In this document: positions 1 to 64,000 of the stretch, piece by piece
Position numbering within the stretch: the first letter of the stretch is position 1
Layout of the letters: the number at the start of each line of letters is the position of its first letter
Assembly: GCF_024223415.1 (NCBI RefSeq)
Contig: NZ_CP100500.1
Direction: 5' to 3' (one strand)
Length of the DNA stretch: 64,000 nt
Source: Escherichia coli
GTDB taxonomy: Bacteria > Pseudomonadota > Gammaproteobacteria > Enterobacterales > Enterobacteriaceae
Translations under genes and position numbers: made by a program
The notes under the pieces: generated by a model
What the model was told of the DNA's origin: nothing
The model's database searches: none
What the model saw: the letters and a program-made list of their open reading frames with translations, nothing else

Positions 1-1559
1 GCGCAGGCTCAGGCAACGTTGTTAATTACGATCCCTCCAACGTGATTATGCTCACCGGACGCGCCTCCGTTGTGGAGCGGCTGACGGAAGTGATCCAGCG
101 TGTGGATCACGCGGGTAATCGCACTGAAGAGGTGATCCCGCTGGATAACGCCTCGGCTTCGGAAATCGCCCGCGTGCTGGAAAGCCTGACTAAAAACAGC
201 GGCGAGAACCAGCCTGCGACGCTGAAATCTCAAATTGTCGCCGACGAACGCACCAACAGTGTGATTGTCAGTGGTGACCCGGCCACGCGGGACAAAATGC
301 GCCGTCTGATCCGTCGGCTGGACTCAGAAATGGAGCGCAGCGGCAACAGCCAGGTTTTCTATCTCAAATACAGCAAAGCGGAAGATCTGGTCGATGTGCT
401 GAAGCAGGTCAGCGGCACGCTCACGGCGGCTAAAGAAGAGGCGGAAGGCACCGTCGGTAGCGGGCGTGAGGTTGTCTCCATCGCCGCCAGCAAACACAGT
501 AATGCCCTGATTGTTACTGCGCCGCAGGACATCATGCAGTCGCTGCAAAGCGTGATTGAACAACTGGATATTCGCCGTGCTCAGGTGCACGTCGAGGCGT
601 TGATCGTGGAAGTTGCCGAAGGTAGCAATATCAATTTCGGCGTGCAGTGGGCGTCGAAAGATGCCGGATTAATGCAGTTTGCTAACGGTACGCAGATCCC
701 TATTGGTACGCTGGGGGCAGCCATTTCTCAGGCGAAACCGCAGAAAGGCTCGACGGTGATCAGTGAAAACGGCGCTACCACCATTAATCCGGATACCAAC
801 GGCGATCTCTCCACGCTCGCCCAGCTTCTTTCCGGCTTTAGCGGTACGGCGGTTGGTGTGGTGAAAGGCGACTGGATGGCGCTGGTGCAGGCGGTTAAAA
901 ACGACTCCAGCTCTAACGTGCTCTCCACGCCGAGCATCACCACGCTGGACAACCAGGAAGCCTTCTTCATGGTGGGTCAGGACGTTCCGGTATTAACCGG
1001 CTCTACCGTTGGCTCCAATAACAGCAATCCTTTCAATACAGTAGAAAGGAAAAAAGTCGGCATCATGCTGAAAGTCACGCCGCAGATTAACGAAGGTAAC
1101 GCGGTACAGATGGTGATTGAGCAGGAAGTCTCGAAGGTGGAAGGACAGACCAGCCTCGACGTGGTGTTTGGTGAGCGCAAACTGAAAACCACCGTACTGG
1201 CTAACGATGGCGAGCTGATCGTGCTTGGCGGTCTGATGGACGACCAGGCGGGAGAAAGTGTGGCGAAAGTGCCGTTACTGGGCGATATCCCATTGATTGG
1301 TAACCTGTTTAAATCGACGGCGGATAAAAAAGAAAAACGTAACCTGATGGTGTTTATCCGCCCGACCATTCTGCGTGACGGTATGGCGGCAGACGGCGTG
1401 TCGCAGCGCAAATATAACTATATGCGCGCCGAGCAGATCTATCGCGATGAACAAGGCTTAAGCCTGATGCCGCACACCGCGCAGCCGGTACTGCCAGCGC
1501 AAAACCAGGCCTTACCGCCGGAAGTACGCGCGTTCCTCAATGCCGGGAGAACGCGTTAA
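1..1559 (+). CDS. gspD: Type II secretion secretin GspD, C-terminal part (5'-partial; reading frame open from nt 3)
   Basis: Frame open from window edge; translation ...[19 protein letters not shown]...[27 protein letters not shown]...[13 protein letters not shown] matches secretin C-domain pattern; followed by gspE-M in canonical order. Confidence 0.9.
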
Positions 1560-3052
1560 TGGTGCCTGTAGCACAGGAAACCACCGCTAACACCGTGCGT
1601 CTGCCCTACAGTTTCAGCCGTCGGTTTAGCCTGGTGGCATGGTGCGAAGCGTCGCTGGAGATCCTCCATGTTCATCCGTTGTCGCTCTCTGTTTTGCAGG
1701 AGCTACAGCGGGGGCTGAACGCGCCCTTTACGCTGCGGCAAATCGACGAGGCCGAATTTGAACAGCGGCTGAATGCGGTCTGGCAGCGGGACTCTTCCGA
1801 GGCTCGCCAGCTGATGGAAGATCTCGGTTCTGCTGAGGACTTTTTTACCCTCGCGGAAGAACTGCCAGAAACGGAAGATCTGCTGGAAAGTGATGACGAT
1901 GCGCCGATCATCAAACTGATCAACGCCATGCTGGCAGAGGCAATCAAAGAAGGCGCTTCGGATATCCACATCGAGACGTTTGAAAAGAGTCTGGTGATCC
2001 GTTTTCGCGTTGACGGCACATTACATGAAATGCTACGCCCTGGGCGCAAACTGGCCTCGCTGCTGGTATCGCGTATTAAGGTGATGGCACGGCTGGATAT
2101 CGCCGAAAAGCGCGTACCGCAGGATGGACGTATTGCGCTGCTGCTGGGCGGCCGGGCGATTGACGTGCGTGTCTCCACCATGCCTTCCGCCTGGGGTGAG
2201 CGCGTGGTGCTGCGACTGCTGGACAAAAATCAGGCCCGCCTGACGCTGGAGCGTCTGGGGTTGAGTCAGCAACTGACCGCGCAGTTGCGCCAGCTGTTAC
2301 ACAAACCGCACGGCATCTTTCTGGTGACGGGGCCGACGGGTTCCGGCAAAAGCACCACGCTGTATGCCGGATTGCAGGAGCTGAACAACCACTCGCGCAA
2401 CATTCTCACGGTTGAAGACCCCATCGAATACATGATTGAAGGGATAGGTCAGACGCAGGTTAACACTCGCGTCGGCATGACCTTCGCCCGTGGCCTGCGC
2501 GCGATTTTGCGTCAGGACCCGGATGTGGTGATGGTCGGTGAAATCCGCGATACCGAAACCGCAGAAATCGCTGTTCAGGCGTCGCTTACCGGGCATCTGG
2601 TGCTTTCCACGCTGCATACCAACACGGCGGTGGGGGCGATCACGCGTTTGCAGGATATGGGCGTGGAGCCTTTCCTGCTCTCTTCCAGTCTGACGGGCGT
2701 GATGGCGCAGCGACTGGTCCGCACGCTGTGCCCCGACTGCCGCCAGCCCGCGCCTGCCACTGACGAAGAAAAACGCCTGCTGGGAATTACCGACGTGCGT
2801 ACCGTCACTCTGTACCATCCGCAGGGCTGCCCCGCCTGTAATCACAAAGGTTTCCGCGGACGTACTGCCATCCATGAGCTGATCGTGGTAGACGCCACAT
2901 TGCGTGATTTGATCCACCGTCAGGCCGGGGAACTGGAGCTGGAACGTTATGTCCGGCAACACTCTGCGGGTATCCGCAGCAACGGCATTGAGAAAGTGCT
3001 CGCCGGAGAAACCTCTCTCGATGAAGTTCTGCGGGTAACCATGGAGGCGTAA
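1559..3052 (+). CDS. gspE: Type II secretion ATPase GspE
   Basis: 497 aa; Walker [10 protein letters not shown], Asp box, tetracysteine CPDC...CPAC near C-terminus; start overlaps gspD stop. Confidence 0.93.
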
Positions 3053-4275
3053 TGGCACTGTTTTACTATCAGGCGCTGGAGCGTAATGGTCGCAAAACCA
3101 AAGGCATGATTGAGGCGGATTCCGCACGTCATGCCCGTCAGCTATTGCGCGGTAAAGATCTCATTCCTGTGCATATTGAAACGCGGATGAATGCATCGGC
3201 AGGGGGAATGTTGCAGCGTCGGCGGCACGCACATCGTCGCGTGGCGGCGGCAGATCTGGCGCTGTTCACGCGCCAGCTGGCAACGCTGGTACAGGCAGCA
3301 ATGCCGCTTGAAACCTGCTTACAGGCGGTCAGTGAGCAAAGTGAAAAACTGCATGTGAAAAGCCTCGGAATGGCGCTGCGCAGCCGGATTCAGGAAGGTT
3401 ATACCCTGTCGGACAGCCTGCGCGAACATCCCCGCGTCTTTGATTCTCTGTTTTGTTCGATGGTTGCTGCCGGAGAAAAATCCGGGCATCTCGACGTGGT
3501 GCTTAATCGCCTGGCGGATTACACCGAACAGCGACAGCGCCTGAAATCACGTCTATTGCAGGCCATGCTCTATCCGCTGGTTCTGCTGGTGGTGGCAACG
3601 GGCGTGGTCACTATTTTGCTGACGGCAGTGGTGCCGAAAATCATCGAACAGTTCGATCACCTCGGACACGCGCTGCCCGCCACCACCCGCGCGCTTATCG
3701 CCATGAGTGACGCGTTACAGGCCAGCGGCGTTTACTGGCTGGCGGGATTGCTGGCGCTTCTGGTGTTGGGGCAACGGCTACTCAAAAATCCTGCGATGCG
3801 CCTGCGCTGGGATAAAACCTTGCTGCGCCTGCCTGTGACGGGGCGTGTTGCGCGCGGGCTGAATACGGCGCGGTTTTCCCGCACATTAAGCATTCTCACC
3901 GCCAGCAGTGTTCCGCTACTGGAAGGCATTCAGACCGCTGCCGCTGTGTCGGCAAATCGCTATGTCGAGCAACAACTGCTGCTGGCGGCAGATCGCGTCC
4001 GCGAAGGAAGCAGTCTGCGCGCCGCGCTGGCGGAGTTGCGCCTGTTCCCCCCGATGATGCTGTACATGATCGCCTCCGGCGAACAGAGCGGTGAACTGGA
4101 AACCATGCTTGAACAGGCCGCAGTTAACCAGGAGCGGGAATTTGATACCCAGGTGGGGCTGGCGTTAGGGCTGTTTGAGCCGGCGCTGGTGGTGATGATG
4201 GCGGGCGTGGTGCTGTTTATCGTCATCGCCATCCTCGAGCCGATGCTGCAACTGAACAATATGGTTGGAATGTAA
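3052..4275 (+). CDS. gspF: Type II secretion inner-membrane platform protein GspF
   Basis: 407 aa polytopic membrane protein immediately after gspE; typical size and position. Confidence 0.9.
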   Translation: MALFYYQALERNGRKTKGMIEADSARHARQLLRGKDLIPVHIETRMNASAGGMLQRRRHAHRRVAAADLALFTRQLATLVQAAMPLETCLQAVSEQSEKLHVKSLGMALRSRIQEGYTLSDSLREHPRVFDSLFCSMVAAGEKSGHLDVVLNRLADYTEQRQRLKSRLLQAMLYPLVLLVVATGVVTILLTAVVPKIIEQFDHLGHALPATTRALIAMSDALQASGVYWLAGLLALLVLGQRLLKNPAMRLRWDKTLLRLPVTGRVARGLNTARFSRTLSILTASSVPLLEGIQTAAAVSANRYVEQQLLLAADRVREGSSLRAALAELRLFPPMMLYMIASGEQSGELETMLEQAAVNQEREFDTQVGLALGLFEPALVVMMAGVVLFIVIAILEPMLQLNNMVGM

Positions 4276-4291
4276 TTTACGGAGTTATCAC

Positions 4292-4747
4292 ATGAATTCG
4301 TTATCCCGCACACAAAAACCACGGGCAGGTTTTACCCTGCTGGAAGTGATGGTGGTGATTGTTATTCTTGGCGTCCTGGCAAGTCTGGTGGTGCCTAACC
4401 TGTTGGGCAATAAAGAGAAAGCGGATCGGCAAAAAGCCATCAGCGATATCGTGGCGCTGGAAAACGCACTGGATATGTACCGACTGGATAACGGGCGTTA
4501 TCCAACTACCGAGCAGGGGCTTGAGGCGCTGATCCAGCAGCCAGCCAATATGGCGGATTCCCGCAACTACCGTACCGGTGGGTACATTAAACGACTGCCA
4601 AAAGATCCGTGGGGCAATGATTATCAGTATCTCAGCCCGGGTGAAAAAGGACTGTTTGATGTTTACACCCTGGGGGCGGATGGTCAGGAAAATGGGGAAG
4701 GTGCTGGCGCAGATATCGGTAACTGGAATTTGCAGGAGTTTCAGTAA
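4292..4747 (+). CDS. gspG: Major pseudopilin GspG (ORF track start 4265; ATG at 4292 preferred)
   Basis: Prepilin-type leader plus hydrophobic N-terminus ...GFTLLEVMVVIVILGVLASLVVP; ~150 aa. Confidence 0.88.
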   Translation: MNSLSRTQKPRAGFTLLEVMVVIVILGVLASLVVPNLLGNKEKADRQKAISDIVALENALDMYRLDNGRYPTTEQGLEALIQQPANMADSRNYRTGGYIKRLPKDPWGNDYQYLSPGEKGLFDVYTLGADGQENGEGAGADIGNWNLQEFQ

Positions 4748-4750
4748 GCA

Positions 4751-5314
4751 GTGCCTGAACGCGGATTCACACTTCTGGAAATCATGCTGGTGATTTTCCT
4801 TATCGGCCTTGCCAGTGCGGGCGTGGTACAGACTTTTGCGACCGATTCTGAATCGCCCGCGAAAAAAGCGGCGCAGGATTTTCTGACTCGCTTTGCGCAG
4901 TTTAAAGACAGGGCAGTGATCGAAGGGCAGACACTCGGTGTACTAATCGACCCGCCGGGATACCAGTTTATGCAACGTCGTCAGGGGCAGTGGTTGCCCG
5001 TTTCTGCGACCCGGTTATCGGCACAGGTTACGGTGCCGAAACAGGTGCAGATGCTGTTACAACCCGGAAGTGATATCTGGCAGAAGGAATATGCGCTGGA
5101 GCTGCAACGTCGTCGCCTGACGCTGCACGATATTGAACTGGAGTTGCAAAAAGAGGCGAAAAAGAAGACGCCGCAGATCCGTTTTTCGCCTTTTGAACCC
5201 GCCACGCCGTTTACGCTGCGCTTCTACTCAGCGGCGCAAAACGCATGTTGGGCGGTAAAACTGGCACACGATGGCGCGTTATCCCTCAGTCAATGTGATG
5301 AGAGGATGCCATGA
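4751..5314 (+). CDS. gspH: Minor pseudopilin GspH
   Basis: N-terminal RGFTLLEIMLVIFLIGL prepilin motif; operon position. Confidence 0.82.
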   Translation: MPERGFTLLEIMLVIFLIGLASAGVVQTFATDSESPAKKAAQDFLTRFAQFKDRAVIEGQTLGVLIDPPGYQFMQRRQGQWLPVSATRLSAQVTVPKQVQMLLQPGSDIWQKEYALELQRRRLTLHDIELELQKEAKKKTPQIRFSPFEPATPFTLRFYSAAQNACWAVKLAHDGALSLSQCDERMP

Positions 5315-5682
5315 AGCGCGGATTTACCTTGCTGGAAGTGATGCTCGCACTGGCGATTTTTGCGCTGGCTGCCACGGCGGTGTTACAGATTGCCAGCGGT
5401 GCGCTGAGTAATCAGCACGTTCTTGAGGAGAAAACGGTAGCAGGCTGGGTGGCTGAAAACCAGACCGCGCTGCTCTACCTGATGACCCGTGAACAACGGG
5501 CGGTCAGGCATCAGGGCGAGAGCGACATGGCAGGAAACCGCTGGTACTGGCGAACCACACCGCTGAATACAGGTAACGCGCTGCTCCAGGCGGTGGATAT
5601 TGAAGTCAGCCGTCACGAAGACTTTTCGTCGGTAATTCAGTCACGACGCGCCTGGTTTAGCGCCGTGGGAGGCCAACAGTGA
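5311..5682 (+). CDS. gspI: Minor pseudopilin GspI
   Basis: N-terminal KRGFTLLEVMLALAIFALA prepilin motif; 123 aa; overlaps neighbours by 4 nt. Confidence 0.82.
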   Translation: MKRGFTLLEVMLALAIFALAATAVLQIASGALSNQHVLEEKTVAGWVAENQTALLYLMTREQRAVRHQGESDMAGNRWYWRTTPLNTGNALLQAVDIEVSRHEDFSSVIQSRRAWFSAVGGQQ

Positions 5683-6284
5683 GAAGGGCTCGCGCTGGTT
5701 TCACGTTACTGGAAATGCTGGTGGCAATTGCCATTTTTGCCTCGCTGGCACTGATGGCGCAGCAGGTGACTAACGGCGTCACGCGCGTGAATAGCGCCGT
5801 CACCGGACACGATCAAAAACTAAACCTCATGCAGCAAACGATGAGTTTTCTGACCCACGATCTGACCCAAATGATGCCGCGTCCGGTAAGAGGCGATCAG
5901 GGCCAGCGTGAATCAGCGTTACTGGCGGGCGCTGGCGTGCTGGCGTCTGAGAGTGAAGGAATGCGCTTTGTACGCGGCGGCGTGGTTAATCCGTTGATGC
6001 GTCTGCCGCGCAGTAATCTGCTCACCGTCGGTTACCGCATTCATGACGGTTATCTCGAACGGTTAGCCTGGCCGCTGACCGACGCAGCAGGCAGCGTGAA
6101 GCCAACAACGCAAAAGTTGATTCCGGCGGATTCGCTCCGTTTGCAGTTCTACGACGGCACACGCTGGCAGGAGAGCTGGTCATCACTTCAGGCGATCCCA
6201 GTGGCGGTACGCATGACCCTGCACTCGCCGCAATGGGGCGAGATTGAACGCATCTGGTTGTTACGCGGGCCGCAATTATCATGA
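5679..6284 (+). CDS. gspJ: Minor pseudopilin GspJ
   Basis: N-terminal AGFTLLEMLVAIAIFASLAL prepilin motif; 201 aa. Confidence 0.82.
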   Translation: MRRARAGFTLLEMLVAIAIFASLALMAQQVTNGVTRVNSAVTGHDQKLNLMQQTMSFLTHDLTQMMPRPVRGDQGQRESALLAGAGVLASESEGMRFVRGGVVNPLMRLPRSNLLTVGYRIHDGYLERLAWPLTDAAGSVKPTTQKLIPADSLRLQFYDGTRWQESWSSLQAIPVAVRMTLHSPQWGEIERIWLLRGPQLS

Positions 6285-7258
6285 TCAGCTCACCACCAAA
6301 ACGCGGAATGGCACTGGTTGTGGTGCTGGTATTACTGGCAGTTATGATGCTGGTGACTATCACGCTTTCCGGGCGGATGCAGCAACAACTTGGGCGAACC
6401 CGCAGCCAGCAGGAGTACCAGCAGGCGCTGTGGTATAGCGCCAGTGCAGAAAGTCTGGCGTTGAGCGCACTCAGTCTGAGCCTGAAAAATGAAAAGCGCG
6501 TGCATCTGGCACAGCCGTGGGCTTCCGGCCCTCGTTTTTTCCCACTGCCGCAGGGGCAAATCGCCGTCACTCTGCGTGACGCACAGACGTGCTTTAACCT
6601 GAATGTCCTCGCTCAGCCGACGACGGCGTCGCGTCCGCTCGCGTTACAACAACTGATTGCCCTGATCTCGCGCCTCGATGTGCCTGCTTATCGGGCCGAA
6701 CTGATAGCCGAAAGCCTGTGGGAGTTTATTGATGAAGACCGCAGCGTGCAGACGCGTCTGGGCCGTGAAGACAGCGAATATCTCGCCCGCTCGGTGCCTT
6801 TCTACGCCGCCAATCAACCGCTGGCCGATATCAGCGAGATGCGCGTGGTGCAGGGAATGGACGCCGGGCTTTATCAAAAACTGAAACCGCTGGTCTGTGC
6901 GCTGCCGATGACCCGCCAGCAAATCAACATCAATACTTTAGACGTCACGCAAAGTGTGATTCTTGAGGCGCTGTTTGACCCGTGGTTAAGCCCTGTTCAG
7001 GCGCGGGCGTTATTACAACAACGTCCGGCGAAGGGCTGGGAAGATGTCGATCAGTTTCTTGCACAGCCGCTACTTGCTGACGTCGATGAGCGTACTAAAA
7101 AACAGCTAAAAACCGTCCTGAGCGTGGACAGCAATTACTTCTGGCTGCGTTCAGATATCACCGTGAATGAGATTGAACTGACGATGAATTCGTTAATTGT
7201 CCGCATGGGCCCACAGCACTTTTCTGTTCTCTGGCATCAGACAGGAGAAAGTGAGTGA
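6281..7258 (+). CDS. gspK: Minor pseudopilin GspK
   Basis: 325 aa, N-terminal hydrophobic segment, operon position after gspJ. Confidence 0.8.
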   Translation: MISSPPKRGMALVVVLVLLAVMMLVTITLSGRMQQQLGRTRSQQEYQQALWYSASAESLALSALSLSLKNEKRVHLAQPWASGPRFFPLPQGQIAVTLRDAQTCFNLNVLAQPTTASRPLALQQLIALISRLDVPAYRAELIAESLWEFIDEDRSVQTRLGREDSEYLARSVPFYAANQPLADISEMRVVQGMDAGLYQKLKPLVCALPMTRQQININTLDVTQSVILEALFDPWLSPVQARALLQQRPAKGWEDVDQFLAQPLLADVDERTKKQLKTVLSVDSNYFWLRSDITVNEIELTMNSLIVRMGPQHFSVLWHQTGESE

Positions 7259-8433
7259 GTTCCATCCTTGAGATTTTTTTCCCACTTTGCGCCGCTAATC
7301 CCATCCGTTGGCAGCGCCGTACTCCCGACGTGGAGCACGGTATCTGGCCTGACGTTGCTGACGAACGTCTCCAACAATGGCTGCAAACTGATGCGATTCG
7401 ACTCTACATTCCCGGCGAATGGATCAGCATCTGGCAGGTTGAACTGCCTGATGTCCCTCGCAAGCAGATACCAACTATTCTGCCCGCCTTACTGGAAGAA
7501 GAGCTGAACCAGGATATCGATGAACTGCATTTCGCCCCGTTGAAAATCGACCAGCAACTGGCAACCGTGGCAGTGATTCACCAACAGCATATGCGCAACA
7601 TTGCGCAGTGGTTGCAGGAAAACGGCATCACCCGCGCTACCGTCGCGCCAGACTGGATGTCTATTCCTTGTGGATTTATGGCTGGCGATGCGCAACGGGT
7701 TATCTGCCGCATCGATGAATGCCGGGGATGGAGCGCCGGGCGGGCGCTGGCTCCGGTCATGTTCCGCGCCCAGCTAAATGAGCAGGATTTACCGCTTTCG
7801 CTAACGGTAGTCGGCATTGCACCGGAAGAGCTATCAGCATGGGCTGGCGCAGATGCTGAACGCCTGACCGTTACGGCTCTGCCCGCCATTACCACTTATG
7901 GCGAACCGGAAGGGAACCTGCTAACAGGGCCGTGGCAGCCTCGCGTCAGCTACCGAAAACAGTGGGCGCGCTGGCGGGTGATGATTCTGCCGATATTGCT
8001 GATTCTGGTTGCGCTGGCAGTGGAACGGGGCGTGACGTTATGGAGCGTCAGCGAACAGGTGACGCAAAGCCGCGACCAGGCGGAGAAACAGTTCTTAACG
8101 TTGTTCCCAGAGCAGAAGCGGATTGTGAATTTACGCTCTCAGGTGACGATGGCGCTGAAAAAATATCGCCCACAGGCCGACGATACCCGGCTGCTCGCCG
8201 AGTTGTCAGCGATAGCAAGCACCCTGAAATCAGCGTCACTTTCCGACATCGAGATGCGTGGTTTCACCTTTGATCAAAAACGCCAGACGCTTCACCTCCA
8301 GTTGCGGGCAGCAAACTTTGCCAGTTTCGACAAACTGCGTAGTGCACTGGCAACCGATTATGTTGTGCAACAGGACGCGTTACAGAAAGAGGGTGATGCG
8401 GTTTCCGGCGGCGTAACGTTGCGGAGGAAATAA
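7255..8433 (+). CDS. gspL: Type II secretion protein GspL
   Basis: 392 aa, single internal TM segment (RWRVMILPILLILVALAV), operon position. Confidence 0.78.
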   Translation: MSSILEIFFPLCAANPIRWQRRTPDVEHGIWPDVADERLQQWLQTDAIRLYIPGEWISIWQVELPDVPRKQIPTILPALLEEELNQDIDELHFAPLKIDQQLATVAVIHQQHMRNIAQWLQENGITRATVAPDWMSIPCGFMAGDAQRVICRIDECRGWSAGRALAPVMFRAQLNEQDLPLSLTVVGIAPEELSAWAGADAERLTVTALPAITTYGEPEGNLLTGPWQPRVSYRKQWARWRVMILPILLILVALAVERGVTLWSVSEQVTQSRDQAEKQFLTLFPEQKRIVNLRSQVTMALKKYRPQADDTRLLAELSAIASTLKSASLSDIEMRGFTFDQKRQTLHLQLRAANFASFDKLRSALATDYVVQQDALQKEGDAVSGGVTLRRK

Positions 8434-8434
8434 C

Positions 8435-8971
8435 ATGTTACGCGATAATTTTATTCACTATTTTCAGCAATGGCGTGAACGCCAGTTAAGCCGTGGCGAA
8501 CACTGGCTGGCACAACACCTGGCGGGGCGTTCGCCGCGTGAAAAGGGCATGTTACTGGCAGCGGTGGTGTTCCTGTTTAGCGTCGGATATTACGTCCTCA
8601 TCTGGCAGCCGTTGAGCGAACGGATAGAACAACAGGAGACGATGTTGCAGCAGCTGGTGGCAATGAACACCCGACTGAAGAACGCCGCGCCGGATATTAT
8701 TGCAGCGCGAAAATCTGCCACAACAACGCCTGCGCAGGTATCGCGGGTCATCAGCGATAGTGCTTCTGCGCACTCAGTGGTTATCAAGCGGATAGCCGAG
8801 CGCGGGGAGAATATTCAGGTCTGGATAGAACCTGTGGTGTTTAATGATCTGCTGATCTGGTTAAACGCACTGGATGAAAAATATGCGCTGCGGGTAACAC
8901 AAATTGATGTCAGTGCTGCTGAGAAGCTTGGGATGGTGAATGTGCAGCGGCTGGAGTTTGGACGGGGGTAA
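8435..8971 (+). CDS. gspM: Type II secretion protein GspM
   Basis: 178 aa, N-terminal TM (LLAAVVFLFSVGYYVLIW), last gene of operon. Confidence 0.78.
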   Translation: MLRDNFIHYFQQWRERQLSRGEHWLAQHLAGRSPREKGMLLAAVVFLFSVGYYVLIWQPLSERIEQQETMLQQLVAMNTRLKNAAPDIIAARKSATTTPAQVSRVISDSASAHSVVIKRIAERGENIQVWIEPVVFNDLLIWLNALDEKYALRVTQIDVSAAEKLGMVNVQRLEFGRG

Positions 8972-9077
8972 AGTATCAGGAGATTAATATCAATAAAATT
9001 ACTCTCGTTAACGTGGCGAGAGTAATTCACCCAGACTTTATAAGCTAATTTTTTTCGTGAAGGTTATTGTCAGATCC

Positions 9078-9110
9078 AAAAGCAAAAACCCGCCTTGTGG
9101 GCGGGTTCTT
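9078..9110. terminator. Bidirectional rho-independent terminator hairpin (cccgcc-ttgtg-ggcggg flanked by T-runs on both strands)
   Basis: GC stem 9089-9105 with ttctt downstream on + strand and tttttgctttt downstream on - strand; lies between gspM stop and the tRNA-Phe 3' fragment. Confidence 0.55.
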
Positions 9111-9119
9111 AAGAATTAG

Positions 9120-9139
9120 TGGTGCCCGGACTCGGAATC
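9120..9139 (-). repeat. 20-nt fragment identical to the 3' end of tRNA-Phe (GATTCCGAGTCCGGGCACCA); candidate island attachment-site repeat
   Basis: Reverse complement of tggtgcccggactcggaatc equals the tRNA-Phe acceptor/T-arm 3' end including CCA; upstream tRNA body is absent. Confidence 0.7.
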
Positions 9140-9326
9140 ATATCCACGATTAACATACTGTTTGTTATTGGTTTTGTTGCGATTTCTTGTAAACAGCGCC
9201 CCCACTAAAGCCCCCATAAAAAATCGCTTTGGTTTTGTGAGGGTTATCACGAAAAATCAATGTTAAGTGGAGGGCTTCGTTATGTGTGGAGTTATGACCC
9301 TGGCCCAAAATCAGTGCAGTGCTAAA

Positions 9327-10200
9327 TCAGAGATCTTCGTCTTTCCGGAGACTTCGGATGAATTCAGCCGGAGTCATGTCATTTAATGATGAATGCGTCC
9401 TTTCATGATTGTATTCCCTGCGCCAGCTGTCGAGTTTGTCCTGCGCATCTTCCAGTGACAGGAACCAGTGAATGTTCAGACACTCATCCCGTAGACTGCC
9501 GTTAAATGATTCAATAAACGGGTTATCTGTCGGCTTCCCGGGGCGCGAGAAGTCCATGGTCACTCCGTGTTCATACGCCCATTTATCCAGACTTTTTGAG
9601 ATAAACTCGCTGCCGTTATCTGTCTGAATACGTACCGGCAGGCGCTTACCCGGCACCCGCAACCCTTCCATCACACCGACCACATCCTCGCCTTTCAGCG
9701 ACTTTCCGGCATGGATCGCCAGACACTCCCGACTAAAATTATCGACTACAGTCAGCGCCCGGAAACGCCGTCCGTTAAACAGATTATCCGACACGAAATC
9801 CATATTCCAGCACTGATCGACACCGGTCAGGATGGGACGCTGTTGGCGATGTGCTGCACTGACATGCCTGCACGGACGTTTTCTCCGCAGGTTAAGTCCT
9901 TCCAGACAATAAATCCGGTGTGTTTTCTTGTGGTTAACAGGCCAGCCTTCCTGCCGTAACTGGATATGAATACGCGGGCAACCGTAGCGGATCCGGGTTT
10001 CCGCTATCTCCCTGATGCGCAGGGTTATCGCCCGATCATCTCGCCGACTCTGCCAGTGGTAAACGGTTCTGCTCTGTATCAGCAGTCCACATCCCCGTCG
10101 GACACTGATACGGTAAGCTTCCCGCAGAAAATGTACCGCCTGACGCTTCTGAGCCGGCCTCAGAACTTTTGTTTCAGTACCTCCTGCAACATCTCCTTAT
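9327..10200 (-). pseudogene. IS3-family transposase OrfB (DDE integrase core), disrupted by a frameshift near 9960
   Basis: Manual translation: one frame gives ...ITLRIREIAETRIRYGCPRIHIQ then stops; a second frame resumes LRQEGWPVNHKKTHRIYCLEGLNLRRKRP...MDFVSDNLFNGRRFRALTVVDNFSRE...TDNGSEF...; continuity needs a 1-nt shift. Confidence 0.65.
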
Positions 10201-10426
10201 CCAGACTCAGATCAGCCACCAGTTTCTTCAGCCGCTGATTTTCATCCTCCAGTTGCCGCAGACGCCGCAGTTCCGTCACGCCCAGACCGGCAAATTTCTT
10301 CTTCCAGTTGTAAAAGGTGGCCTCAGAAATACCCATCTTTCTGCAGACTTCCCCGACGCGGGTGCCGGTTTCGGCCTGTTTCAGCGCAAACGCAATCTGT
10401 TCTTCGGTATAACGGGTCTTTTTCAT
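10160..10426 (-). CDS. IS3-family transposase OrfA (HTH, leucine-zipper region)
   Basis: MKKTRYTEEQIAFALKQAETGTRVGEVCRKMGISEATFYNWKKKF... typical IS3-family OrfA. Confidence 0.85.
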   Translation of the reverse strand: MKKTRYTEEQIAFALKQAETGTRVGEVCRKMGISEATFYNWKKKFAGLGVTELRRLRQLEDENQRLKKLVADLSLDKEMLQEVLKQKF

Positions 10427-10554
10427 GGTAATAAGCCTCTCTGTGAGCAGGAAGAAAGACCGGAGACTTCAGTTTAGACTGGTACTGTTTTCAGGGGGGA
10501 GATCAGTTAGGTTCACACATAACGAATTCTAAAAACACCGCCCTAAATTTTCCG

Positions 10555-12786
10555 CTAGTTCTCTACCATCAACCGGGCAAGCTTGGCAAAAATCGAACAC
10601 TTGCTGCTTTCACCGCTCCTGAGCATATCCAGGGTAAAGCTATTGAGATAAACGCCAGTTAACGGGTGGCTAAATACATCTACGGCTTTGCCTTGGGCAT
10701 CCCATATCAGCAGATTTTCCACCAGGTTAGGCCGTGCAATAGTAGGATTTGTAGGCTGGGCATCGCTTACCAGAACAAATACACCATTCTCATGCGGTTG
10801 CAGATAAATATGGTGATGCTTCATCTTTTGCGCTTTGGTCAGCGAGTCGTATTTCGAGCGGCCAGGTGATATCAGATAGGGCAGTACGTTTTGATCCGGT
10901 TTTGCAGAGCGGGTGATGGCGTACCCGTTAAATTTATCCCCTTTACGCTCTGCCAGAGTTTTTTCTTGTTCCTGATAAGCGTATGAATCGACGATATTAA
11001 ATTGCGCCGGGCCAATCAGGCGCGGTACGCGGGAGCTGTTGTAGGTGGTAAGCAGGACATCTGCTGTGTGGTCGTAGAGATAGAAGCTTTTGTCGAATAA
11101 TTTCTTTAATCGTCCCAGAGAGGGGGGATCAACAGACAGATAGTCTAATTTACCTTCAGCGATCCCGGTATCAACCACCCTAAGTTGGCCGTGTTCTATT
11201 TTTAGTTCGACATATCCAAGCAGGGGGAGATAGCTTTTCGTTTTGCGTACTGCATAGGCGGTATAGTGCCCGTCCGCCAAATCTGGTAGTGGGATGTGAT
11301 GCTGATTGAGTAAGCTCTCTTTGAACCATAGCTCGGTTTTTGTTCGGCGAACCTTACTGTTAAGTAAGGTAACTGCTGACTTGAGACGACTGTGAGGCTT
11401 CGTAAGATCGATTTCGTATTGAGTAGGGTTGCTTGTCAATTGTTCATTAATAAAATCAATCGCATCCAACAACTTGTGATCAATATTCATACCCTGTAAG
11501 ACTACGGGCAGAGGTTGCTGATTTAGCCACCCTTGCAAACGATCTAGTTTAAGCTGGGTATAAGTATCCCAATTGAGTTCGGGTTGTTTTCGGGCGTCGG
11601 CAAAGGCCGCATAGAAATCATTGTACTCAACAGATTCATTATCTTGCTGGCGGATGCTGTTGCTCCGCTCTTCATCTACTGCATTGAGTACCAGAATAGA
11701 TGTACTGGCAGGCAGCTCAGAAAAGCCGGTTTGCTGAGAATGTTTAAGCGACGCCAGAGGCCAGAGTTGATACCCGGGGAACTGGATGGCTAATGTGTCA
11801 AAGAAATAAGCTTCTTGCGTGGCGCTAAATTCGACGCCGTTATTAACCACCAACAGCGTATTAGTCAGTTGTTGATCGAGGTCGGTAGCGAACTGATTGA
11901 CCTCGTGGGTGGCCTGAAATGCGATAGGCTGATGCGGGATCTCTAGTTCACTGAGCCGCTCGCAGGCGGCATTCATGACCACGTTATAGGTATAGGCCTG
12001 GCATTCACCATAGCCGCTGCGCTCACGAAAAAAGTCCAGTTTGCTATCCCGGGCATCGAGTTTGCGCCGGGCTTTGAGCCGACGATTATCGATGTTAAAC
12101 CACACGCAGGTATCGTCCAGAGAGAGATGCAATTCATCCTCCGGTTCGACCAGAAATTTTCGTTTGTGCAGGGTAAAGGCGAGTTCGTTATATTCTGATG
12201 CATAAATGTCGAGTTCGAATGCCTCCATCACTCCAGTGCCGCTTTTCTGCGTGACGGGCTGACTCAGGCGAGCGTTGAGATAGAACGTAGAGTTGAAGTA
12301 GGTTGGCGGTACCGAAAAGCGCTCGCTGGCTTGTTCCAGCATTACCATTTTCAAATGCAGACTGAACAATCCCTGAATCAGGCGAGATAAATCATAATTT
12401 TCAGCTGTGAGTCGCTGGCAAAGCGTTTCAATGCGTTCTGCCAAAGTCCGATGCGCTAGGCTGTTCGGTGCAGCAGCAGGCGCCAGGAAAAAAAAGACGT
12501 GATGGTAATTGGGTAAGCAATGCAGCTCATATTTTACTTCCTGTCCGGCCTCAAGCCCAAGCTTCTGCCGCACGCAAGTTTTTACCTCCTGATGAATTCG
12601 CGCATAGTAATCAGCGGATTTTTCTTTTCGCTCTTTAGTAAAGTGCTGAACCATAAAGTCTATCGTATAGATATTAGATACCGGGGCCAATAGACGCTGG
12701 ATTGTTGTCAGCTGATCTTCTTCAAGCTTGATCAAATTGGTACGGGCAATCGGAGTATCCGTCAGCTCATTCAGATTAGGGATCAT
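10555..12786 (-). CDS. Hypothetical 743-aa protein, last gene of the five-gene operon; no recognisable catalytic motif
   Basis: Long uninterrupted ORF; ATG overlaps stop of upstream gene in ATGA arrangement; no Walker, HKD, HNH or methyltransferase motifs seen by eye. Confidence 0.6.
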   Translation of the reverse strand: MIPNLNELTDTPIARTNLIKLEEDQLTTIQRLLAPVSNIYTIDFMVQHFTKERKEKSADYYARIHQEVKTCVRQKLGLEAGQEVKYELHCLPNYHHVFFFLAPAAAPNSLAHRTLAERIETLCQRLTAENYDLSRLIQGLFSLHLKMVMLEQASERFSVPPTYFNSTFYLNARLSQPVTQKSGTGVMEAFELDIYASEYNELAFTLHKRKFLVEPEDELHLSLDDTCVWFNIDNRRLKARRKLDARDSKLDFFRERSGYGECQAYTYNVVMNAACERLSELEIPHQPIAFQATHEVNQFATDLDQQLTNTLLVVNNGVEFSATQEAYFFDTLAIQFPGYQLWPLASLKHSQQTGFSELPASTSILVLNAVDEERSNSIRQQDNESVEYNDFYAAFADARKQPELNWDTYTQLKLDRLQGWLNQQPLPVVLQGMNIDHKLLDAIDFINEQLTSNPTQYEIDLTKPHSRLKSAVTLLNSKVRRTKTELWFKESLLNQHHIPLPDLADGHYTAYAVRKTKSYLPLLGYVELKIEHGQLRVVDTGIAEGKLDYLSVDPPSLGRLKKLFDKSFYLYDHTADVLLTTYNSSRVPRLIGPAQFNIVDSYAYQEQEKTLAERKGDKFNGYAITRSAKPDQNVLPYLISPGRSKYDSLTKAQKMKHHHIYLQPHENGVFVLVSDAQPTNPTIARPNLVENLLIWDAQGKAVDVFSHPLTGVYLNSFTLDMLRSGESSKCSIFAKLARLMVEN

Positions 12787-15700
12787 GATACTTTTCCTTT
12801 AGTCGGCAACTTTTCTACACCCAGCAGGGTTAGTAACATTGGGTTTATATCCAATGTCATGCGCAGTTTCGAGTTTTCCTGAGCGCGTCCGCTCTCTCGA
12901 TTTTTGGGCTGATAATACTGGTAGTCAGTTTGCAACAGGTTGAGGTAGTGGATCGTGTGATCCACATTATCCTGCCACATCAGATTATTAGGGTTCTGGC
13001 TGTAGGCGACGTTCAGATAGATAAATCGAATACGTTCATAACGGCCTGCCAGCGCCGTCTGGAGCTGTTTCTGCCCCTCAGTATCCGCCTTTTGGCTGGC
13101 GATATTACGGATCTGGCGAATCTTGTTGTCGCTTTTCTCAAGCGTTTCTTCTGCCCGCGTCAAATCGTCCAACTGTGTCGCCCAGCGCTTAACGTCGATG
13201 CAGAGCAGGTCGTCGCCCACTTCAATAAAGCGGTCAAAAAACTCATAGACCAGCGGTTCAAGGCGTTCAAACACCTGCTGGTCGGAGAGTGGGGTAACAC
13301 CATAACTTTTTAGCACTTTATCGAAGAGATATTCACCGACATTGCCTTTGAGCAACGGAACTAGCCTGGGGTTGGGTACCCATTTTTTGAATGCCTTTTC
13401 CTGGATGTTGTCACATTCACGAATCAACTCGCCGACCAGGTTGCCGGGGGTAAAATCGACATCGTTTCTATACTGCGGAAAGAGGGTGAGCTCTGGCCGG
13501 TACTCTCTTGCGCCGCCAGCGAAATCCGACAGGGCGGAATAATCTCTGTGGGCAAGTCCATCCGGGCCGCGTTTGTGGCAAAGTAAAATCGTTTGATTCC
13601 CTTGCTGACGATCGATAAACAGAGCGTCGTGAACAGATTGCATTTGTCGATTGGCGGTATACAAGGGATTAGCCTGGAGTTTTGCCAGCCAGCGCTGGGG
13701 ATCGGTAAAGGAGTCAGGATCGCGGAATAAATTACATATCTCGAGATAATCGAGATTGCCAGCGCGTACCTTATTAATCCAGTCGGTTTTAAGGACACGT
13801 TTGTGAATTTCATCGATGCGGCGACCATTCGCGACGATAGCTTGCTCAAACGTCAGTCGCTGTTCCGCATTATTGAATGACTGGCCCTGACTCAGCTTTT
13901 CGCACTCCTCCATGAGTCGGTGGTTAAGCAAAGACATACTTTCTGATACCACCTCGTTACCGCTATCTTCACTAAGAGCGGCGAACTGAAATGCAACATT
14001 ACGGAACACATCGCGGGGTAAAAAGATTTCTGTTTTCAATAGAGTGTCGCGACGCTCGACTCGCCCTACGGCCTGCACGACGACTTTGAATAAGCTCATA
14101 TCATGTTCGGCCATTAACAGGCGATAGTTTTCGCCGTGGGCGAAATTAACGTTGAAATCGGCCAGCTTGTGGACGGTAATATCGTCATCGGCGTAGTGTT
14201 TAAGCACGGTAACGTAGTTAGGTAATGTATTGAGGTTGCCGCTGTTGTCCTTTACTTCGCTGTAAAACGAGGAGTTGATGAGCACTAAGCGCTCAAAATC
14301 GACATCCAGACGTGGTGCATTGATATCATTAATATCGCCGTCATGGTATTTAACAAAGTAGTTGAGGCCGGTACCCGCACTTTTATAACTGCTCATAAAT
14401 ACCAGTACGGTATTGCTGTTCTGGAGATAGGTTTCTTGCCTGATATCTTCGACATTAGCCAGTGGTGAATCGAAAAAGACCAAATGGACGGTGTGACGCC
14501 CTTTGAATGGGGTAAAGGTCAGGATCTGGTCATGTTTCTTACCGTTATCCGTTTTTTCATCGCACCGGGAGTGCATACCGTACTGCTGACGCCAGGTTGT
14601 CTGGTGCGTGCGCCAGGCGCTGATAAAGGCCCGCTTAAACGTCCCTGAAAGTGACAGAATCAGGCTGTTTTTACCCTCCCAGGCGGCAAGCAGTAACGCT
14701 TCCAGTTCCCGCTGGCACTGACGCCGTTTATAGGTATTTTTCAGGTCGTATTCCAGCGGTTTCTTCAGCGCGTCGAAAAAGTTGTCATACGTCCTGCGAT
14801 AGATTTCACAATTTTGGTAGATATCGGTCAATTTTAACTGCTTATCATCGAACACCCTGAAGTCTACGTTGCGGATACTGGCCCTCAACCCGCGTAATGC
14901 CTTAAGCGTATCGATATCTGCCTTTTCGCGTTCAACGACCCGGTAGCCAAGGTCGCGGCTATAGTGCGCCAGGAAGTGACGATTGAAGTTACCGTTTTTG
15001 GTGTGGCTAAAACCGCTGGTGGCGCTAAGCCCAATTACTTTATTGTGCGTGCCGGTTAATAAACGCAGCAGCATGGCTTCAGGCAACTCTTGTACCAGAT
15101 CCATCTCGAACGCCAGAATAATTGTGCGCTCGGCTCCCCTGTTCACGTAATTGAGTTCAGCTATCGGCGTCATCGTGAATACGGTTTTGGGTTGCAGGTA
15201 AGTGTAGAAATGATCAATCAACAAGTTTTTATCGGTGGTGCGATCGAAGATATGTCGCACCACGCCGGCTACGTTATTGGCTGCGTCAACAAACTGGCCC
15301 AAAGGCGTATTCTGGCTGCTGGAGTTGTCCTGGCCACCATTCTTTACCCAGCGCTTAAAGTGCCGGTTGGTGATTTCAGAACAGGCGGCGAGGATGACGG
15401 AGACCAACTGGAACAGATCGTGCAGAGTGGGGTTGGTGTCATTGGCATCATTTTCGACTTCGTAATACAGTTCGGTGCGCGTTATGTCGCCTTCGCTGTT
15501 GCGCATGCGAATGCGTTTCAGCCCTTCTTCATTGACGTACATTTTGGGGTTAAAGCTGAATACGTTGCGGGTGATTGAGATGATGCGTTCGGCGGCGTCG
15601 CCGTTGACTTCAAATGCCCCTAACTGGTCACGAAACATCTCCAGGATCGATCCCAGCCTTGTACCGGGGGATAGTTCGCACTTTTCCGCCAGTAAATTGC

Positions 15701-17498
15701 GCAGAGTAGTGATGAATTTGACCATCTCTTGCTCAAAGGTCGTTTGCGCTTCTTTGGGCTTGTTTCGGCGTTCTAAGCTGAGTACCGCGTTGTGAATACG
15801 TCCTGCGACGGAAATAACGTGCGCCAGGTTATTTTCCTGTGTGATTAGCTTTACATGGCATGTTTCTTCAAGGCGAGTGTAGGCTTCATGTAGTTCATCA
15901 ATGATCACCGTAAAACGAATATTTTTCTGGCGAAAAGGACAATCTGGATTGCGTCTGAAGTGTTCGTCGCGAAGATAGGTAACCTGCCCGGTATGACCGG
16001 CTGCCGCAACGGTGCTAATCTGTGGATCTTTGGGAGTCAGCTTACCGCCAATCAGCAAGTCGAAACCTACGGACTCAAAACGCACACCTTCGCCTCGCTG
16101 ACGAGGCGCCAGTCGGTAAGTTGATGTGTCGAACTTATTCGTGGTCATTAATAGCACTGACGGGCGGTACTGGCAAACTTCGAAAGGCAATACCTGTTTG
16201 ATAAGCTCGAAATAGACTTCGTGTACGCTTATCTTAGGTTCAAGCTTTCCTGGTTTTCGTGCTGTCTCCGCGTTTTGCATTCGCTCTTGCCGCGCCTGGA
16301 GCCCGCGACGAATGTACTCTTTAATGGAAGCTTTTTCACTATCTGGTCCAAATAGTAATTTACAGGCTGACTCAATCGTATTGCGGATACTGTGACGGCA
16401 GTTTTTTAGCTGTTCTTCGAGAATTTCTCTTTCGTAGTTGGTATCCTGAGAACCGTATGTTGTCAGCTTTTTTAACTGCTCTTCACAGCGATCAATTTGT
16501 AAGACATGATAATTGAGCGAACGAATAGCGCCGCCGATATATTTGCTGCCTTTCGCCCCTTCGTACCACTGAATATAGCTGTCGCGGTTTTTCAGACCAG
16601 AGGCCCAGTCCATAAAGTCGAGGTCGGCAACATCCTTACGGGAGAGAACGCAAATGAACTCGCCGCTAGCGGCCAGAATTTTCTCTTTCTGACTGCTGTC
16701 CAGGTCGATTTGTGATTTTTGCGGTGACATGAATAGCAGGTTGGTAAAGCCACCTTCAGGAAACAGATCGTCTGACTTTTGGGTTTTGGCGAAGCGCTCC
16801 AGATATTCGACATACCCTTGGATCACGCCATAGCTTTTGCCGAACCCCGTGCCGTCGGAACTGAAGATGACCTCAGCGCCATCACGTTCATGCACGTGGT
16901 AAAGTTGAGAGACTTGGGCGCGACAGGCGTTAATCTCTTTAATCAGCGTTATGTCAGGAATTTGCCTAGAGATGAGATCTTGCAGATTATTATTGATATT
17001 TTTCTCTCCAACACGCTCACACTTGCGGTAACTATTGATGGTTATTTGGCCGCTGTCGATCAGAATCTTTTCCACCTGTATGGGGGCAAGATGCAAGGCT
17101 GTCGCGATTTCATTGATAGTATTGGACAGTGGTTCGTGTGGATTGCTAATCGTGAAGTGGTTTAGTGCTGCCGCAACGGTATCTGGATGCAATGCTTTTC
17201 TGAGGGTGGGAAAGGTGAGGCTGTAATCGTATAGCGCCAAATCATTGCTTATCAGGCAGCGAAACAGTTGTTTAGTGGGATCGCCACCAGGACGGCTGGC
17301 AAATCCCAAGATTTTTGCCTGTTCGAGGCGATAAAGCAATGCTGCGGCATCGCGGTCAGGTGAGTCAAATGCATCGTGGAGCTGCTGGCTAAATGGCATT
17401 GTGGCATTCAGCCGGTTATGGCTGACCAGCGCGGAAAAGAGCTGACGCACCAAGGTTAGCAGCTTACAATCTTCCTCTATAGTCCAGCTTTTTCTCAT
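12783..17498 (-). CDS. Large SF2-type helicase-like ATPase (~1571 aa from preferred start; ORF track start 17534) with unusually long inter-motif insertions
   Basis: Walker A DGTGFGKSYG, Walker B IIDELHE, motif III LSATSG, motif VI QAVGRVERR spread over ~930 aa; strong SD (AAGGGGAAGAAGA) before ATG at 17498, 11 nt after upstream stop. Confidence 0.6.
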   Translation of the reverse strand: MRKSWTIEEDCKLLTLVRQLFSALVSHNRLNATMPFSQQLHDAFDSPDRDAAALLYRLEQAKILGFASRPGGDPTKQLFRCLISNDLALYDYSLTFPTLRKALHPDTVAAALNHFTISNPHEPLSNTINEIATALHLAPIQVEKILIDSGQITINSYRKCERVGEKNINNNLQDLISRQIPDITLIKEINACRAQVSQLYHVHERDGAEVIFSSDGTGFGKSYGVIQGYVEYLERFAKTQKSDDLFPEGGFTNLLFMSPQKSQIDLDSSQKEKILAASGEFICVLSRKDVADLDFMDWASGLKNRDSYIQWYEGAKGSKYIGGAIRSLNYHVLQIDRCEEQLKKLTTYGSQDTNYEREILEEQLKNCRHSIRNTIESACKLLFGPDSEKASIKEYIRRGLQARQERMQNAETARKPGKLEPKISVHEVYFELIKQVLPFEVCQYRPSVLLMTTNKFDTSTYRLAPRQRGEGVRFESVGFDLLIGGKLTPKDPQISTVAAAGHTGQVTYLRDEHFRRNPDCPFRQKNIRFTVIIDELHEAYTRLEETCHVKLITQENNLAHVISVAGRIHNAVLSLERRNKPKEAQTTFEQEMVKFITTLRNLLAEKCELSPGTRLGSILEMFRDQLGAFEVNGDAAERIISITRNVFSFNPKMYVNEEGLKRIRMRNSEGDITRTELYYEVENDANDTNPTLHDLFQLVSVILAACSEITNRHFKRWVKNGGQDNSSSQNTPLGQFVDAANNVAGVVRHIFDRTTDKNLLIDHFYTYLQPKTVFTMTPIAELNYVNRGAERTIILAFEMDLVQELPEAMLLRLLTGTHNKVIGLSATSGFSHTKNGNFNRHFLAHYSRDLGYRVVEREKADIDTLKALRGLRASIRNVDFRVFDDKQLKLTDIYQNCEIYRRTYDNFFDALKKPLEYDLKNTYKRRQCQRELEALLLAAWEGKNSLILSLSGTFKRAFISAWRTHQTTWRQQYGMHSRCDEKTDNGKKHDQILTFTPFKGRHTVHLVFFDSPLANVEDIRQETYLQNSNTVLVFMSSYKSAGTGLNYFVKYHDGDINDINAPRLDVDFERLVLINSSFYSEVKDNSGNLNTLPNYVTVLKHYADDDITVHKLADFNVNFAHGENYRLLMAEHDMSLFKVVVQAVGRVERRDTLLKTEIFLPRDVFRNVAFQFAALSEDSGNEVVSESMSLLNHRLMEECEKLSQGQSFNNAEQRLTFEQAIVANGRRIDEIHKRVLKTDWINKVRAGNLDYLEICNLFRDPDSFTDPQRWLAKLQANPLYTANRQMQSVHDALFIDRQQGNQTILLCHKRGPDGLAHRDYSALSDFAGGAREYRPELTLFPQYRNDVDFTPGNLVGELIRECDNIQEKAFKKWVPNPRLVPLLKGNVGEYLFDKVLKSYGVTPLSDQQVFERLEPLVYEFFDRFIEVGDDLLCIDVKRWATQLDDLTRAEETLEKSDNKIRQIRNIASQKADTEGQKQLQTALAGRYERIRFIYLNVAYSQNPNNLMWQDNVDHTIHYLNLLQTDYQYYQPKNRESGRAQENSKLRMTLDINPMLLTLLGVEKLPTKGKVS

Positions 17499-17509
17499 TC
17501 TTCTTCCCC

Positions 17510-19708
17510 TTAATATAAATGCCCCTGCAACCACTCCGTCACGCGTTCAATATTAAAAGCACGTAATCCATATTCCTGCGTCAGCAACGTCTCGGGTAAA
17601 TACTCATCATATTTTTCGAGGCACTTTTCAACGATGCTTTCGGCAAGACGGGATTCGTAAGGTAGCCCTTCCTGAAGTGCGCTGAATAACGCTTGTTTAA
17701 CCTCCGAGACCGTAGTTTTTTCTACTTCAACCACACCAGCAAATGAGCCCGCCTTGAAACCGCGTTGGATAAGTAATGCCGACAACGTGTTTACGGTTTG
17801 ATCGCCTAGCCAGGGAAGAATGTAGACATGCTGTCTCTGCTGAATAAAACATTCCGAAGCCAGATTATTGTTGCGAAAACAGTGCAGCCCTTCATCAAAC
17901 AGGTTTTTGGCCGTGGTATCGGCAAAATCGGCCTTGCGATTGCCAACGGTGATGCGGTAGTCGCCTTCCCGATAAATAGTGAGCATTTCTTGGCGGACGA
18001 CATCATGAATGGACATCCCTTGTCCGCCAAATAACGGCGGCTGCCCACCCTTTGTCGCCTCGACATAAATAACTTTTTTATCACTATCGATATCGGTTAC
18101 CTTCCAGCGTCGACCGCCGAAAATAATGTGTTGATCAGGCATCAGTGGGGAATCAACGGGAATGGAGCCCAGTGTTTTGCTCCCCGCCACAATGCGAAAC
18201 TCTTCCGGCGTGCTGAACACGGCGTAGAAGGTGTATTGATTTACCTGACGTTCGCCCTCGACGCCCAGAACCAGTTCGCCGCTTGAGAGCTGGGTCAGAA
18301 ACTGGTGCTCCCCCATATGTTTCAATAACGTTTTGAAGTCATAGATCCGGACTTTCTGAAATGGCCCTTGCAGGCATAGCTGTGACCAGATCTGATCCGC
18401 ACGCACGCCTCCCCACTGCGCCACGATCGCCAGGATCTGATGGAACAGGGTGGAATAGTGCATCTGCCGGGTATCAGCTGGCTCAAACCATTTGTTGCCG
18501 ATAAGTAAGCGGATCATGGCCAGCGACTGAACAAGCTGAAGCCTGAGCTGGTCGACAATGCCTGATGTTGGCGTCAGTTCATGTTCGGCAATCAGCATTC
18601 TCAATACGGCAGGCGAGTCGCGCCGACCGGAGCGTCCCATTCGCTGACGCAGGCTGGCTACGGAATGGGGGGCGGTAACTTGCACAACGGAGCTGACTTT
18701 ACCGATGTCGATGCCAAGCTCTAACGTCATCGTACAGATGGCGGTGGTGGGTAAGTTGCCTTGTTGAAGCCTCTGTTCCAGCGTTTCACGCAGATCTCTG
18801 GACAGAGATCCGTGATGGGGAAAGAACTCATTGGGAACGATGCTCGCTTCACTGAGATCGCTAAGCGTGGCGGCAATGCTTTCGGTCCGTTTGCGACTAT
18901 TAGCGAACACCAGATGGGAATCACCACGACAGAGGCGAAAGATATCATGGCAGATTTGCGTCTCTGCCGACGGTGGAGATTGCTGGCCCGAGGTGGTCAG
19001 CGGTTCCAGATAACCTTTCACCTGTACTTTTAGCGTGGCGTGAGTCTGACTGTCGGTAATAATGTCACAGGGCAGACGTTGATTTGGCCGCAGAGATAAC
19101 GGCACCTGTTCCAGTTCCCCCAGCGTTGCGCTGAGTGCGACTCGGGGGACTGGATTGTTGATTCTTCCCAGCAGGTGATCGACTCGATTTAACAGAGAGA
19201 GAAGCTGCATACCCCGCTCAGAACCGATGAAAGCATGGAATTCATCAATGGCGATATATGCCAGTGGCGCGAAAGCCTGCTTTAACCATCCCGCATTGCG
19301 GATCAGCATCGCTTCCAGCGATTCCGGGGTGATAAGCAAAATACCGGCAGGATTCTTCTTTGCTTTCAGCTTTTTGCTCTGCGCAACATCACCATGCCAG
19401 GGCGTGACCGGCATCTCCAACGCATCACCGAGGTTTTCCAGCCTTCGATACTGATCGTTAATCAGGGCCTTAAGCGGGCTGATGTATAAAATGCCAAAGC
19501 CGCCCTGAATATCCGCAATGGCAGAACAGGCGGGCAGGAAAAACGCTTCTGTTTTACCTGCGGCAGTCGCGGCGCTGATCAGAACATCCCGATCGCCCGC
19601 TAATATCGGTGAAACGGATTTTTTTTGCAGTTCCCTGAGATCGGCCCATCCCTGCCGGTATATCCACTTCTGTATCCGTGGATCCAGCCGCTGGTATTCG
19701 TTCATCAT
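17510..19708 (-). CDS. DEAD/DEAH-box (Lhr-like) helicase; SngC-like
   Basis: Motif I AATAAGKTEA, motif II DEFH, SAT motif, motif VI RQRMGRSGRR; ATGA overlap with upstream ATPase gene. Confidence 0.65.
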   Translation of the reverse strand: MMNEYQRLDPRIQKWIYRQGWADLRELQKKSVSPILAGDRDVLISAATAAGKTEAFFLPACSAIADIQGGFGILYISPLKALINDQYRRLENLGDALEMPVTPWHGDVAQSKKLKAKKNPAGILLITPESLEAMLIRNAGWLKQAFAPLAYIAIDEFHAFIGSERGMQLLSLLNRVDHLLGRINNPVPRVALSATLGELEQVPLSLRPNQRLPCDIITDSQTHATLKVQVKGYLEPLTTSGQQSPPSAETQICHDIFRLCRGDSHLVFANSRKRTESIAATLSDLSEASIVPNEFFPHHGSLSRDLRETLEQRLQQGNLPTTAICTMTLELGIDIGKVSSVVQVTAPHSVASLRQRMGRSGRRDSPAVLRMLIAEHELTPTSGIVDQLRLQLVQSLAMIRLLIGNKWFEPADTRQMHYSTLFHQILAIVAQWGGVRADQIWSQLCLQGPFQKVRIYDFKTLLKHMGEHQFLTQLSSGELVLGVEGERQVNQYTFYAVFSTPEEFRIVAGSKTLGSIPVDSPLMPDQHIIFGGRRWKVTDIDSDKKVIYVEATKGGQPPLFGGQGMSIHDVVRQEMLTIYREGDYRITVGNRKADFADTTAKNLFDEGLHCFRNNNLASECFIQQRQHVYILPWLGDQTVNTLSALLIQRGFKAGSFAGVVEVEKTTVSEVKQALFSALQEGLPYESRLAESIVEKCLEKYDEYLPETLLTQEYGLRAFNIERVTEWLQGHLY

Positions 19709-21021
19709 AATCTGAAGTCGGCCAGACCGTCCTCATCGGCATCTTCTGCCGATGTTATTTCATCCATATCACTGGGTTTTTCTTCCGCGATCGCGACACC
19801 GGCGATTAACTGTGACCACTGAATGGATGGGTTTTGTTCCAGCACGGCCAGCATATCCAGGAAGGCTTTAATCGTGTTTCGTGGCGTACGGAAATAGGCA
19901 TCGCCAATAGTGTTGCTACAGTGGCGTAAAAATGCCGTCAGAGCATCATCAGGAACCAGATACTTATCCGCATCGCCGCCGGAATAAACGTGACGAAGGT
20001 TTTTCAACAGAATATAGAGTTCTTCCGGCGTCAGGCTGGCTAAGTGCAGGGAAGGGGACGAATAATCAATGACACCAGCCCGCTGAGCGAAGCTATTTTC
20101 CGCCAGTCGGGACTGGAGCGCTTCGTAGCTGTACAACCCCTTGCGCGGATCGAACAGGAATTCTGGCGTACCGCCAAGTAAAAAACCGATATATTCAGCC
20201 GTCCCTTGCAGGCAGTCATTCAGAATACGCAGTATCTGTTCATAGTTGGCAACGCGGGCCTGAGTGTTACTGAGCTTATACAGATTGACCATCTCATCCA
20301 GATTCACCAGCAGACCCGCGTATCCGGCCTGACGGACAAACAGGCTCATCAGCTTTAGCGAATCGTAGAAAGAGGCATCAGAAATAATGGTGCGCACACC
20401 CAGATCGTTACGGGCGTCGGTTTTCGTGGTGTATTCACCTCTTAGCCAGCGGATGGCATTTGATTTCAATGTCTCATTATCCTGCTCGTGGCCCTGCCAG
20501 TAACATTCAATGACTTTGGCGAAATCGTAACCGCCAACCATATCAGACAGGGCGGCGAGCTTTTGGTGAATAATCGTCGGAACTGACACATTTGTACTTT
20601 CTGCTTCTTTTCTGGCTTCCGTGATAAAGCGCTCAACCACGCTTAATAATGCGTTTCCATCCGGCTTATTTCGGGTGGATAGATTTTTCATTAGCTCGGA
20701 GTAGAGGTTACGCGCCTGCCCACCCGTCGCGTGGATGCGCCTGTCCGGGGATAAATCGGCGCTGATTGTCACCAGCTTTTTTTCTAGCGCAATTGAGCGC
20801 ACAACGCTTAAAAAGAATGTCTTACCTGAGCCATATTCCCCAATAATCAGCCGGAGTCCTGCGCCGCCATCAGCGATACGCTCAATATCCTGATACAGCG
20901 CTTTTATTTCGTTGACCCGGCCAACCTGAATGTGCTGAATACCAATTTTAGGCGTAACACCTGACTTCAGTGACTGAATAATAGCGTCTCTTTCTTTGAG
21001 ACGAATACGAATGCCAGACAT
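19705..21021 (-). CDS. P-loop ATPase (438 aa); SngB-like
   Basis: Walker A GEYGSGKTF, Walker B-like LLVNLDEM; 3 nt after stop of TerB-domain gene. Confidence 0.6.
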   Translation of the reverse strand: MSGIRIRLKERDAIIQSLKSGVTPKIGIQHIQVGRVNEIKALYQDIERIADGGAGLRLIIGEYGSGKTFFLSVVRSIALEKKLVTISADLSPDRRIHATGGQARNLYSELMKNLSTRNKPDGNALLSVVERFITEARKEAESTNVSVPTIIHQKLAALSDMVGGYDFAKVIECYWQGHEQDNETLKSNAIRWLRGEYTTKTDARNDLGVRTIISDASFYDSLKLMSLFVRQAGYAGLLVNLDEMVNLYKLSNTQARVANYEQILRILNDCLQGTAEYIGFLLGGTPEFLFDPRKGLYSYEALQSRLAENSFAQRAGVIDYSSPSLHLASLTPEELYILLKNLRHVYSGGDADKYLVPDDALTAFLRHCSNTIGDAYFRTPRNTIKAFLDMLAVLEQNPSIQWSQLIAGVAIAEEKPSDMDEITSAEDADEDGLADFRL

Positions 21022-21024
21022 AAA

Positions 21025-23352
21025 TTATCCTTTGAGTTCTTGTGCAATTTCCAGGTCAACGTAAATATCATCGTCATCATCAAGCACCGGGGCGTCAACC
21101 TGTTCGAAAGACCAGTCATTAATTGCTTCAATCGCGCCGCTTAGCATCAAATTAAACTGCTGGCATAGCTCAGCGACTTCGTTTCGCGCCCAGCGTTCTT
21201 TTTCCTGCAAACGTTGGTAAAGTTGATGATGTGCTTCATCAAGACCTGCGCCAGCGTGTGGCGGGATCTCCGCTGGGGATTCGTCTGCGGGTTCATCTTC
21301 GGTGAAGATGGTGTTCAGTAACTGGCGTACGTCCGTTGTGTCGGATTCATGACGGGCAAGGATCCGTTCATCAAGAGAAAACGCGCCGCTCGTCGCTGAT
21401 GGGGTTTGTAACGTAGCTGTCGGAGTTGTTTCTGCGGTTGACAGTCGGTGGATATCGCTGGTAACGGCACTGCTGTCCAGACCGAGGCTGGCGTAGATTT
21501 TTTCCAGTTGTTTGATTTCAGCCGGATCGATTTTTCCATCTGCGCAGGCGACGCTGATAATCACGTTGCCAATAGTGGATTTATCTTTATCGCTGAGTTG
21601 CTCAATTTTACCTTTCAGACCAGCCTGATTTGCAGGCGTATTGAGCCGCCAGGTGAGGTAGGCGTGCAGCGAACGTTTTTCTGTTGGCGACAGCGCATCG
21701 TTATGATTAATCGTTTTCTCCAGCGCGGCCTGTTCAGCAACATCCACGCGCTTGTCCATTTGTGCAATCATGGCACCCAACCGAAGCGCCACAGAGACTG
21801 ACGTAAATTCCGCCGACGGTACGTAGAATTCCGCATGCCCTTCAGGAAATAAAACAAGATGACCTTCTGGATCCGGTCTGACAAGGTGATAGCGCATATC
21901 CGGCGCAATGCCGTAGCCTGCTCGCCGGGCGAAATTTTGCATCAGCTCGGCTTCTTTCTTATTAATCTTATCCGGTACAGGCATACCCAGTCTGGCCCAG
22001 AAATCAGCCACTGTCGCCAGTCCTGAATGTTCACGGATTTTCTCATCTGCCCAGTGTTTAAATTCAGCAAATAGACGTTCTGCATCTTCGGTCAGTATTT
22101 CATCGGGAAGCAGCATGATGGCGGCGACATCACTTGGTGAGGCATCTTTTTTACCGAGATAGCGACTGTAGGCATCCAGCGCGTTGATACAGGATTCTGC
22201 AACAGAAATTAATTTCTGAACTGGGGCTTTTAAAACGCTGGGATCGGGAAGATCCATCTGTTTTTTTACCTGAAGTTCCCGAAGCGTACCACTGGCGGGG
22301 GTATAGCTTAAATACAACCGTGTTTTATTGGGTTTGACGACAATACCGTCACCGTATTTTTGAGTATAACGCTGTTTGAATAATGCGGAAAATTCAGCAT
22401 GACATCGACGGGCAGGCGTGCGCAGGGTGTAATCAGGAAAATAGTATATCCATGCCAGTGCCAGAGCGGCACAAATAGGTTGTCCTTTATCGACCACAGT
22501 CGCTAGATTTAATCTGAACAGTAATGAACTCCTCGATGAGAAATATTCGTTTTCGGTATATATAGAAAGCAACTTCGGTCGGAGAACGATCATCATTTCC
22601 AGCAACTGCGTTGCATAATGCCGGAAGGAACCGCTTGCCTGAAATACGGTTCTCAGGCGCGATATCTCTTCGAATAATGCTTTGAATTCATCGTCAGAAA
22701 TGGCTTCTTGTGTGCCATCGGCCAGTACGCGGCGTTCTAGACCGTAAAAATAGATAAAAACATAGCCAACGGGGCAGCTCGCATCGCTGCGATCGCTTGC
22801 CAGCCAGTCAAGATAGGCGCCACGGCAGCGAGGGGAGAGTGTGGCAAAGCTGGGCCAGTATCCCAGTGACTCATCATAATAATGCCGTGAACCAGGCTCG
22901 ATGGGAAAAGCGTCATTAACCAGCGAAGCGTCGGAGTCATCGTTATAAAGATATCCATATTCTCCTGATGAATGTGTTTTTAACCGCCCGCCGAAATAAA
23001 AATAACCGTGATTAATGACGACATTTTGAATGGTGATGCTTTCTCCCGGTTTGACCCATCGCGCTGGAGTGGTATTGCTACGGGCGGCGTTTTCTCGTGA
23101 CGGCTGGCGGCTGGTGCTGTATTCAACCGTCTGCCCGTTCACAAAAGTAAAGGTTGCCAGTTCGTCATCATCGGAGGCCTGAGAATGCATATTTGTCATG
23201 CTGTTATCTGGCTTATTGAGAGATTTCTGTCGAGATGAATGATTTATTTTGGTGATGATTTTGTTGTTTACTCTGGGGGGCGGCGATTTTTTCTTTTTGG
23301 AAAACAGAAGCCAGATAACCGCCAGCATAATAACAAATATCCAGAAGCCCAT
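21025..23352 (-). CDS. Membrane-anchored TerB-domain protein (775 aa); SngA-like
   Basis: N-terminal TM helix (GFWIFVIMLAVIWLLF) followed by lysine run; C-terminal segment VIISVACADGKIDPAEIKQLEKIYASLGLD resembles TerB-type motif. Confidence 0.55.
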   Translation of the reverse strand: MGFWIFVIMLAVIWLLFSKKKKSPPPRVNNKIITKINHSSRQKSLNKPDNSMTNMHSQASDDDELATFTFVNGQTVEYSTSRQPSRENAARSNTTPARWVKPGESITIQNVVINHGYFYFGGRLKTHSSGEYGYLYNDDSDASLVNDAFPIEPGSRHYYDESLGYWPSFATLSPRCRGAYLDWLASDRSDASCPVGYVFIYFYGLERRVLADGTQEAISDDEFKALFEEISRLRTVFQASGSFRHYATQLLEMMIVLRPKLLSIYTENEYFSSRSSLLFRLNLATVVDKGQPICAALALAWIYYFPDYTLRTPARRCHAEFSALFKQRYTQKYGDGIVVKPNKTRLYLSYTPASGTLRELQVKKQMDLPDPSVLKAPVQKLISVAESCINALDAYSRYLGKKDASPSDVAAIMLLPDEILTEDAERLFAEFKHWADEKIREHSGLATVADFWARLGMPVPDKINKKEAELMQNFARRAGYGIAPDMRYHLVRPDPEGHLVLFPEGHAEFYVPSAEFTSVSVALRLGAMIAQMDKRVDVAEQAALEKTINHNDALSPTEKRSLHAYLTWRLNTPANQAGLKGKIEQLSDKDKSTIGNVIISVACADGKIDPAEIKQLEKIYASLGLDSSAVTSDIHRLSTAETTPTATLQTPSATSGAFSLDERILARHESDTTDVRQLLNTIFTEDEPADESPAEIPPHAGAGLDEAHHQLYQRLQEKERWARNEVAELCQQFNLMLSGAIEAINDWSFEQVDAPVLDDDDDIYVDLEIAQELKG

Positions 23353-23535
23353 TCCTTGCCCTTAATCGCTGATAACGCTTCCCGGCATTGTTCTACGATA
23401 GGCAAAGGCGGTAAGCATAAAACTGGAAGAGAGATCGTAAAATGATACCGCGAATGGGCTAGAGTACAAGCATAAAAACCCTATTATTCAAAAGGATTAT
23501 GTCATATGGCTGGGGGAGCAATTGGCAGGACCAGG

Positions 23536-24603
23536 TTATACCTCTGAATCACGCATAAAACGATTGATTTCATCTTGCGCATGACGAAGACGATCGGCAA
23601 TGTCAGCAAATCTGTCAGGCTGATGAAAGAACATTCCCCCTTCCACCGCCGTTTGATGATCCCCGGCGATCGCTGCGAACCGTTCAGCATCGTCAGGCAA
23701 CAGTTGCAGGTTTCCGACAATCACCTGAGTAAAATCCACACCCGGCACAGACCAGCGACGTTGCTTCATCTCGACCACATTGCGCATGGCTTCCAGCGTT
23801 TCATAGGGGCTGGCAAAATGATTACTCAGCAGACAATCCACATCATACCAATGGCGTGCCAGTCGGGCCGGATTTGGCGCTTTGGTTTGCGTGCAGAACT
23901 GGTGCAGCGCCGTCAGCTTTTCCCAAAGAATATAACCGGTGTCATAAGCGTTTACGGTCGCGGTGGGTAACTGGAGTGTATCCATGCCTGCGATCCCGGA
24001 CAGATAGCTTACAACAGGCATCAGATCGGTTGGCTTGCCACGATTTCGTCCGCCAAATTCCAGCAGAATATGATCGCGCTGATAGGCCATACTGTCTTCT
24101 TTCACCCGTGGGAAATAGATATCGACTTTTTCGCCACCACTGTCGGGTTCCATTTTTGCTTCAAGGCCCGGAATTTCATAAGTCTGAAAGCGTTGGTTTA
24201 ACCGTTCTGCCAGCGCGTTTGTCCATTCTGTTAAGCGCTCTTGCTGCTGCTCTCTGAACCGGCGATTCTGGCTGTTATTTAGCGTGCTTTGCTCCCATGC
24301 CTGCTGTTCTTCCTCTTCTGAGTGGCCTGCCAGATCGGCCCAGTGAACAGAAAGATCGATATCTTCAGAAAAACGCTCAATCACGTTCCAGCATTTGCTT
24401 AACGCCGTTCCACCTTTAAACGCGACAGATAAACCTCCCAGCAGCTCCTCATTAAAAAGTAACCGAAGGATCTCCGTTACCCAGAGATCCTTTTCCAGAA
24501 AGCTGGCTCCCAGCCCGGAGGGATGCTGCTGCGCCGCGTAAGAGAGGATTTCCTGAAGCTCGCGACGTTGTGATGCGCTCCGGTAGTAATCAAAAATGTC
24601 CAT
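23536..24603 (-). CDS. AbiEii-family nucleotidyltransferase toxin (ORF track start 24642; ATG at 24603 overlaps antitoxin stop)
   Basis: FKGGTALSKCWNVIERFSEDIDLSV motif characteristic of AbiEii/DUF1814 nucleotidyltransferases; ATGA overlap with upstream gene. Confidence 0.78.
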   Translation of the reverse strand: MDIFDYYRSASQRRELQEILSYAAQQHPSGLGASFLEKDLWVTEILRLLFNEELLGGLSVAFKGGTALSKCWNVIERFSEDIDLSVHWADLAGHSEEEEQQAWEQSTLNNSQNRRFREQQQERLTEWTNALAERLNQRFQTYEIPGLEAKMEPDSGGEKVDIYFPRVKEDSMAYQRDHILLEFGGRNRGKPTDLMPVVSYLSGIAGMDTLQLPTATVNAYDTGYILWEKLTALHQFCTQTKAPNPARLARHWYDVDCLLSNHFASPYETLEAMRNVVEMKQRRWSVPGVDFTQVIVGNLQLLPDDAERFAAIAGDHQTAVEGGMFFHQPDRFADIADRLRHAQDEINRFMRDSEV

Positions 24604-25262
24604 CAGAGCGCCTTTTGCAACGTTATCAGCTGCGAGCGCCACGCGTGAAGCGCAGGCTCATTCATCAACTTTCCGGCAATCTGCCGTGCTTTAGCGGACG
24701 GGATGCTCAGCCGATGAAAAGCATTCTTCAGCGTTTCCAATGGGGTATGTTGCTGATCCAGACTCAGCAAACCGCGCATCAGCTCTCCTTCAGGCCGGTT
24801 CAGCCAACGTAACCGACTTGCTGATTTATGCTGGATCCGTACCCGCTCATTGCCGACGCGGAATTCTCGCGTAGGGCCGTTTGACCAGTAGATGCGTTTA
24901 ACTGGCGCCTGCGTTTGCAGCCCCAGCCGGTAAGCGGCTTCCAGCCCCTGAAGGGTGATTTTGTAACCACGCTCTTTTGCCCATGCGGCGGCAACGGCAT
25001 TGGCGCTGGCAACAACGTTAACAGAGGGGATGTTTTTCAACGGCTTTGGCCGGGAGTAGAAACCGCGTTCAACCCGGACCAGCAGGCCTTCTTTGACCAG
25101 ACGGCTCATTGCCTGTTGTACCGACGCACGGCTTCCCAGCGAGTAAAACCCGCTGATGGAAAAGGGGATGCCACGCTTCATGCGGTGAACCCGCTGGCGG
25201 GCCAGAGCGGCAACAGACATTGATTCTCCTGTACTGACGTTTTCATTGATATGTATTTTCAT
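24603..25262 (-). CDS. AbiEi-like antitoxin / transcriptional regulator (type IV TA)
   Basis: 219 aa immediately upstream of and overlapping AbiEii; N-terminal wHTH-like region ...SRLVKEGLLVRVERGFYSRP. Confidence 0.65.
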   Translation of the reverse strand: MKIHINENVSTGESMSVAALARQRVHRMKRGIPFSISGFYSLGSRASVQQAMSRLVKEGLLVRVERGFYSRPKPLKNIPSVNVVASANAVAAAWAKERGYKITLQGLEAAYRLGLQTQAPVKRIYWSNGPTREFRVGNERVRIQHKSASRLRWLNRPEGELMRGLLSLDQQHTPLETLKNAFHRLSIPSAKARQIAGKLMNEPALHAWRSQLITLQKAL

Positions 25263-25418
25263 TATATCCCTTGTGTAGCAAGGAGTCTAACCTAAAAAAT
25301 GTCAGTAATATTCATTCTATGACAATGTTTAAAATGGCAGATATCAGTGAGGTAGCTTGCTGTAGGAAATTCCGACGATAAAATACCCACATACAGCAGG
25401 CGGTGATAAGGATATAGC

Positions 25419-27614
25419 ATGAGCATTCTCTCCATCCACGGCGTTCGCAGTTATCAGGGCGAAAGGCCAGTGGAGTTCGACTTGAGTAAGTATGTCACTC
25501 TTATCTATGGACAAAACGGCTCAGGAAAATCAACCGTTTCTGGTTACTTTTATAAGCATGGTCGTCCAGATTACAGCCAGTGCAGCCTGCGACCTCCACT
25601 GGATATGAACTACCTGGTGTTTAATCAGGAGTATGTAGACGATATTTTCAGCCAACCTTCTCAGCCGGGCATTTTCACTTTAAATAGTGAAAATGCAGAA
25701 ATTAAAACTGAAATAGATGCTCTGGAAGCGGAGAGTAAAGTTTTGTTTGCCCGGCGTGATGCTTTGGACGTGCAAAAACGCGACGTTGAGGGCATGGAAG
25801 AAAGTATTAAAAATGGCTCCGCAAAACAGATTTATAGTTCTACCGCAGAAATCAGAAAAACAGATTTATGGGATTTGATGTCTGGAACTAAACAGACCGA
25901 CAAACTTTTTCAGACCATCCTTGAACACACTGAAGTCGAAGATACTTCGACGCAGGAATTAACCGAAGAACTACACCGACTTGAAGCCAGTAAAGGCAAC
26001 CCTTACGCTTTGCTCGAAGCATTGCCAGCATCCCCTTTGAATGACAATGATATTGCGCTATTGATGCAACCTCTTATTCCAGCAGGTGATAGCCGTCTTG
26101 CTGCCGCAATTAACCAATTGGGCAACATTGACTGGGTGAGGAATGGACAGCAGTGGCTGAGTGATGACATTTGCCCATTTTGTCAAACGCCGATAGATGC
26201 CCGGCAACTTCAACAGGAAATCACTGCCCTTTTTGATACCTCATGGGAAGCTGCGATGGACCAGTTGCGGGAACTTCAGGCGCGATATCAATTCTGGCAC
26301 GATAAACCCGAACATATGCGGCAGTTAATAAAAACGTGTCCGTTAGTTGATCAGGAACATCCTGTTTATCTCTATCTACTTGAACTGGAGCAGGCGTATC
26401 AAAGAAATAAATTGCATATCGATGAGAAATTGACATCACCCTCTGCGTCGATTGCTGTTGAGGATCTTTCTGCTCTGGCTGGCAATGTCTCTGTGCAGAT
26501 AGCCAGTATTAATACAATAATAAGCGAACATAACCGAAAGGCTGAAAATTATCAGACTGAACGGGTTAGACTGAAACAGAGACTACTCAGTCATATCCGA
26601 AAACTGGCTACCGATACGATAATTAACCATGATGAACAACTAGCAGAACTTGCTGAAAAATTGGCAAAATTAACGGTGTCTCGGGATGAAATTACGGCCC
26701 AGCTTGATACGCTGAACGCAATTATTCGCGGTAAATCCAGCCTGATCGTCAATACGCAGGAAACGATTGAACGTATTAATCACAGCTTGGATAGCCTTGG
26801 AATCACTGGATTCCGCATTGCTCCCTATGACGATCGGGATGATTATCGTCTGGTGAGGGAAGGTGAGAACAGCGATACGCCTGTTTTTAGTAGTCTGAGT
26901 GAAGGGGAAAAGACGCTGATTGCTTTTCTCTATTTTCTGGAGACTTGCACAGGGAGAAAAAGTCGTGATGACAATGACCAACGAAAACGTTTAATTGTCA
27001 TTGATGATCCTATATCCAGCCTGTCGCAAAACTATGTTTTTGAAATAGCATCGTTGATCCAGCATCAGGTTATACGTGCCAGAATTGGTGAGAAAGTGAT
27101 TATTCTGACGCACAGCCTGTTTTTCTTTCAGGAGTTACTGCTTTCTGCGGAACGGAAGAAAAGGGCAGCGGGTTCTTGCCCACCAGAATGGACGCTTTAT
27201 CGGGTATCCAAATCCTTACATAGTTCTGCTTCCCTTGTTTCCGAAAAAGAATTACTGAACGACTATCAGGCACTCTGGTATGTCTTACGCCACGCCCAAA
27301 AAGATGACATTGCCAGTGTGGTGATCCCAAATACGATGCGGCAAATCCTTGAATACTATTTTGGTTTTTCGGGGAAAAGTGAGACGCTTCACCGGGCGCT
27401 TGAAACACTGGCGAGCGGGCCTGAAGGTGAACCTGGTTTCCGTATATTTGCTCGTTATCTAAATCGACATTCTCACCAGGATGCCCGCAATATCTCTCTT
27501 CATGAGGGGGCTTCGGTTGAACGCTATCTTACCTGGTTTAAGAAAGTATTCGAGGCGGCAAAGGATGAAGAGCATTACACATCAATGATGGAAAAGACGA
27601 CACAAACGACCTGA
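25419..27614 (+). CDS. ABC-type (SMC/RecF-like) ATPase, candidate RloC/PrrC-like anticodon-nuclease family defence protein
   Basis: Walker A GQNGSGKST at N-terminus, Walker B/D-loop LIVIDDPISSLS and H-loop ILTHS ~500 aa later, CPFC (CxxC) in the intervening predicted coiled coil, ~170-aa C-terminal domain. Confidence 0.45.
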   Translation: MSILSIHGVRSYQGERPVEFDLSKYVTLIYGQNGSGKSTVSGYFYKHGRPDYSQCSLRPPLDMNYLVFNQEYVDDIFSQPSQPGIFTLNSENAEIKTEIDALEAESKVLFARRDALDVQKRDVEGMEESIKNGSAKQIYSSTAEIRKTDLWDLMSGTKQTDKLFQTILEHTEVEDTSTQELTEELHRLEASKGNPYALLEALPASPLNDNDIALLMQPLIPAGDSRLAAAINQLGNIDWVRNGQQWLSDDICPFCQTPIDARQLQQEITALFDTSWEAAMDQLRELQARYQFWHDKPEHMRQLIKTCPLVDQEHPVYLYLLELEQAYQRNKLHIDEKLTSPSASIAVEDLSALAGNVSVQIASINTIISEHNRKAENYQTERVRLKQRLLSHIRKLATDTIINHDEQLAELAEKLAKLTVSRDEITAQLDTLNAIIRGKSSLIVNTQETIERINHSLDSLGITGFRIAPYDDRDDYRLVREGENSDTPVFSSLSEGEKTLIAFLYFLETCTGRKSRDDNDQRKRLIVIDDPISSLSQNYVFEIASLIQHQVIRARIGEKVIILTHSLFFFQELLLSAERKKRAAGSCPPEWTLYRVSKSLHSSASLVSEKELLNDYQALWYVLRHAQKDDIASVVIPNTMRQILEYYFGFSGKSETLHRALETLASGPEGEPGFRIFARYLNRHSHQDARNISLHEGASVERYLTWFKKVFEAAKDEEHYTSMMEKTTQTT

Positions 27615-29132
27615 TTAACAACAGAAGAGGACCATCACCCCGGGATTAACCGTTAGCAGTTCGGCAAAGAGCGCATGTGCTGGCACACGTGCTCCCAGCG
27701 ACCAAAACGGAAACGCAGATACTGGTGAACCAGCACAGTTTTCTGTTTCATACCGGGCTCCTTTCTTTCGACGCCGACAAGCTGTCGGCGAGCCCCGTAC
27801 ACCTCGTACGAGCGTGACTATCGTGTAGAGGCTAAGGATCCCGGGGGATGGCTTCCGCTATCGTAGGCGATTTCATTTGATGATTCAATCTTTGCTTTGG
27901 ATAACAATTAATTGAGATGGTCGTATTTTAGTATTAGCACTGTATGTCTTAGCTATAGTGCTGCTGAAATGACCAATTCGGGAACCGTGATGGTTTCCTG
28001 GAAACTCTCTTGCTTATTTTACGATGCTGGCCGATTATCACAAAACGTTGCTTAAACGCTGATTGGATATGGTGCTTTGTGGCAGTCATTCGCTTGTCTG
28101 ACGTTGCCATGGCTTACATTTGATGTAGCCAATGTAGAAGCCGCTTGGTGAATTGTTCTATGACATGGTCTACTACTTCGTTGTGGAAAATGAAGATGCG
28201 GTACCGGGTATGTACCATTGATGGTGAGAGGCTTATCGACGAATGGACCGTACGATATTGCTTGGCTGGAAAGGTGTGTGAAGCATTGTAGATTTACATT
28301 CACAAAATCGCGAGAAAATCTACAAACAACTCTATTTCCAGAAAAATGAGTTTCCCCTTTCTGCGCCAGAAATAAAGGCGTAATCTCCCTCCTGCACTAT
28401 GTTGTCGTGGACAACTCCCTTGCTTCATGGTCTGCAAGAAGCCCCTGATTTATCAGGATGACCAGCCCTTTCTACCGGTACGACCTCCGCAATACCGGAA
28501 CGCGAAAGCGTTTGAGGCTAAGAGTACATACACATGAACGGCTCCATCGTCATCGCTTAACGGCAACAGCCTTCACCGGCTGAACGGCCTCTCTTTGCCG
28601 GAATTTTCCTGGCCCACTTATACCCTGCTGATAACCAGCGCCTTTTTACATGACGGGCTGCGGCCTGCATTGCCGAAGGCTTTGCTGCCGCGTGACCGTC
28701 ATCCTGCACCAGAGTGTTAATTTTCAGACCCTGCGCCAGACCAGGGCGTCAGTCGCTCACGCGCAGTGAGAGACTGACGCCCGCAGAAATTTCCATCTGC
28801 ACCAGTCATATCAACTGTTCCAGCCACAGGCGAGCTTCTGACGTCGCTTTTCAGCATTTATCTCAACCATTCATTCACAAAAGGAGAACATGAGCCAGTA
28901 CCGGAGGAGGACCACCAGGACGGTCCGGGGGATGACCAGCTCACGCTGGCGGCTGCTCTGAGAGCACAACCGATACCCCGCAAAACCTCAACAGCCGTCG
29001 CCCCGGCGCTCAGGTACTGCTCGCAGCCCCGACAAAAATCAGGGGCTATCGGCCTACGCGCCGGGGAAAGCTGTATCCGTTGTTTGTTGTGGTTTTGTGA
29101 AAATCAGGAGCGAGAGAAGAGGAAAACGTAAA

Positions 29133-30014
29133 ATGGGTATGCTGGAAAGAGAGATGAAAAACCTGGCGCGGCAGGCTGGCGGGTCGCACAAGACTGTCCA
29201 TGACCGTATCGCCATGGCAGGACGTTTCTGCGAACGCCTGATGGAACTGAACGTTCAGATACGCTATGTCCACCATTTAAAGGCGAAGCATATTGAGGCG
29301 TATATTCAGATGCGGCTGGCGCAGGGGATTCAGAAAAATACGCTGCATAACGAAACGGCGGCTATCCGTAAAATCCTGACGCAGGCCGGGCGCGAAAAGC
29401 TGGCGCAGAGTGAACGGATATCGAATAAATCGCTGGGGCTGGCTGGCGTATCCCGCAATGGTACGCGGAAAGCCATCACGCCGGAATATTATCAACAGAT
29501 GGCAGAGGCTGCCCGGCTGAAAGATGCGGGGCTGGCGGCGGCGCTGGAACTGACGCGGCTGATGGGGCTACGCTCTCAGGAGGCAGTACGCTGTTCCGGT
29601 TCGCTGAAAACCTGGCGCGAAGCACTGGAGAAAGGTGATACCCGGCTAACCGTGGTACTCGGTACCAAAGGTGGACGGCCCCGTGACACGATTATTCAGG
29701 ATACTGGCGCAGTTAAACAGGCGCTGGATAAGGCCATCGTGGTGGCAGAACGGCGCAACGGCAGGCTGATTGATGCGGCGAGCCTTAAACAGGCAATGAA
29801 ATACTGGCGCAACCAGACTTTGCGTATGGGGCTGACGGGCAAATACTCCCCGCACTCACTGCGCTACGCCTGGGCGCAGGACGATATCTGCCGGTATCTG
29901 GCGCAGGGGTTCAGCGAAAAAGAAGCGCTGGCGATGGTGGCAATGGACCTAGGGCATGGCGACGGGCGTGGTCGCTGGGTGAAGCAGGTGTATGCACGGA
30001 ATGATGAAGCGTGA
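29133..30014 (+). CDS. Small tyrosine recombinase-like protein (ORF track start 29097 is GTG)
   Basis: C-terminal catalytic-like residues: ...GLRSQE..., TVVLGTKGGRPRD, HSLRYAWAQ (HxLR), MDLGHGDGRGRWVKQVYAR (LGH...Y); SD-like gaggaaaa upstream of ATG 29133. Confidence 0.5.
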   Translation: MGMLEREMKNLARQAGGSHKTVHDRIAMAGRFCERLMELNVQIRYVHHLKAKHIEAYIQMRLAQGIQKNTLHNETAAIRKILTQAGREKLAQSERISNKSLGLAGVSRNGTRKAITPEYYQQMAEAARLKDAGLAAALELTRLMGLRSQEAVRCSGSLKTWREALEKGDTRLTVVLGTKGGRPRDTIIQDTGAVKQALDKAIVVAERRNGRLIDAASLKQAMKYWRNQTLRMGLTGKYSPHSLRYAWAQDDICRYLAQGFSEKEALAMVAMDLGHGDGRGRWVKQVYARNDEA

Positions 30015-30195
30015 TTTTTTGCTGGCGCAGCGAAAGGAAAAAGGCCAAAGGGTAAAGGTGGGTTAAGGGTAACAGCTCCTTACCGGAAAGGGCCAAAGGG
30101 TTGGGACTGGCGCAGATCGACGTCTATCCACGGATATCTGGCGCAAATAAAAAGCAGATCCCTGATGCAGTGGATCTGCTTTCCGGCATTGTCCG

Positions 30196-31502
30196 TTAGC
30201 TGGCGCAGGCCGCCTGAATCTGCCTGTCATACCGATACGGCGGGATAAATTTCTGCCGACAGGCGTCGAGATAATCCGACCACCACTGCATCATCTGTGT
30301 GCGCTCGTCGAGGTGCTCCGCCTTGTGGATATACGCGGCACGAACGTGATTACGCTCCTGATGGCTCATTTGTCGCTCCACGGCGTCTTTTGACCAGCGC
30401 CCGGACTCGATCAGCGCACTACAGGCCATCGTGCGGAAACCGTGACCGCAAACATCTGCCTGTGTGTTGTAGCCCATAACCCGCAGTGCTTTGTTGATGG
30501 TGTTTTCGCTCATCGGCTTACGCGGATCGTGGTCGCCGGGAAACAGTAACTCACTACTGCCGGACAACAGTTTTAACTGTTTGAGTATTGTCACCGCCTG
30601 CGCTGACAACGGCACCAGATGCTGCATCTTCATCTTTGCGCCGCGATTTGAATAACGCACGCCCGGAATCGGCTCCCGCTCCGCCGGGATGGTCCACATT
30701 GCGCCATCCAGATTGATCTCCGTCCAGCGGGCAAAACGTAGCTCGCTGGAACGGATAAAGATCAGCAGATTAAGCTGTACCGCCAGACGGGTTAACAGCC
30801 TGCCGGAATAGCCTTCAATACGCTCCAGCATCTCCGGTATTTTCTCCAGCGGCAGGGCGGGGTAGTGGTTTTTGGGCGGCGGTGCGATAGCCCCGGTCAG
30901 ATCGTTCGCCGGATTGCTGTCGATTATCCCCTCCTGCACCGCGTAACGCATGATTGCCGTGGTGCGCTGCTGAATCCGTGCAGCGGTCTCCAGCGTACCT
31001 TTTCGTTCCGCCACCCGCAGCGGGATCAGCAGATCGGCAGTTTTCAAATCAGAGACCGGAATTTGCCGATCAGTGGAAAAACATGCAGCTCCAGCGAGCG
31101 CAGGACTTTGGCGGCATGGGCTTCATTCCAGCGGATATTGCCCGCTACCCACTTACGGGCGATATCTTCAAAGGTGTTGCCGCTTTTACGTGCAAACTTC
31201 TCCTGCTGTTTTTTCACGCCGGGATCGCTGCCTGCGCTCAATACCGAGCGGGCATCCTCGCGCAGCTTGCGGGCATTTGCCAGAGAAACGGCCGGGTAAG
31301 CACCAAACGCCAGCTTCTTCTCTTTACCGCCGAAGCGGTACTTGAGGTGCCAGAGTTTAGATCCGTTGGGCTTTATCAGCAGGTACAGACCCTGCGCATC
31401 GCTGAGTTTCCAGGATTTATCAAGCGGCTTTGCATTACGGATGGCGGTATCGGTGAGGGACATAGTGGGGCTCCATAGTTTATCGAACCGACGGGCCCCC
31501 AA
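30196..31502 (-). pseudogene. P4-type tyrosine integrase split by a frameshift near 31045-31060
   Basis: N-terminal ORF (31044..31502) ...LKYRFGGKEKKLAFGAYPAVSLANARKLR...VFPLIGK; C-terminal ORF (30196..31047) ...ADLLIPLRVAERKGTLETAARIQQR...HGFRTMACSALIESG...; the two pieces are in different frames. Confidence 0.8.
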
Positions 31503-31625
31503 TTAAGCCCCCAAAAACTATGGATGTCAAAAAATCTGGCAGTACCTGTTGGTACTCCAGACTCTTTGTAACTAACTGATTTTTTGATGTTTCAGGACTC
31601 ATAGAGACGCCATGAAACTAAATAG

Positions 31626-31647
31626 TGGTGCCGGACTCGGAATCGAA
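31626..31647 (-). repeat. 22-nt fragment matching the tRNA-Phe 3' end with one base deleted; second copy of the attachment-site repeat
   Basis: Reverse complement TTCGATTCCGAGTCCGG-CACCA; same orientation as the copy at 9120..9139; ~125 nt beyond the integrase start. Confidence 0.65.
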
Positions 31648-31757
31648 TATTTCATTTATCATATTGATATTTGTGTGATTTATTTGGTTTGATTAAAAAT
31701 GTACCCTCATTTGTACCCGTAGTCCCTTTTGATATTGAAAGGGAATCACACTCGGGA

Positions 31758-32600
31758 TCAGGCTGAGAGCACAGAAAGAAAGTGCTTGGCTATTATATCG
31801 TTAATTCTGTCAATCAGTTCCAGCCTTTTGAAAGTGATGTGTGCAGATCCCTTCTTAAAATATTTAATGATGAACATCTCGTCTTCATAGCGCTCTTTAC
31901 CCTGAACGGACTGGATGTGACCATCCAGACGAATAGTGATGTTTTCCCGGTTGTCGGGGATGGGGGTGCCGCTGAACAGATGTAGCATTCTTTCCAGGTC
32001 GGCGAGTCGGTCAGTCTCTTGTCCGGTGATAAGATGAAATCCCCACCGGTCCCATCTCACCAGATTGTTGATAATGATTTTACTTCCAAATTTACAGGGA
32101 GAGTTGGTTTTATAATTCCAGCTCAGTTCCCTGAAGACGTTAATCACTCCCCGCTTAAACACCTCATCCTTGTTCTGGTGCAGTTGTTCAAATGTGCTCA
32201 GAATGTTCGCTTCGCTGATTTCCGGAAAATTATCGTACTCCAGTGACCGGTACCATGTATCACGGGCCTGTGCATCCATTAATGACAGCATCCCGGAACG
32301 TTGCATCAGGTCACGCCAGATTTCACGGTCAAGGTTGCGGGTAATGGCTTTCATTATGGTTTCCGGTTTCTCAGTCAGCCAGCAACCACAGCGAAAATCC
32401 TGTTTCATGGCCCAGTCCGGGGCGGTTTTATCTCCAATACTTTCTGTCATTGCTGAGATTTCTGTCAGTTGCCGGATAAGTGTGTCGATTTGCATCAGTG
32501 TGGTCTTTCGTACAGCCAGAATGTGTCCGATTGAGGTGGAACAGATAACGTCCGTATGCCCGTTGACCACTTCAGGACGGGAGATTGTGATACCTGACAT
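31758..32600 (-). CDS. Hypothetical protein, distal gene of the CP4-like module
   Basis: 280-aa ORF co-directional with the CbtA/CbeA cluster. Confidence 0.5.
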   Translation of the reverse strand: MSGITISRPEVVNGHTDVICSTSIGHILAVRKTTLMQIDTLIRQLTEISAMTESIGDKTAPDWAMKQDFRCGCWLTEKPETIMKAITRNLDREIWRDLMQRSGMLSLMDAQARDTWYRSLEYDNFPEISEANILSTFEQLHQNKDEVFKRGVINVFRELSWNYKTNSPCKFGSKIIINNLVRWDRWGFHLITGQETDRLADLERMLHLFSGTPIPDNRENITIRLDGHIQSVQGKERYEDEMFIIKYFKKGSAHITFKRLELIDRINDIIAKHFLSVLSA

Positions 32601-32684
32601 AATCGTTTTTCCTTTTTGCCGATAAATGAAAACGTCAGCCCTGTTCAGGCTGGCGTCAGTGGAGTGAAGTATAGTGAGTGAGAC

Positions 32685-33038
32685 TCACGCGCTCAGGTGA
32701 ATGAGTTGCAGGTGACGCAGGGTACGGACATCTTCCCTGGCCTGTTCGATACAGGGCAACAATGCTGCCGAATCCGTTTTATCCTCATTGTTGTCAAAGA
32801 TAATCCCCGATTCGCAGTCGGATATTGTCCTGCAGCCACGCAATGTTGTAAACGGTGGTGGAGTGCAGGTTGACTGCTGGTCAGGGTCGTCCACCACGCG
32901 GAGTGAATAACCGTATTCAGCGACCTTGTTAATCAGTTCAGTGAGCTCAACACCATCAATGTCAACGACAATTCGCCCTATATTCAGTGCCTGTACGTTA
33001 ACGCTGTCTGCTTCCAATGTCAGGGCCAGTTTCATCAT
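32685..33038 (-). CDS. YeeW-like small protein
   Basis: 117 aa, starts MMKLALTLEADSVNVQALN..., directly follows and overlaps the CbtA-like toxin gene. Confidence 0.55.
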   Translation of the reverse strand: MMKLALTLEADSVNVQALNIGRIVVDIDGVELTELINKVAEYGYSLRVVDDPDQQSTCTPPPFTTLRGCRTISDCESGIIFDNNEDKTDSAALLPCIEQAREDVRTLRHLQLIHLSA

Positions 33039-33409
33039 TTCGCCTCCGGATACTTACCCAGGGTAATGTTATTTACCGTTCTGTAATTGTCGCGGGTCAT
33101 CAGGCCGGTCGCCCTGCGAGCCCGGAGGATATCGATGCTGTTTATTAACTGAGAGCGGGTACAGGTGCTGAATCCCGGCTGGTCGGTACGCACCAGCGCG
33201 TATTTTTCCACGAGAAAGTTCACCGCATCACACAGTGAAATGCCAGCCTCAATATGCTGCTCAATCACACGTTCATCGGCAAACGGTGTGTCATGCAGTG
33301 TGAGGCCGTAATGCTGGTCCAGCAGCCGGGTCAGCAGTATCTGCCAGATTTCAAGCGGAGACGGGCGTGAACTGGCCGCTTGCTTGGGTAATACAGGTAA
33401 TGTTTTCAT
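33035..33409 (-). CDS. cbtA: CbtA (YeeV)-family cytoskeleton-targeting toxin
   Basis: MKTLPVLP.QAASSRPSP.EIWQILL.RLLDQHYGLTL.DTPFADERVIEQHIEAGISLCDAVNFLVEKYALVRTDQPGF recalled as YeeV/CbtA. Confidence 0.85.
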   Translation of the reverse strand: MKTLPVLPKQAASSRPSPLEIWQILLTRLLDQHYGLTLHDTPFADERVIEQHIEAGISLCDAVNFLVEKYALVRTDQPGFSTCTRSQLINSIDILRARRATGLMTRDNYRTVNNITLGKYPEAK

Positions 33410-33454
33410 TTTAAGTTCTCAGTAATGGGGGAGATAAAGGTGAGATATTCGGGA

Positions 33455-33817
33455 TTATGCTGTTGTTGCGGGAACTGCTGGTGTCGGATAAACAGCCATA
33501 TAAACGTAGCCACAACTGCCGAGGGTGTCGGCTTCGCAGGTCAGCCCTTTTGCATACAGCGTGACGGTATGCTGATGACGGGGACTGAGTTCACCGCTGG
33601 TGAGCATTAATTCCAGTTGTTTCATCAGCAGCGGAAAGGCCTGGTCCGGATGGTATGCATCTGCGTCGCTGAAGCGGCCTCTGATACCGGCGCGGTCGGC
33701 AAGGTAATGCAACCGGTTACCCTCCTGCACCAGACAGGCCCCGAAACAGGGCGTCACGGTGCAGGGTAGTCCCCACCAGGGGCGGTCGTGATTGTCGTCG
33801 GGGAGTGTGTCTGACAC
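33455..33817 (-). CDS. cbeA: CbeA (YeeU)-family antitoxin
   Basis: MSDTLP...DNHDRPWWGLPCTVTPCFGA.LVQEGNRLHYLADRAGIRG... recalled as YeeU/CbeA; precedes toxin gene. Confidence 0.85.
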   Translation of the reverse strand: MSDTLPDDNHDRPWWGLPCTVTPCFGACLVQEGNRLHYLADRAGIRGRFSDADAYHPDQAFPLLMKQLELMLTSGELSPRHQHTVTLYAKGLTCEADTLGSCGYVYMAVYPTPAVPATTA

Positions 33818-33892
33818 GATAAAGTCCTCACAGAAAATCGGTTAAGAATGGTCCGGTAGTGGCGATAATTCTGCTCATCAGAATGCCCTGAC

Positions 33893-34114
33893 TCAGTTCA
33901 GGGTGACACTCATCAGGCGGACATACGGGCCAAAACTGTCCTTACGGCGTTCTGCAAATACAGCCAGCACACCGGGAATATCCTGCACTTCACGACCGGT
34001 ATACGCCTCAGCACTGCCGTGCCAGCGGTATTTACCGGTACAGAACGGAAAAAGACGGGATGTCGGATGTTGTTGGTGAATACGCATGGCTTCACCACGG
34101 GTGATAATTTTCAT
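33893..34114 (-). CDS. YeeT-like (DUF987) protein
   Basis: 73-aa ORF between RadC-like gene and antitoxin, as in CP4-type elements. Confidence 0.55.
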   Translation of the reverse strand: MKIITRGEAMRIHQQHPTSRLFPFCTGKYRWHGSAEAYTGREVQDIPGVLAVFAERRKDSFGPYVRLMSVTLN

Positions 34115-34176
34115 AATGGGATACCTCTGAAGACAGAAGATAAAAGTGAAAACAGGTGTGATGTGGTTGTGACGGG

Positions 34177-34668
34177 TTAAAGCAGACCATGTTCGGCAAA
34201 GGAGAAAACCTGGCTGCCACCGACTATCAGATGGTCCGGCACCCGGATATCCACCAGGCCCAGTGCCTGTACCAGACGTTCCGTGATAAGGCGGTCTGCC
34301 TTGCTGGGTGTGACTTCACCGGACGGGTGATTGTGCGCCAGCACCACGGCAGCGGCATTGTGGTACAGGGCGCGTTTAATCACTTCCCGGGGATGGACTT
34401 CCGTGCGGTTGATGGTGCCGGTGAAGAGGGTTTCACCGGCAATCAGCTGATTCTGGTTATTCAGATACAGCACCCGGAATTCTTCACGCTCCAGTCCCGC
34501 CATGTTCAGAATCAGCCATTCCCGTGCCGCACGGGTGGAGGTGAAGGCCACGCCGGGTTCATGAAGATGGCGGTCCAGGGCTTTCAGGGCCCGCTGAATG
34601 AGGCTGCGCTCGCCGGGCGTCATCGCTCCGGGCAGAAAGGAAAGCTGCTGCATTGTCCCTGCCTCCAT
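34177..34668 (-). CDS. RadC-like JAB-domain protein (YeeS/YfjY family)
   Basis: HNHPSG..P.PS.AD JAMM motif (VLAHNHPSGEVTPSKADRLITERL). Confidence 0.85.
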   Translation of the reverse strand: MEAGTMQQLSFLPGAMTPGERSLIQRALKALDRHLHEPGVAFTSTRAAREWLILNMAGLEREEFRVLYLNNQNQLIAGETLFTGTINRTEVHPREVIKRALYHNAAAVVLAHNHPSGEVTPSKADRLITERLVQALGLVDIRVPDHLIVGGSQVFSFAEHGLL

Positions 34669-35178
34669 TCAGTCGATAATGCGCATAATGGCGCTGCATT
34701 CCGGATGCTGCAGGGCGTAATCCCGCAGCCGGTAATAATGGACCGTCATGGCATAACACTCCGTACGACAGGCATGATGACTGTACGTCATCAGACAGGC
34801 AGCAATGCCGGCGGCTTCCGGGCTCATTTCAGCGCGGTTACCGTTCATGGCATTGAACAGTACCCATGTTTCGTCATCATCGTCATCCGGTTCGGGTGCC
34901 ATAAATGCCCCGCCATTGTTCAGGGTGTACAGATTCCAGATACCACCGCAGTAGTCTTCGCACAGACGGTCCATCCAGCCGAAGACACGGGGCTCCAGGG
35001 CCACCCACTGTGGAATGAGGCCAAAGTGCTGCGGCCAGAAGCTGATGCGCTGTTCATCAGGGACTATGGTGGCAACCAGTTGAGACTGGTTATTCCCTGA
35101 TGCAACGGTTACGGAAACAGAAGGTGTGGTGGAATTATGCGAAGAGGTTGTCATGAGATTATTCCTTATAAAAAGCAA
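34669..35178 (-). CDS. Antirestriction protein (ArdB/KlcA/YfjX family)
   Basis: 169 aa; sequence resembles the YfjX/YafX antirestriction family of CP4 elements; acidic DDDDDE stretch. Confidence 0.65.
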   Translation of the reverse strand: MLFIRNNLMTTSSHNSTTPSVSVTVASGNNQSQLVATIVPDEQRISFWPQHFGLIPQWVALEPRVFGWMDRLCEDYCGGIWNLYTLNNGGAFMAPEPDDDDDETWVLFNAMNGNRAEMSPEAAGIAACLMTYSHHACRTECYAMTVHYYRLRDYALQHPECSAIMRIID

Positions 35179-35245
35179 ATGAATGGAAGAATGCCTGGGG
35201 ACTGGTACAGACGTGAGTCAGGGCTGCACTTTCAGGGAAACAGCA

Positions 35246-36064
35246 TCAGCGCAGGCTCTCCAGCAGCGTTTCTGCCATCACCCACAATGCGCGGTTGAGC
35301 CTAATGTCCGTGTCGATGCTGTGAATGGCACGGGTGTGGATACGTTTTCCTTTAGCGCTGCGACCGGAAATCCCGCCTTTCAGCATATTCTCCTGGATGG
35401 TCTGATATGCACTCCACAGGTCCTTACCGTAATCCTCCCTGCGTCGTGGCGTCAGAATGTCGGCGGTGGTGACCGGCTGATGTTCGTCACCATAACGGTA
35501 AGTCAGTGCCGCCTGTGCCAGCGCCTGACGTGCCGGTGGCGGCAGGACCAGAGACTGCATGGCATCACGCTTTTCCTCAATCCGGTCAAAAACGCCCACT
35601 ACCTCGTAAGCCCCTTCAATGACTCTGTCCACCACATTTCCCCGGTGGGGCACACGGACTTCCCCCAGAGACTGACCGCAGACGCAGCCGTTCTGGCAGA
35701 CGAATCTGAAGTAACCCGGCAGCATCTGGTAGCTGGAGGTACCGTCATGGGAGTTGAGCAGAATAATTTCAGGGACATGTTGTCCGGTTATCTCCCCGGC
35801 CCGCCGCAGACGCAGCATGTGTCTGGTGTATCCCCGGCGGCCCGGGTCGCGCACGCGGGTCTGGCAGGCGAAGAATGGCTGAAAACCTTCCCGCTGCAGG
35901 CTTTCCAGTACGGTGATGGTGGGAATGTACGCATAGCGTTCACTGCGGGAGGTATGCCGATCTTCCCCAAAAATACTGGGTACATAGTGCATCAGTTCTT
36001 CATGTGTCAGCGGACGGTCACGGCGTATCTGGTTTACATGACCAAAACGACTTGCTAATCGCAT
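35246..36064 (-). CDS. DUF932-family protein (YfjQ/YafZ-like)
   Basis: 272 aa; position and sequence pattern typical of CP4-type islands. Confidence 0.6.
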   Translation of the reverse strand: MRLASRFGHVNQIRRDRPLTHEELMHYVPSIFGEDRHTSRSERYAYIPTITVLESLQREGFQPFFACQTRVRDPGRRGYTRHMLRLRRAGEITGQHVPEIILLNSHDGTSSYQMLPGYFRFVCQNGCVCGQSLGEVRVPHRGNVVDRVIEGAYEVVGVFDRIEEKRDAMQSLVLPPPARQALAQAALTYRYGDEHQPVTTADILTPRRREDYGKDLWSAYQTIQENMLKGGISGRSAKGKRIHTRAIHSIDTDIRLNRALWVMAETLLESLR

Positions 36065-36393
36065 GATTTGCTCCTTATGAATGAGTTAGCGGTATAAATG
36101 AAAAAGCCGCGTCTCCCGGAGAAGACGCGGCCTGACCGATGAAATGAATGACGTTTATTGTCTGAGAAGCCCTTCACTGGCGAGCCACGCATTAAGTTGT
36201 TTGCCGGCATCGTATTCAAAATTCCAGCACCGCCAGCGCAACTGACATTCAGCATTGTGGATAACCAGCCGGAAATGCGTTCCCTGGTCATTTTCGATAA
36301 ACACATTGCGATAAGCTGTTGTGATGGCAACCGCCTGCTCTCGAGAGAAAGGGCCTTCGGGCAATAAAACAGGGTGACAGTCCGACATACCGG

Positions 36394-37071
36394 CTATTTT
36401 CCGATAAATTCAACGCTGGCACCGGTGGCATTACCGTCAGCACCAACCGTGACGGTCACTTTGTCGTACGCACGGTCTTCAGGATTGAACACTTCAAACT
36501 CAACCTTATTGCCTTTTACTTCGTAAGAGCCAAAATCAGCGGTTTCTGTTGTTTCCTCGTCATATTCCCGGGCGTATGCCTGCCGGGCAGCCTGCAGGAC
36601 GGAATCTTTATTAATGGCGGGTGTCTGTTTCGGGGAAAAATCGGCAAGTGATGTGACAAATTTCGGACAGACCTTCAGCATATCACCGCGGGTGAATTCC
36701 ATTCGTACACCAAATGCCTGTAAAACGGACACATCACGCTCTGCTATGGAGTGAACGGCTTTTTTGACCATTTCCGGCGCCTGTCCGACTTCCACCTCAA
36801 CAGCCCTGAATCCTGTCTGCTGATTACACATTTGTGATGTGGGGATCAGGTTACCGTTAATATTGATACGGCTGCCCAGGAGCGTCTGTACACCATTCGG
36901 GCATCCCTGCATCAGGCCGGTAATACCAATCGTGCCATTTTTCAGCATTACCAGCGCCTGACCATCTTCCGTCATGGTCTGACACCAGCCGTTTTTGACA
37001 GCCCAGTTGCCGGCGGAGGCGGAGAATGATGCCACAGTGAACAGCAGGGGAAAAAGAATTCTGGTATTCAT
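36394..37071 (-). CDS. Hypothetical exported protein (signal peptide)
   Basis: N-terminal [20 protein letters not shown] signal-like segment; 225 aa. Confidence 0.5.
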
Positions 37072-37189
37072 GACTGACCTCTGAAATTAAAGAGCGTGTT
37101 ATTGATAATGACAGACGGTATACGGCAGTGGTTACCGTAATCCGTTGTCGTGTAAAGGTATACGGTTGCCACGGGGGACTCCGGGGCGC

Positions 37190-38074
37190 TCAGAACAGGT
37201 GATCCCACAGTGTGACCAGCAGGTGGATAATGCGGTCCCGGGTTTTGCGCAGAAGCTGTAACATCCAGGCCGGAAAACTGAAACGGGCAACGGCGTCGTC
37301 AAAACTTTTCCCGATGGTTTCACCAAAAGTCTGTTGTGCGTGTTTCCGGGCCTGTTCAGAGCGGTTTTCCCCCCGGATATGTGAATAAACCGCACTGGTT
37401 GCCTGTGGTGGCAGTGCGTGGATCATCAGCGACACAAACGCCGGAAGGTTCCAGCCGACAGGTGCGGCAACGGAGAGTACCGGAAATGATGAAGGGAACA
37501 GGGTTGCCACCCGGGCTGTCACCGTCGCCAGTGAGAGCGCCTGCTGACGGGACGGGCATTTTTCTGTGTCGTTCCATTCTTCAGCAGGAAACACGCGATC
37601 GGCATGGCTGAGAACAAACAGAAAACGCGAGGGATCTGCACCTTCATTCAGTAAAAACTGATGCATGGCAATATCAGCAGCATACGCACGTTCATCAGCC
37701 CGCAGGATCCAGATAATCAGATCCAGTTCGGGCAGTAACTGACTGTAAAGTGCCCGGTATTCCTGATCATGCTGTGGTGTTTCGCCAGTGCCGGGCAGAT
37801 CGACCAGCGTCATTCTTCGTTCACCGGGCTGAAAGGTAAGACGATGAGCCTGACGGGTGCAGCCGTTCAGCGGATGCGTGGCGCAGACACGGGACTGAAA
37901 AATGGCATTGCACAGGCTGCTTTTTCCGGCACCGGATTTACCCATAATGCCAATAACGGGTTCGTACTGAATGACGCTGCGAAGATGTTCAAGGATTTTC
38001 TGGCGAATTTCTTCAGGAAGAAAGGTCAGATGTGACTTTACGTGTGCGGAGAGGGAAGAATGGCTGAATGACAT
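37190..38074 (-). CDS. GTPase of the YeeP/YkfA/YfjP family (50S ribosome-binding GTPase-like)
   Basis: G1 motif GIMGKSGAGKSSL, DLPG switch region; first gene of the CP4-like module. Confidence 0.8.
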   Translation of the reverse strand: MSFSHSSLSAHVKSHLTFLPEEIRQKILEHLRSVIQYEPVIGIMGKSGAGKSSLCNAIFQSRVCATHPLNGCTRQAHRLTFQPGERRMTLVDLPGTGETPQHDQEYRALYSQLLPELDLIIWILRADERAYAADIAMHQFLLNEGADPSRFLFVLSHADRVFPAEEWNDTEKCPSRQQALSLATVTARVATLFPSSFPVLSVAAPVGWNLPAFVSLMIHALPPQATSAVYSHIRGENRSEQARKHAQQTFGETIGKSFDDAVARFSFPAWMLQLLRKTRDRIIHLLVTLWDHLF

Positions 38075-38174
38075 ACCGTTATCCTGTTGATTTCACTGAA
38101 CCGGATCACATTAATCCGGCCTATCAGTCAGGTAATATGGACGTGAAAATTTTTCCATTGACGGGAAGAAGAGT

Positions 38175-39323
38175 ATGGCTAAAAACAAAGGTATCTGTCG
38201 GAATAAAAAATGCAGCAATCCTGTTTCAGAATTTGATGAGGCAAATGCCCTGAGGTTATGTGATGATCATTATCAGTTATGGAAACGAAATAAAGAGAAC
38301 CGTCGGGTCAGGAATATTTGTCGTATAATCAGTAAATATGACAAAAGTCTGGACCGGGAGATATTTGACAGAGTAATAGATGCTGCAAGAAATCAAACGG
38401 GAAAGAGAATTGTTGAGGACGCAAAAATATTACATCAATTGCGCAATTCAAAGCAAGTAAGAAAAAGTCTTCATAATGGAGTACTCCGGTCACGGGAATG
38501 GCTCAATACACAGGAGTTACTGAGAAGAAAAAATATATCTGTTACAGGTGACTCATTTAAATCTTACATAAAGGATATTGTCAGATTATATTGCTATAAG
38601 TTTCTCTACAGCAGAGAATATCTTAATGAAAACGCATACAAAAAACAATATCAGAGAGTTATTAACCCCAGAGAATTTAATGTTCCGATACTTCAACTTG
38701 AAGTTGCATGGATCAATAATAATTGCCGTTCAAGTGATTCAAGCTCTGATATTATCATCCTTCCCAGGATGATAAGAAGAATGGTTGTATTTAATGATAC
38801 GAAGATAAATAAACAATTAGAGGAAATGTTGGGGGGGATAGCACGAAAAAAAGTCGCAGTAAGGAATAAAGGCGGTCTCTATACCAGAATAAAAAAAGAA
38901 AATGATTTTCGTTCTATGGATAGATTTATGGTGGAAATCGAAAATATCATAAGACCTGAAATATTTCCGACATCAATTTACCCGCCTTTTTCACTTTCAT
39001 TTATCGAGAGAGAATTGCCACTACTGAATCTGGCGCACTCACAGTACAAAAGAGCAATAAGTAAAAAAGTGGCGAATTCAATTTTTTATACTTTGCGAAA
39101 AACTCACGTGGCATTATGGCTGCATCTTGAAATGTTTGCTCTTGTGGCATTCATCAAACTGTATACAGGAAAAGGGTTTGAATTCATGAAAAACATGTGT
39201 GTATTTATAGATTATGATAAAGGGATAATAAAATCCACGCATGAAGAACTGCTGAGTGAAATTAAGTGTAACATTCAGTTGAATTTAAAGGTGAATCCTG
39301 ATAATTTTCCTGAATTAATATAA
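38175..39323 (+). CDS. Hypothetical lysine-rich protein in very AT-rich DNA; N-terminal Cys/His cluster
   Basis: 382-aa ORF, N-terminus MAKNKGICRNKKCSNP...LCDDHYQLW; SD-like ggaag upstream; codon usage clearly foreign. Confidence 0.5.
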   Translation: MAKNKGICRNKKCSNPVSEFDEANALRLCDDHYQLWKRNKENRRVRNICRIISKYDKSLDREIFDRVIDAARNQTGKRIVEDAKILHQLRNSKQVRKSLHNGVLRSREWLNTQELLRRKNISVTGDSFKSYIKDIVRLYCYKFLYSREYLNENAYKKQYQRVINPREFNVPILQLEVAWINNNCRSSDSSSDIIILPRMIRRMVVFNDTKINKQLEEMLGGIARKKVAVRNKGGLYTRIKKENDFRSMDRFMVEIENIIRPEIFPTSIYPPFSLSFIERELPLLNLAHSQYKRAISKKVANSIFYTLRKTHVALWLHLEMFALVAFIKLYTGKGFEFMKNMCVFIDYDKGIIKSTHEELLSEIKCNIQLNLKVNPDNFPELI

Positions 39324-39904
39324 ATATACAATTCATGCTTTAGTAAAAATATATTGTTGTATGATGTTCAGGATGATGGTTTTAAATGGTGTTTATGATG
39401 TGAAAATATTAAATTTATATTACATTTTAATTATCGACAAAAAACACATAAAGAAATCTAAAGGGAATGAGCGTCAAATGAGCTGATATAGCGCCAGTTT
39501 GGTATGGTCATGTGATTTGATGATTAAAGCTTACGGATAATAACACTCCTCTGTGAGCCATATAAATGAGCATGCCATAATCGTCAGTTCAGAGATAAAA
39601 CTGACTGAATGATCTTATGTTATAGTAAGCAGTGTTTACCGGATACGATGACTTATCTCTCTCACATCATATGGATTCACTTTCATGGGGTAAAGCGATG
39701 GGACTACAGACGCTGATTATGATGGTTTGCTGTAAAGTTAGCACAAGTTTTTGCTGTACAGAATACGGAGTAAGAAAAATAATTCCAGAGTAAATCTGCT
39801 CTGCTTTTGAACAGAAAAGATTCATGCTTACCGTGAAAAACTGAAACCAACATTCAGTCTGCATGGATGTCTTAAGATGTTGAGAATGTCGGATATGGTA
39901 TTAT

Positions 39905-40060
39905 ATACACCTTTTCCATTAGGTCCTTTTATGTTTTCATTAAGTCGTTTTGTATGTATTCCTCCAGTGATTCATTAGTGCCTGTTTACGCATTTACACA
40001 CTTTTCCCATTAATCTCCTTTAAATGTGTTTCATTACGCATTGCTGTACACATTTTTGAA
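39905..40060. repeat. Two imperfect direct copies of a ~55-60-bp AT-rich unit
   Basis: acaccttttccattaggtccttttatgttttcattaagtcgttttgtatgtattcc vs acacacttttcccattaatctcctttaaatgtgtttcattacgcattgctgtacacattttt. Confidence 0.4.
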
Positions 40061-40981
40061 CTGATACACATCCAAGTTAGTAAACCTGTCAGTTCTGATT
40101 TTACGTTAACTAAATCAGTTTAATGCTGCTGTAAAACAATCCTTCCTGTTTAAGCAATCAATCTGCTATTCGATTTTACTGATGTGACGTTTAACCTTTC
40201 CTGAGCTTTGGTTGTTTGTGGTTTTTGGTTTGTGTTTCGACGTTAAGCTGAGAAAAGTATCTTTACGCTAAATCAACCCGAACTTTCCTGAGGTGATCTG
40301 ACGTTCTTTTCGATGTGCTTACGACGATTCTGTTAAACGACTTTCTGGATGTTTTGATAACAATCAGATTGAGGCATTAACGATTCCTGACGTTTTGCTT
40401 TTTCATGTAAGGTCATTGTTTTCGTCATGATGTGGTTTTTCTTCTTGCATTGCGAAAGTGTGATGATTGGTTTTGGTTTTTTGATTCAGATGAGATTTAC
40501 GTTATCGATGGTTAATCGTTTTTATGGTGAGTAGTGAAACGTAACATTTTCGGGATGAGAAAATCGATTCTGATGGTGATGGGGATGATCGTGTTACGGC
40601 GTTATCTGTAAACAGGTTTTAAACGTGTCATTCGCATTCGTGATTGAGTTGTGTGATTAAGCTGTAGGTTTTGGCGTTGTTGTTGATTTGCATTGCCAGG
40701 AAGCGTTCTGGTTGCGTTTCTGGTGTTTTGTTCGAATGTTCTGTGGATCCTTTTCCCTTCAGGCTTTTCTCGTCGTCCATGTCGTTTTTAAATCCATTCA
40801 TGCTGTTGTTGCGTGTTTTGCTGCTGTGTGCAGGATTATCTTTTCGTTCCGGGATGGTTTGTTCCGTTTCAATCACTCTTAATCAGAGAGTTGTAGCATT
40901 GCTTAATGACATGATGCCGTAAAGTTTTACCGCGGTGATTAATGATGTGAAGTCAATCCAAATCAACGGAGATCTCTCATC

Positions 40982-41713
40982 ATGAATCAACCAATACACA
41001 ATGCTTACTGGTTATCCCGTTTTGACAGCCTTCTCGACAGTGCCCTGTCGCAGCACCGTGCCGTCTCGTTAATCCGGGTGGATTTACGTTTCCCTGAGTA
41101 TATGCCTGTCACCATCATGGATCCCGATCCGGATTCAGCGGTGATTTCTCGTTTTTTCGAATCCCTGAAAGCCAAAATCCAGGCTTACCAGCGGAAAAAA
41201 CGACGTGCCAACAAGCGTGTGCGTGCAACCACTCTGCGTTATTTCTGGTGTCGGGAGTTTGGCAAGGAAAAAGGCAGGAAACATTATCACGTGATATTGC
41301 TGCTCAACAAAGATACCTGGTGCTCGCCAGGGGATTTCAGCGAACCATCTTCGCTGGCGACGATGATCCTGGAGGCATGGTGCAGCGCCCTGCATCTTGA
41401 GGCCTGGCAAGGCGATGGCCTGGTCCATTTTTCCAGGTGGACGCCTTCCCGTAAACCAGCATCGTCTGATGCTCGCCCTTCTTCCGATGACACGCCTTTG
41501 TCGGGTGGATGTTCTGATACCAGGAAGGCTTCAGAAAAAAAGCCGGGTGAAGCCGCTGTTCTCTGGATCAAGCGTGGTGATGTGGAAGCGCTGCAGAAAG
41601 CCCGGAACAGAGCCAGTTATCTCGTGAAATATGAGACGAAGCAGCATGACGGTTCCGGGCAACGTAATTATGGTTGCAGTCGTGGGCCGGGGCGTCTGCT
41701 GGATGGCAGGTGA
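40982..41713 (+). CDS. YagK/YfjJ-family protein (inovirus Gp2-like)
   Basis: 243 aa; ...SLIRVDLRFPEY...KHYHVILLLNKD... pattern recalled from CP4-element yagK/yfjJ genes. Confidence 0.55.
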   Translation: MNQPIHNAYWLSRFDSLLDSALSQHRAVSLIRVDLRFPEYMPVTIMDPDPDSAVISRFFESLKAKIQAYQRKKRRANKRVRATTLRYFWCREFGKEKGRKHYHVILLLNKDTWCSPGDFSEPSSLATMILEAWCSALHLEAWQGDGLVHFSRWTPSRKPASSDARPSSDDTPLSGGCSDTRKASEKKPGEAAVLWIKRGDVEALQKARNRASYLVKYETKQHDGSGQRNYGCSRGPGRLLDGR

Positions 41714-42069
41714 GCCCTGTAAAACGACATCCGGTGCCTGAGCTTATGCTACAGGACGTTGGCTGACGCCCTTAGCTCGTTTTCTGAAAAAGTCGTCCTG
41801 AAGTCATGCAACGGTATTTTTCTCTGCTTTCGCTCCTGGAAACACTCCGTCGGTAAAACCTTACTGTCCTGCTTAATGATGTGAACCGAAGTCAACGGAG
41901 ATCATTCATTCTGAACCTGCATCCGGTGTTCTGTCCCTTGTCGGTTACCTGATCTTCCCGTTCTGCCGCGGTTTTTCACTTATTCCATCAACCCCATACG
42001 CAAGCCATAACACGTCAGCGCATCCACGGGCAGGACGCGTTGTGGGCTGCGTATAACGGAACATATCTT

Positions 42070-42642
42070 ATGAATGCTATCCCTTATTTCGACTATAGCA
42101 TGGCGCCCTTCTGGCCATCTTATCAGAACAAAATCATCGGCGTTCTCAACCGTGTGTTGCGCGAGCAGTCCTGCTCCCGAATACGGCGGATCCTGCTTCG
42201 TCTGCCGGGGGAACATGGCAACATCTTCAGCGACAGAAAAACCTGGTTCGGTATGGCCTTTATCGAAACCGTCAGTGCGCTGATGAATGCAACACCCGGA
42301 CGTGACCTCTGCTGGCTCCTGACTCGTCATCCTGAAAAACCGGAATACCACGTGGTGCTGTGCGTCAGACAGGAGTATTTCGACGGCCCTGAACTGGATC
42401 GGCTGATTCTGGATGCCTGGAGCAACGTACTGGGCTTCGCGTCACCGGGTGAAGCGGCACCGTACCAGAAACAGATAACCCGGGATGTGGTGCTGGACAG
42501 TTGTTCACCGGACTGCGAAGAGAGACTCAAAGAGCTGATATGGGCGTTCAGTGATTTCGCCCGCGATCATCGTGGTGTGCGCGATCCGGAAGCCCGTTAC
42601 CTCGCCGGTAATCCCTGGTATCCCGTAGCAGGCCAGCTCTGA
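42070..42642 (+). CDS. Second YagK/YfjJ-family paralog (ORF track start 42040 is TTG; ATG 42070 preferred)
   Basis: Starts MNAIPYFDY... parallel to MNQPIHNAY... of the first paralog; ...RILLRLPGEHG...EYHVVLCVRQEY... Confidence 0.5.
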   Translation: MNAIPYFDYSMAPFWPSYQNKIIGVLNRVLREQSCSRIRRILLRLPGEHGNIFSDRKTWFGMAFIETVSALMNATPGRDLCWLLTRHPEKPEYHVVLCVRQEYFDGPELDRLILDAWSNVLGFASPGEAAPYQKQITRDVVLDSCSPDCEERLKELIWAFSDFARDHRGVRDPEARYLAGNPWYPVAGQL

Positions 42643-42710
42643 AAGCTCAGCTCAGCAGATTCACCCGCATTTGCCCAACATTCATAAATCTCACAGAGGA
42701 CATTCTGACC

Positions 42711-42947
42711 ATGTTGACCTCAATGACAGGTCACGACAGCGTATTGCTGCGTGCCGACGATCCCCTGATCGACATGAACTACATCACCAGCTTCACTGGT
42801 ATGACCGACAAATGGTTTTACAAGCTGATCAGTGAAGGCCATTTCCCTAAACCCATCAAACTGGGGCGCAGCAGCCGCTGGTACAAAAGTGAAGTGGAGC
42901 AGTGGATGCAGCAACGAATCGAGGCATCACGAGGGGCAGCAGCATGA
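42711..42947 (+). CDS. alpA: AlpA-family prophage regulatory protein (HTH)
   Basis: 78 aa; ...LIDMNYITSFTGMTDKWFYKLISEGHFPKPIKLGRSSRWYKSEVEQWM typical AlpA. Confidence 0.8.
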   Translation: MLTSMTGHDSVLLRADDPLIDMNYITSFTGMTDKWFYKLISEGHFPKPIKLGRSSRWYKSEVEQWMQQRIEASRGAAA

Positions 42948-43060
42948 AACGTGTTGTAATGCCGGTACGCTGGCAATGTGCAAAATACCAGCGTTGGTAT
43001 TGTGGAAGCCGGCCCTGTCCCTGGTGCTGGCGACACTCCCGCTCATCTTTCTGCTGACAC
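42944..43060 (+). CDS. Candidate 38-codon Cys/Trp-rich small ORF translationally coupled to alpA
   Basis: ATG overlaps alpA stop (ATGA); translation MKRVVMPVRWQCAKYQRWYCGSRPCPWCWRHSRSSFC; below ORF-track size cutoff. Confidence 0.3.
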
Positions 43061-44882
43061 CCTCTGGTCAGCCAGCGGACTATCGTCCTTTCCTGACCGA
43101 TTCGTCATTCCATTCTTATTGATTATAACTGGCATTACACCGGTGCCGGCGTGCTTTTCTGTAGATCTGCACCGGTTTAACAAAATTCGACAAGGTTTGA
43201 AGGAGTATTCTGTGCAAATAAGCGAGGCCCTAATTTCAGAACCGGGGAAAATCCAGCGTTTTGTTCAGCAGGCGGTGGACCACTAGCCGCGTCTGCTGGC
43301 AGTCCACTTCACGCTTGATTCGGCTGAAGGGAATATTGACGAGGGGCAGATTCATGCATTCTGTACTGCCTTTTACCGACAGGTGCACGAGCGTATTACT
43401 GAACGTAATCACACGGCCAGCCCATCCTCGCCGGTGGTATTACGCTGGTTGCGGGAACAACATGGAGGAGCAACAATACGATGCCTGTTGCTGTTCAGCC
43501 AGGAGCTTTTCTGCCATCCGCGAGCCAGTGTGACAGTTGATGAAGAATGTTCACAACTGGTGGATTTACTACAACAGACTTGGCAGGTGATAAGCGCTGG
43601 CGGACAATGCCGGGTGGAAAAGCGTTTTCAGGTCGTCCGGGGTGATACATCTGGCCAGTATGTTGCGTTAAAAACAGTCGCATTGTCTCTGGGGTTACCG
43701 GTTGTGATCGCCATTACCCATCGTCCGGTACAGCGCTGTACATTGATTACAGCTCAGTGAATCAGCGCAGTTGTGCAGTCAACGAGGTTTTCTGGCTTTT
43801 CGTCGGTCATTCAGCATCATTAAACGGGTCTCTGCCTCTTTCTGTTCCTGTGGTGTCACTTCCCCGCACGGCTGACCGTTCAGGTTGTAACGGGCGCCAC
43901 CTGCTATTAACGCACGGTAATAGCGCGGAGACTGCACATAAGACGCCACTGCTGCATGTAATGTACCAGCGCCAAACGCCAGTTCTCGGATGGCGATATC
44001 CTGTATCAGGTCGTCAGGTATCCCCACTTTAAGTGGTTTTGTTTTTTTCCCGGTTGAATGACTCAGGCCAGAGTTCCACAAGACGAATAATGCGCTTACG
44101 GTTTTTGCTCTGGCGTTTTGTCATGTCGCCACGGTGTTTTATCAGCAGGTTTCTGTTTATCGTTCAACTGTGGTATCTGGTCACCGGCCTTCATTTTGTA
44201 TGCTGTGTCCGTTTTATTCTGCAGCGGCGTTGCCGGTGATTTACTGAAAATACCCTGCGGTTTACGGTTAATGGTCAGAGTTACCATCAATTTTGTTACC
44301 TCGCGCTGTCAATGGAAGTAGTACCTCATCCGATATCTGAAAATGTTTTCCGGTGGATGTTACAGCGAATTTCATGTAAGACATGTTGTTGTCGGTATTG
44401 TTCAGTACTGTGCGTTGTGAGCGTATTCGTTATCAGACAGAGGGGCAGGGAACAAACGTCAGAGGTTAAGGATATCCGGGAACAAATGGCGTAAACGGAC
44501 ATCTCAGTGCCTGAGAAACAGTACAGGTCAGGCCATCATGGCCTGCAAACAGAGCCCTGGCGACCCCGTGGCCGAAAACGAAACAATAACCCGCGCGCAG
44601 TGCGAGGAATCCGGATGTGAAGCAATCAGCAGGTAATATTAATGGCAGGACCAGCAGGTTCTTTAAACAAACGAACATGCTGTAATTGATATTTTGCTTA
44701 TTGTATTTTCTTTTTAGTTATTAAATTAATTTATTTACGAAAAATTTTCTGCAGATACAGGATGGGAATTCAGGGTGTCATCACGCCTTATGATGACACC
44801 CTTCCCCTGGTTGTGGAAAACCGAAGGATATATCAGGTTCAGCAACAAAATCAGTGAGCTGAAAGATACCAGTCCCCCAGCT

Positions 44883-45902
44883 TCAGCAGCTTTCACGTAA
44901 ACATAAACAGGGCTCAATGAATATCTGATTGCTCCAGTTACCTTCTTTAATTCGTTCCAGCAAAACATTTCCTGCTTCCAGACCAATTTTCCTGTGAGGA
45001 ACGGCCATTGTTGTTAATGATGGTTGGCAAACTTTGCTGACGTCACTGTCACCAAATCCTACTACGGCGAGCTCGTCTGGAACTTTGATCCGTCTTCGTT
45101 GACATTCATAGAGAACACCGCAGGCTAACTCATCTGACACACATACCAGGGCATCCAGTTCCGGCCATGCGAGCAAAAATTCCGGTAGTTGTGATGCTCC
45201 GGTGGAAAAAACAGGTGGCAGAGCAGCGTTAATAACACGGTTGGGAGACATATGATGGCGTAACATAGCTTTATACCATCCCTGTAAATGCTGCTGAAAG
45301 ATCCACTGTTCCTGGTTAGCGCATAGCAAACCGATATTCTGATAACCACGTTGTACCAGCATATCCGTCAGCTCGAACATTGCTGCAACATTATCAATAC
45401 CAATGTTGATATCTATCGGATCAGTACGAATGGCACCGATTTCTATAACAGGAATCGAGGCATTTTTGAGCAAGTGACGCACGGTACTATTATGCTCAAC
45501 ACTAAGCAAAATTGCTGCAGCGATATTAGAAGCCAGCAGGGTTTCCAGCAGTTTTTCTTCTTGTTCCAGACGATGGCGTGACTCAGCCAGGATTATTTGA
45601 TACCCCGCTGGTTGTAGCACATGTTGCAGCCCGGCAAACATTTCCGTGCATCCCGCTTCAGCCAGGTTTGGCACGACCATTGCGATCGTGTGTGAAGATG
45701 CCGATGCCAGTGCGCTTGCAGTGAGGTTGGGCATATACCCTAATTCATTAACTGCGGCTTCAATCTTCTCCCGCAATTTATCTGAAACTTGTTCGGGAGT
45801 GCGTAACGCTCTGGATACAGTCATTGTGCCAACTCCCGCGAGTTGCGCGACATCAGCAATAGTGACTTTACCTGTACTACGACGTTTTCGGGTTATTGCC
45901 AT
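44883..45902 (-). CDS. LacI-family transcriptional regulator
   Basis: N-terminal HTH VTIADVAQLAGVGTMTVSRAL plus periplasmic-binding-like sugar-binding domain; divergent from the PTS operon. Confidence 0.8.
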   Translation of the reverse strand: MAITRKRRSTGKVTIADVAQLAGVGTMTVSRALRTPEQVSDKLREKIEAAVNELGYMPNLTASALASASSHTIAMVVPNLAEAGCTEMFAGLQHVLQPAGYQIILAESRHRLEQEEKLLETLLASNIAAAILLSVEHNSTVRHLLKNASIPVIEIGAIRTDPIDINIGIDNVAAMFELTDMLVQRGYQNIGLLCANQEQWIFQQHLQGWYKAMLRHHMSPNRVINAALPPVFSTGASQLPEFLLAWPELDALVCVSDELACGVLYECQRRRIKVPDELAVVGFGDSDVSKVCQPSLTTMAVPHRKIGLEAGNVLLERIKEGNWSNQIFIEPCLCLRESC

Positions 45903-46153
45903 ACAAAATCCTGCTCAGCGACTACATATGGAGATCTTTTATTACTTATCATCAACGGCTTCCTGCACTGCCAGTAGCAGAGTATACCTCTTAATATCTG
46001 CCATAAGTCTGGATTTAATCAGTGAAATCTATTTTGATAGCGCTATCACAAATTCGAACAATACCTCCTGATAGCGCTATCTTTGTGATATTGATCGCAG
46101 ATATACCGTCGTTACTTGAATACATTCTGGTCATATAAATAAGAAATTAGGGG

Positions 46154-46603
46154 GTGGGAGTGCTTAATATCTGGCTTTCTGATTCAACAATCGCATTACG
46201 AAAGAATGCCGCAACCTGGCAGCAGGCATTAGATATCTGTGCCAGACCGTTACTGGATGCAGAGATAATTACGACGGATTATCTCAGTGCGATAAAGACA
46301 CAACATGAAAAACTGGGGCCTTATTATGTCCTGGCACCCGGGCTGGCCATGCCGCATGCCCGACCAGAAGAAGGGGCAAAAGGATTAGGTTTATCATTAT
46401 TAAAACTTGAAGAAGGTGTCAGTTTTCATACAGAGGAATTTGATCCTGTAGATGTTATCATTTTACTTGCCGCACCAGACAAACACAGTCATATCGAAAT
46501 GATATCTGCACTGGCTGAGTTATTCTCCAGCGAAAAAGATTTACATGAATTGCATCAGGCTTGCAATGTGGAGGAAATAAAAAAGATAATTTCACGGTTC
46601 TGA
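46154..46603 (+). CDS. PTS EIIA component, ascorbate (L-Asc) family
   Basis: ...GPYYVLAPGLAMPHARPEEGAKGLGLSLL... resembles UlaC/SgaA-type EIIA. Confidence 0.72.
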   Translation: MGVLNIWLSDSTIALRKNAATWQQALDICARPLLDAEIITTDYLSAIKTQHEKLGPYYVLAPGLAMPHARPEEGAKGLGLSLLKLEEGVSFHTEEFDPVDVIILLAAPDKHSHIEMISALAELFSSEKDLHELHQACNVEEIKKIISRF

Positions 46604-46681
46604 TTACATTATAAATTCAGTCTTTTCACAACATTGCGCCGTTGCGTGATGGGACTTCTTCAACTTAAAATGGTGAATATA

Positions 46682-46954
46682 ATGAAAATTATGGCTATTT
46701 GTGGCTCAGGGCTTGGTAGTAGTTTTATGGTCGAAATGAATATTAAAAAAGTTCTGAAAAAAATGGATATAGAGGCGGAAGTGGAACATTCCGATCTCTC
46801 ATCAGCAACGCCAGGGGCTGCCGATTTATTTGTGATGGCCAAAGATATTGCTGCCAGTGCCAGCGTACCGGAAAGTCAGTTGGTGGTTATCAACAACATC
46901 ATTGATATTAATGAACTCGAAACGCAACTGCGTAACTGGTTAGCAAAACAATAA
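46682..46954 (+). CDS. PTS EIIB component, ascorbate family (ORF track start 46634)
   Basis: MKIMAICGSGLGSSFM... phosphorylatable Cys motif typical of UlaB-type EIIB. Confidence 0.72.
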   Translation: MKIMAICGSGLGSSFMVEMNIKKVLKKMDIEAEVEHSDLSSATPGAADLFVMAKDIAASASVPESQLVVINNIIDINELETQLRNWLAKQ

Positions 46955-46970
46955 CCTTAATTGAAGCGAG

Positions 46971-48365
46971 GTGGATATGTTTATCCTTGAAACGCTGAAT
47001 TTTGTTGTTGATATACTTAAAGTGCCCGCGATACTGGTCGGCTTGATTGCCTTAATTGGTCTGGTTGCCCAGAAAAAATCTTTTTCAGATGTTGTTAAAG
47101 GTACAATTAAAACTATTCTCGGCTTTATTGTACTGGGCGGTGGTGCCACTGTTTTGGTTGGTTCGTTAAATCCTCTTGGGAGTATGTTTGAACATGCCTT
47201 TAATATTCAGGGCATCATTCCGAATAATGAGGCTATTGTTTCTATTGCGCTGGAAAAATATGGCGCATCGACGGCCCTTATTATGGCATTTGGTATGGTG
47301 GCGAATATTATTGTTGCCCGCTTTACCCGCCTTAAATATATCTTCCTGACCGGACACCACACATTTTACATGGCCTGCATGATTGGTGTGATTCTGACAG
47401 TGGCTGGTTTTGAAGGTATATCACTGGTCTTTACCGGTTCTCTTATTCTGGGACTTGTGATGGCATTTTTCCCGGCATTAGCACAACGCTATATGAAGCG
47501 TATTACGGGGAATGATGACATTGCTTTTGGTCACTTTGGCACTCTGGGATATGTACTTTCTGGCTGGATTGGCAGCGTGTGCGGTAAAGGTTCCCGCTCC
47601 ACCGAAGAGATGAATTTGCCCAAAAATCTGAGCTTCCTGCGCGACAGTTCCATCTCTATTTCTCTTACGATGATGGTGATTTATCTGATCATGGCGATCA
47701 GTGCTGGTCGTGAGTTCGTTGAAAGCCAGTTCAGTGGTGGTCAAAACTACCTTGTCTACGCCATCATAATGGCCATCACCTTCGCTGCTGGTGTATTTAT
47801 TATTCTGCAAGGCGTGCGTTTAATCCTTGCTGAAATAGTTCCGGCATTTACCGGGTTTTCAGAAAAGCTGGTGCCGAATGCCCGTCCGGCCCTCGATTGC
47901 CCGGTTGTGTATCCGTATGCGCCAAACGCAGTGTTAGTTGGTTTCTTGTTTAGCTTTTTTGGCGGTCTGGTAGGGCTATTTTTGTTGGGACAGATGAAAC
48001 TGGTGTTGATTCTTCCGGGTGTCGTTCCTCACTTTTTTACCGGGGCGGCTGCTGGCGTATTTGGTAACGCTACGGGGGGACGTCGTGGCGCAATGATTGG
48101 TGCTTTTGCGAATGGCTTATTGATTACCTTCCTGCCTGTACTGTTATTGCCGGTTCTTGGGGCGATAGGCTTTGCTAATACGACCTTTTCCGATGCAGAT
48201 TTTGGTGCTGTCGGCATCGTCCTCGGAAACCTGGCACGTTATCTCTCACCTTTTGCCATCACCGGACTTGTAGTAGCGCTATTTGTGCTGCTGGTTGCCT
48301 GGAACATTTTCGCCAGTAACAAAATCGCTGCCAAAGCGCAGAAGAAGAGTGGAGCCAAATCATGA
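46971..48365 (+). CDS. PTS EIIC permease, ascorbate family
   Basis: 464 aa polytopic membrane protein; ...VKGTIKTILGFIVLGGGA... and ...ILQGVRLILAEIVPAF... resemble UlaA/SgaT. Confidence 0.82.
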   Translation: MDMFILETLNFVVDILKVPAILVGLIALIGLVAQKKSFSDVVKGTIKTILGFIVLGGGATVLVGSLNPLGSMFEHAFNIQGIIPNNEAIVSIALEKYGASTALIMAFGMVANIIVARFTRLKYIFLTGHHTFYMACMIGVILTVAGFEGISLVFTGSLILGLVMAFFPALAQRYMKRITGNDDIAFGHFGTLGYVLSGWIGSVCGKGSRSTEEMNLPKNLSFLRDSSISISLTMMVIYLIMAISAGREFVESQFSGGQNYLVYAIIMAITFAAGVFIILQGVRLILAEIVPAFTGFSEKLVPNARPALDCPVVYPYAPNAVLVGFLFSFFGGLVGLFLLGQMKLVLILPGVVPHFFTGAAAGVFGNATGGRRGAMIGAFANGLLITFLPVLLLPVLGAIGFANTTFSDADFGAVGIVLGNLARYLSPFAITGLVVALFVLLVAWNIFASNKIAAKAQKKSGAKS

Positions 48366-49192
48366 ATGTTAAAGAATTGACTCAATTTGCACGGGATATA
48401 CGTATCCAGACGCTTAAATCATTAACTCATCTCGGCTTCGGTCATTATGGTGGCAGCATGTCGGTTGTGGAAACGCTGGCAGTGCTTTATGGCGCTGTAA
48501 TGAAAATTGATCCTGCTGCTCCCGACTGGCCTGAGCGTGACTATTTTATCCTGTCCAAAGGACATGCCGGACCTGCTCTCTACAGTACTCTGGCGCTGAA
48601 AGGCTACTTTCCACTGGAAGAATTAAGCACCTTAAATCAGAACGGAACCCGCTTACCAAGTCATCCGGATCGGCTAAAAACGTGTGGTGTTGATAGCACC
48701 ACAGGATCGCTGGGGCAGGGGATATCCATTGCCGGAGGGATGGCGCTGTCGCATAAACTGGCGGGGCGCAAGAATCGGGTTTTTTGTATTGTCGGCGATG
48801 GCGAACTTAATGAAGGCCAATGTTGGGAAGCTTTCCAGTTTATCGCGCATCATCGTTTGAATAACCTCACTGTGTTTGTGGACTGGAACAAACAGCAGCT
48901 TGATGGTCAACTGGATGAAATTATTAATCCATTTGATTTGGAAGGAAAATTCCGGGCTTTCGGTTTTGATGTCGTGACAGTGAAGGGCGATGATATTGAG
49001 GGCTTGTTGAATGTAGTTAAACCTGTCCTGCCAGCTGAGGCCAGACCGAGAGTGGTCATTCTCGATAGCATTAAAGGGCAGGGGGTGCCGTGTCTCGAGC
49101 AACTCAGTAATTCTCATCACTTACGCCTCACAGAAGAGATGAAGGGGACGCTAAACGAAACAATTCGCCAACTGGAGGCTATGCATGATTAA
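48362..49192 (+). CDS. Transketolase, N-terminal (TPP-binding) subunit
   Basis: ...GHYGGSMSVVETLAVLY...SKGHAGPALY...GSLGQGISIAGGMAL... Confidence 0.85.
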   Translation: MNVKELTQFARDIRIQTLKSLTHLGFGHYGGSMSVVETLAVLYGAVMKIDPAAPDWPERDYFILSKGHAGPALYSTLALKGYFPLEELSTLNQNGTRLPSHPDRLKTCGVDSTTGSLGQGISIAGGMALSHKLAGRKNRVFCIVGDGELNEGQCWEAFQFIAHHRLNNLTVFVDWNKQQLDGQLDEIINPFDLEGKFRAFGFDVVTVKGDDIEGLLNVVKPVLPAEARPRVVILDSIKGQGVPCLEQLSNSHHLRLTEEMKGTLNETIRQLEAMHD

Positions 49193-50138
49193 TCTCGCAC
49201 CGGCAGGACAAAAAGACAGCATTGAAATGCGCAAAGTTTATGCAGATTTTATCGCGCAACAGAGTAAAAACGTCAGTTCTGTCATTGCTCTTGAGGCTGA
49301 TTTAATGAGTTCCATGGCAATGGACAGCGTGGCGCAGGATTATCCAGATCACGTCATTAATTGCGGCATTATGGAAGCCAATGTTATCGGCACAGCTGCA
49401 GGGCTGGCCTTAACCGGGCGCAAGCCATTCGTGCATACCTTTACCGCATTTGCCAGTCGTCGCTGTTTTGATCAACTCTTTATGTCGCTTGATTACCAGG
49501 GCGCTAACGTCAAAGTTATAGCTTCTGATGCGGGTGTTGCTGCTTGCCACAATGGCGGAACACATATGTCATTTGAAGATATGGGAATTGTGCGCGGGCT
49601 GGCGCATTCGGTGGTGATGGAGATGACAGATGCCGTAATGTTCAGCGATATCTTGCGTCAACTCGTTGCACTGGAAGGATTTTATTGGATTCGTACCATT
49701 CGGAAGCAAGCAGCGAGTATTTACGCACCAGGTACAACCTTTACAATTGGCAAAGGGCAGGTATTACGTGAAGGTACGGATGTCACCTTAATTGCTAATG
49801 GCATTATGGTGGTGGAAGCCCTGGAGGCCGCACGTCAACTTGAGCTGGCTGGGGTAAGTGTAGCGGTGATTGATATGTTTACGCTCAAACCCGTTGATCG
49901 GATGTTAATTAAAAATTATGCCGAAAAAACAGGACGGATCGTAACATGTGAAAACCATAGTATTCATAATGGATTAGGTTCAGCGGTTGCTGAAGTGCTT
50001 GTAGAAACTTGTCCTGTGCCCATGCGTCGGGTGGGGGTTAAAGAGCGGTATGGCCAGGTTGGAACTCAGGACTTTTTACAGAGAGAGTACGGGTTAACCG
50101 CGCAAGATATTGTGGCGGCAGCCAGAGAGCTATTGTAA
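49185..50138 (+). CDS. Transketolase, C-terminal (pyrimidine-binding) subunit
   Basis: 317 aa, overlaps N-terminal subunit gene; ...IGTAAGLALTGRKPFVHTFTAF... pattern. Confidence 0.85.
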   Translation: MINLAPAGQKDSIEMRKVYADFIAQQSKNVSSVIALEADLMSSMAMDSVAQDYPDHVINCGIMEANVIGTAAGLALTGRKPFVHTFTAFASRRCFDQLFMSLDYQGANVKVIASDAGVAACHNGGTHMSFEDMGIVRGLAHSVVMEMTDAVMFSDILRQLVALEGFYWIRTIRKQAASIYAPGTTFTIGKGQVLREGTDVTLIANGIMVVEALEAARQLELAGVSVAVIDMFTLKPVDRMLIKNYAEKTGRIVTCENHSIHNGLGSAVAEVLVETCPVPMRRVGVKERYGQVGTQDFLQREYGLTAQDIVAAARELL

Positions 50139-50239
50139 TTCATGGAGTTTGTTTACCATTCTGTTTTTCTTAAAAGTGAGTGTCTGTGCGGTCACTAAAC
50201 TCGGTAATAAAGCAGTTCATTGCAGGATAAGAAGCGTTT

Positions 50240-50520
50240 GGTTGTGTCGTTTTACCGTAAGAACCGACCGCCGTATGTAGCCATTAAGCCAGTATTGGTA
50301 ACGTAGGTGCCCACCTTTTCAAACTGGTGGACGCCTGTTATGGAGCAAAAACATTATCCGCAGAACCCCGCAGATCATTTTCAAATGAGTTAAACTTCAA
50401 ATGGTTAAACTGGTTTTGCAACCAGGAGCCTCTGTTGCCCGTATTGCCCGGGAACACGATATCAATGATAACCTCCTGTTCAAATGGCTCAGACTCTGGC
50501 AGAACGTAAGGTAAAGGGAG
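50240..50520 (+). mobile_element. Truncated IS66-family remnant (terminus plus partial tnpA)
   Basis: accgccgtatgtagcc motif shared with the IS66 terminus at ~63490; out-of-frame fragment ...QPGASVARIAREHDINDNLLFKWLRLWQN resembles IS66 TnpA. Confidence 0.5.

Positions 50521-64000: not shown

Follow-up and report, generated by a model that had tools for sequence, protein, structure and literature searches.

A conserved non-coding region with a hairpin and an EFASI RNA motif upstream of a PF12835 recombinase-like gene in an Escherichia coli genomic island

The unannotated segment and its parts

The stretch of Escherichia coli DNA that was analyzed here, referred to as the window, is 64,000 nucleotides long. 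Between an ATPase gene and a small recombinase-like gene it holds a segment of 1.5 kb (27615-29132), in which RefSeq annotates no feature at all across 20 near-identical E. coli genomes. The earlier note had treated this segment as one unit and described it as having no ORF of 60 codons or more. By comparing it with related loci we find that the segment is a composite of three parts, of which only the right-hand 840 bp form a conserved unit. The lack of ORFs holds with regard to annotation, but a GTG-started ORF of 83 aa can be read on the minus strand at 28052..28303. The features of the locus are as follows.

25419..27614, plus strand: flanking gene, called 'RloC-like' before, encoding an AAA_13 ATPase (Pfam AAA_13, 349 bits; PADLOC PDC-S06, 804 bits)
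27615-27860: left ~250 bp, where the PDC-S06/AAA_13 defence ATPase module ends and a conserved 32-aa ORF converges on it
27653..27751, minus strand: conserved, unannotated 32-codon ORF (MKQKTVLVHQYLRFRFGRWEHVCQHMRSLPNC) with an AAGGAG Shine-Dalgarno sequence, converging on the ATPase gene
27772..27790: small hairpin CGCCGAC-AAGCT-GTCGGCG, upstream of the 32-codon ORF on the minus strand
27861..28292: lineage-specific spacer, 42% G+C, holding the mechanical 83-aa ORF
28293..29132, plus strand: conserved non-coding leader, 840 bp, which travels with the PF12835 gene
28293..28319, plus strand: TTTACA-N15-GAAAAT (relatives: TAAAAT), resembling a promoter, where the conserved block begins; conserved in alignment A2
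28361-28369: fourth copy of the 9-mer CTGCRCCAG; a degenerate fifth copy (CTGTTCCAG) lies at ~28819
28400..28545, plus strand: degenerate STAXI-like element (RF01728, 18.2 bits, E 0.74)
28654..28700, plus strand: most sequence-conserved block of the leader (GGGCTGCGGCCTGCATTGCCGAAGGCTTTGCTGCCGCGTGACCGT), with invariant columns in alignments A2 and A4
28704, 28731 and 28797 (28704..28805), plus strand: three copies of CTGCRCCAG, all in plus orientation, bracketing the hairpin
28744..28782, plus strand: hairpin with a 17-bp stem, one G/A mismatch (16/17 pairs) and a 5-nt loop, GCGCA
28890-29023, plus strand: EFASI RNA (RF02957), 66% G+C, 112.7 bits, model positions 1-133 of 133
29001..29066, plus strand: inverted repeat CCCCGGCGCTCAGG / CCTACGCGCCGGGG, 14 nt, 86% complementary, both arms conserved in most relatives
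29133..30014, plus strand: the 'small recombinase' gene, 293 aa, PF12834 (SAM-like N-terminal) and PF12835 (Integrase_1), Pfam 118.8 and 196.6 bits
29316, 29400, 29704, 29898, 30022, 30107 and 30200 (29316..30208), minus strand: seven copies of CTGCRCCAG in the opposite orientation
30196..31502, minus strand: frameshifted P4-type tyrosine integrase (RefSeq at the identical locus; two ORFs in the ORF list)

The left part belongs to the ATPase module; PDC-S06 is a PADLOC candidate single-gene defence system. Judged from its sequence, the 32-codon ORF appears to be a genuine gene. Its length, Shine-Dalgarno sequence and peptide pattern recur in E. coli NC101, in an IncHI1 plasmid, in a Rahnella plasmid and in Serratia and Erwinia, it is found on 135 plasmids by tblastn, and the differences by codon position are 74/67/139, so that the third position dominates. 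A search of Pfam, NCBIfam and PADLOC gave no match to it. The arms of the small hairpin upstream vary among homologues while their complementarity is kept (GCCGAC/GTCGGC, GCCGGT/ACCGGC, GCCGGCG/CGCCGGC and CCGGC/GCCGG), as judged by eye in alignment A1.

The middle part, 27861-28292, was found by megablast only in the 20 near-identical genomes, and a homologue of it was sought on plasmids and not found. As the 83-aa ORF sits in this DNA and is without a Pfam match, it is probably spurious. What related islands carry in place of the spacer are isrK, a C4 RNA and genes for a 153-aa protein and an HTH_35 protein, to which a toxin-antitoxin pair is added in some. The 430 bp are probably filler from a rearrangement that deleted the isrK-C4-hyp153-HTH_35 genes.

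The hairpin and the EFASI RNA in the conserved leader

Megablast of the segment shows that a further 235 E. coli genomes match query positions 679-1518 only, at ~77-94% identity, and the leader can be aligned across Escherichia, Tatumella, Mixta and Erwinia (A2). Gene maps show an ORF-free stretch of ~650-900 nt upstream of the PF12835 gene in most relatives examined, intact islands included, and a shorter one in small Burkholderiales and Thiothrix plasmids. The gene-free stretch is mostly a conserved non-coding region, which combines a widely kept DNA/RNA hairpin with the known EFASI RNA motif.

The earlier note had singled out the strong hairpin at 28744..28782, and a repeat search returns exactly this element, with 17-nt arms (28744-28760 and 28766-28782), 94% complementary, around the GCGCA loop. 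The predicted fold is -32.7 kcal/mol as RNA (z -6.3) and -20.3 kcal/mol as DNA (z -6.5), and in both cases none of 200 shuffled sequences folds as well. In an alignment of 12 homologues the hairpin covaries: 88.7% of the cells are paired, 10 of the 17 pairs show double changes, none of 500 shuffles reaches the observed value, and five cells are G-U on the plus strand. The 64-kb window has a single match to the pattern GCGTCAS..STGACGY, where 0.04 would be expected. What E. coli shares with Thiothrix and Burkholderiales plasmids is the basal stem, GCGTCAC/GTGACGC (GCGTCAS/STGACGC). In the window the hairpin lies 351-389 nt upstream of the PF12835 gene; it precedes this gene in all the Enterobacterales, Thiothrix and Burkholderiales loci examined, and it is also present in the TAI island of O157. 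The basal stem is retained even where the PF12835 proteins share only 31-50% identity (Pantoea, Klebsiella, Thiothrix, Caballeronia and Burkholderia plasmids), a pattern that fits a protein recognition site. The hairpin is missing upstream of four more distant metagenomic members of the family (33-37% identity), and the idea that the hairpin is universal to PF12835 proteins was rejected on this ground. The adjacent tyrosine-recombinase-fold protein most likely has its cognate site in the hairpin, which is a candidate inverted repeat of an oriT.

The suggestion that the segment holds a structured ncRNA is borne out by the Rfam scan as well as by the covariation of the hairpin. EFASI is found at its full model length with 112.7 bits, where the gathering score is 51.2, and its surroundings are those of the family: the STAXI-like match starts 490 nt upstream and the PF12835 gene begins 109 nt downstream, as in relatives. 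At the equivalent place EFASI reaches the gathering score in 17 related Enterobacterales loci, with 94-122 bits in chromosomal islands and 86-91 bits on the related Pantoea and Klebsiella plasmids. The STAXI-like element of the window does not qualify as a member of RF01728, with 18.2 bits against a gathering score of 40.5. At the equivalent place and strand, however, STAXI scores 25-34 bits in some relatives (L004, L013, L015 and L018) and, on the related Pantoea and Klebsiella plasmids and in the O157:H7 TAI island, 70-134 bits. The syntenic position and these graded scores (25-134 bits) are what suggests that 28400..28545 is a degenerate STAXI homologue.

Other elements of the leader are less distinct. 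The promoter-like sequence at 28293..28319 can be proposed as a promoter only weakly; in the window it is overlapped by a perfect 10-bp inverted repeat (28286-28295/28316-28325). A simple sigma-70 scan called no promoter in the leader, and it missed this sequence because the spacer is 15 nt. The block at 28654..28700 shows no covariation since nothing in it varies. The inverted repeat at 29001..29066 pairs the 3' strand of EFASI with downstream sequence and could thus form an alternative or terminal helix near the start of the gene. The 9-mer CTGCRCCAG is found in 19 copies in the 64-kb window, against 1.3 expected, and its polarity is conserved in relatives; the seven minus-strand copies lie inside the PF12835 gene, in differing reading frames, and just past it. 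Pairing of the 9-mer with the C4/isrK antisense RNAs of islands was considered and dropped, as the complementarity is absent. The motif is presumably distinct from Chi, KOPS and matS.

The PF12835 protein and the reading of the module

In 15 members of the protein family at 31-50% identity, the residues R147, K179, H241, R244, H275 and Y287 (the RKHRH-Y set) are invariant. The window protein thus has the tyrosine-recombinase catalytic domain and the conserved nucleophilic Tyr that mark MOB_M relaxases. The reference MOB_M relaxases MpsA (AAK02039.1), MobK (AAS55463.1) and TcpM (ABC96296.1) are without arm- and core-binding domains (PMC8152469), whereas the window protein carries PF12834 at its N-terminal (118.8 bits); this domain could be the counterpart of a fused MpsB. 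PF12835 is the signature that AtollGen uses for MpsA, the atypical (MOB_M) relaxase of SGI1 (PMC10484663). By analogy we propose that the PF12835 protein is a MOB_M-type relaxase. An identical protein is found on at least 1000 contigs. A PDB sequence search gave no match, the MOB_M seed accessions of a recent preprint (bioRxiv 10.64898/2026.01.13.699239) were not seen among its cluster members, and none of ten 315-323-aa matches from an exhaustive HMMER search starts like MpsA.

In chromosomal islands the gene adjoins a P4-type integrase, and it is also found on small plasmids typed 'non-mobilizable', i.e., without a recognised relaxase. The order STAXI(-like), hairpin, EFASI and PF12835 gene on one strand recurs in 17 related Enterobacterales loci, some of them P4-int islands and the others SPI-7-type plasmids. 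In the O157:H7 TAI island, STAXI (134 bits), the hairpin and EFASI (49 bits) are retained and no PF12835 gene follows, which is the expected look of a cis-acting site that is used in trans; this island may have lost the gene by an IS66 insertion rather than having been designed as oriT-only. On the SPI-7-type (MPF_G) Pantoea plasmid a TraI-domain protein is encoded as well; the relaxase of that plasmid may thus not be the PF12835 protein, which could not be kept as the sole candidate.

The conserved region and the recombinase-like gene together are a real, interpretable element of a kind that is already known, and the gene probably lets genomic islands be carried along in bacterial mating. The reading that we favour, and consider reasonably probable, is that 28293-29132 and the PF12835 gene make up a mobilisation module, with the hairpin as oriT, EFASI as an RNA cofactor and the protein as relaxase. 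On the analogy with SGI1, the 840 bp would be the non-coding half of such a module and the PF12834+PF12835 gene its coding half. A transcript would start near 28330 and head towards the gene through the STAXI-like element, the hairpin and EFASI. At the DNA level, the hairpin region (GCGTCAC/GTGACGC, flanked by CTGCRCCAG) would act as the origin of transfer, where the tyrosine-recombinase-fold protein would bind and nick via Tyr287; at the RNA level, EFASI would be the counterpart of the sgm-sRNA core. The mating pore would be provided by a helper conjugative element. This reading draws on the full-score EFASI, the covarying hairpin, the recurrent order, the invariant catalytic set and the integrase neighbour. 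Against it stand the fused PF12834 compared with MpsA, the TraI-domain protein of the Pantoea plasmid, the four distant members without a hairpin and the lack of a called promoter.

A different explanation, to which we give a small but real chance, is that all 840 bp serve only as a cis-regulatory RNA leader (5' UTR), in which the hairpin, the STAXI-like element and EFASI control read-through, processing or translation, with no function at the DNA level. All of the elements are co-directional with the gene and directly upstream of it, the 3' strand of EFASI has an alternative downstream partner, and CUGCRCCAG in the leader is complementary to CUGGCGCAG copies in the mRNA. The G-U pairs of the hairpin and the RNA model of EFASI suit such a leader just as well as they suit the mobilisation module. 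However, all three elements persist in the O157 TAI island, where the gene is absent; the basal stem keeps its sequence across orders, whereas covariation, as seen in the apical part, would be open to a helix that acts purely as RNA; and in SGI1 the analogous RNA is dispensable for mpsAB expression (PMC9299015). It is rather unlikely that the protein carries out genuine site-specific recombination at the hairpin, whether the latter is a multimer-resolution site for the excised island or plasmid, or a single-strand site that folds as integron attC and CTX attP do. The protein does have the complete catalytic set together with a core-binding-like domain, the palindrome is single-copy per element, as a resolution site would be, the conserved mismatch or bulge that separates its basal stem from its apical one recalls folded attC sites, and the Pantoea relative has its other relaxase candidate. 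Yet classical core sites of tyrosine recombinases (dif, loxP, attP) have arms of ~11-13 bp around a centre of 6-8 bp, which is not what is seen here, as the conserved arms (GCGTCACTT/AAGTGACGC) are 11-25 self-complementary nt apart. In addition, the literature gives PF12835 to the MpsA relaxase, the distribution of the family is as reported for MOB_M, and the Caballeronia plasmid has a separate tyrosine recombinase. From the earlier idea of a recombination site we keep a probable cognate site of a recombinase-fold protein, but the family literature favours nicking at an origin of transfer.

Two further explanations have far less to offer. That the hairpin serves as a transcription terminator or RNA-processing signal for the upstream genes is very unlikely. 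Its stem-loop is strong and G+C-rich, and the primary transcript of SGI1 is shaped by terminator-like inverted repeats; but no T-run follows the stem, here (GCAGAAATTTCC) or in relatives, the terminator scan made no call, the sequence of the basal stem is invariant, and the hairpin lies 450 nt inside a conserved non-coding block and not at a gene end. The earlier view that it is not an intrinsic terminator is thus upheld. The other one, that the segment is a decayed protein-coding gene or genes with an incidental hairpin, had also been raised in the earlier note and is hardly credible by now. The ORF-poor stretch is unusually long, and some genomes annotate 'hypothetical proteins' within the homologous block. 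Nevertheless, when 25 proteins from related islands, neighbouring or annotated, were searched against 27400-29300 by tblastn, no remnant turned up in the gap; the only matches were two annotated ORFs (Arg-rich, antisense) within the homologous leader, which merely reflect DNA homology. The leader is free of ORFs in most relatives examined, also in those with intact islands, and the block holds a full-score RNA family and a covarying helix. The two longest ORFs of the segment are without a Pfam match. For 28293-29132, decay of a gene is essentially refuted.

Going beyond this locus, we tentatively put forward a wider idea, which is possible but more doubtful than the mobilisation module itself. 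EFASI and STAXI may serve a very large, mis-annotated family of tyrosine-recombinase-type relaxases as nucleic-acid cofactors, and not be free-standing regulatory sRNAs. An RNA-assisted relaxosome, of which SGI1 with its sgm-sRNA is the one case seen, would then generally apply to the mobilisation system that is commonest on Enterobacterales chromosomes. In the members examined from Enterobacterales, Thiothrix and Burkholderiales this system would recognise the GCGTCAC/GTGACGC hairpin (the four distant members lack it), and in the P4-int lineage polar CTGCRCCAG arrays would converge on the hairpin from both sides, much as KOPS motifs converge on dif. One of the questions in the field that has long been unclear is how most genomic islands of E. 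coli, Salmonella and Klebsiella, including defence and pathogenicity islands like that of the window, are transferred. If the mobilisation reading is right, the unannotated 800 bp before a gene that mostly bears the label 'integrase domain-containing protein' would be the origin of transfer of these islands together with its RNA cofactor, two orphan Rfam motifs would gain a concrete, testable function, and the hairpin, EFASI and the PF12835 gene would offer a simple annotation marker for mobilisable islands. The copy in the window has a modest practical meaning: its integrase is frameshifted, which indicates that this copy of the island is decaying, and the module is probably vestigial here.

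Comparison with known systems

The EFASI and STAXI motifs reportedly originate from Weinberg et al. and are listed in Rfam as of unknown function, and the hairpin between them is left out of the Rfam models. The Rfam text places EFASI several hundred bp 3' of STAXI and 5' of integrase genes (quoted in PMC12370729); the layout of the window fits this description exactly, with EFASI at full score and STAXI merely as an 18-bit shadow. Both RNAs were detected in STEC vesicles by RT-qPCR (PMC12370729). This paper, the only one on EFASI that we found, makes no link to MOB_M relaxases or oriT, and we infer that link here.

The mob module of SGI1 consists of a promoter, a 650-700-nt transcript, a GC-rich inverted-repeat oriT, the essential sgm-sRNA core and mpsA, all co-directional (PMC6414798; PMC9299015), and the sgm-sRNA is required in trans for transfer (PMC9299015; PMC6414798). 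Both SGI1 and the window have a tyrosine-recombinase-fold protein under the PF12835 signature, GC-rich inverted repeats a few hundred nt upstream of its gene, a structured RNA between repeat and gene on the same strand, where EFASI occupies the position of the sgm-sRNA, and a non-coding or weakly coding leader of ~700-800 nt, and in both the module is part of an integrative island with its own separate integrase. The geometry is similar as well, with ~350 nt from the hairpin to the ATG in the window and ~290 nt from IR1 to mpsA. There are also differences: MpsA has no N-terminal DNA-binding (core-binding) domain and needs the separate MpsB, while PF12834 is fused in the window protein; SGI1 has three inverted repeats in 125 bp, and the window one dominant 17-bp hairpin flanked by direct 9-mers; the insertion site of SGI1, which has traG/N/H, is trmE, and islands of the window type enter tRNA genes by means of P4-type integrases. 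Between the SGI1 oriT and the window, neither sequence similarity nor Rfam similarity could be established, and IR1 of that oriT (CGCGCAC/GTGCGCG) only loosely resembles the hairpin. A 48-nt SGI1 primer arm and the 123-nt oriT_SGI1, both OCR-derived queries, had no match in E. coli genomes, and a doubly confirmed SGI1 21-mer had none in metagenome contigs.

Another likeness is to the plasmid pIGRK, where MobK is a tyrosine-recombinase-like relaxase with a catalytic Tyr that nicks supercoiled DNA, and where the oriT is intergenic, lies before the gene and has inverted and direct repeats, much like the candidate oriT of the window (PMC8152469). MobK differs in its smaller length, its lack of a core-binding domain and its need for a G-rich tract, and no RNA component is known for it. 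In distribution there is agreement with the MOB_M relaxases, which have 'oriT_rM' families upstream. On the chromosomes of E. coli, Salmonella and Klebsiella these relaxases were reported to be more common than any other type, 96% of them beside an integrase, either alone or with MPF_G, with TAI islands termed oriT-only hitchers of a MOB_M ICE (bioRxiv 10.64898/2026.01.13.699239). The PF12835 family agrees with this, as its members have an integrase neighbour, stand alone in small islands or in MPF_G elements and are usually labelled 'integrase', and the TAI island of O157:H7 has the same STAXI-hairpin-EFASI triad as the window.

A composite segment behind the ATPase gene

The segment 27615-29132 matches 20 complete genomes at 99.7-99.8% identity (e.g. 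DSM 103246), its source being E. coli chromosomal DNA. The earlier note had found no ORF of 60 codons or more in it; the segment is indeed free of RefSeq annotation in all 20 near-identical genomes, but the claim is slightly off, as there is a mechanical ORF of 83 aa with a GTG start at 28052-28303 (-). This ORF is regarded as spurious because a family search gave no match and because it sits in DNA limited to the 20 genomes. Judged by its matches, the segment is best described as a composite. Part of its left section (27615-27935) is found in 11 other E. coli genomes, directly 3' of the same ATPase gene, the middle (27861-28292, 42% G+C) is confined to the 20-genome lineage, and in megablast the right 840 bp (28293-29132) alone are common to a further 235 E. 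coli genomes at roughly 77-94% identity.

Features of the segment and of the gene that follows it
27751 to 27653, -: unannotated 32-codon ORF, MKQKTVLVHQYLRFRFGRWEHVCQHMRSLPNC, converging on the PDC-S06 ATPase gene
from 28293: tentative promoter-like sequence in the first bases of the conserved block
28400-28545: STAXI-like element (RF01728), 18 bits only
28654-28700: invariant block of 47 nt in alignments of relatives
28744-28782: flagged hairpin, between the invariant block and EFASI
28890-29023: EFASI RNA (RF02957), full score, 112.7 bits
29133-30014, +: PF12834+PF12835 gene (Pfam), directly 3' of the conserved leader; the earlier note's small recombinase

About 190 nt directly 3' of the AAA_13 ATPase gene, which scores 804 bits against PADLOC PDC-S06, are kept, unannotated, behind related ATPase genes, for example in E. 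coli NC101, a Rahnella plasmid, an IncHI1 plasmid and Serratia. Homologues of the 32-codon ORF keep its AAGGAG Shine-Dalgarno and its precise length, the differences by codon position 1/2/3 are 74/67/139, with the third about twice the others, and tblastn finds its peptide on 135 plasmids, 4-kb ones included. Because of this conservation, third-position excess and spread, the ORF looks like a real small gene, outside the hairpin story. It has no match in Pfam, NCBIfam or PADLOC, and its plasmid copies are almost never annotated and often adjoin ATP-binding proteins. PDC-S06 is a candidate "single-gene" defence system, and the ORF product may be its small partner.

In relatives the interval from the last cargo gene to the conserved block is taken up by a fixed set: isrK, an antisense RNA of C4 type, a 153-aa gene and an HTH_35 gene, to which HigA or MazEF is sometimes added. 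When the neighbouring proteins of relatives were compared with the window gap by tblastn, none of this set's proteins could be traced. The spacer 27861-28292 is thus a scar of replacement or deletion rather than a decayed copy of these genes, and the decayed gene that the earlier note had proposed finds no support. A perfect 10-bp inverted repeat (28286-28295/28316-28325, TTGTAGATTT/AAATCTACAA) spans the border where the spacer meets the conserved block, overlapping the promoter-like sequence; relatives do not have it.

The conserved leader and its hairpin

The right part, 28293-29132, is the conserved non-coding leader of the PF12834+PF12835 gene. Its STAXI-like element has syntenic counterparts that score 25-34 bits in relatives and 70-134 bits in the plasmid and TAI lineages. 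The name EFASI is short for "Enterobacteriaceae, Frequently Around STAXI and Integrases"; Rfam lists the motif without a function (Rfam text quoted in PMC12370729). The stretch 29001-29014 (3' strand of EFASI, CCCCGGCGC...) can pair with a conserved GCGCCGGGG at 29053-29066, a possible alternative or terminal helix beside the gene start. In the homologous leader of related loci, RefSeq has "hypothetical protein" calls (L003 5353-5706, L004 4718-5140, L005 5387-5527, L027 870-1181) that lie on either strand over the hairpin or EFASI region, some of them Arg-rich, and look like annotation artefacts. Elsewhere in the window, isrN, an Hfq-binding sRNA (RF01396), scores 72 bits at 10025-10161 (+).

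Repeat search and folding as RNA and DNA recovered the hairpin exactly as the earlier note had drawn it, with arms of 17 nt (28744-28760 / 28766-28782), one G/A mismatch and a 5-nt loop. Its folding energy is -32.7 kcal/mol as RNA (z -6.3) and -20.3 kcal/mol as DNA (z -6.5). The sequence 3' of the stem holds no T-run, in agreement with the note's view that it is not an intrinsic terminator; terminator and decayed gene are both essentially excluded as readings. The option of a structured ncRNA is supported by the full-score EFASI RNA and by covariation of the hairpin. A comparison of 12 distinct homologues shows 88.7% of cells paired and both-side changes in 10 of the 17 pairs; none of 500 shuffles matches the observed values, pairing falls to only 32-48% when the partner columns are slid, and in RNAalifold the hairpin is the sole strongly supported helix in its neighbourhood.

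The apical 5-6 bp vary with pairing kept, and the basal stem GCGTCAC(T)T/A(A)GTGACGC is near-invariant in sequence, the window lineage having the compensated variant GCGTCAG/CTGACGC. The basal-stem pattern occurs once in the window. Several distant replicons carry the stem 270-470 nt in front of a PF12834+PF12835 gene: an SPI-7-type plasmid of Pantoea and one Klebsiella plasmid (proteins 48-50% identical), a Thiothrix plasmid (37%) and two small Burkholderiales plasmids (about 31-36%). The O157:H7 TAI island has it too. Such an invariant helix base across proteins so diverged is what would be expected for a protein recognition site. The hairpin is not universal to the family, since it is absent upstream of four more distant metagenomic members. 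An AT-rich metagenomic relative has, upstream of a 37%-identical family member (L034 690-710), only the 3' half-site and flank (AAGTGACGCAAC), preceded by a direct AGTGAC repeat, with the complementary 5' arm absent. The core recognition sequence may accordingly be the 3' arm plus its flank.

The PF12834+PF12835 gene and a polar 9-mer

The canonical tyrosine-recombinase residues R147, K179, H241, R244, H275 and Y287 are invariant in all 15 members compared (31-50% identity). The family comprises 834 cluster representatives (50% identity) at E<=1e-3, and the window's exact PF12835 protein is found on at least 1000 contigs. The adjoining P4-type integrase, 30196-31502 (-), is frameshifted according to RefSeq annotation, and the region looks like tandem islands. 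Directly after it a CP4-like island follows, with DUF4942, cbtA/cbeA, radC, antirestriction, DUF932 and GTPase genes. The defence island is probably immobilised, and the module copy in the window is probably a fossil, because the integrase is frameshifted and the upstream regulatory genes are lost.

The 9-mer CTGCRCCAG has 19 copies in the window against 1.3 expected (a 15-fold excess), 11 of them within 28361-30208. All four upstream copies are in + orientation, three of them bracketing the hairpin, and all seven within and after the gene are in - orientation, the in-gene ones in different reading frames. The observation covers window 28361-30208 and the related loci L003, L004, L011-L013, L015, L017, L018 and L021; in the relatives with a P4-type integrase that were tabulated the polarity is strict (8/8), with the switch at EFASI. 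Some relatives have arrays with ~31-nt spacing between gene and integrase. The 9-mer does not occur in the plasmid lineage with full STAXI (L024, L025), the TAI island being outside this count, and shows no complementarity to the islands' C4/isrK RNAs. It may be a set of accessory-protein binding sites, or may act by leader-mRNA complementarity.

A putative mobilisation module compared with SGI1

We consider it rather probable that 28293-29132 and the gene form a mobilisation module, in which the hairpin region would be the oriT, EFASI would be the counterpart of sgm-sRNA and the PF12834+PF12835 protein would be the relaxase. Homology to MpsA, nicking, the role of the RNA and transfer are steps that we infer from these comparisons. 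As a caveat to the relaxase, the Pantoea relative also encodes a TraI-domain protein. One alternative is that the leader, with its structured RNAs, is purely regulatory, which is unlikely; another is that the hairpin, recognised in folded form, is a true site of recombination or resolution, which we find quite unlikely. The mobilisation module is preferred because of the PF12835 signature, the SGI1-like layout, the MOB_M-like distribution and the triad in the TAI island. There STAXI (134 bits), hairpin and EFASI (49 bits) are present and the PF12835 gene behind them is absent. In the EDL933 copy (L029, E. coli O157:H7) the triad occupies 4992-5772, in a ~1-kb ORF-free gap beside urease genes; its hairpin lies at 5395-5433, EFASI is near-threshold (48.9 bits) and matches the EFASI qPCR primer of PMC12370729, and only IS66 debris follows.

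Pantoea piersonii plasmid pGABEKP28_3 (L024 3943-4093 / L028) has a second full STAXI just downstream of the PF12835 gene, followed by a run of small genes and then genes for a zincin-like metallopeptidase, DUF1281, an N6-methylase, a UvrD-type helicase and the TraI-domain protein, a content like that of a plasmid leading region. Since this STAXI fronts such genes, one might speculate that STAXI acts on transferred single-stranded DNA.

The AtollGen classifier takes PF12835 as its Pfam signature for MpsA, an atypical relaxase that resembles tyrosine recombinases and belongs to Salmonella Genomic Island 1 (SGI1; PMC10484663). Among the chromosomal relaxases of E. coli, Salmonella and Klebsiella, those of MOB_M (MpsA, MobK, TcpM type) were described as the most common, usually mislabelled as integrases, adjoining an integrase in 96% and found alone or with MPF_G systems; the O157:H7 TAI islands were described as oriT-only hitchers, with an oriT like that of the MOB_M ICE SGI-4 (2026 preprint, bioRxiv 10.64898/2026.01.13.699239). 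The distribution of the window protein's family is that reported for MOB_M: it adjoins P4-type integrases at tRNA genes, has a member in an SPI-7-type MPF_G plasmid and is found on small plasmids typed as relaxase-free.

In the SGI1 module a promoter drives a 650-700-nt transcript toward mpsA, with first a GC-rich 125-bp oriT of inverted repeats and then the core of sgm-sRNA, an RNA that transfer requires in trans and that is dispensable for mpsAB expression (PMC6414798, PMC9299015). Order, strand and spacing are the same in the window, where the leader is ~800 nt: a GC-rich inverted repeat (hairpin to ATG 350 nt, against ~290 nt from IR1 to mpsA), then a structured RNA, then the gene, and the 9-bp inverted repeat beside mpsA resembles the 29001-29014/29053-29066 pairing. 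MpsA, however, has no core-binding domain and works with MpsB, whereas the window protein has such a domain fused.

What the first reader, a model, noticed from the sequence alone, without database searches (positions are those of the whole stretch)
29133..31502. Two tyrosine recombinases at the island edge, the P4-type integrase inactivated by a frameshift
The P4-type integrase is split between frames near 31045-31060: the N-terminal piece ends ...VFPLIGKFRSLI* and the C-terminal piece begins ...ADLLIPLRVAERKG. Next to it is a ~293-aa protein with R, K, HxLR and LGH...Y catalytic-type residues but a minimal N-terminal domain. The island may be immobilised, or the small recombinase may be a resolvase-like helper.
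Basis: partly seen in the sequence, partly recalled or inferred. Interest (0 to 1): 0.4.

Follow-up and report, generated by a model that had tools for sequence, protein, structure and literature searches.

The report
Dead integrase beside a mobilization relaxase
A 22.5-kb anti-phage defence island in the E. coli chromosome has lost its integrase to a one-base deletion, and the small "second recombinase" beside it is most likely a recombinase-like relaxase that, with a conserved DNA/RNA region upstream, lets such islands ride on conjugative elements.

Summary
A P4-type integrase gene (30196-31463, minus strand) is split by loss of one C from a CCC run (31058-31059). The identical lesion is in about 20 independent complete E. 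coli genomes, so it is inherited and not a sequencing error. A 293-aa protein (29133-30014) has the full tyrosine-recombinase fold and all catalytic residues.

The pair lies at an internal junction of two islands stacked at tRNA-Phe (pheV). It belongs to a 22.5-kb defence island (9120-31647) bounded by tRNA-Phe 3'-end repeats.

The small protein is not a resolvase-like helper on current evidence. It belongs to Pfam PF12834+PF12835. It is 49% identical to the SGI-4 protein used as a seed of the MOB_M relaxase family, and it is a distant relative of SGI1 MpsA.

About 800 bp of conserved non-coding DNA travel with the gene: a STAXI-like element, a GC-rich hairpin kept by compensatory changes, and the Rfam EFASI RNA. 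In reference genomes of other species, EFASI preceded the gene in 72 of 72 loci and the hairpin in 66 of 72. The same region occurs without the gene in O157 TAI islands.

Best reading: a decayed integrative mobilizable element that keeps an intact mobilization module. Relaxase activity is inferred, not shown.

The parts
9120..9142 (+). Distal attachment-site repeat of island 1: a copy of the tRNA-Phe 3' end (TGGTGCCCGGACTCGGAATCATA, 21 of 23 bases), just after yghD
   Evidence: 0 matches expected by chance; tRNA-Phe sequence read from L002
9327..10426 (-). IS3-family transposase at the far end of island 1
   Evidence: RefSeq annotation of collinear strain EC1515, mapped to the window; ORF listed
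10555..17534 (-). Two large ORFs (743 aa and 1583 aa) of unknown function in the island cargo
   Evidence: no PADLOC hit; 'hypothetical protein' in RefSeq
17510..23352 (-). Shango defence system: SngC, SngB and SngA
   Evidence: PADLOC E 1e-273, 4e-187 and 5e-97
23536..25262 (-). AbiE defence/toxin-antitoxin pair (AbiEii and AbiEi/DUF6088)
   Evidence: PADLOC E 3e-193 and 7e-46; RefSeq annotation
25419..27614 (+). AAA_13 ATPase (PADLOC candidate system PDC-S06). The block 23554-27935 is 91% nucleotide-identical to a Serratia fonticola island.
28293..29132 (+). Conserved non-coding region that travels with the small recombinase gene. It is 92-94% identical at the aspV, thrW and pheU islands of E. 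coli, and about 72% identical in Klebsiella and Serratia, where synonymous sites of the gene are saturated.
   Evidence: The ORFs called here in Klebsiella are broken in all E. coli copies.
28400..28545 (+). STAXI-like element, below the Rfam threshold here
   Evidence: 18.2 bits, E 0.78. Hits recur at the same relative place and strand in L008 (37 bits), L020 (27) and L018 (25). Full STAXI lies at this place in SGI-4 (110.6 bits) and in the O157 TAI island (134 bits).
28704..28805 (+). Three direct repeats CTGCACCAG / CTGCGCCAG / CTGCACCAG (28704-28712, 28731-28739, 28797-28805) that bracket the hairpin. The first and third are invariant in nine loci from five genera.
28744..28782 (.). GC-rich inverted repeat or hairpin (17-nt arms, 5-nt loop), 351-389 nt upstream of the ATG. 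It is the candidate core of an origin of transfer.
   Evidence: As ssDNA, dG is -15 to -22 kcal/mol with z -5 to -8.5 in six variants. The base CGTCA...TGACG is conserved and the upper stem varies with compensatory changes; it is present in 66 of 72 loci. It is also in SGI-4, L022 and the O157 TAI island.
28890..29023 (+). EFASI RNA (Rfam RF02957), on the same strand as the gene and 110 nt upstream of it
   Evidence: 112.7 bits against a gathering score of 51.2, E 9e-24, full-length model. Upstream of every PF12835 gene tested: 10 of 10 by Rfam and 72 of 72 by nhmmer.
29133..30014 (+). Small tyrosine-recombinase-fold protein (293 aa; PF12834+PF12835), a putative MOB_M-type mobilization relaxase. 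The gene is intact.
   Evidence: dN/dS is 0.14-0.27.
30196..31463 (-). P4-type integrase pseudogene (Arm-DNA-bind_3 / Phage_int_M / Phage_integrase). It has a single lesion and the catalytic residues are retained downstream of it.
31058..31059 (-). Frameshift site: CC where relatives have CCC (codon 136 of the repaired protein)
31626..31647 (+). Proximal attachment-site remnant: 22 nt of the tRNA-Phe 3' end, one C short. It marks the junction between island 1 and island 2.
   Evidence: In strains with a single island, the complete tRNA-Phe (pheV) sits here.
31758..32600 (-). DUF4942 gene, the first gene of the neighbouring CP4-like island 2. It is not part of island 1.

Best explanation
The region is the mobility end of a decayed integrative mobilizable element: a 22.5-kb defence island inserted at the 3' end of tRNA-Phe (pheV). 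A second island later inserted at the same tRNA and displaced it.

Its P4-type integrase was inactivated by loss of one C in a CCC run. That lesion has been inherited by a lineage of E. coli.

The adjacent 293-aa protein is not a second integrase or a resolvase. It is a member of the PF12835 / MOB_M family of tyrosine-recombinase-like relaxases, as are SGI1 MpsA and the SGI-4 seed protein.

Inferred mechanism:
1. The protein binds the conserved hairpin and direct-repeat region about 350 nt upstream of its own gene.
2. It nicks one strand through Tyr287.
3. It hands the DNA to the mating apparatus of a helper conjugative element. By analogy this would be an MPF-G ICE of the SGI-4 type.

The EFASI RNA lies between the hairpin and the gene, the same position as SGI1's essential sgm-sRNA.

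In this window the mobilization module is intact, but excision functions are lost. The island can no longer leave the chromosome on its own.

Shown: the lesion and its inheritance, the island boundaries, family membership, fold and catalytic residues, and the conserved cis architecture.

Inferred: relaxase activity, the identity of the oriT, the role of EFASI, and the helper.
For: Frameshift:
- One C is missing relative to a 92%-identical pheU copy.
- The repaired protein aligns without gaps to intact orthologues at 88-91% identity.
- The 81 bp around the site are identical in 19 genomes, and one more has the same length.

Island:
- tRNA-Phe 3'-end repeats lie at 9120-9142 and 31626-31647.
- In single-island strains the integrase abuts pheV.
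- The tandem arrangement is seen in EC1515.

Family membership of the small protein:
- PF12834 and PF12835 match at E 1e-34 and 3e-58.
- It is 49% identical (E 8e-98) to WP_033567157.1 of SGI-4. The preprint 10.64898/2026.01.13.699239 names that protein as a MOB_M seed.
- SGI1-type MpsA was recovered through a published primer and carries R162, H247, R250, H251 and Y319 exactly as published.
- MpsA matches PF12835 above the cut-off but not PF00589.
- MpsA aligns collinearly with this protein (E 3e-7).
- The motifs GLRxxE, GTKGGRxR, HxxR and LGHG..Y are shared.
- MpsA is essential for SGI1 transfer (PMC6414798).

Fold: pLDDT 96.8, and all top PDB matches are tyrosine recombinases.

Selection: dN/dS is 0.14-0.27.

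Distribution:
- The family is nearly absent from phages (2 of 50,697 records).
- It is rare on plasmids (53 of 72,556 records).
- This fits the preprint's 'almost exclusively chromosomal, next to integrases, iMOB about 23 kb'.

Cis region:
- About 800 bp are conserved far above the synonymous-site level.
- The hairpin is kept by compensatory changes.
- EFASI is upstream in 72 of 72 loci and the hairpin in 66 of 72.
- The order STAXI, hairpin, EFASI, gene is also found in SGI-4.
- The same three elements occur without the gene in the O157 TAI island. The preprint classes TAI islands as oriT-only hitchers whose oriT resembles the experimentally localised SGI-4 oriT.
- In SGI1 the oriT lies 304-428 bp upstream of mpsA, with the sgm-sRNA between them (PMC6414798, PMC9299015). 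Here the repeat and hairpin block lies 328-429 bp upstream, with EFASI between.
Against: - No member of this clade has been shown to nick DNA or to be needed for transfer.
- The link to MpsA is remote: 23% identity, and the spacing between HxxR and Tyr differs.
- The nic site of MpsA itself was never mapped (PMC6414798).
- SGI-4 also encodes a TraI-like relaxase (PMC6543542). The role of the PF12835 protein in SGI-4 is therefore an assignment by the preprint, not an experiment.
- I could not read the paper that localised the SGI-4 oriT. Its overlap with the STAXI-hairpin-EFASI region is inferred by triangulation.
- The protein keeps every residue needed for complete recombination.
- In duplex form the 'hairpin' looks like a dyad-symmetric recombinase core site. 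Compensatory changes do not distinguish a hairpin from a symmetric binding site.
- Only 29 of 71 loci have a convergent integrase within 2.5 kb.
- No helper element is visible in the window.
Confidence: 0.62

Rival explanations
1. The small protein is a true site-specific recombinase. It would act on the dyad-symmetric site at 28744-28782 as duplex DNA, either resolving multimers of the excised island circle (a cer/dif-like system) or serving as a second integration or inversion system.
For: - It has the full two-domain tyrosine-recombinase fold and a complete catalytic set: R147, K179, H241, R244, H275 and Y287.
- It has weak collinear similarity to XerC.
- The cis site has 17-bp inverted arms around a 5-bp spacer, like a recombinase core site.
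- One site per element would be enough for a resolution system.
- A small Caballeronia plasmid carries a family member.
Against: - Its nearest characterised relative, MpsA, is needed for conjugative transfer, and the cis site next to MpsA is an oriT (PMC6414798).
- The protein is 49% identical to a designated MOB_M seed.
- The cis region extends over about 650 nt, with STAXI-like and EFASI structured elements. That is far more than a core site needs.
- The same cis region persists without the gene in TAI islands. This fits a trans-acting relaxase and oriT mimicry better than a private resolution site.
- The Caballeronia plasmid already has a separate canonical tyrosine recombinase.
- XerC/D model scores are far below the cut-off.
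Confidence: 0.2
2. In this island the whole mobility end is an inert remnant. The small gene is merely not yet degraded and the conserved upstream region has no present function here.
For: - The integrase is dead.
- The regulatory block (isrK, C4, Ash, p153, HTH_35) is deleted.
- The proximal att remnant has a 1-nt deletion.
- The small gene itself is frameshifted in two E. coli relatives: L006 at thrW and L008 at pheV.
Against: - The gene is full length here, with all catalytic residues.
- dN/dS is 0.24-0.27 even among E. coli copies.
- The gene and its cis region are 92-94% conserved at four different tRNA loci and hit about 1,300 E. coli genomes.
- This reading concerns present activity only. 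It does not conflict with the family assignment.
Confidence: 0.13
3. The frameshift is a sequencing or assembly error, or a programmed ribosomal frameshift, and the integrase is functional.
For: The lesion lies in a short homopolymer (CC against CCC). It is the only defect in the gene.
Against: - The sequence is identical in about 20 independently sequenced complete genomes.
- No X XXY YYZ slippery heptamer is present at the site (read directly).
- Intact orthologues in the other genera examined are encoded in one frame.
- The pheU copy carries a different lesion, a 40-bp deletion. This shows that these integrases decay repeatedly.
Confidence: 0.02

Closest known systems
SGI1 mobilization module (oriT, sgm-sRNA, mpsA, mpsB) of Salmonella genomic island 1
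   Same: - MpsA and the window protein are both PF12835 members with a tyrosine-recombinase fold. They share the GLRxxE, GTKGGRxR, HxxR and LGHG..Y motifs, with the nucleophile Tyr near the C-terminus.
- Both have a GC-rich inverted-repeat region about 300-430 bp upstream of the gene and a structured RNA gene in between.
- Both sit in an integrative element that has its own separate integrase.
   Different: - Identity is only 23%.
- MpsA needs a separate 98-aa MpsB that resembles a core-binding domain. The window protein has no such neighbour; its N-terminal core-binding domain matches PF12834, whereas MpsA matched only the catalytic-domain model PF12835.
- EFASI is not found in the SGI1-type locus.
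- There is no sequence similarity between the two oriT regions.
- SGI1 integrates at trmE and is mobilised by IncA/C plasmids. The helper here is unknown.
MOB_M relaxase of the ICE SGI-4 (WP_033567157.1) and the 'iMOB' islands of the 2026 preprint 'Genomic Islands as minimal hitchers of conjugative elements'
   Same: - 49% identity over 98% of the length.
- The same order STAXI, hairpin, EFASI, gene.
- The island size of 22.5 kb matches the reported iMOB mean of 23 kb.
- It lies next to an integrase (here a pseudogene), as reported for 96% of MOB_M genes.
   Different: - SGI-4 is a self-transmissible ICE of about 80 kb with its own mating apparatus and a full STAXI.
- This island has no transfer genes, only a sub-threshold STAXI-like element, and a dead integrase.
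- I could not run the preprint's own profile or read its tables.
MobK (plasmid pIGRK) and TcpM (plasmid pCW3), tyrosine-recombinase-like relaxases
   Same: They work in the same proposed way: a tyrosine-recombinase-fold protein with a catalytic Tyr that nicks at an oriT. The MobK nuclease needs its Tyr (PMC8152469).
   Different: I tested no sequence relationship. According to that paper they lack the core-binding domain and are plasmid-borne. The window protein has a core-binding domain and is chromosomal.
P4-type integrases of tRNA-Phe (pheV/pheU) islands of Enterobacteriaceae
   Same: - The same Arm-DNA-bind_3 / Phage_int_M / Phage_integrase architecture.
- The same location next to the tRNA-Phe 3' end, with direct repeats.
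- 88-91% identity to intact orthologues.
   Different: It is frameshifted at codon 136. It is separated from pheV by a second island that has its own integrase in related strains (61% identical).
EFASI (RF02957) and STAXI (RF01728) RNA motifs
   Same: EFASI is matched at full length, well above threshold, and lies 'several hundred bp downstream of STAXI and upstream of an integrase gene'. That is how Rfam describes the family.
   Different: - Rfam gives no function for either motif.
- Here the 'integrase' is identified as a MOB_M-type protein.
- A conserved hairpin lies between the two motifs.
- STAXI is only sub-threshold in this island.
Tandem accretion of islands at one attachment site (CIME/ICE arrays such as ICESt1)
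   Same: Two elements lie head to tail at the same tRNA 3' end. An internal att remnant separates them, and the inner element has lost its integrase.
   Different: Nothing here shows that the outer island's integrase acts on the inner one.

Membership tests
P4-type tyrosine integrase (arm-binding type) | Domain order Arm-DNA-bind_3, then Phage_int_M, then Phage_integrase catalytic domain | tested here: met
   all three domains are present, split across the two ORFs at Phage_int_M positions 38/45
P4-type tyrosine integrase (arm-binding type) | Catalytic R, HxxR, H and Y residues | tested here: met
P4-type tyrosine integrase (arm-binding type) | One uninterrupted reading frame (a functional gene) | tested here: not met
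   1-nt deletion at codon 136, shared by about 20 genomes
P4-type tyrosine integrase (arm-binding type) | Lies next to the 3' end of a tRNA gene, with direct repeats bounding the element | tested here: met
   the full tRNA-Phe is adjacent in single-island strains; in the window there is a 22-nt remnant at 31626-31647 and a repeat at 9120-9142
PF12835 / MOB_M tyrosine-recombinase-like relaxases | Match to Pfam PF12835 (Integrase_1) above the gathering score | tested here: met
   196.4 bits against 23. SGI1-type MpsA also passes (42.7 bits).
PF12835 / MOB_M tyrosine-recombinase-like relaxases | BLASTP similarity to a named MOB_M seed (the preprint's criteria: over 30% identity and over 50% coverage) | tested here: met
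   49% identity, 98% coverage, E 8e-98 to WP_033567157.1
PF12835 / MOB_M tyrosine-recombinase-like relaxases | Score of at least 84 on the CONJscan MOB_M profile | not testable with these tools
   The profile (the preprint's Dataset S2) is not held.
PF12835 / MOB_M tyrosine-recombinase-like relaxases | Conserved nucleophile tyrosine and R-K-H-R-H set | tested here: met
   Y287, R244 and H275 are invariant; R147, K179 and H241 are at least 90% conserved in 91 sequences
PF12835 / MOB_M tyrosine-recombinase-like relaxases | A cis-acting oriT next to the gene | tested here: inconclusive
   A conserved hairpin, repeats, STAXI-like element and EFASI lie upstream. A gene-less copy is in TAI islands. 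No functional test was possible.
PF12835 / MOB_M tyrosine-recombinase-like relaxases | Site-specific nicking, and a requirement for conjugative transfer | not testable with these tools
   Experimental. Shown only for MpsA (transfer), MobK and TcpM, according to PMC6414798 and PMC8152469.
SGI1-type mpsAB module | A separate small MpsB accessory gene directly downstream of the relaxase gene | tested here: not met
   no conserved ORF in 30015-30195. The protein has its own N-terminal core-binding domain matching PF12834.
XerC/XerD chromosome or plasmid dimer resolvases | Match to the XerC/XerD equivalog models above their cut-offs | tested here: not met
   TIGR02224 scores 21.3 bits against a cut-off of 335; XerD gives no hit
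EFASI RNA (RF02957) | Covariance-model score above the gathering score, and a position upstream of an 'integrase' gene | tested here: met
   112.7 bits against 51.2, model positions 1-133 of 133, ending 110 nt before the ATG
STAXI RNA (RF01728) | Covariance-model score above the gathering score | tested here: not met
   18.2 bits against 40.5. Recurrent sub-threshold hits at the same place in relatives suggest a divergent relative.

The most novel reading that the evidence does not exclude
The tripartite region STAXI, hairpin, EFASI is the origin of transfer and relaxosome platform of the enterobacterial MOB_M relaxases. This would give a function to two orphan Rfam motifs, described in 2010 (STAXI) and later (EFASI). 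EFASI would be the counterpart of SGI1's essential sgm-sRNA.

If so, the tRNA-linked islands of more than a thousand E. coli genomes are present or former conjugative hitchers. These include the aspV T6SS island and the thrW, pheV and pheU defence islands.

An island like this one has a live mobilization module but a dead integrase. It could start Hfr-like transfer of the neighbouring chromosome, or move only when a tandem neighbour's integrase excises it.
Probability: 0.3. Interest if true: 0.65.

Novelty: new member of a known kind. Interest (0 to 1): 0.42.

Why it matters
A frameshifted island integrase is routine on its own. The value is in the reclassification.

Genes annotated 'integrase domain-containing protein' or 'DNA-binding protein' next to tRNA-island integrases are very common. 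A query spanning this gene and the adjacent integrase (28900-31800) hit 1,348 of 5,426 complete E. coli genomes. A separate scan of species reference genomes found more than 430 related loci.

These genes are probably mobilization relaxases, not recombinases. That changes how the mobility of defence, T6SS and pathogenicity islands should be predicted.

The gene is always accompanied by EFASI, and in relatives by STAXI. The same cis block exists without the gene in O157 TAI islands. Together these give a concrete, testable function for two structured-RNA motifs that have had none.

For this strain, the defence island (Shango, AbiE, PDC-S06) is fixed in place unless an integrase is supplied in trans.

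Tried and rejected
- **Protein-coding explanation of the upstream 800 bp.** The 111-aa and 65-aa ORFs called there in Klebsiella are broken by stops and frame changes in every E. coli copy. A 23-codon mini-ORF with a strong Shine-Dalgarno sequence at 28891 is not kept in frame in L009 or L020. It coincides with the 5' end of EFASI.
- **Intrinsic terminator.** The hairpin has no T-run after it.
- **Programmed frameshift.** There is no slippery heptamer, and orthologues are in one frame.
- **PIME family** (preprint 10.64898/2026.01.12.698999). It uses a different site (guaA), different genes (TraJ/TraI) and an RP4-like oriT.
- **Solved structures by sequence.** No hit.
- **Supplements of the two genomic-island papers.** Not held.
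- **The paper localising the SGI-4 oriT.** Not held.
- **Literature search for 'STAXI' alone.** It returned only psychology papers.
- **The search for related loci with the 91-sequence alignment.** It failed for lack of conserved stretches; a closer alignment worked.
- **Formal pair counting on the MAFFT alignment A2.** I dropped it because a one-column register shift in the stem would have mis-scored the pairs. Individual folds and the list of stem variants were used instead.
- **The loose pattern CGTCA..TGACG.** It also hits unrelated places, including one inside the gene itself. Only the tight hairpins 320-400 nt upstream are counted.
Full report
**1. The observation**

The window is Escherichia coli chromosome around the pheV tRNA locus. 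On the minus strand, ORF 31044-31502 ends ...VFPLIGKFRSLI*. ORF 30196-31047 continues with ...KTADLLIPLRVAERKG in another frame.

Pfam places Arm-DNA-bind_3 and the first 38 positions of Phage_int_M in the first piece. Positions 45-96 of Phage_int_M and the Phage_integrase catalytic domain fall in the second. This is one P4-type integrase gene, broken once.

The neighbouring plus-strand ORF 29133-30014 (293 aa) matches PF12834 and PF12835 at E 2e-34 and 3e-58.

**2. The frameshift**

The minus strand reads GGCAAATTCCGGTCTCTGATTTGA. A 92%-identical copy of the gene at the pheU locus of strain DETEC-S792 reads AAATTCCCGGTC. The window has therefore lost one C of a CCC run (plus-strand 31058-31059; codon 136).

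Restoring it gives a 422-aa protein, starting at the ATG at 31463. That protein aligns without a single gap to an intact 419-aa pheV integrase of E. coli R32_14_1F (88%) and to a Lonsdalea integrase (91%). R238, H341-x-x-R344, H368 and Y378 are retained. There is no second lesion, so the inactivation is probably recent.

It is not a sequencing error. The 81 bp around the site are 100% identical in 19 complete RefSeq genomes from people, chickens, pigs, mink and wastewater. One more genome has a substitution but the same length. PGAP flags the gene 'frameshifted' in the two relatives I opened. No in-frame copy of this allele exists at pheV among 5,426 genomes.

The pheU copy has a different lesion, a 40-bp deletion. 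Conversely, R32_14_1F has an intact integrase but a frameshifted small gene. The mobility genes of these islands decay repeatedly in E. coli.

**3. Where the pair sits**

In strains such as SCU-316 the pseudogene lies directly beside tRNA-Phe (pheV), next to yqgA. In the window, as in EC1515, a second island lies between them. That island has a CP4-like module with DUF4942, cbtA/cbeA and other genes.

The window keeps only a 22-nt remnant of the tRNA 3' end at 31626-31647, one C short. ARAGORN finds no tRNA in the window. A second copy of the tRNA-Phe 3' end (21 of 23 bases) lies at 9120-9142, just after yghD. Island 1 is therefore 9120-31647, about 22.5 kb.

Its cargo is anti-phage defence: Shango (SngABC), AbiE, and a PDC-S06 AAA_13 ATPase. 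It also carries two large unknown ORFs and an IS3.

The 'island edge' of the finding is thus the internal junction of two islands stacked at one attachment site.

**4. What the small recombinase is**

Its AlphaFold2 model (pLDDT 96.8) matches only tyrosine recombinases over both domains: XerA, lambda Int 75-356, XerH, IntI4 and Cre, with TM 0.55-0.64. It has a normal core-binding domain and lacks only an arm-binding domain.

In an alignment of 91 family members, R108, G145, E150, R184, R244, G274, H275 and Y287 are invariant. R147, K179 and H241 are at least 90% conserved.

The family is large. It has 1,508 clusters at 90% identity and 834 representatives at 50% identity. It is under purifying selection, with dN/dS 0.14-0.27.

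It is not a phage family, despite its Pfam description. Only 2 of 50,697 phage records have a hit, and neither looks like a genuine phage genome: one record is titled as a Salmonella houtenae strain (582 kb) and the other is an unannotated 3-kb fragment. It is rare on plasmids, at 53 of 72,556 records. It scores far below the XerC/XerD cut-offs.

**5. Link to relaxases**

A genomic-island classification paper uses PF12835 as the signature of the SGI1 'atypical relaxase' MpsA (PMC10484663). I tested this directly.

A 27-nt primer from the supplement of Kiss et al. 2019 retrieved a metagenome contig. The contig carries a 321-aa ORF followed by a 99-aa ORF. The 321-aa ORF has R162, H247, R250, H251 and Y319 exactly as published for MpsA. 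It matches PF12835 at 42.7 bits (cut-off 23), while PF00589 stays below its cut-off.

It aligns collinearly with the window protein (23% identity, E 3e-7). The two share the motifs GLRxxE, GTKGGRxR, HxxR and LGHG..Y. MpsA is essential for SGI1 transfer (PMC6414798).

A much closer relative is WP_033567157.1 of the ICE SGI-4 (49% identity, E 8e-98). A 2026 preprint lists this accession among the seeds of its MOB_M relaxase profile. It reports that MOB_M is the commonest chromosomal relaxase family, that 96% of its members lie near an integrase, and that they occur either in MPF-G ICEs or in relaxase-only islands averaging 23 kb. The window island fits that description.

**6. The cis region that travels with the gene**

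Homology with the aspV (T6SS), thrW (dnd) and pheU islands of E. coli starts abruptly at about 28293 and runs to the end of the gene, at 92-94% identity. About 840 bp of DNA without a conserved ORF therefore belong to the module.

Against Klebsiella and Serratia this DNA is still about 72% identical, although synonymous sites of the gene are saturated (dS about 1.2). ORFs called there in Klebsiella are broken in all E. coli copies.

The region contains four features.

(a) **A STAXI-like element at 28400-28545.** It is sub-threshold here (18 bits). Hits recur at the same relative place and strand in three relatives, at 25-37 bits.

(b) **Three CTGCRCCAG direct repeats.** They bracket the hairpin.

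(c) **A GC-rich hairpin at 28744-28782.** It has 17-nt arms.

(d) **The Rfam EFASI RNA at 28890-29023.** It scores 112.7 bits against 51.2, on the gene's strand, and ends 110 nt before the ATG.

EFASI means 'Enterobacteriaceae, frequently around STAXI and integrases', and Rfam gives no function for it. The authors who described STAXI already wondered whether it acts as single-stranded DNA (PMC2864571).

**7. How general the architecture is**

Rfam finds EFASI upstream of all ten PF12835 genes I had fetched, including SGI-4. There the order is STAXI (110.6 bits), hairpin, EFASI, gene.

In 79 loci from reference genomes of many Enterobacterales species (57-90% protein identity), an EFASI profile hit the expected place in 72 of 72 loci with enough upstream sequence. 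A tight hairpin lay 320-400 nt upstream of the ATG in 66 of 72.

The hairpin base CGTCAC(T)T...A(A)GTGACG is conserved. The upper stem occurs in dozens of different sequence variants that keep pairing. The E. coli type has changed CAC/GTG to CAG/CTG on both arms. As single-stranded DNA, six variants fold at -15 to -22 kcal/mol, with z -5 to -8.5.

The SGI-4 upstream region also finds, in O157:H7 and other STEC, a non-coding stretch of the TAI (ure/ter) island. That stretch carries STAXI (134 bits), the hairpin and EFASI (48.9 bits), but no PF12835 gene. The preprint classes TAI islands as 'oriT-only' hitchers whose oriT is about 60% identical to the experimentally localised SGI-4 oriT. By triangulation, the STAXI-hairpin-EFASI block is the oriT region of this relaxase clade.

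The geometry also parallels SGI1. There the oriT lies 304-428 bp upstream of mpsA and an essential small RNA lies in between. Here the repeat and hairpin block lies 328-429 bp upstream, with EFASI in between.

**8. State of this particular island**

Relatives in Klebsiella, Serratia, Lonsdalea, Tatumella and E. albertii share one backbone: cargo, then isrK and C4 RNAs, Ash, a 153-aa protein and an HTH_35 protein, then the cis region, the PF12835 gene, a convergent intact integrase of 418-420 aa, and the tRNA.

The window lacks everything between the cargo and the cis region, and its integrase is dead.

The AbiE/PDC-S06 cargo block is 91% identical to that of a Serratia fonticola island, while the backbone is only about 70% identical. 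Cargo has therefore moved between backbones.

Self-excision is very probably lost. The mobilization module is intact. A related integrase on the neighbouring island (61% identical in EC1515) could conceivably act in trans, but nothing here shows it.

**9. Rivals and limits**

The main rival is that the protein is a true recombinase acting on the dyad-symmetric site as duplex DNA. It has every catalytic residue, and compensatory changes cannot tell a hairpin from a symmetric binding site.

Four points weigh against this rival:
- the kinship with MpsA and the MOB_M seed;
- the size and structured nature of the cis region;
- its gene-less copy in TAI islands;
- a small Caballeronia plasmid that carries both a family member and a separate canonical recombinase.

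No member of this clade has been tested biochemically. SGI-4 also has a TraI-like relaxase. I could not read the SGI-4 oriT paper.

Only 29 of 71 loci have a convergent integrase within 2.5 kb. It is the cis region, not the integrase, that is the constant partner of the gene.

**10. Verdict**

The pseudogene is ordinary. The relaxase family has been recognised since 2019 and was charted broadly in a 2026 preprint. The finding is therefore a new member of a known kind.

The unplanned result is that EFASI, a conserved hairpin and a STAXI or STAXI-like element form a constant cis block with these genes. I did not find this stated in the literature I could search, and it is directly testable.

Noticed in passing
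window 28890-29023 and 28400-28545; L013 2051-2845; L103 6990-7770: EFASI RNA (an Rfam family of unknown function) lies directly upstream of every PF12835 gene examined. STAXI, or a sub-threshold STAXI-like element, lies several hundred bp further upstream. The same block occurs without the gene in the O157:H7 TAI (ure/ter) island.
   Followed up: yes
window 10555-12786 and 12783-17534 (minus strand): Two large ORFs (743 aa and 1583 aa) lie next to the Shango genes in the defence island. They have no PADLOC match and are 'hypothetical' in RefSeq. They may be an uncharacterised defence system.
   Followed up: partly
window 23554-27935 against L016 3725-8106: The AbiE plus PDC-S06 (AAA_13) cargo block is 91% nucleotide-identical to a Serratia fonticola island. 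The adjacent mobility backbone is only about 70% identical. This points to recent cargo exchange between islands of different genera.
   Followed up: partly
L007, L008, L009, L018, L019 and L020 (for example L018 4294-5228): Relatives of the island carry a P4/P1-like regulatory block (isrK RNA, C4 antisense RNA with its a1/b1 targets, an Ash protein, a 153-aa protein and an HTH_35 protein) between the cargo and the mobilization region. The block is entirely missing from the window.
   Followed up: partly
L005 (aspV, beside T6SS genes) and L006 (thrW, beside dnd/dpt genes): The same small gene plus its cis region (92-94% identical) sits at the tRNA-proximal end of the aspV T6SS island and of a thrW phosphorothioation island. 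At aspV an IS has disrupted the integrase. At thrW there is no integrase and the small gene is frameshifted. A query spanning this gene and the adjacent integrase (28900-31800) hit 1,348 of 5,426 complete E. coli genomes.
   Followed up: partly
window 28704-28712, 28731-28739 and 28797-28805: Direct repeats CTGCACCAG / CTGCGCCAG / CTGCACCAG flank the hairpin. The first and third are invariant across five genera. They may be protein-binding sites.
   Followed up: partly
window 28891-28962: A mini-ORF (MSQYRRRTTRTVRGMTSSRWRLL) follows an invariant AAGGAGAACATGA at the 5' edge of EFASI. Its frame is not conserved in Klebsiella or E. albertii, so it is probably not coding.
   Followed up: yes
window 31648-64000: Island 2 starts with a CP4-like module (DUF4942, cbtA/cbeA-type toxin-antitoxin genes). 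It continues with a GTPase (37190-38074), a low-GC stretch at 38-41 kb (34-39% GC), PTS and transketolase genes, and a YadA-anchor adhesin (51312-52601). Beyond 36.2 kb it no longer matches strain EC1515. No tRNA lies within the window, and I did not search island 2 for an integrase.
   Followed up: partly
L023 (Caballeronia zhejiangensis plasmid p4, 8.2 kb): A small plasmid typed 'non-mobilizable' carries a PF12835-family gene and also a separate canonical tyrosine recombinase. The two therefore probably do different jobs.
   Followed up: no

Follow-up and report, generated by a model that had tools for sequence, protein, structure and literature searches.

A conserved yee/CP4-type gene block at the right end of a genomic island at the tRNA-Phe gene pheV of Escherichia coli

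A run of minus-strand genes that includes the CbtA/CbeA pair lies next to a tRNA-Phe repeat in a 64-kb stretch of E. coli DNA (the whole stretch analysed, hereafter the window), with a defence island on the far side of that repeat. Is this run a cryptic prophage, and how did two elements come to stand in tandem at one tRNA locus? Here, we describe the gene content and homology of the run, the att repeats and the junction beside it, and the corresponding structures in other genomes. The segment 31758-38074 is a housekeeping block of the common and well-described yee/CP4 type, placed at the far end of a genomic island at pheV.

Gene content of the block

The block holds 11 collinear minus-strand genes (Table 1), in the order GTPase, exported protein, DUF905, DUF932, antirestriction, RadC/JAB, DUF987, CbeA, CbtA, DUF5983::DUF957 fusion and DUF4942. 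The ten genes named in the initial annotation are all real; its list had overlooked only the small DUF905 gene, which sits between the exported-protein and DUF932 genes. Pfam assigns a family to 10 of the 11 ORFs (E 1e-14 to 1e-65), the 225-aa exported protein being the one with no family match. When compared with K-12 by tblastn, nine of the 11 proteins have counterparts in CP4-44, CP4-57 or CP4-6; the exported protein and the DUF4942 protein have no K-12 homologues in this search and recur as standard parts of the block in other E. coli islands. The CP4-type identity that had been proposed, and that was to be given up if the proteins failed to match CP4 homologues, is thus borne out.

Table 1. 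Features of the block and its surroundings (positions in the window)
Feature	Position	Strand	Evidence or remark
Distal tRNA-Phe repeat (21/23), attR of defence island	9120-9142	-	then native pheV-downstream terminator, yghD/gsp core genes
Frameshifted P4-type integrase of defence island, two ORFs (152 + 283 aa)	30196-31502	-	domains split over two frames
tRNA-Phe 3'-end repeat, 22 nt; attR of module island and left junction of defence island	31626-31647	-	TTCGATTCCGAGTCCGG-CACCA
Conserved island right end (attP-derived arm)	31648-31757	-	shared by four pheV or pheU islands
DUF4942 protein, 280 aa, last gene of island	31758-32600	-	Pfam 3e-65
DUF5983 (YeeW-like) N-terminus::DUF957 C-terminus, in-frame fusion, 117 aa	32685-33038	-	Pfam DUF5983_N 4e-29
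CbtA (YeeV) toxin, 124 aa, full length	33035-33409	-	Pfam CbtA_toxin PF06755 1.8e-57
CbeA (YeeU) type IV antitoxin, 120 aa, GTG start	33455-33817	-	Pfam CbeA_antitoxin PF06154 5.3e-52
DUF987 protein, = K-12 YeeT	33893-34114	-	Pfam 2e-39
RadC-like JAB/MPN protein, YeeS/YfjY(LfgB)-like	34177-34668	-	Pfam RadC 1.5e-44
Antirestriction protein PF03230, YfjX(LfgA)/YafX-like	34669-35178	-	Pfam 3e-37
DUF932 protein, 272 aa, YfjQ/YafZ-like	35246-36064	-	Pfam 2e-51
Intrinsic-terminator-like hairpin + U-run, between DUF905 and DUF932	36104-36133	-	13-bp stem
DUF905 protein, 77 aa, YkfF-like	36155-36388	-	Pfam DUF905 6e-25
Exported protein, 225 aa	36394-37071	-	Sec-type N-terminus, 4 invariant Cys
YfjP/YkfA/YeeP-family GTPase, 294 aa, first block gene	37190-38074	-	Pfam MMR_HSR1 2e-14, Dynamin_N 7e-10
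YagK/YfjJ-like ('inovirus Gp2 family') backbone gene	40982-41713	+	Pfam YagK_YfjJ_C 4e-37
AlpA-family regulator, 78 aa, CP4-57-type backbone gene	42711-42947	+	Pfam Phage_AlpA 2e-10

The proteins from RadC through CbtA are 91-100% identical to those of CP4-44 (tblastn against K-12, as are all K-12 identities below). The DUF987 protein is K-12 YeeT at 100% over 73 aa, and the RadC-like protein, 98% identical to YeeS, keeps an intact JAMM motif HxHx7Sx2D (HNHPSGEVTPSKAD at residue 112). CbtA matches its K-12 namesake at 96% over 124 aa and covers the Pfam model completely (residues 1-112 of 112); CbeA (91% to K-12 CbeA) is encoded directly upstream on the same strand, 45 bp away. Further upstream, identities fall to 62-64% for the antirestriction protein (CP4-57 and CP4-6 copies), 74-75% for the DUF932 protein (YfjQ of CP4-57, YafZ of CP4-6), 54% for the DUF905 protein (YkfF of CP4-6) and 32-36% for the GTPase (YfjP, YkfA and YeeP). 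The antirestriction domain is complete (Pfam 2.6e-37, residues 1-92 of 92; PHROG 'anti-restriction protein' 1.4e-63), and the GTPase has an intact P-loop, GKSGAGKS, as well as DLPG. Its C-terminus also gives a weak PADLOC match to LeoBC (8e-8). Judged by gene lengths in other islands, the antirestriction gene probably starts at 35154, the listed TTG lying 8 codons too far upstream, and the RadC gene probably at 34653, 5 codons inside the listed ATG.

At the distal end, the ORF that had been called YeeW-like shares 4 nt at its start with the end of cbtA and deserves that name for its N-terminus only. DUF5983 residues 1-93 map to 33035-32730, whereas the C-terminus is DUF957 fused in frame (residues 22-62, 90% identity, at 32819-32697; tblastn), and the fusion shows that decay has set in within part of the block. 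The last protein, DUF4942, is 82% identical to its copy in O78 strain 3, and its PHROG matches include a DNA-methyltransferase family (1e-13).

The operon structure that we infer comprises two transcription units, GTPase through DUF905 (with the exported protein between them) and DUF932 through DUF4942, a prediction made because a conserved terminator separates DUF905 from DUF932. This hairpin (dG -25.4 kcal/mol, z -6.1) was equalled in 0 of 200 shuffles and is kept in three other islands with at most one change. In CP4-57, yfjXY-ypjJ-yfjZ-ypjF form one operon (PMC10846083).

Relation to CP4 elements and to pheV islands

Among the K-12 elements, CP4-44 (yeeP-flu-yeeR-yeeS-yeeT-cbeA-cbtA-yeeW) shares with the block YeeS/T, CbeA, CbtA and YeeW, whose order and orientation agree and which again stand at the element's distal end; its YeeW is 60% identical to the YeeW-like protein here. 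It differs in carrying flu (Ag43) and yeeR where the block has the exported protein, DUF905, DUF932 and antirestriction genes, in its yeeP pseudogene, in lacking DUF4942 and in its chromosomal site. CP4-57 (yfjP-yfjQ...yfjX/lfgA-yfjY/lfgB-ypjJ-yfjZ-ypjF) follows the block in the order GTPase, DUF932, antirestriction, RadC, DUF987, antitoxin and toxin, and CP4-6 (ykfA-yafZ...ykfF-yafX-ykfG-ykfH-yafW-ykfI) has the same overall order, DUF905 (ykfF) included. The synteny comparison thus agrees with the earlier assignment, the order from GTPase to toxin being common to the block and both elements. However, their identity to the block is lower (32-82%), they carry additional genes between DUF932 and antirestriction (yfjR-yfjW; yafY, ykfB), they lack DUF4942 and the 225-aa exported protein, and they reside at ssrA (CP4-57) and thrW (CP4-6) rather than pheV.

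The likeness extends to the rest of the island, which, like CP4-57 and CP4-6, carries AlpA and YfjJ/YagK backbone genes. The YagK/YfjJ-like gene, found also in Ch1, GF60 and O78 strain 3, lies outside 31758-38074, and the CP4-type backbone therefore extends past the block. Taken over both regions, CP4 backbone synteny and homology were found for the GTPase, DUF932, antirestriction, RadC and DUF987 proteins, the toxin-antitoxin pair, AlpA and YfjJ/YagK.

That the block is known biology, as had been stated, is confirmed by the literature, where it appears as the 'yee module', related to CP4-44, recombinationally diverse and recurrent in GI-pheV (PMC11537424). In pathogenic E. coli this module lies at the attR end of GI-pheV, at the pheV locus upstream of yghD/gsp, as here, and the imperfect 23-bp attR of those islands, TTCGATTCCGAGTCCGG-CACCA, is the same as in the window (PMC11537424). 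The block is matched in 5035 of 5426 complete E. coli genomes, at a median of 3 places per genome, with a best nucleotide match of only 95%; annotation shows the identical order of genes in Ch1, GF60, O78 strain 3 and 042.

The cargo is where this island departs from its relatives. UPEC GI-pheV islands bear aerobactin, pap, nan or flu modules, whereas the cargo here is AGI-3-like, with sugar uptake genes (PTS, transketolase) and a YadA-like adhesin. Passages of PMC3349570 that cite Chouikha et al. 2006 describe AGI-3 as the selC-associated island of APEC BEN2908. Positions 38200-63000 are 98-99% identical to islands of BEN2908, APEC E19035 and GF60. AGI-3-like copies elsewhere are found at selC (E19035) and pheU (GF60), in contrast to the one here, which is at pheV with a tRNA-Phe-type right end. 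AGI-3 cargo on such a right end therefore points to module exchange between islands sharing a backbone. The island runs from 31648 to beyond 64000, where the window ends inside an IS66 copy; its left end (integrase, attL and pheV) lies outside the window.

Tandem elements at pheV

The repeat that had been reported beside the block is real. It lies on the minus strand, with 110 bp between it and the DUF4942 stop, and has exactly the sequence of the GI-pheV attR most commonly published (PMC11537424). Either repeat was recovered in 0 of 100 shuffles, which excludes a chance origin, and there is no intact tRNA gene in the 64-kb window. The right-end arm between the repeat and DUF4942 carries a direct repeat, GGGTACA-N5-GGGTACA (31718-31700), a candidate pair of integrase arm sites. 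Beyond the repeat lies the neighbour, rightly called a defence island (9143-31625): PADLOC finds Shango (SngA 5e-97, SngB 4e-187, SngC 1e-273), AbiE (AbiEi 7e-46, AbiEii 3e-193) and PDC-S06 (3e-242). Its frameshifted integrase, with Arm-DNA-bind_3, Phage_int_M and Phage_integrase domains, is the sole P4-type integrase in the window. A second element downstream of attR has already been reported for strain 12009 (PMC11537424); here, the place beyond attR is taken by an anti-phage defence island, as opposed to the LEE in the reported GI-pheV case.

The comparative evidence supports the suggestion that the two elements integrated serially at the same tRNA. In SCU-316, yqgA and an intact pheV are followed by the integrase with the same frameshift, then by the defence island and gsp, and homology to the window ends exactly at 31647. 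In Ch1, the module right end and attR are joined directly to the native pheV-downstream terminator, which in the window follows the repeat at 9120. The tandem junction is common to eight of 5426 complete E. coli genomes, in which the upstream islands differ. Serial integration is supported because the defence island stands alone in SCU-316, because homology stops at the repeat and because eight genomes share the junction, and the position of the module island between pheV and the defence island therefore suggests two separate site-specific integrations at the same tRNA 3' end.

The defence island would be the older of the two. The order may have been reversed, with the yee-module island in place first and its distal 22-nt repeat then used by the defence island, or both may have moved together as a single composite island. 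Either order of integration gives the same junction sequence, precise loss of the upstream island would leave the structure of SCU-316, and the tandem junction does recur in eight genomes. We nevertheless find both scenarios unlikely. One and the same frameshift is common to every near-identical copy of the defence-island integrase, that of SCU-316, where the island is solitary, among them (SCU-316 and O78 strain 3, whose copies match the window at 99.9-100%, both have the annotation 'frameshifted'), so that repeated integration by this island is improbable. In addition, the defence island is 99.9-100% identical between strains while the upstream islands differ, the upstream side of the junction showing 91-95% identity and, in O78 strain 3, one additional EAL gene, and an internal att repeat divides the module island from the defence island. 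Over the core flank (1-9200), identity is 100% in both SCU-316 and O78 strain 3.

Nature and role of the block

What might such a block do? It can be understood as equipment for the maintenance and establishment of the element, as distinct from phage machinery, and for the individual proteins of this copy we infer functions as follows. CbtA/CbeA, YkfI/YafW and YpjF/YfjZ have been shown by experiment to be type IV toxin-antitoxin systems; the K-12 toxin inhibits FtsZ and MreB, proteins of cell division and cell shape, YkfI as well as YpjF interacts with FtsZ, and the antitoxin counteracts the toxin without binding it (PMC5371832). The pair here, with FtsZ and MreB as targets of its toxin, would most plausibly penalise loss of the island. 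The PF03230 protein is expected to shield incoming DNA from restriction, and the RadC-like protein is a predicted JAB metalloprotease, protease activity having been attributed to YfjY/LfgB of CP4-57 (PMC10846083). The GTPase, the exported protein, DUF905, DUF932, DUF987, the DUF5983/DUF957 remnant and DUF4942 are conserved proteins to which no role is assigned.

A related idea is that a conjugatively mobilisable island has its leading, or establishment, region here, with genes that would be active soon after transfer, first to escape restriction and then to enforce retention. Antirestriction, DUF932 and RadC-like genes are grouped with the toxin-antitoxin pair at the island end beside attR, the DUF932 protein has a weak NCBIfam match to 'phage/plasmid-like protein', phage structural genes are absent, and such gene sets are found in the leading regions of plasmids and ICEs. 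Relaxase, oriT and type IV secretion genes, however, are found neither in the window nor in annotated relatives, and the idea largely overlaps with maintenance and establishment without replacing it; we regard it as unlikely.

Finally, the term cryptic prophage, taken literally, would make the block what is left of a true P4-like satellite prophage whose phage genes were lost. P4-type integrases do occur at these sites, AlpA and YagK/YfjJ ('inovirus Gp2 family') genes lie nearby, several module proteins fall into PHROG families, and a bacteriophage origin has been speculated on for GI-pheV (PMC11537424). But those PHROG matches are confined to the categories 'unknown function', 'moron' and 'DNA repair', the cargo consists of sugar transport and adhesins, and neither the window (PHROG) nor annotated whole-island relatives contain virion, capsid, tail, terminase, packaging or lysis genes, or P4 capsid-redirection and replication genes (sid/psu/delta/alpha type). 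A satellite origin of this kind is very improbable. 'Prophage' is a historical label for the module, taken over from the naming of K-12 elements after their P4-type integrase. With high confidence, we instead regard 31758-38074 as the conserved backbone next to attR in a P4-integrase-type island at the tRNA-Phe gene pheV, standing in an array that arose from two integrations.

Gene content and CP4 kinship of the yee module

The minus-strand run of genes at 31758-38074, described in the initial annotation as a collinear CP4-type block, is present and comprises eleven ORFs, including a DUF905 gene missing from the earlier list. When the eleven proteins were compared with the K-12 elements CP4-44, CP4-57 and CP4-6 by tblastn, matches were found that bear out membership of the CP4 family. 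Identity to CP4-44 was 98% for YeeS, 100% for YeeT, 91% for CbeA, 96% for CbtA and 60% for YeeW, and identity to CP4-57 and CP4-6 was 74-75% for DUF932 and 62-64% for the antirestriction protein; DUF905 was 54% identical to YkfF, and the GTPase 32-36% identical to YfjP, YkfA and YeeP. No homologue in these three K-12 elements was found for the exported protein or DUF4942; in the E. coli islands of Ch1, GF60 and O78 strain 3, each belongs to the same block as a fixed member.

Features of the module, its flanks and the attachment-site repeats
Feature	Coordinates	Strand	Match or remark
tRNA-Phe 3'-end fragment	9142-9120	minus	TATGATTCCGAGTCCGGGCACCA
P4-type integrase of defence island	30196-31502		frameshifted
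tRNA-Phe 3'-end fragment (attR)	31647-31626	minus	TTCGATTCCGAGTCCGG-CACCA
DUF4942	31758-32600	minus	3e-65
DUF5983_N ("YeeW-like" ORF)	32685-33038	minus	4e-29
CbtA	33035-33409	minus	2e-57
CbeA	33455-33817	minus	5e-52
DUF987	33893-34114	minus	2e-39
RadC/JAB	34177-34668	minus	2e-44
Antirestriction	34669-35178	minus	3e-37
DUF932	35246-36064	minus	2e-51
DUF905	36155-36388	minus	6e-25
225-aa exported protein	36394-37071	minus	no family match
GTPase	37190-38074	minus	MMR_HSR1 2e-14, Dynamin_N 7e-10
YagK/YfjJ-like gene	40982-41713		backbone beyond reported coordinates
AlpA-family gene	42711-42947		backbone beyond reported coordinates

The CP4-type backbone extends past the coordinates first reported for it, to the YagK/YfjJ-like and AlpA-family genes. 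Phage-structural genes are missing, and the term "cryptic prophage" is better read as a P4-integrase-type genomic island backbone. The PHROG matches of the block fall into the unknown, moron or DNA-repair categories, with none to phage-structural families, and annotated relatives of the island contain no virion genes; their cargo consists of sugar PTS, transketolase, a YadA-like adhesin, a TonB receptor and IS elements. A 100-aa minus-strand ORF further into the backbone (43779-44081) has a ProQ/FinO domain (3e-17); its counterpart in GF60 is annotated as a frameshifted ProQ/FinO gene, and it is probably a pseudogene fragment.

Two of the proteins retain recognizable motifs, namely JAMM (HNHPSGEVTPSKAD) in the RadC-like protein and the P-loop and DxxG motifs in the GTPase. 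The C-terminal 100 residues of the latter gave a weak PADLOC match to LeoBC (E 8e-8) which, together with the Dynamin_N match, hints at a relationship to the bacterial dynamin-like Leo proteins. Since PADLOC gave no other match among the module proteins, the block is not a catalogued defence system. The gene called YeeW-like merits the name in its N-terminal part, which is DUF5983, but its C-terminus comes from DUF957: DUF5983, kept as far as residue 93, runs on in frame into the final ~41 residues of DUF957. In other islands, where both genes are retained, DUF957 comes directly after DUF5983; by comparison with them, the fusion implies that a few hundred bp have been deleted internally.

In the exported protein the signal sequence is of the classical Sec type and four cysteines are invariant. 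As part of the module, the protein is conserved in Escherichia, Klebsiella, Citrobacter, Enterobacter and Lelliottia, and it is restricted to the Enterobacteriaceae. It has no entry in Pfam, NCBIfam, PHROGs or PADLOC, and its AF2 model (pLDDT 80), in which a beta domain at the N-terminus precedes a domain of a helix and four strands at the C-terminus, gave only generic fold matches. By tblastn, every module gene is single-copy within the window. On the plus strand, long ORFs of 303, 291, 151, 91 and 88 aa that run antisense to the module had no Pfam match and were treated as shadow ORFs. Across 31000-44000, Rfam in E-value mode returned a single chance snoRNA match (E 0.93) and no known sRNA such as IsrC.

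Stacking of islands at pheV

The window lies at the pheV locus of the E. coli chromosome. Its first 9200 nt, occupied by the type II secretion genes gspD-M/yghD, match several complete genomes (NCTC9112, SCU-316, O78 strain 3, KV7) at 100% identity. Because ARAGORN found no intact tRNA anywhere in the 64 kb, the tRNA-Phe repeats represent fragments and not whole genes; neither would be expected in shuffled sequence. The second lies beside the block, as the initial annotation had it, 110 bp past the DUF4942 stop, and four islands located at pheV and pheU show conservation of this interval. Within it, a direct repeat, GGGTACA-N5-GGGTACA (31718-31700, minus), stands ~55 bp from the attR core and may represent candidate arm-type sites of the integrase. 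An attR identical to this one, 1-nt deletion included, is tabulated for many strains (PMC11537424). The deletion's occurrence in the published attR of so many islands (PMC11537424), and in the copies of GF60, Ch1 and O78 strain 3, led us to reject decay as its cause; most likely it travels with the attP of the island.

The serial integration at one tRNA that had been proposed is supported by two comparison genomes. In SCU-316, yqgA and an intact pheV (tRNA-Phe) are followed directly by the frameshifted integrase and the neighbouring defence island, and homology to the window stops exactly at 31647. In Ch1, the same right end and attR lead directly into CTAATTCTTAAGAACCCGCCCACAAGGCGGGTTTTTGCTT, the native terminator downstream of pheV. 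In the window CTAATTCTTAAGAACCCGCCCACAAGGCGGGTTTTTGCTT follows the repeat at 9120, and what comes after the attR at 31626 is CTATTTAGTTTCATGG..., which forms the integrase-side arm of the adjacent element. This element (9143-31625), which carries Shango SngABC, AbiEi/AbiEii and PDC-S06 by PADLOC, recurs in 20 complete genomes at 99.9-100% identity. The tandem junction is present in eight genomes, in which the upstream islands differ (91-95% identity on that side); that of O78 strain 3 has an extra EAL gene.

The simplest history to be read from these junctions is that the defence island, with its dead integrase, would have been resident at pheV first, and that different yee-module islands would later have entered by integration at the regenerated tRNA, each coming to lie between pheV and the defence island. 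The same sequence would result from the opposite order of arrival, or if SCU-316 had lost its upstream island through excision; arrival of the defence island first is nonetheless the simplest account. Since the integrase of the defence island is dead, the two elements are best handled as distinct units.

Two features inside the defence island are recorded here. A second tyrosine-recombinase-like gene (29097-30014, plus; Pfam Integrase_1 3e-58, Phage_int_SAM_2) adjoins the frameshifted P4-type integrase and is unrelated to it. Directly downstream of sngABC, two large ORFs of 743 and 1583 aa (10555-17534, minus) lie on the same strand with overlapping stops and starts; they are "hypothetical" in relatives, have no PADLOC match, and could be unrecognised Shango partners or a separate system.

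Cargo and the variable slot

From 38200 to 63000 the island is 98-99% identical to AGI-3-type islands, with cargo of PTS systems, a transketolase pair, a YadA-like adhesin, UgpB and a phytase-like esterase. This cargo is found at pheV in the window, at pheU in GF60 and at selC in APEC E19035; its presence at three tRNA sites implies movement between islands with a shared backbone. Between the GTPase and YfjJ-like genes is a slot (38075-40981) of 36% GC, versus 53% in the module. It holds a plus-strand 382-aa ORF (38175-39323) with an N-terminal Cys/Cys/Cys/His zinc-ribbon-like motif, lacking the last ~25 residues of 407-aa homologues, and then ~1.6 kb of small ORFs only. The 382-aa ORF had no match in Pfam or PADLOC and a poor AF2 model (pLDDT 56). 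The hypothetical genes found there differ in other islands, and the equivalent slot of K-12 CP4-57 holds abpAB and rnlAB; the slot may be a hotspot for cargo or defence.

Prevalence, expression and likely function

By megablast, 31600-38200 matches 5035 of 5426 complete E. coli genomes, at a median of three places per genome, with at least 80% query cover in 1754 and a best match of 95.3% identity. The block is among the commonest E. coli accessory modules, its conserved proteins occurring in more than 90% of genomes. A 2024 PLoS Genetics study of pheV islands named it the "yee module", related to CP4-44 and of high recombinational diversity (PMC11537424). The block, the attachment site and island stacking at pheV are all already described; the initial annotation was essentially correct in observation and interpretation. 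The finding in itself carries little weight and its practical value is annotation, as the block pins the right boundary of the sugar-uptake island at 31647/31648, which is the left boundary of the defence island.

The block genes are tightly spaced, cbtA and the next ORF overlapping by 4 nt. Between DUF905 and DUF932 is a strong, terminator-like hairpin with a U-run (36133-36104, minus; 13-bp GC-rich stem; dG -25.4 kcal/mol, z -6.1), kept with at most one change in the islands of Ch1, GF60 and O78 strain 3. From this arrangement we infer two transcription units, GTPase/exported protein/DUF905 and DUF932 through DUF4942, which fits the single operon reported for yfjXY-ypjJ-yfjZ-ypjF of CP4-57 (PMC10846083). 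A sigma-70 scan was uninformative, its sites being no more numerous than in shuffles. PF03230 comprises antirestriction proteins. CbtA-family toxins act through FtsZ to block cell division, CbeA-family antitoxins neutralise them (PMC5371832), and protease activity is reported for YfjY/LfgB (PMC10846083). By analogy with these characterised homologues, toxin-antitoxin addiction would equip the island for retention and antirestriction would equip it for establishment. It is conceivable, if rather unlikely, that the backbone as a whole serves tRNA-integrating islands as a cassette dedicated to establishment and retention and is not inert "cryptic prophage" baggage, with the conserved dynamin/LeoBC-like GTPase, exported protein, DUF932 and DUF4942 acting in anti-defence or island transfer. 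If this were true, the variable low-GC slot would be a hotspot for new defence genes.

Follow-up and report, generated by a model that had tools for sequence, protein, structure and literature searches.

A probably HNH-derived island protein family beside a YfjP-type GTPase gene, with a truncated copy in Escherichia coli

The K-12 islands CP4-57, CP4-6 and CP4-44 share the backbone genes yfjP, yfjJ, yagK, yeeP and cbtA/cbeA with the island analysed here, and another common feature is a variable segment bounded by the GTPase gene and the YfjJ-like gene. In K-12, this segment presumably contains different genes. Individual parts of the locus resemble further described systems, namely phage-type HNH endonucleases (PHROG 8660, 1271 and 5351; Pfam HNH_4, PF13395), the RNA-guided nucleases Cas9d and IscB (NCBIfam NF049971 and NF040563) and the dynamin-like GTPase defence system Eleos (LeoA/LeoBC). 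The locus is located in a stretch of 64,000 nucleotides of Escherichia coli DNA, referred to as the window, where an AT-rich open reading frame (ORF) occupies the slot next to a YfjP-type GTPase gene. The family to which this ORF belongs resides in P4-integrase-type genomic islands of Enterobacteriaceae, resembling CP4-57 and CP4-44, and the gene set of the island comprises the YfjP-type GTPase, DUF932, an antirestriction gene, RadC, CbtA/YeeU, AlpA and YagK/YfjJ.

A truncated copy of a conserved gene

The ORF is found on the plus strand at 38175-39323, comprises 382 codons followed by a premature TAA, and its protein begins with MAKNKGICRNKKCSNP...LCDDHYQLW. The ORF list agrees with the original prediction as to the position and the 382 residues, though this is not the native length of the gene. 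The ORF list and allele alignment identify it as a truncated allele of a gene which, according to the translation of intact alleles, has 407 codons (38175-39398). The alignment with two intact alleles indicated that the premature stop codon (39321-39323, plus strand) was created by a single G->T exchange converting GAA to TAA (E383*). The window copy shares 1223 of 1224 nucleotides with the GF60 allele, and 42 of the 42 complete E. coli genomes with the window's allele class are one base off its 61-mer at the stop; the nonsense change at codon 383 is private to the window's strain. A recurrent stop at this codon, suggested by the 382-aa member P0004 from the other allele class, proved to be a contig-end artefact. 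The untranslated remnant (39324-39398, plus strand) contains codons 384-407 and the native stop, and encodes the YNSxFS motif together with a terminal beta-hairpin. Residues Y385, N386, S387, F389 and S390 are invariant in alignment A2, and Y385 and N386 also in alignment A3, which means that the truncation strips off an invariant motif. The ORF in the window is a recently inactivated copy of a real gene, that is a fresh pseudogene, and its local significance is therefore low. The refuting case named in the original prediction, a fragment of a known gene, applies in one sense, as the copy in the window is a truncated allele.

Of 5,426 complete E. coli genomes, 974 carry the intact gene, which is invariably annotated as 'hypothetical protein'. 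Among 1.84 billion representative proteins 26 clusters were matched, with identity down to 24%, and distant relatives with 20-37% identity occur in Klebsiella, Citrobacter and other Enterobacteriaceae. The dN/dS values between alleles range from 0.19 to 0.34; the gene is under purifying selection and the family is real, not a chance ORF. A profile search of genome contigs with a tighter alignment returned two loci only. The original prediction had not recognised the family, which is in line with the lack of any match to the window's protein in Pfam, NCBIfam and PADLOC at E<=1 and of any significant structural neighbour in the Foldseek comparison with PDB and BFVD. Pfam searches of 17 family members (E<=1) returned noise only, as did the comparison of the distant member P0038 with PDB sequences, and the family profile matched no PDB sequence at E<=10. 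The protein had no tblastn match in phages and plasmids, the N-terminal half of P0038 had none in phages, and a word-indexed search with P0038 returned this protein alone. No PADLOC model matched P0013, P0016, P0034 or P0038 at E<=0.01, and literature searches yielded nothing on the protein and no K-12 gene name for the family. The sole exception to the label 'hypothetical protein' in all sources is the UniRef name 'reverse transcriptase' given to P0016, which was rejected, as no RT (RVT) domain was found in the 17 members at Pfam E<=1.

Domain layout and residue replacement

The protein has three parts. A putative CCCH zinc module at the N-terminus is followed by a beta-beta-alpha core, which probably descends from an HNH (His-Me finger) nuclease, and the C-terminal domain is helical. 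The N-terminal Cys/His module (38196-38270, plus strand; motif RLCxxHY) contains C8, C13, C29 and H32, which are at least 90% conserved among the 16 full-length members of the family. Their arrangement, C8-x4-C13...C29-x2-H32, has the knuckle spacing of zinc-ribbon or treble-clef-like modules, with a CxxC variant in P0014 and P0016. The possible zinc-binding motif noticed in the original prediction gains support from this conservation, from the doubling of the module in P0018 and from a second Cys cluster in P0034, P0038 and P0068, and the module probably binds zinc. The only PHROG match of residues 1-60 is a weak one to HNH family 5351 (E=0.041).

The HNH-like beta-beta-alpha core (38688-38789, plus strand; aa 172-205, ILQLEVAW...SSDIIILPRMIRRMV) was delimited by AF2 modelling and column comparison. 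In the model of the full protein (pLDDT 77.7), strands 175-179 and 193-197 and helix 198-219 form a beta-beta-alpha unit exactly on this core; the core modelled alone reached a poor pLDDT of 61. Positions W179, D192 and R201 of the window's protein correspond to H, N and N in P0034, P0038 and P0068 (the H/N/N members). In the island clade, which includes E. coli, Klebsiella and Citrobacter, the HNH catalytic positions are W/F/Y/K, D and R; the catalytic-His column contains W/F/Y/K in 14 of 14 members, His being restricted to the H/N/N members, and across the family the H/N/N and W-D-R columns change together. Over their whole length, P0038 and P0034 align with the island-clade profile (E=2.6e-24 and 4e-21), and P0038 matches PHROG 8660 'HNH endonuclease' with E=8.8e-7 over aa 31-201. 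The beta-beta-alpha segment of P0038 alone matches PHROG 8660 (1.3e-3), 1035 endonuclease VII (0.035), 1271 and 14314, Pfam HNH_4 and HNH_5 at E of about 0.1, and, in NCBIfam, the HNH region of Cas9d (1.6e-3; 0.11 for P0068) and IscB (0.098). The zinc modules and this segment are collinear with PHROG 1271, and the named matches of the H/N/N members comprise HNH-type nuclease models only; the sole clearly significant HNH match is that of one distant member, P0038, those of P0034 and P0068 being weak or absent. These similarities point to common descent of the family with proteins carrying the HNH motif. The window's protein itself lacks the catalytic His (general base) that ends strand 1, the Asn preceding strand 2 and the Asn/His metal ligand of the helix, it matches no HNH model in Pfam or NCBIfam at E<=1, and its core has no PHROG match at E<=10. 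Since the HNH catalytic positions are replaced in the island clade, its product is most likely a basic protein that binds DNA and has no nuclease activity, and catalysis would have been lost in the E. coli clade. Nucleic-acid binding, already proposed in the original prediction, appears plausible in view of the HNH-derived core and the basic charge.

The helical C-terminal domain of about 185 aa is family-specific and conserved, and contains the motifs LPLxxLA, YLExFA and YNSxFS. AF2 modelled its end as a helix at 378-386 followed by one strand at 394-397 and another at 402-405; the mean pLDDT falls from about 90 (residues 371-390) to 80 (391-400) and 68 (401-407). Among other conserved positions of the protein, E176, which adjoins the lost His, hardly varies, and D192 does not vary within the island clade. 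The nine closest members all carry SREW and SREY, which are mostly retained across the wider island clade.

Synteny, cassette structure and base composition

The YfjP/YeeP-type GTPase gene (37190-38074, minus strand; Pfam MMR_HSR1 E=2e-14; RefSeq 'YfjP family GTPase') encodes a protein of 294 aa with Dynamin_N similarity and a partial match to the PADLOC model LeoBC (aa 181-285, E=7.8e-8). It adjoins the family gene in 8 of 10 lineages, divergently in the island clade and co-directionally in the H/N/N members, and the divergent neighbour is still present at 27-37% protein identity; the P0019 lineage has the family protein without the GTPase. Identity between lineages is 20-37% for the family protein and 51-67% for the GTPase, so the slot protein diverges much faster. 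In the H/N/N members, genes for the GTPase, a WYL protein and DUF932 come next, and no AlpA or Gp2 gene was called downstream on their short contigs. In the island clade, the gene is the first in a rightward array which continues with AlpA and YagK/YfjJ, the order of AlpA and Gp2 relative to it varying between loci. The YagK/YfjJ ('inovirus Gp2 family') gene of the window (40982-41713, plus strand; Pfam YagK_YfjJ_C E=4e-37, REP_ORF2-G2P E=2e-10) has the same relative place in Klebsiella, Citrobacter and other loci. In the window, the WYL regulator gene has been deleted, and restriction-modification (RM) and other defence genes occur near the locus in related islands.

The GTPase gene and the ORF diverge from a shared control region (38075-38174), which, in a six-locus cross-genus alignment, contains the inverted repeat CCGGAT-N7-ATCCGG (38101-38119), an invariant GTAATAT (38132-38138) and GGACGTGAAAA up to 38149. 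The arms of the repeat vary yet stay complementary in 4 of 5 distinct sequences, and the Klebsiella locus has no clear repeat. A simple promoter scan found fewer sites than in shuffled sequences and did not call the conserved GTAATAT; judged by its conservation, the element directly upstream of the ORF slot is promoter-like. The swappable cassette (38150 to about 39776, plus strand) starts directly behind it; it contains the ORF and extends about 380 bp beyond the native stop codon, or about 450 bp beyond the premature one. In E. coli 357900, two other genes replace the cassette on a 94%-identical backbone, and the identity with this strain stops at 38149, giving a sharp junction at 38149/38150; the alternative occupant is a distant member of the same superfamily. 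Between the cassette and the Gp2-like gene lies an AT-rich, T-skewed stretch of backbone with few genes (39777-40620), which is present in 1,457 E. coli genomes, mostly unannotated, and which over 39777-40494 is 69% identical to the alternative-cassette strain. An Rfam search of 37000-42000 gave no match, and the repeat search of the AT-rich tract detected neither iterons nor strong repeats; it picked up short two-copy families alone, of a size to be expected by chance. A close GTPase allele is present in 1,882 of 5,426 complete E. coli genomes, about a third; against 2,539 places with a close GTPase copy, the two occupants fill 1,065 and 816 slots, and about one quarter of these copies have neither.

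The GC content of the ORF is 0.338 and its GC3 is 0.31, compared with a GC3 of 0.54 in the adjacent GTPase gene. In 1-kb windows GC amounts to 0.34-0.39 across 38001-41000 and 0.52-0.56 on both sides, the average of the whole window being 0.50; the low-GC tract extends beyond the ORF, from about 38150 to about 40950, and takes in about 1.6 kb of gene-poor DNA. A GC content well under the host average, one hallmark of xenogeneically silenced (H-NS-bound) island DNA, is present here. The protein contains 9.3% K, 8.4% R and 8.1% N (pI 9.6, net charge +25), and the neighbouring proteins have about 2% N and 2-7% K. The GC, GC3 and amino-acid counts thus bear out the description of an AT-rich, K/R/N-rich ORF unlike its neighbours. 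The separate horizontal acquisition which the original prediction derived from this composition is only partly upheld. It is favoured by the swappable cassette, but the Klebsiella and Citrobacter orthologues at the same position likewise have a GC of about 0.33, and dS between the E. coli allele classes is 0.24 for the gene and 0.236 for the GTPase gene, i.e. both have co-diverged within E. coli. The same low GC in other genera and the equal dS make the low GC an old, maintained family trait rather than a sign of recent arrival. Taking a sharp GC drop as evidence of recent acquisition is a common shortcut, which this case corrects.

Possible roles and relation to described systems

The best explanation, to which a probability of about 0.5 is given, is that the 407-aa gene product, broken in the window, belongs to an unnamed island family and acts as an HNH-derived, nuclease-dead DNA-binding partner of the GTPase. 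The slot protein may work with the GTPase, and probably also with the WYL regulator, as the nucleic-acid-recognising or specificity component; both DNA binding, suggested by the predicted domains, and the partnership, suggested by the neighbourhood, are to be understood as proposed properties of the family. The tie to the GTPase draws on the adjacency in either orientation, the equal dS and the alternative occupant from the same superfamily; the GTPase copies with neither occupant and the P0019 lineage speak against it. The missing HNH matches of the E. coli protein, the single clearly significant match in a distant member and the poor model of the isolated core count against the HNH part of the explanation. 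Truncation of the ORF and deletion of the WYL regulator gene have probably left the module in the window dead. A bolder version, which unites the HNH-derived protein with the YfjP-type GTPase and the WYL regulator in a three-gene island system not described before, is speculative. If true, a fast-evolving, exchangeable pseudo-nuclease would give nucleic-acid specificity to a conserved dynamin-like GTPase effector, the system could serve defence against phages or rival elements or the control of the island's own transfer, and the H/N/N members would be an ancestral form that still cleaves.

The island-clade gene also runs in the same direction as AlpA and the Gp2-like gene, and the local synteny would fit a function in that module equally well. 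The protein could be an accessory factor of a DNA-processing module formed by the AlpA excisionase/regulator and the Gp2-like rolling-circle Rep, e.g. a protein that recognises sites in the neighbouring AT-rich non-coding DNA for use in excision, replication or mobilisation, with no part for the GTPase. Its place at the head of the rightward array is consistent with this, the conserved unannotated tract before the Gp2-like gene could hold an origin, and sequence-specific DNA binding would be a fitting task for a dead HNH domain joined to a zinc module. On the other hand, the short contigs of the H/N/N members lead into the GTPase, WYL and DUF932 genes and had neither AlpA nor Gp2 called downstream, the AlpA/Gp2 order is not fixed and iterons and strong repeats were not found in the tract; this role is rather doubtful. 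An anti-phage defence or anti-defence cargo, which the original prediction had also considered, is about as improbable; acquired apart from the backbone, it would form an abortive-infection or sensor module by itself or together with the GTPase. The cassette-like replacement with its sharp junction, the fast divergence relative to the neighbour, the AT-rich composition, the RM and other defence genes close by and the partial LeoBC match of the GTPase argue for it, and so do the WYL genes, since WYL regulators are frequent companions of defence systems. However, no PADLOC model fits any family member searched, tblastn gave no match to the protein in phages or plasmids, the slot occupants come from one superfamily and are not unrelated cargo, the gene has co-diverged with the GTPase gene, and the nuclease residues are gone in the window's clade.

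A nuclease which is still active by means of other residues, such as E176, D192 or the SRE motifs, is very unlikely. The conservation of these positions would fit such an enzyme, but the three canonical HNH positions have been replaced together, the metal-ligand position is occupied by an invariant Arg, and the E. coli core matches no nuclease models. Least probable of all is a meaningless ORF in AT-rich junk, whether a chance frame or a long-dead pseudogene, and for the family as a whole it is already refuted. The nonsense mutation in the window copy and the label 'hypothetical' in every source but the unsupported UniRef name would agree with it; against it stand the purifying selection, the full-length homologues in several genera with conserved motifs and synteny, the confident AF2 model, and a stop codon confined to one strain. 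The nuclease-dead DNA-binding partner of the GTPase remains the preferred reading.

Summarizing, the locus can be compared with each of the described systems. The GTPase is similar to Eleos in its partial LeoBC match and Dynamin_N similarity; unlike in Eleos, the match covers about 90 of 601 profile positions, the GTPase has only 294 aa, there is no LeoA and the ORF has no PADLOC match, so the likeness is a lead and not membership. The P0038 and P0068 segments align to the HNH regions of Cas9d and IscB (E=1.6e-3 to 0.11) over about 40 residues, far under the curated cut-offs, and the family has no RuvC, guide RNA or CRISPR context; this resemblance is at the superfamily level only. With the phage-type HNH endonucleases the family shares Cys/His modules followed collinearly by the beta-beta-alpha unit, in the form LE-x-x-H...P..GG...N...N in P0038, P0034 and P0068 (best E=8.8e-7, P0038). 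It differs from them in the W/F/Y/K, D and R of the window's clade, which matches no HNH model, in the additional helical C-terminal domain and in being encoded in chromosomal islands instead of phages. Most close GTPase copies have a superfamily member in the adjoining slot, and neither protein has a family name or literature. On the CP4-like island backbone, the probable HNH derivative without catalytic residues in the slot provides a testable handle, as do the tie to the GTPase across genera and orientations and the exchange of cassettes behind a conserved promoter-like element.

The truncated allele and its family

The open reading frame (ORF) at 38175..39323 on the plus strand encodes 382 aa, with the N-terminus originally described. 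It is as AT-rich, as rich in K, R and N and as unlike its neighbours as the original prediction held. The GC content is 0.338 and the GC3 0.31, whereas the GTPase gene next to it has a GC3 of 0.54. The protein (pI 9.6, net charge +25) contains 9.3% K, 8.4% R and 8.1% N, the N content of neighbouring proteins being about 2%. The predicted sharp drop in GC is real but wider than the ORF. Measured per 1 kb, it goes down from 0.54 to 0.36, 0.34 and 0.39 over 38001-41000 and then back up to 0.52, the low-GC tract being about 2.8 kb long.

At the position of the ORF, other genomes carry a 1224-nt gene, annotated in RefSeq as encoding a 407-aa hypothetical protein (WP_045147348.1, WP_109897010.1, WP_001107219.1). 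The window differs from the intact allele of E. coli GF60 by 1 base in 1224, a G to T change that turns codon 383 from GAA into TAA (39321-39323). All 42 complete E. coli genomes of the same allele class are exactly one base off the 61-mer of the window, and none carries its T. Therefore, the nonsense mutation is private to the strain of the window; it is presumably recent. The premature stop removes 25 residues, including the YNSxFS motif and a terminal beta-hairpin predicted by the structure model with moderate to good confidence. The motif is invariant in the nine-sequence alignment, and Y385 and N386 are still invariant in the wider one. Codon 383 is polymorphic (E, D or N, and the stop in the window). 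Draft assemblies of many independent samples break in or just after this codon (ends of contigs L009-L012); 16 draft contigs encode a 382-aa form and further "partial" forms have 375-389 aa. P0004, a 382-aa "partial" protein of the other allele class, was considered as a recurrent stop and rejected, the assembly breaking at the same place.

The gene is carried by 974 of 5,426 complete E. coli genomes, at 1,065 places, and falls into two allele classes with at least 99% (35 genomes) and about 91% (932 genomes) identity. It was not found in the phage or plasmid collections searched. When 1.84 billion representative proteins were searched exhaustively with HMMER, only 26 clusters were returned, with full-length relatives at identities as low as 24%; the named hosts are Escherichia, Klebsiella, Citrobacter and one Enterobacteriaceae bacterium. 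A motif-based scan of 100,044 species-representative genomes gave only two loci. A genome labelled Chryseobacterium sp. 18061 (L019 6001-7179) holds a family member and a Gp2-like gene at a GC of 0.47, in the same enterobacterial island layout as Enterobacteriaceae bacterium RIT691, and is probably a contaminated or mislabelled assembly. The UniRef name "Reverse transcriptase" of the Klebsiella michiganensis member P0016 (L003 10001-11257) is probably an annotation error: a reverse transcriptase domain was undetectable, and all other sources call the protein hypothetical.

Island setting, control region and exchangeable slot

The window holds an island of the CP4-57/CP4-44 type. Its leftward module (minus strand) comprises a YfjP-type GTPase gene (37190-38074; MMR_HSR1, "YfjP family GTPase" in RefSeq), a 225-aa hypothetical protein, DUF905, DUF932, antirestriction, RadC, DUF987, YeeU/CbtA and DUF4942. 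The rightward module (plus strand) consists of the ORF, the YagK/YfjJ "inovirus Gp2 family" gene (40982-41713) and AlpA. This layout is unchanged in relatives with 27-37% identity from Klebsiella, Citrobacter and metagenomic contigs. In each of these relatives, the divergent GTPase gene lies about 95-105 bp away, usually with an adjoining WYL regulator, and AlpA and YagK/YfjJ lie downstream. In the three most distant members (P0034, P0038, P0068), which carry the H/N/N residues discussed below, the order on a single strand is integrase, 141 aa, 74 aa, the family gene, GTPase, WYL and, further on, DUF932. Since these members keep the GTPase neighbour co-directionally, the adjacency survives a change of orientation. 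Of the 10 lineages examined, 8 show it; the other two are that of P0019, where the GTPase is lost and WYL kept, and P0034, with an IS element downstream. Across lineages, GTPase identity is 51-67%, whereas that of the ORF is 20-35%. The match of the GTPase to PADLOC LeoBC (Eleos) is confined to the C-terminal part of the protein (aa 181-285, E=7.8e-8); it also has weak Dynamin_N and nSTAND1-like matches. In comparison with other strains, about 915 bp with a WYL/HTH regulator gene are absent at 37130-37190. Elsewhere, this HTH/WYL-domain regulator (226 aa) is encoded between the 225-aa hypothetical and GTPase genes; in GF60 an even larger part of the region is absent. The GTPase/ORF module of the window is probably non-functional, because the ORF is truncated and the regulator gene is missing.

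The GTPase gene and the ORF are separated by 100 bp (38075-38174). Some 38 nt upstream of the ATG, at 38132-38138, this region carries a GTAATAT that is invariant and runs on into GGACGTGAAAA. The GTAATAT is preceded by an inverted repeat rich in GC, the span from the repeat to GGACGTGAAAA being 38101-38149. The repeat arms vary among loci, and complementarity is kept in four of five distinct sequences: CCGGAT-N7-ATCCGG in the window, ATCCTGGC-N7-GCCAGGAT in Citrobacter, and ATGCCG-N13-CGGCAT and GCCGG-N11-CCGGC elsewhere. The aligned control region of the Klebsiella locus has no clear inverted repeat. This control element may be a conserved promoter combined with either an operator or a hairpin; the repeat might act as an operator covering the -35, or form a hairpin in the 5'-UTR of the GTPase mRNA. 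The loop of the Citrobacter repeat holds a perfect TTGACA.

A cassette junction lies directly 3' of this element. In E. coli 357900, the GTPase gene and the intergenic sequence as far as 38149 are 94% identical to the window. Beyond this point come two unrelated-looking genes (L020 5991-7804), one for a zinc-less 320-aa relative of the ORF and one, convergent, for a 284-aa hypothetical protein; similarity returns weakly at 39777-40494 (69%) and reaches 90% from 40795 on. The 320-aa gene is present, at least in part, in 742 E. coli genomes. Close GTPase alleles number 2,539, spread over 1,882 genomes, so that, by place counts, about three quarters of them face either slot variant. The slot is thus exchangeable, which agrees in part with the separate acquisition originally proposed from base composition, but Klebsiella and Citrobacter orthologues also have a GC of about 0.33 with an equally sharp boundary at the GTPase gene, and dS between the E. 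coli allele classes is the same for the gene (0.24) and the GTPase (0.236). Low GC is therefore a maintained family trait of a gene co-diverged with its neighbour, and no mark of recent arrival.

Downstream, a gene-poor AT-rich tract with strong T skew (39777-40950, AT skew -0.28) precedes the Gp2-like gene. Portions of this tract are present in 1,457 E. coli genomes, nearly always unannotated; it matches nothing in Rfam and shows no clear iterons. The tract is a candidate for an origin, or for a regulatory region, used by the YagK/YfjJ protein, which resembles a rolling-circle Rep. The low-complexity hydrophilic 82-aa ORF on the minus strand inside this T-rich non-coding tract (40628-40876; RefSeq hypothetical WP_000573215.1) has no Pfam or PADLOC match and may be a spurious call.

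Domain architecture and likeness to HNH nucleases

The family alignment divides the protein into an N-terminal Cys/His module, a core domain and a helical C-terminal domain. The Cys/His cluster noted at the outset is a putative zinc module, C8-x4-C13...C29-x2-H32 with the motif RLCxxHY, at least 90% conserved in the family. Two members have CxxC spacing, P0018 has two copies of the module, and P0034, P0038 and P0068 have a second Cys cluster after it. The core motifs SREWxNTQEL, SREYL, LEV and P..IRRMV are invariant in the nine closest members and mostly kept family-wide; the C-terminal motifs are LPLxxLA, YLExFA and YNSxFS.

P0034, P0038 and P0068 read LE(V/I)SH..P..KGG....N.....P..INRM where the E. 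coli protein has LEVAW........D....P..IRRMV. P0038 matches PHROG 8660 "HNH endonuclease" over aa 31-201 (E=8.8e-7). Its segment of about 50 residues alone matches PHROG 8660 (1.3e-3), 1035 endonuclease VII (0.035), 1271 and 14314, Pfam HNH_4 and HNH_5 (E about 0.1) and, in NCBIfam, the HNH regions of Cas9d (1.6e-3) and IscB (0.098). The P0034 segment also matches HNH_4, that of P0068 Cas9d (0.11), and the sole PHROG match of these two is a family of unknown function. These segment matches are mostly sub-threshold, and every functionally named one is an HNH-type nuclease. PHROG 1271 is matched collinearly by zinc modules and the beta-beta-alpha segment, and AF2 predicts strands 175-179 and 193-197 and helix 198-219 exactly on the HNH-like segment. 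A profile of the island clade only (the E. coli, Klebsiella and Citrobacter members without H/N/N) aligns end-to-end with P0038 and P0034 (E=2.6e-24 and 4e-21, scaled to 1.8 billion sequences), with high posterior probability over the beta-beta-alpha; homology of the H/N/N members with the E. coli clade is robust. Three catalytic columns change jointly, being H/N/N in 3 members and W/F/Y/K, D and R in 14 others. From these alignments it is concluded that zinc-loop HNH endonucleases appear to be the ancestors of the family, and that the canonical HNH active site has been lost in the clade to which the window's protein belongs. Since the invariant R201 and R202 sit at the would-be metal-ligand position, they could contact DNA phosphate directly.

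Proposed function and alternatives

The protein would be a zinc-dependent, nuclease-dead, HNH-derived DNA-binding protein, acting with the adjoining GTPase/WYL module and serving as the module's fast-evolving component for nucleic-acid recognition. A probability of about 0.5 is given to this reading as a whole, the proposed function being weaker in support than the anatomy and evolution of the family. A nuclease that is still active seems improbable for a clade with W/F/Y/K, D and R in the catalytic columns. The gene also has AlpA and the Gp2-like gene as downstream neighbours, and a role as accessory factor of that DNA-processing module is conceivable, though unlikely; defence or anti-defence cargo in the exchangeable slot is held to be just as doubtful. 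The idea of a meaningless ORF is the least credible and is refuted for the family, which is real, with dN/dS among alleles of 0.19-0.34. The original prediction named a fragment of a known gene as a finding that would refute it, and in one sense the ORF is such a fragment, being a truncated allele of the 407-aa gene.

The local significance is low because the copy in the window is broken. The family is moderately interesting as a way of approaching the unexplained backbone of these islands, which are very common in E. coli. Compared with the HNH family, the protein fails the defining catalytic features, yet it appears to have descended from that family.

Follow-up and report, generated by a model that had tools for sequence, protein, structure and literature searches.

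A conserved two-box module marks the Gp2/YagK-YfjJ genes across Enterobacterales, in strict linkage and orientation. Its shared layout is Box 1, a non-conserved spacer, Box 2 and lineage-specific repeats, followed by a co-oriented Gp2 gene. We found the module in E. coli, Providencia, Brenneria, uncultured Enterobacterales and IMG/VR contigs, as well as at both yagK and yfjJ of E. coli K-12. The box just before the repeats of the E. coli island is also present in Providencia, whose Gp2 protein is only 39% identical, and the boxes are kept 5' of Gp2 genes whose proteins share 30-50% identity.

The island locus and its two-box module

The window, i.e. the whole 64-kb stretch of DNA that was analysed, is an exact match to the E. 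coli chromosome NZ_CM196105, and its island adjoins setC/yicL. A gene for a YfjP-like GTPase (37190-38074, minus strand) comes first in the usual leftward series of genes for HTH, DUF932, antirestriction, RadC/JAB and CbtA/YeeU proteins. On the plus strand, a cargo gene for a 382 aa protein (38175-39323), for which PADLOC, Pfam and NCBIfam gave no function, precedes a 1.66-kb gap without a credible gene. The gap is followed on the same strand by the Gp2/YagK-YfjJ gene ("inovirus Gp2"; 40982-41713), whose HUH nickase-like product displays the motifs HYHVILLL and YLVKYETK, by a gene for a 190 aa protein (42070-42642) and by a gene for a 78 aa winged-helix AlpA-type excisionase/regulator (42711-42947; PF05930 at 2e-10). 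The island also carries a ProQ/FinO-family gene, here a pseudogene. The initial annotation had counted two YagK/YfjJ-type genes at this locus. This holds for 40982-41713, the sole match to PF11726 and PF23343, whereas 42070-42642 encodes a remote paralogue at most.

Box 1 (TAATTCCAGAGT; family consensus TAAyWyCAGAGT) is located at 39780-39791 and Box 2 (TGTCGGATATGGTATTATA; 19 bp, family consensus TGTyKG-N2-4-rGTAWTATA) at 39887-39905, both on the plus strand and both unique in the 64-kb window. The 95 nt spacer between them (39792-39886, plus strand) includes a -35-like TTGAGA at 39880-39885. Together with Box 2 this hexamer can be read as TTGAGA-16-TATATA, with the -10 element at 39902-39907.

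A degenerate two-box pattern detected 43 sites in a metagenome collection, and 36 of them are immediately followed by a Gp2-family ORF in the same orientation; five of the remaining seven sites end at contig edges and one resembles a chance match. An AlpA-type excisionase gene usually comes after Gp2, but the module always precedes Gp2, even where alpA is located upstream, as in lineage L025 and in CP4-57 of K-12. AlpA genes stand beside Gp2 in 26 of the 32 metagenome loci that have space for alpA or carry one. The distance between Box 2 and the Gp2 ORF is ~60-580 nt in other lineages, mostly ~150-250 nt, and amounts in K-12 to 58 nt from the yfjJ ATG and ~180 nt from the yagK ATG. With ~1.07 kb from Box 2 to the ATG, the window is an outlier among the lineages. 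The information-content profile of Box 2 showed a conserved block of 19-20 nt, in which TAWTAT is invariant, and revealed no family-wide conserved -35 hexamer. In about half of the lineages TGG precedes the -10-like hexamer, as in an extended -10.

The spacers between the boxes fall into length classes of 40, 51, 71-75, 80-87 and 95 nt. The distances between Box 1 and Box 2 cluster at 52, 60-63, 83-87, 92-99 and 107 nt, with a periodicity of ~10.5-11.5 bp. For 36 non-redundant modules the Rayleigh R was 0.62-0.67, with p values of 0.01-0.06 on distinct values only, the lineages not being independent. Since the distance classes lie about one helical turn apart, they point to a complex of proteins with double-stranded DNA, and the phasing is suggestive of proteins bound to one face of the duplex. 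An IHF consensus is present in the spacer of one of the 36 modules.

The short-motif array and its divergent surroundings

Immediately after Box 2, two direct repeats of 55-60 bp had been described at 39907-39962 and 39994-40056. Repeats are indeed present at these positions and exceed chance, but their alignable part is ~40 nt and not 55-60 bp: the best local alignment of the two units covers ~37-40 nt (39907-39942 with 39998-40036) and contains three 1-nt gaps. The shuffled control that had been named as a possible refutation came out in favour of the repeats, with an alignment score of 32 compared to 15.5 +/- 2.7 in dinucleotide shuffles, none of 2000 scoring as high. Comparing all pairs of 70-nt tiles separated by at most 300 nt within 39330-40980, a search that corrects for the hand-picked best pair, again revealed the same pair on top (39890/39995; score 34 versus 23.1 +/- 2.4, reached in 1 of 300 shuffles). 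The significance of the repeats across the region is modest but clearly above chance.

Both units are part of an array of short motifs, or iterons, on the plus strand (39906-40083). TACAC is found at 39906, 39995, 40047 and 40065, always on the plus strand and never on the minus strand of the array. The clustering of sub-motifs was also seen: T[CT][CA]ATTA occurs at 39915, 39936, 39971 and 40030 on the plus strand and not at all on the minus strand, and a variant at ~40005 represents a fifth TTYCATTA-type motif. None of 1000 shuffles contained at least four copies of either motif (TACAC or T[CT][CA]ATTA) within 191 nt; the motifs were picked after inspection, TACAC, however, having been taken from the relatives. 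The repeat units are shorter than the 55-60 bp described and are composites, each of TACAC followed by two CATTA/TTYCATTA motifs; a one-stranded cluster of short motifs is the better name for them. The array starts inside Box 2; the first TACAC is part of the box or adjoins it. The motifs are 5-12 nt long, and the array is degenerate with an irregular spacing of 21-36 nt. An origin of the whole 1 kb from decayed repeats of ~88 nt was rejected, the bump at lags of 83-92 (z ~3.2) remaining below the 95th percentile of shuffles (4.6).

Homologous islands had been suggested as a check, and they agree: all ten related E. coli-type loci display a same-strand array in the corresponding position, at about -1070 to -860 relative to the ATG, with copy number and unit sequence varying. 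Most arrays of the relatives (L002-L010) consist of TACAC(R)T and TTTTACTAAG-type units 12-13 nt apart in differing copy number, and whole units have been gained or lost between E. coli-type islands. The window array is more degenerate than the arrays of its relatives. Beyond E. coli, significant ungapped direct repeats (p<=0.05) follow Box 2 in 8 of 33 lineages, compared with 3 of 32 upstream of Box 1. Striking arrays after Box 2 are present in L030 (~7 copies) and L069 (a 9-nt unit in tandem, of which three copies are visible), L065 contains the 3' half of Box 2 in three copies after Box 2, and in some lineages -10-like repeats follow the putative start. From these comparisons, the two repeats most likely represent a local, partly decayed form of a motif array of protein-binding type.

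Of 5426 complete E. coli genomes, 1877 carry the right-hand ~1.2 kb of the region, from ~39777 to the ATG, with 76-100% identity. The remaining part of the flagged span (39330-39776) is not conserved and follows the variable cargo. A conservation profile from 13 aligned copies of the region showed local identity maxima at 39852-39950, 40452-40550 and 40902-40981. In the bulk of the region mean pairwise identity is 0.75-0.92, no higher than the 0.897 measured for Gp2 at third codon positions. A T-rich, ORF-free spacer (40084-40901, plus strand; mean pairwise identity 0.76-0.92) separates the array from the proximal region; it is found in E. coli-type islands only, diverges at a near-neutral rate and contains two terminator-like hairpins (40699-40731 and 40799-40825, plus strand). 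The proximal region (40902-40981, plus strand) is highly conserved, with an identity of 0.91-0.985, and includes TTAATGATGTGAA (40939-40951) and the ribosome-binding region; an ATGTGA-type motif recurs 5' of Gp2 in Providencia and in L012.

The region is AT-rich as described (GC 0.26-0.44) and in substance also ORF-free; small ORFs are present, including an annotated one of 82 aa (40628-40876, minus strand). Indels are many and not multiples of three, and a codon pattern is absent across the region. The 82 aa ORF was rejected as a real gene, as it has no codon-position signal and the indels of the region do not keep the frame. A pseudogene of a minus-strand gene was likewise discarded: the 176 aa gene that replaces most of the region in L011 showed no tblastn similarity to the window or its relatives. 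A scan of 36000-45000 against Rfam gave no matches at E<=1, and RNA folds of both strands were not unusually stable (z -2.3 to +1.6 overall, -2.0 to +1.6 in the T-rich spacer). With such indels, no coding signature, plain folds and an identity no higher than at third codon positions, the ~0.85 kb between array and proximal region is non-coding, unstructured and near-neutral.

The same observations could mean that the repeats themselves are a neutral remnant, left by an old local duplication or by slippage in an AT-rich, H-NS-silenced spacer of a decaying island, in which only Box 2 and the proximal region matter and the repeats have no sequence-specific role today. Divergence near the synonymous rate, frequent indels, an array more degenerate than those of the relatives and a region-wide significance of 1/300 are consistent with such a remnant. 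So are the weak constraint on Gp2, often a pseudogene, the H-NS reported at the yagK spacer of K-12 and the silencing of the alpA promoter by H-NS in Shewanella CP4So (PMC5148205). We nevertheless consider a remnant improbable, as every E. coli-type locus has an array in this position and orientation, with gains and losses of whole units, the unrelated lineages L030, L069 and L065 independently bear arrays right after Box 2, and the first TACAC lies within or abuts Box 2.

A function as RNA, either as a long structured 5' leader or as a non-coding RNA with repeated U-rich motifs bound by an RNA-binding protein, e.g. of the ProQ/FinO family, appears very unlikely. With Box 2 as promoter, the array and ~1 kb would be transcribed, the terminator-like hairpins would lie within the leader, and the island does contain a ProQ/FinO-family (pseudo)gene. 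The missing Rfam match, the unremarkable fold z on both strands, the near-neutral divergence and the many indels argue against it; the helically phased distances between the boxes suggest double-stranded DNA, and most lineages have just ~150-250 nt from Box 2 to the gene. Taken together, the structured-RNA explanation is weakly refuted.

The initial annotation had proposed an origin- or regulator-binding array. Locus comparison bears out an array of sites tied to the YagK/YfjJ gene, but not phased theta iterons of 17-22 bp. We see hardly any probability in an oriV of theta type whose iterons serve a RepA-like initiator: direct repeats in AT-rich DNA beside a gene annotated as replication-related would suit it, but the units measure just 5-12 nt and lack regular spacing, the protein encoded next to them is an HUH nickase and not a winged-helix Rep, and the matches in a plasmid collection are just E. 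coli island fragments borne on plasmids. Since the array abuts a conserved box and its neighbour is an HUH nickase, origin-binding and regulator-binding remain the sensible options.

Proposed promoter, operator and origin functions

The Gp2 protein matches PF11726 and PF23343, and the HUH motif (HYHVILLL) and the tyrosine of the YLxK motif are kept across the family. By motifs and by the fold predicted for it (pLDDT 78), Gp2 is an HUH nickase, so that an HUH protein with a catalytic Tyr is encoded beside the module, as in rolling-circle systems. The 190 aa protein aligned to Gp2 with an hhalign probability of 57% (E 1e-4) and with its motifs aligned. It had no matches in Pfam, NCBIfam or PHROG, and PADLOC gave no function either; from the alignment it is a probable remote paralogue of Gp2 that has lost the first H of the HUH motif. 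Gp2 genes are often pseudogenes and under weak constraint, and the array in the window may therefore no longer be in use. The sequence relatives of the island AlpA in the PDB are an AlpA family protein (8c3t), TorI and RdfS. Homology to the P. aeruginosa AlpA antiterminator was rejected, as the chains of the latter gave no match in the PDB sequence set. In the literature searched, no function of the Gp2 family is described.

We give an even chance to Box 2 being the promoter of the operon, with a factor site embedded in it and the repeats as operator iterons, all of them candidate sites. Box 1, the phased spacer, Box 2 and the repeats would then constitute the cis-control module of an operon of Gp2, its paralogue and AlpA, and Box 2 would act as a sigma-70 promoter (here TTGAGA-16-TATATA). 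Within the promoter spacer, TGTCGG...GGTA may be the recognition site of a conserved island protein. AlpA is the leading candidate because it is the most conserved partner; it is far more conserved across lineages than Gp2, in parallel to the conserved boxes and the variable repeats. The TACAC/CATTA iterons would overlap the -10 element and the initially transcribed region, to about +170, and could act as operators. Their binder would be a DNA-binding protein specific to the lineage. The HUH protein or its paralogue is the most plausible one, given that initiators of the HUH type usually recognise direct repeats located beside their own gene. Iteron occupancy would set the expression of Gp2 and AlpA and, via AlpA, the excision of the island. 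The transcription start, the binding proteins and the regulatory outcome are what we infer.

The invariant -10-like part of Box 2 and the TGG before it in about half of the lineages would fit a promoter, whereas the missing family-wide -35 hexamer does not. Further evidence for a promoter comes from K-12. Genomic SELEX with RpoD holoenzyme identified a constitutive promoter, TTTAGA-16-TATAAT, in the yagL-yagK spacer, together with H-NS (Shimada et al. 2014; PMC3946193). It overlaps Box 2 of yagK, and this experimental hint favours a promoter/operator over an origin. At yfjJ, Box 2 is only ~58 nt away from the ATG, so that a further promoter would hardly fit in. An automated promoter scan did not call Box 2 in the window, because TATATA lacks the T at position 6. 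Several findings speak against this assignment. Box 2 of the window is ~1.07 kb away from the ATG with terminator-like hairpins in between, and the conserved proximal region (40902-40981) could hold the real promoter. Against an operator array stand the degeneracy and irregular spacing of the array in the window, the about three quarters of lineages without a significant direct repeat after Box 2 and a bulk of the region that diverges at about the rate of synonymous sites.

Alternatively, the module may serve rolling-circle replication as a dso, or transfer as an oriT. Box 2 would then be the nick core cut by Gp2, the iterons its bind or enhancer sites and Box 1 the site of an accessory protein. 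A circle excised by AlpA and the integrase would be replicated or mobilised from it, and promoter activity would be secondary or overlapping. We regard this as unlikely, though the strongest of the rivals. The HUH motif, the catalytic Tyr and the HUH nickase fold are all kept in Gp2. A conserved core of 19-20 nt next to lineage-specific repeats is the classic nick-plus-bind pattern, the strict linkage of the module is with the HUH gene rather than alpA, and a long insertion between module and gene, as in the island of the window, would be harmless to an origin. The layout resembles that of the Ff phage intergenic region upstream of gene II. It is similar, too, to that of pMV158, whose nic and bind loci lie 84 bp apart (PMC1851628). 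The 5' half of Box 2 (GTCGGATA, GTTGGATA) resembles CTTGATA, the nick site of Rep_1/pC194-type initiators (PMC10378824), and matches it exactly in yfjJ of K-12.

However, Gp2 does not belong to the Rep_1 family, and the likeness to CTTGATA extends over 7 nt only. Folding of 39775-39915 revealed no single-stranded hairpin at or around the boxes of the window (z -0.68), as a nick site in Box 2 would call for, and inverted repeats are not enriched after Box 2 (5 of 34 lineages, compared with 10 of 34 upstream). The most invariant part of Box 2 is -10-like, and RNA polymerase alone binds the yagK spacer of K-12. A phage collection contained no DNA match and a single homologue, on an unverified 4.5-kb contig, and none in filamentous or bona fide phage genomes. 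Replication or transfer by the Gp2 family is not reported in the literature searched.

Rep proteins often autoregulate at their own origins, and overlap with promoters is common in Rep systems. The roles as promoter and as origin are thus not mutually exclusive. That the boxes and iterons form the nick and binding sites of a so far unrecognised system, in which an HUH protein drives rolling-circle replication or mobilisation after AlpA has triggered excision and Gp2 nicks Box 2, seems rather doubtful to us; AlpA may in that case assemble on the conserved boxes.

Significance and comparison with known systems

Members of the YagK/YfjJ ("inovirus Gp2") family are frequent in islands of enterobacteria, and a conserved module tied to Gp2 and AlpA provides a concrete handle on it in the form of defined 12-bp and 19-bp sites. 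As a promoter/operator, the module would be a candidate control point for the excision of many pathogenicity and defence islands. As an origin, it would explain how islands without recognisable replication or transfer genes persist or move after excision, and 'cryptic prophage' islands like CP4-57 and CP4-6, whose upstream region about a third of complete E. coli genomes contain, could replicate or transfer as circles if this origin were driven by the HUH protein. The copy in the window, which is degenerate, may be in decay together with the island. Both kinds of element, the promoter-operator and the HUH origin, are known, whereas the module and its link to the HUH-AlpA gene pair are apparently not described in the literature searched.

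With the HUH rolling-circle origins of pMV158, pC194/Rep_1 and Ff and the Rep-binding repeats of AAV/parvovirus the module shares an HUH gene directly downstream and a core with adjacent direct repeats. In contrast to them, the putative nick site lacks a hairpin, and the module is part of a large integrated island and not of a small replicon. Gp2 belongs to PF11726/PF23343 and has no helicase or other domain, and nicking is putative here.

The AlpA-family recombination directionality factor TorI binds an array of short sites overlapping a promoter that governs recombination functions (PMC2951348). The TorI/IntS sites over PintS at attL of KplE1 are similar to the module as proposed here in that short repeated sites for a winged-helix protein of AlpA/TorI type lie over a promoter. 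The module differs from them by its position inside the island and not at att, by a motif unrelated to the GTTCG sites of TorI and by its linkage to the HUH gene instead of int or alpA.

Lambda Q and Pseudomonas AlpA use a factor-binding element between -35 and -10 (PMC7969949, PMC9371919). A conserved non-sigma element in the spacer, TGTCGG...GGTA, shows a weak resemblance to GGGACG-N5-GGTA of these promoters; further similarities are the -10-like repeats after the putative start in some lineages and the terminator-like hairpins in the long putative leader of the window. Unlike these regulators, the island AlpA is an unrelated 78 aa protein of excisionase type and not a Q-like antiterminator. 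The K-12 loci yagK (CP4-6) and yfjJ (CP4-57) differ from the window by a compact upstream region without a TACAC/CATTA array, yagK having a 10-bp inverted repeat after Box 2, but carry the same Box 1/Box 2 module 5' of paralogous genes.

The upstream non-coding region

The 82-aa ORF annotated by RefSeq as hypothetical protein WP_000573215.1 (40628-40876, minus strand) lies in the non-coding stretch between Box 1 and the start codon of the Gp2 gene. An alignment of 13 copies showed no codon-position pattern in this ORF, with third positions being the most conserved, and the surrounding stretch carries indels whose lengths are not multiples of three. The ORF is probably a spurious call. The overlapping segment 40350-40700 is strongly strand-asymmetric, with a GC skew of +0.25 to +0.49 and an AT skew reaching -0.54. 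A minus strand transcript of it would contain much C, little G and almost no structure (MFE of about -11 kcal/mol per 150 nt), and would in these features resemble a Rho-utilisation site. Such a stretch could shield the side with the cargo and GTPase genes from antisense transcription. A (TGATGG)n hexanucleotide microsatellite in the related locus L005 (about 4560-4600) is expanded by 36 bases over its aligned counterpart in the window (40573-40596).

In E. coli as well as in Providencia, a motif of the form (A)TGATGTGAA / AAGATGTGA was repeatedly found 30-45 nt ahead of the start codon of Gp2 genes. In the window it occurs at 40939-40951 and also at 39392-39404 and 40176-40190; further copies are located at 3830-3842, 3892-3904 and 4037-4049 in the Providencia locus L014, and at 3716-3726 and 3892-3902 in the related locus L012. 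The motif sits inside the best-conserved portion of the upstream region and may serve as a second regulatory site, proximal to the gene.

Gp2 and its 190-aa neighbour

Internal stops are frequent in the Gp2 genes of this island type (seen in the related loci L007 and L008; the window's gene lies at 40982-41713), and identities of 0.932, 0.962 and 0.897 at the successive codon positions indicate only weak purifying selection. Proteins of the E. coli Gp2 subfamily carry a low-complexity Ser/Pro/Asp-rich insert of ~40 aa (residues ~155-190, pLDDT <50), which is missing in other genera. The 190-aa 'hypothetical' protein encoded at 42070-42642 (plus strand) appears to be remotely paralogous to the Gp2 HUH protein, with matching motifs RILLRLP~RVDLRFP, EYHVVL~HYHVIL, AWSNVL~AWCSAL and ARYLAG~ASYLVK. 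Because the first His of its HUH motif is lost, the protein may act as a DNA-binding partner without catalytic activity.

The cargo slot

Comparison of the window (38175-39323) with the equivalent slot in L002-L011, L016 and L018 showed that the interval bounded by the YfjP-like GTPase gene and by Box 1 carries unrelated genes that differ from island to island. Some islands have one gene there, encoding 376-407 aa, and others a convergent pair encoding ~310-330 and ~262-284 aa, a pattern suggestive of a cargo hotspot. In the window, the 382-aa cargo protein had no match in Pfam, NCBIfam, PHROG or PADLOC.

Phage and K-12 counterparts

Of the 'phage' records, only OR844780.1 ('Escherichia phage ECO111 5-P', 4468 bp; L081) has a Gp2 homologue. 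This 4.5-kb contig, unverified and of low coverage, came from a phage preparation and may represent packaged or contaminating island DNA. Upstream of its Gp2 homologue, the only box-like sequences are GC-rich and degenerate.

Compact Box 1/Box 2 modules are present at both K-12 paralogues, in the yfjI-yfjJ spacer (L032, 5420-5492) and in the yagL-yagK spacer (L080, 7127-7208). The yagK module coincides with an RpoD promoter from published SELEX data and with an H-NS site; behind the module, a perfect 10-bp inverted repeat (TACTCTTACT...AGTAAGAGTA) takes the place of direct repeats.
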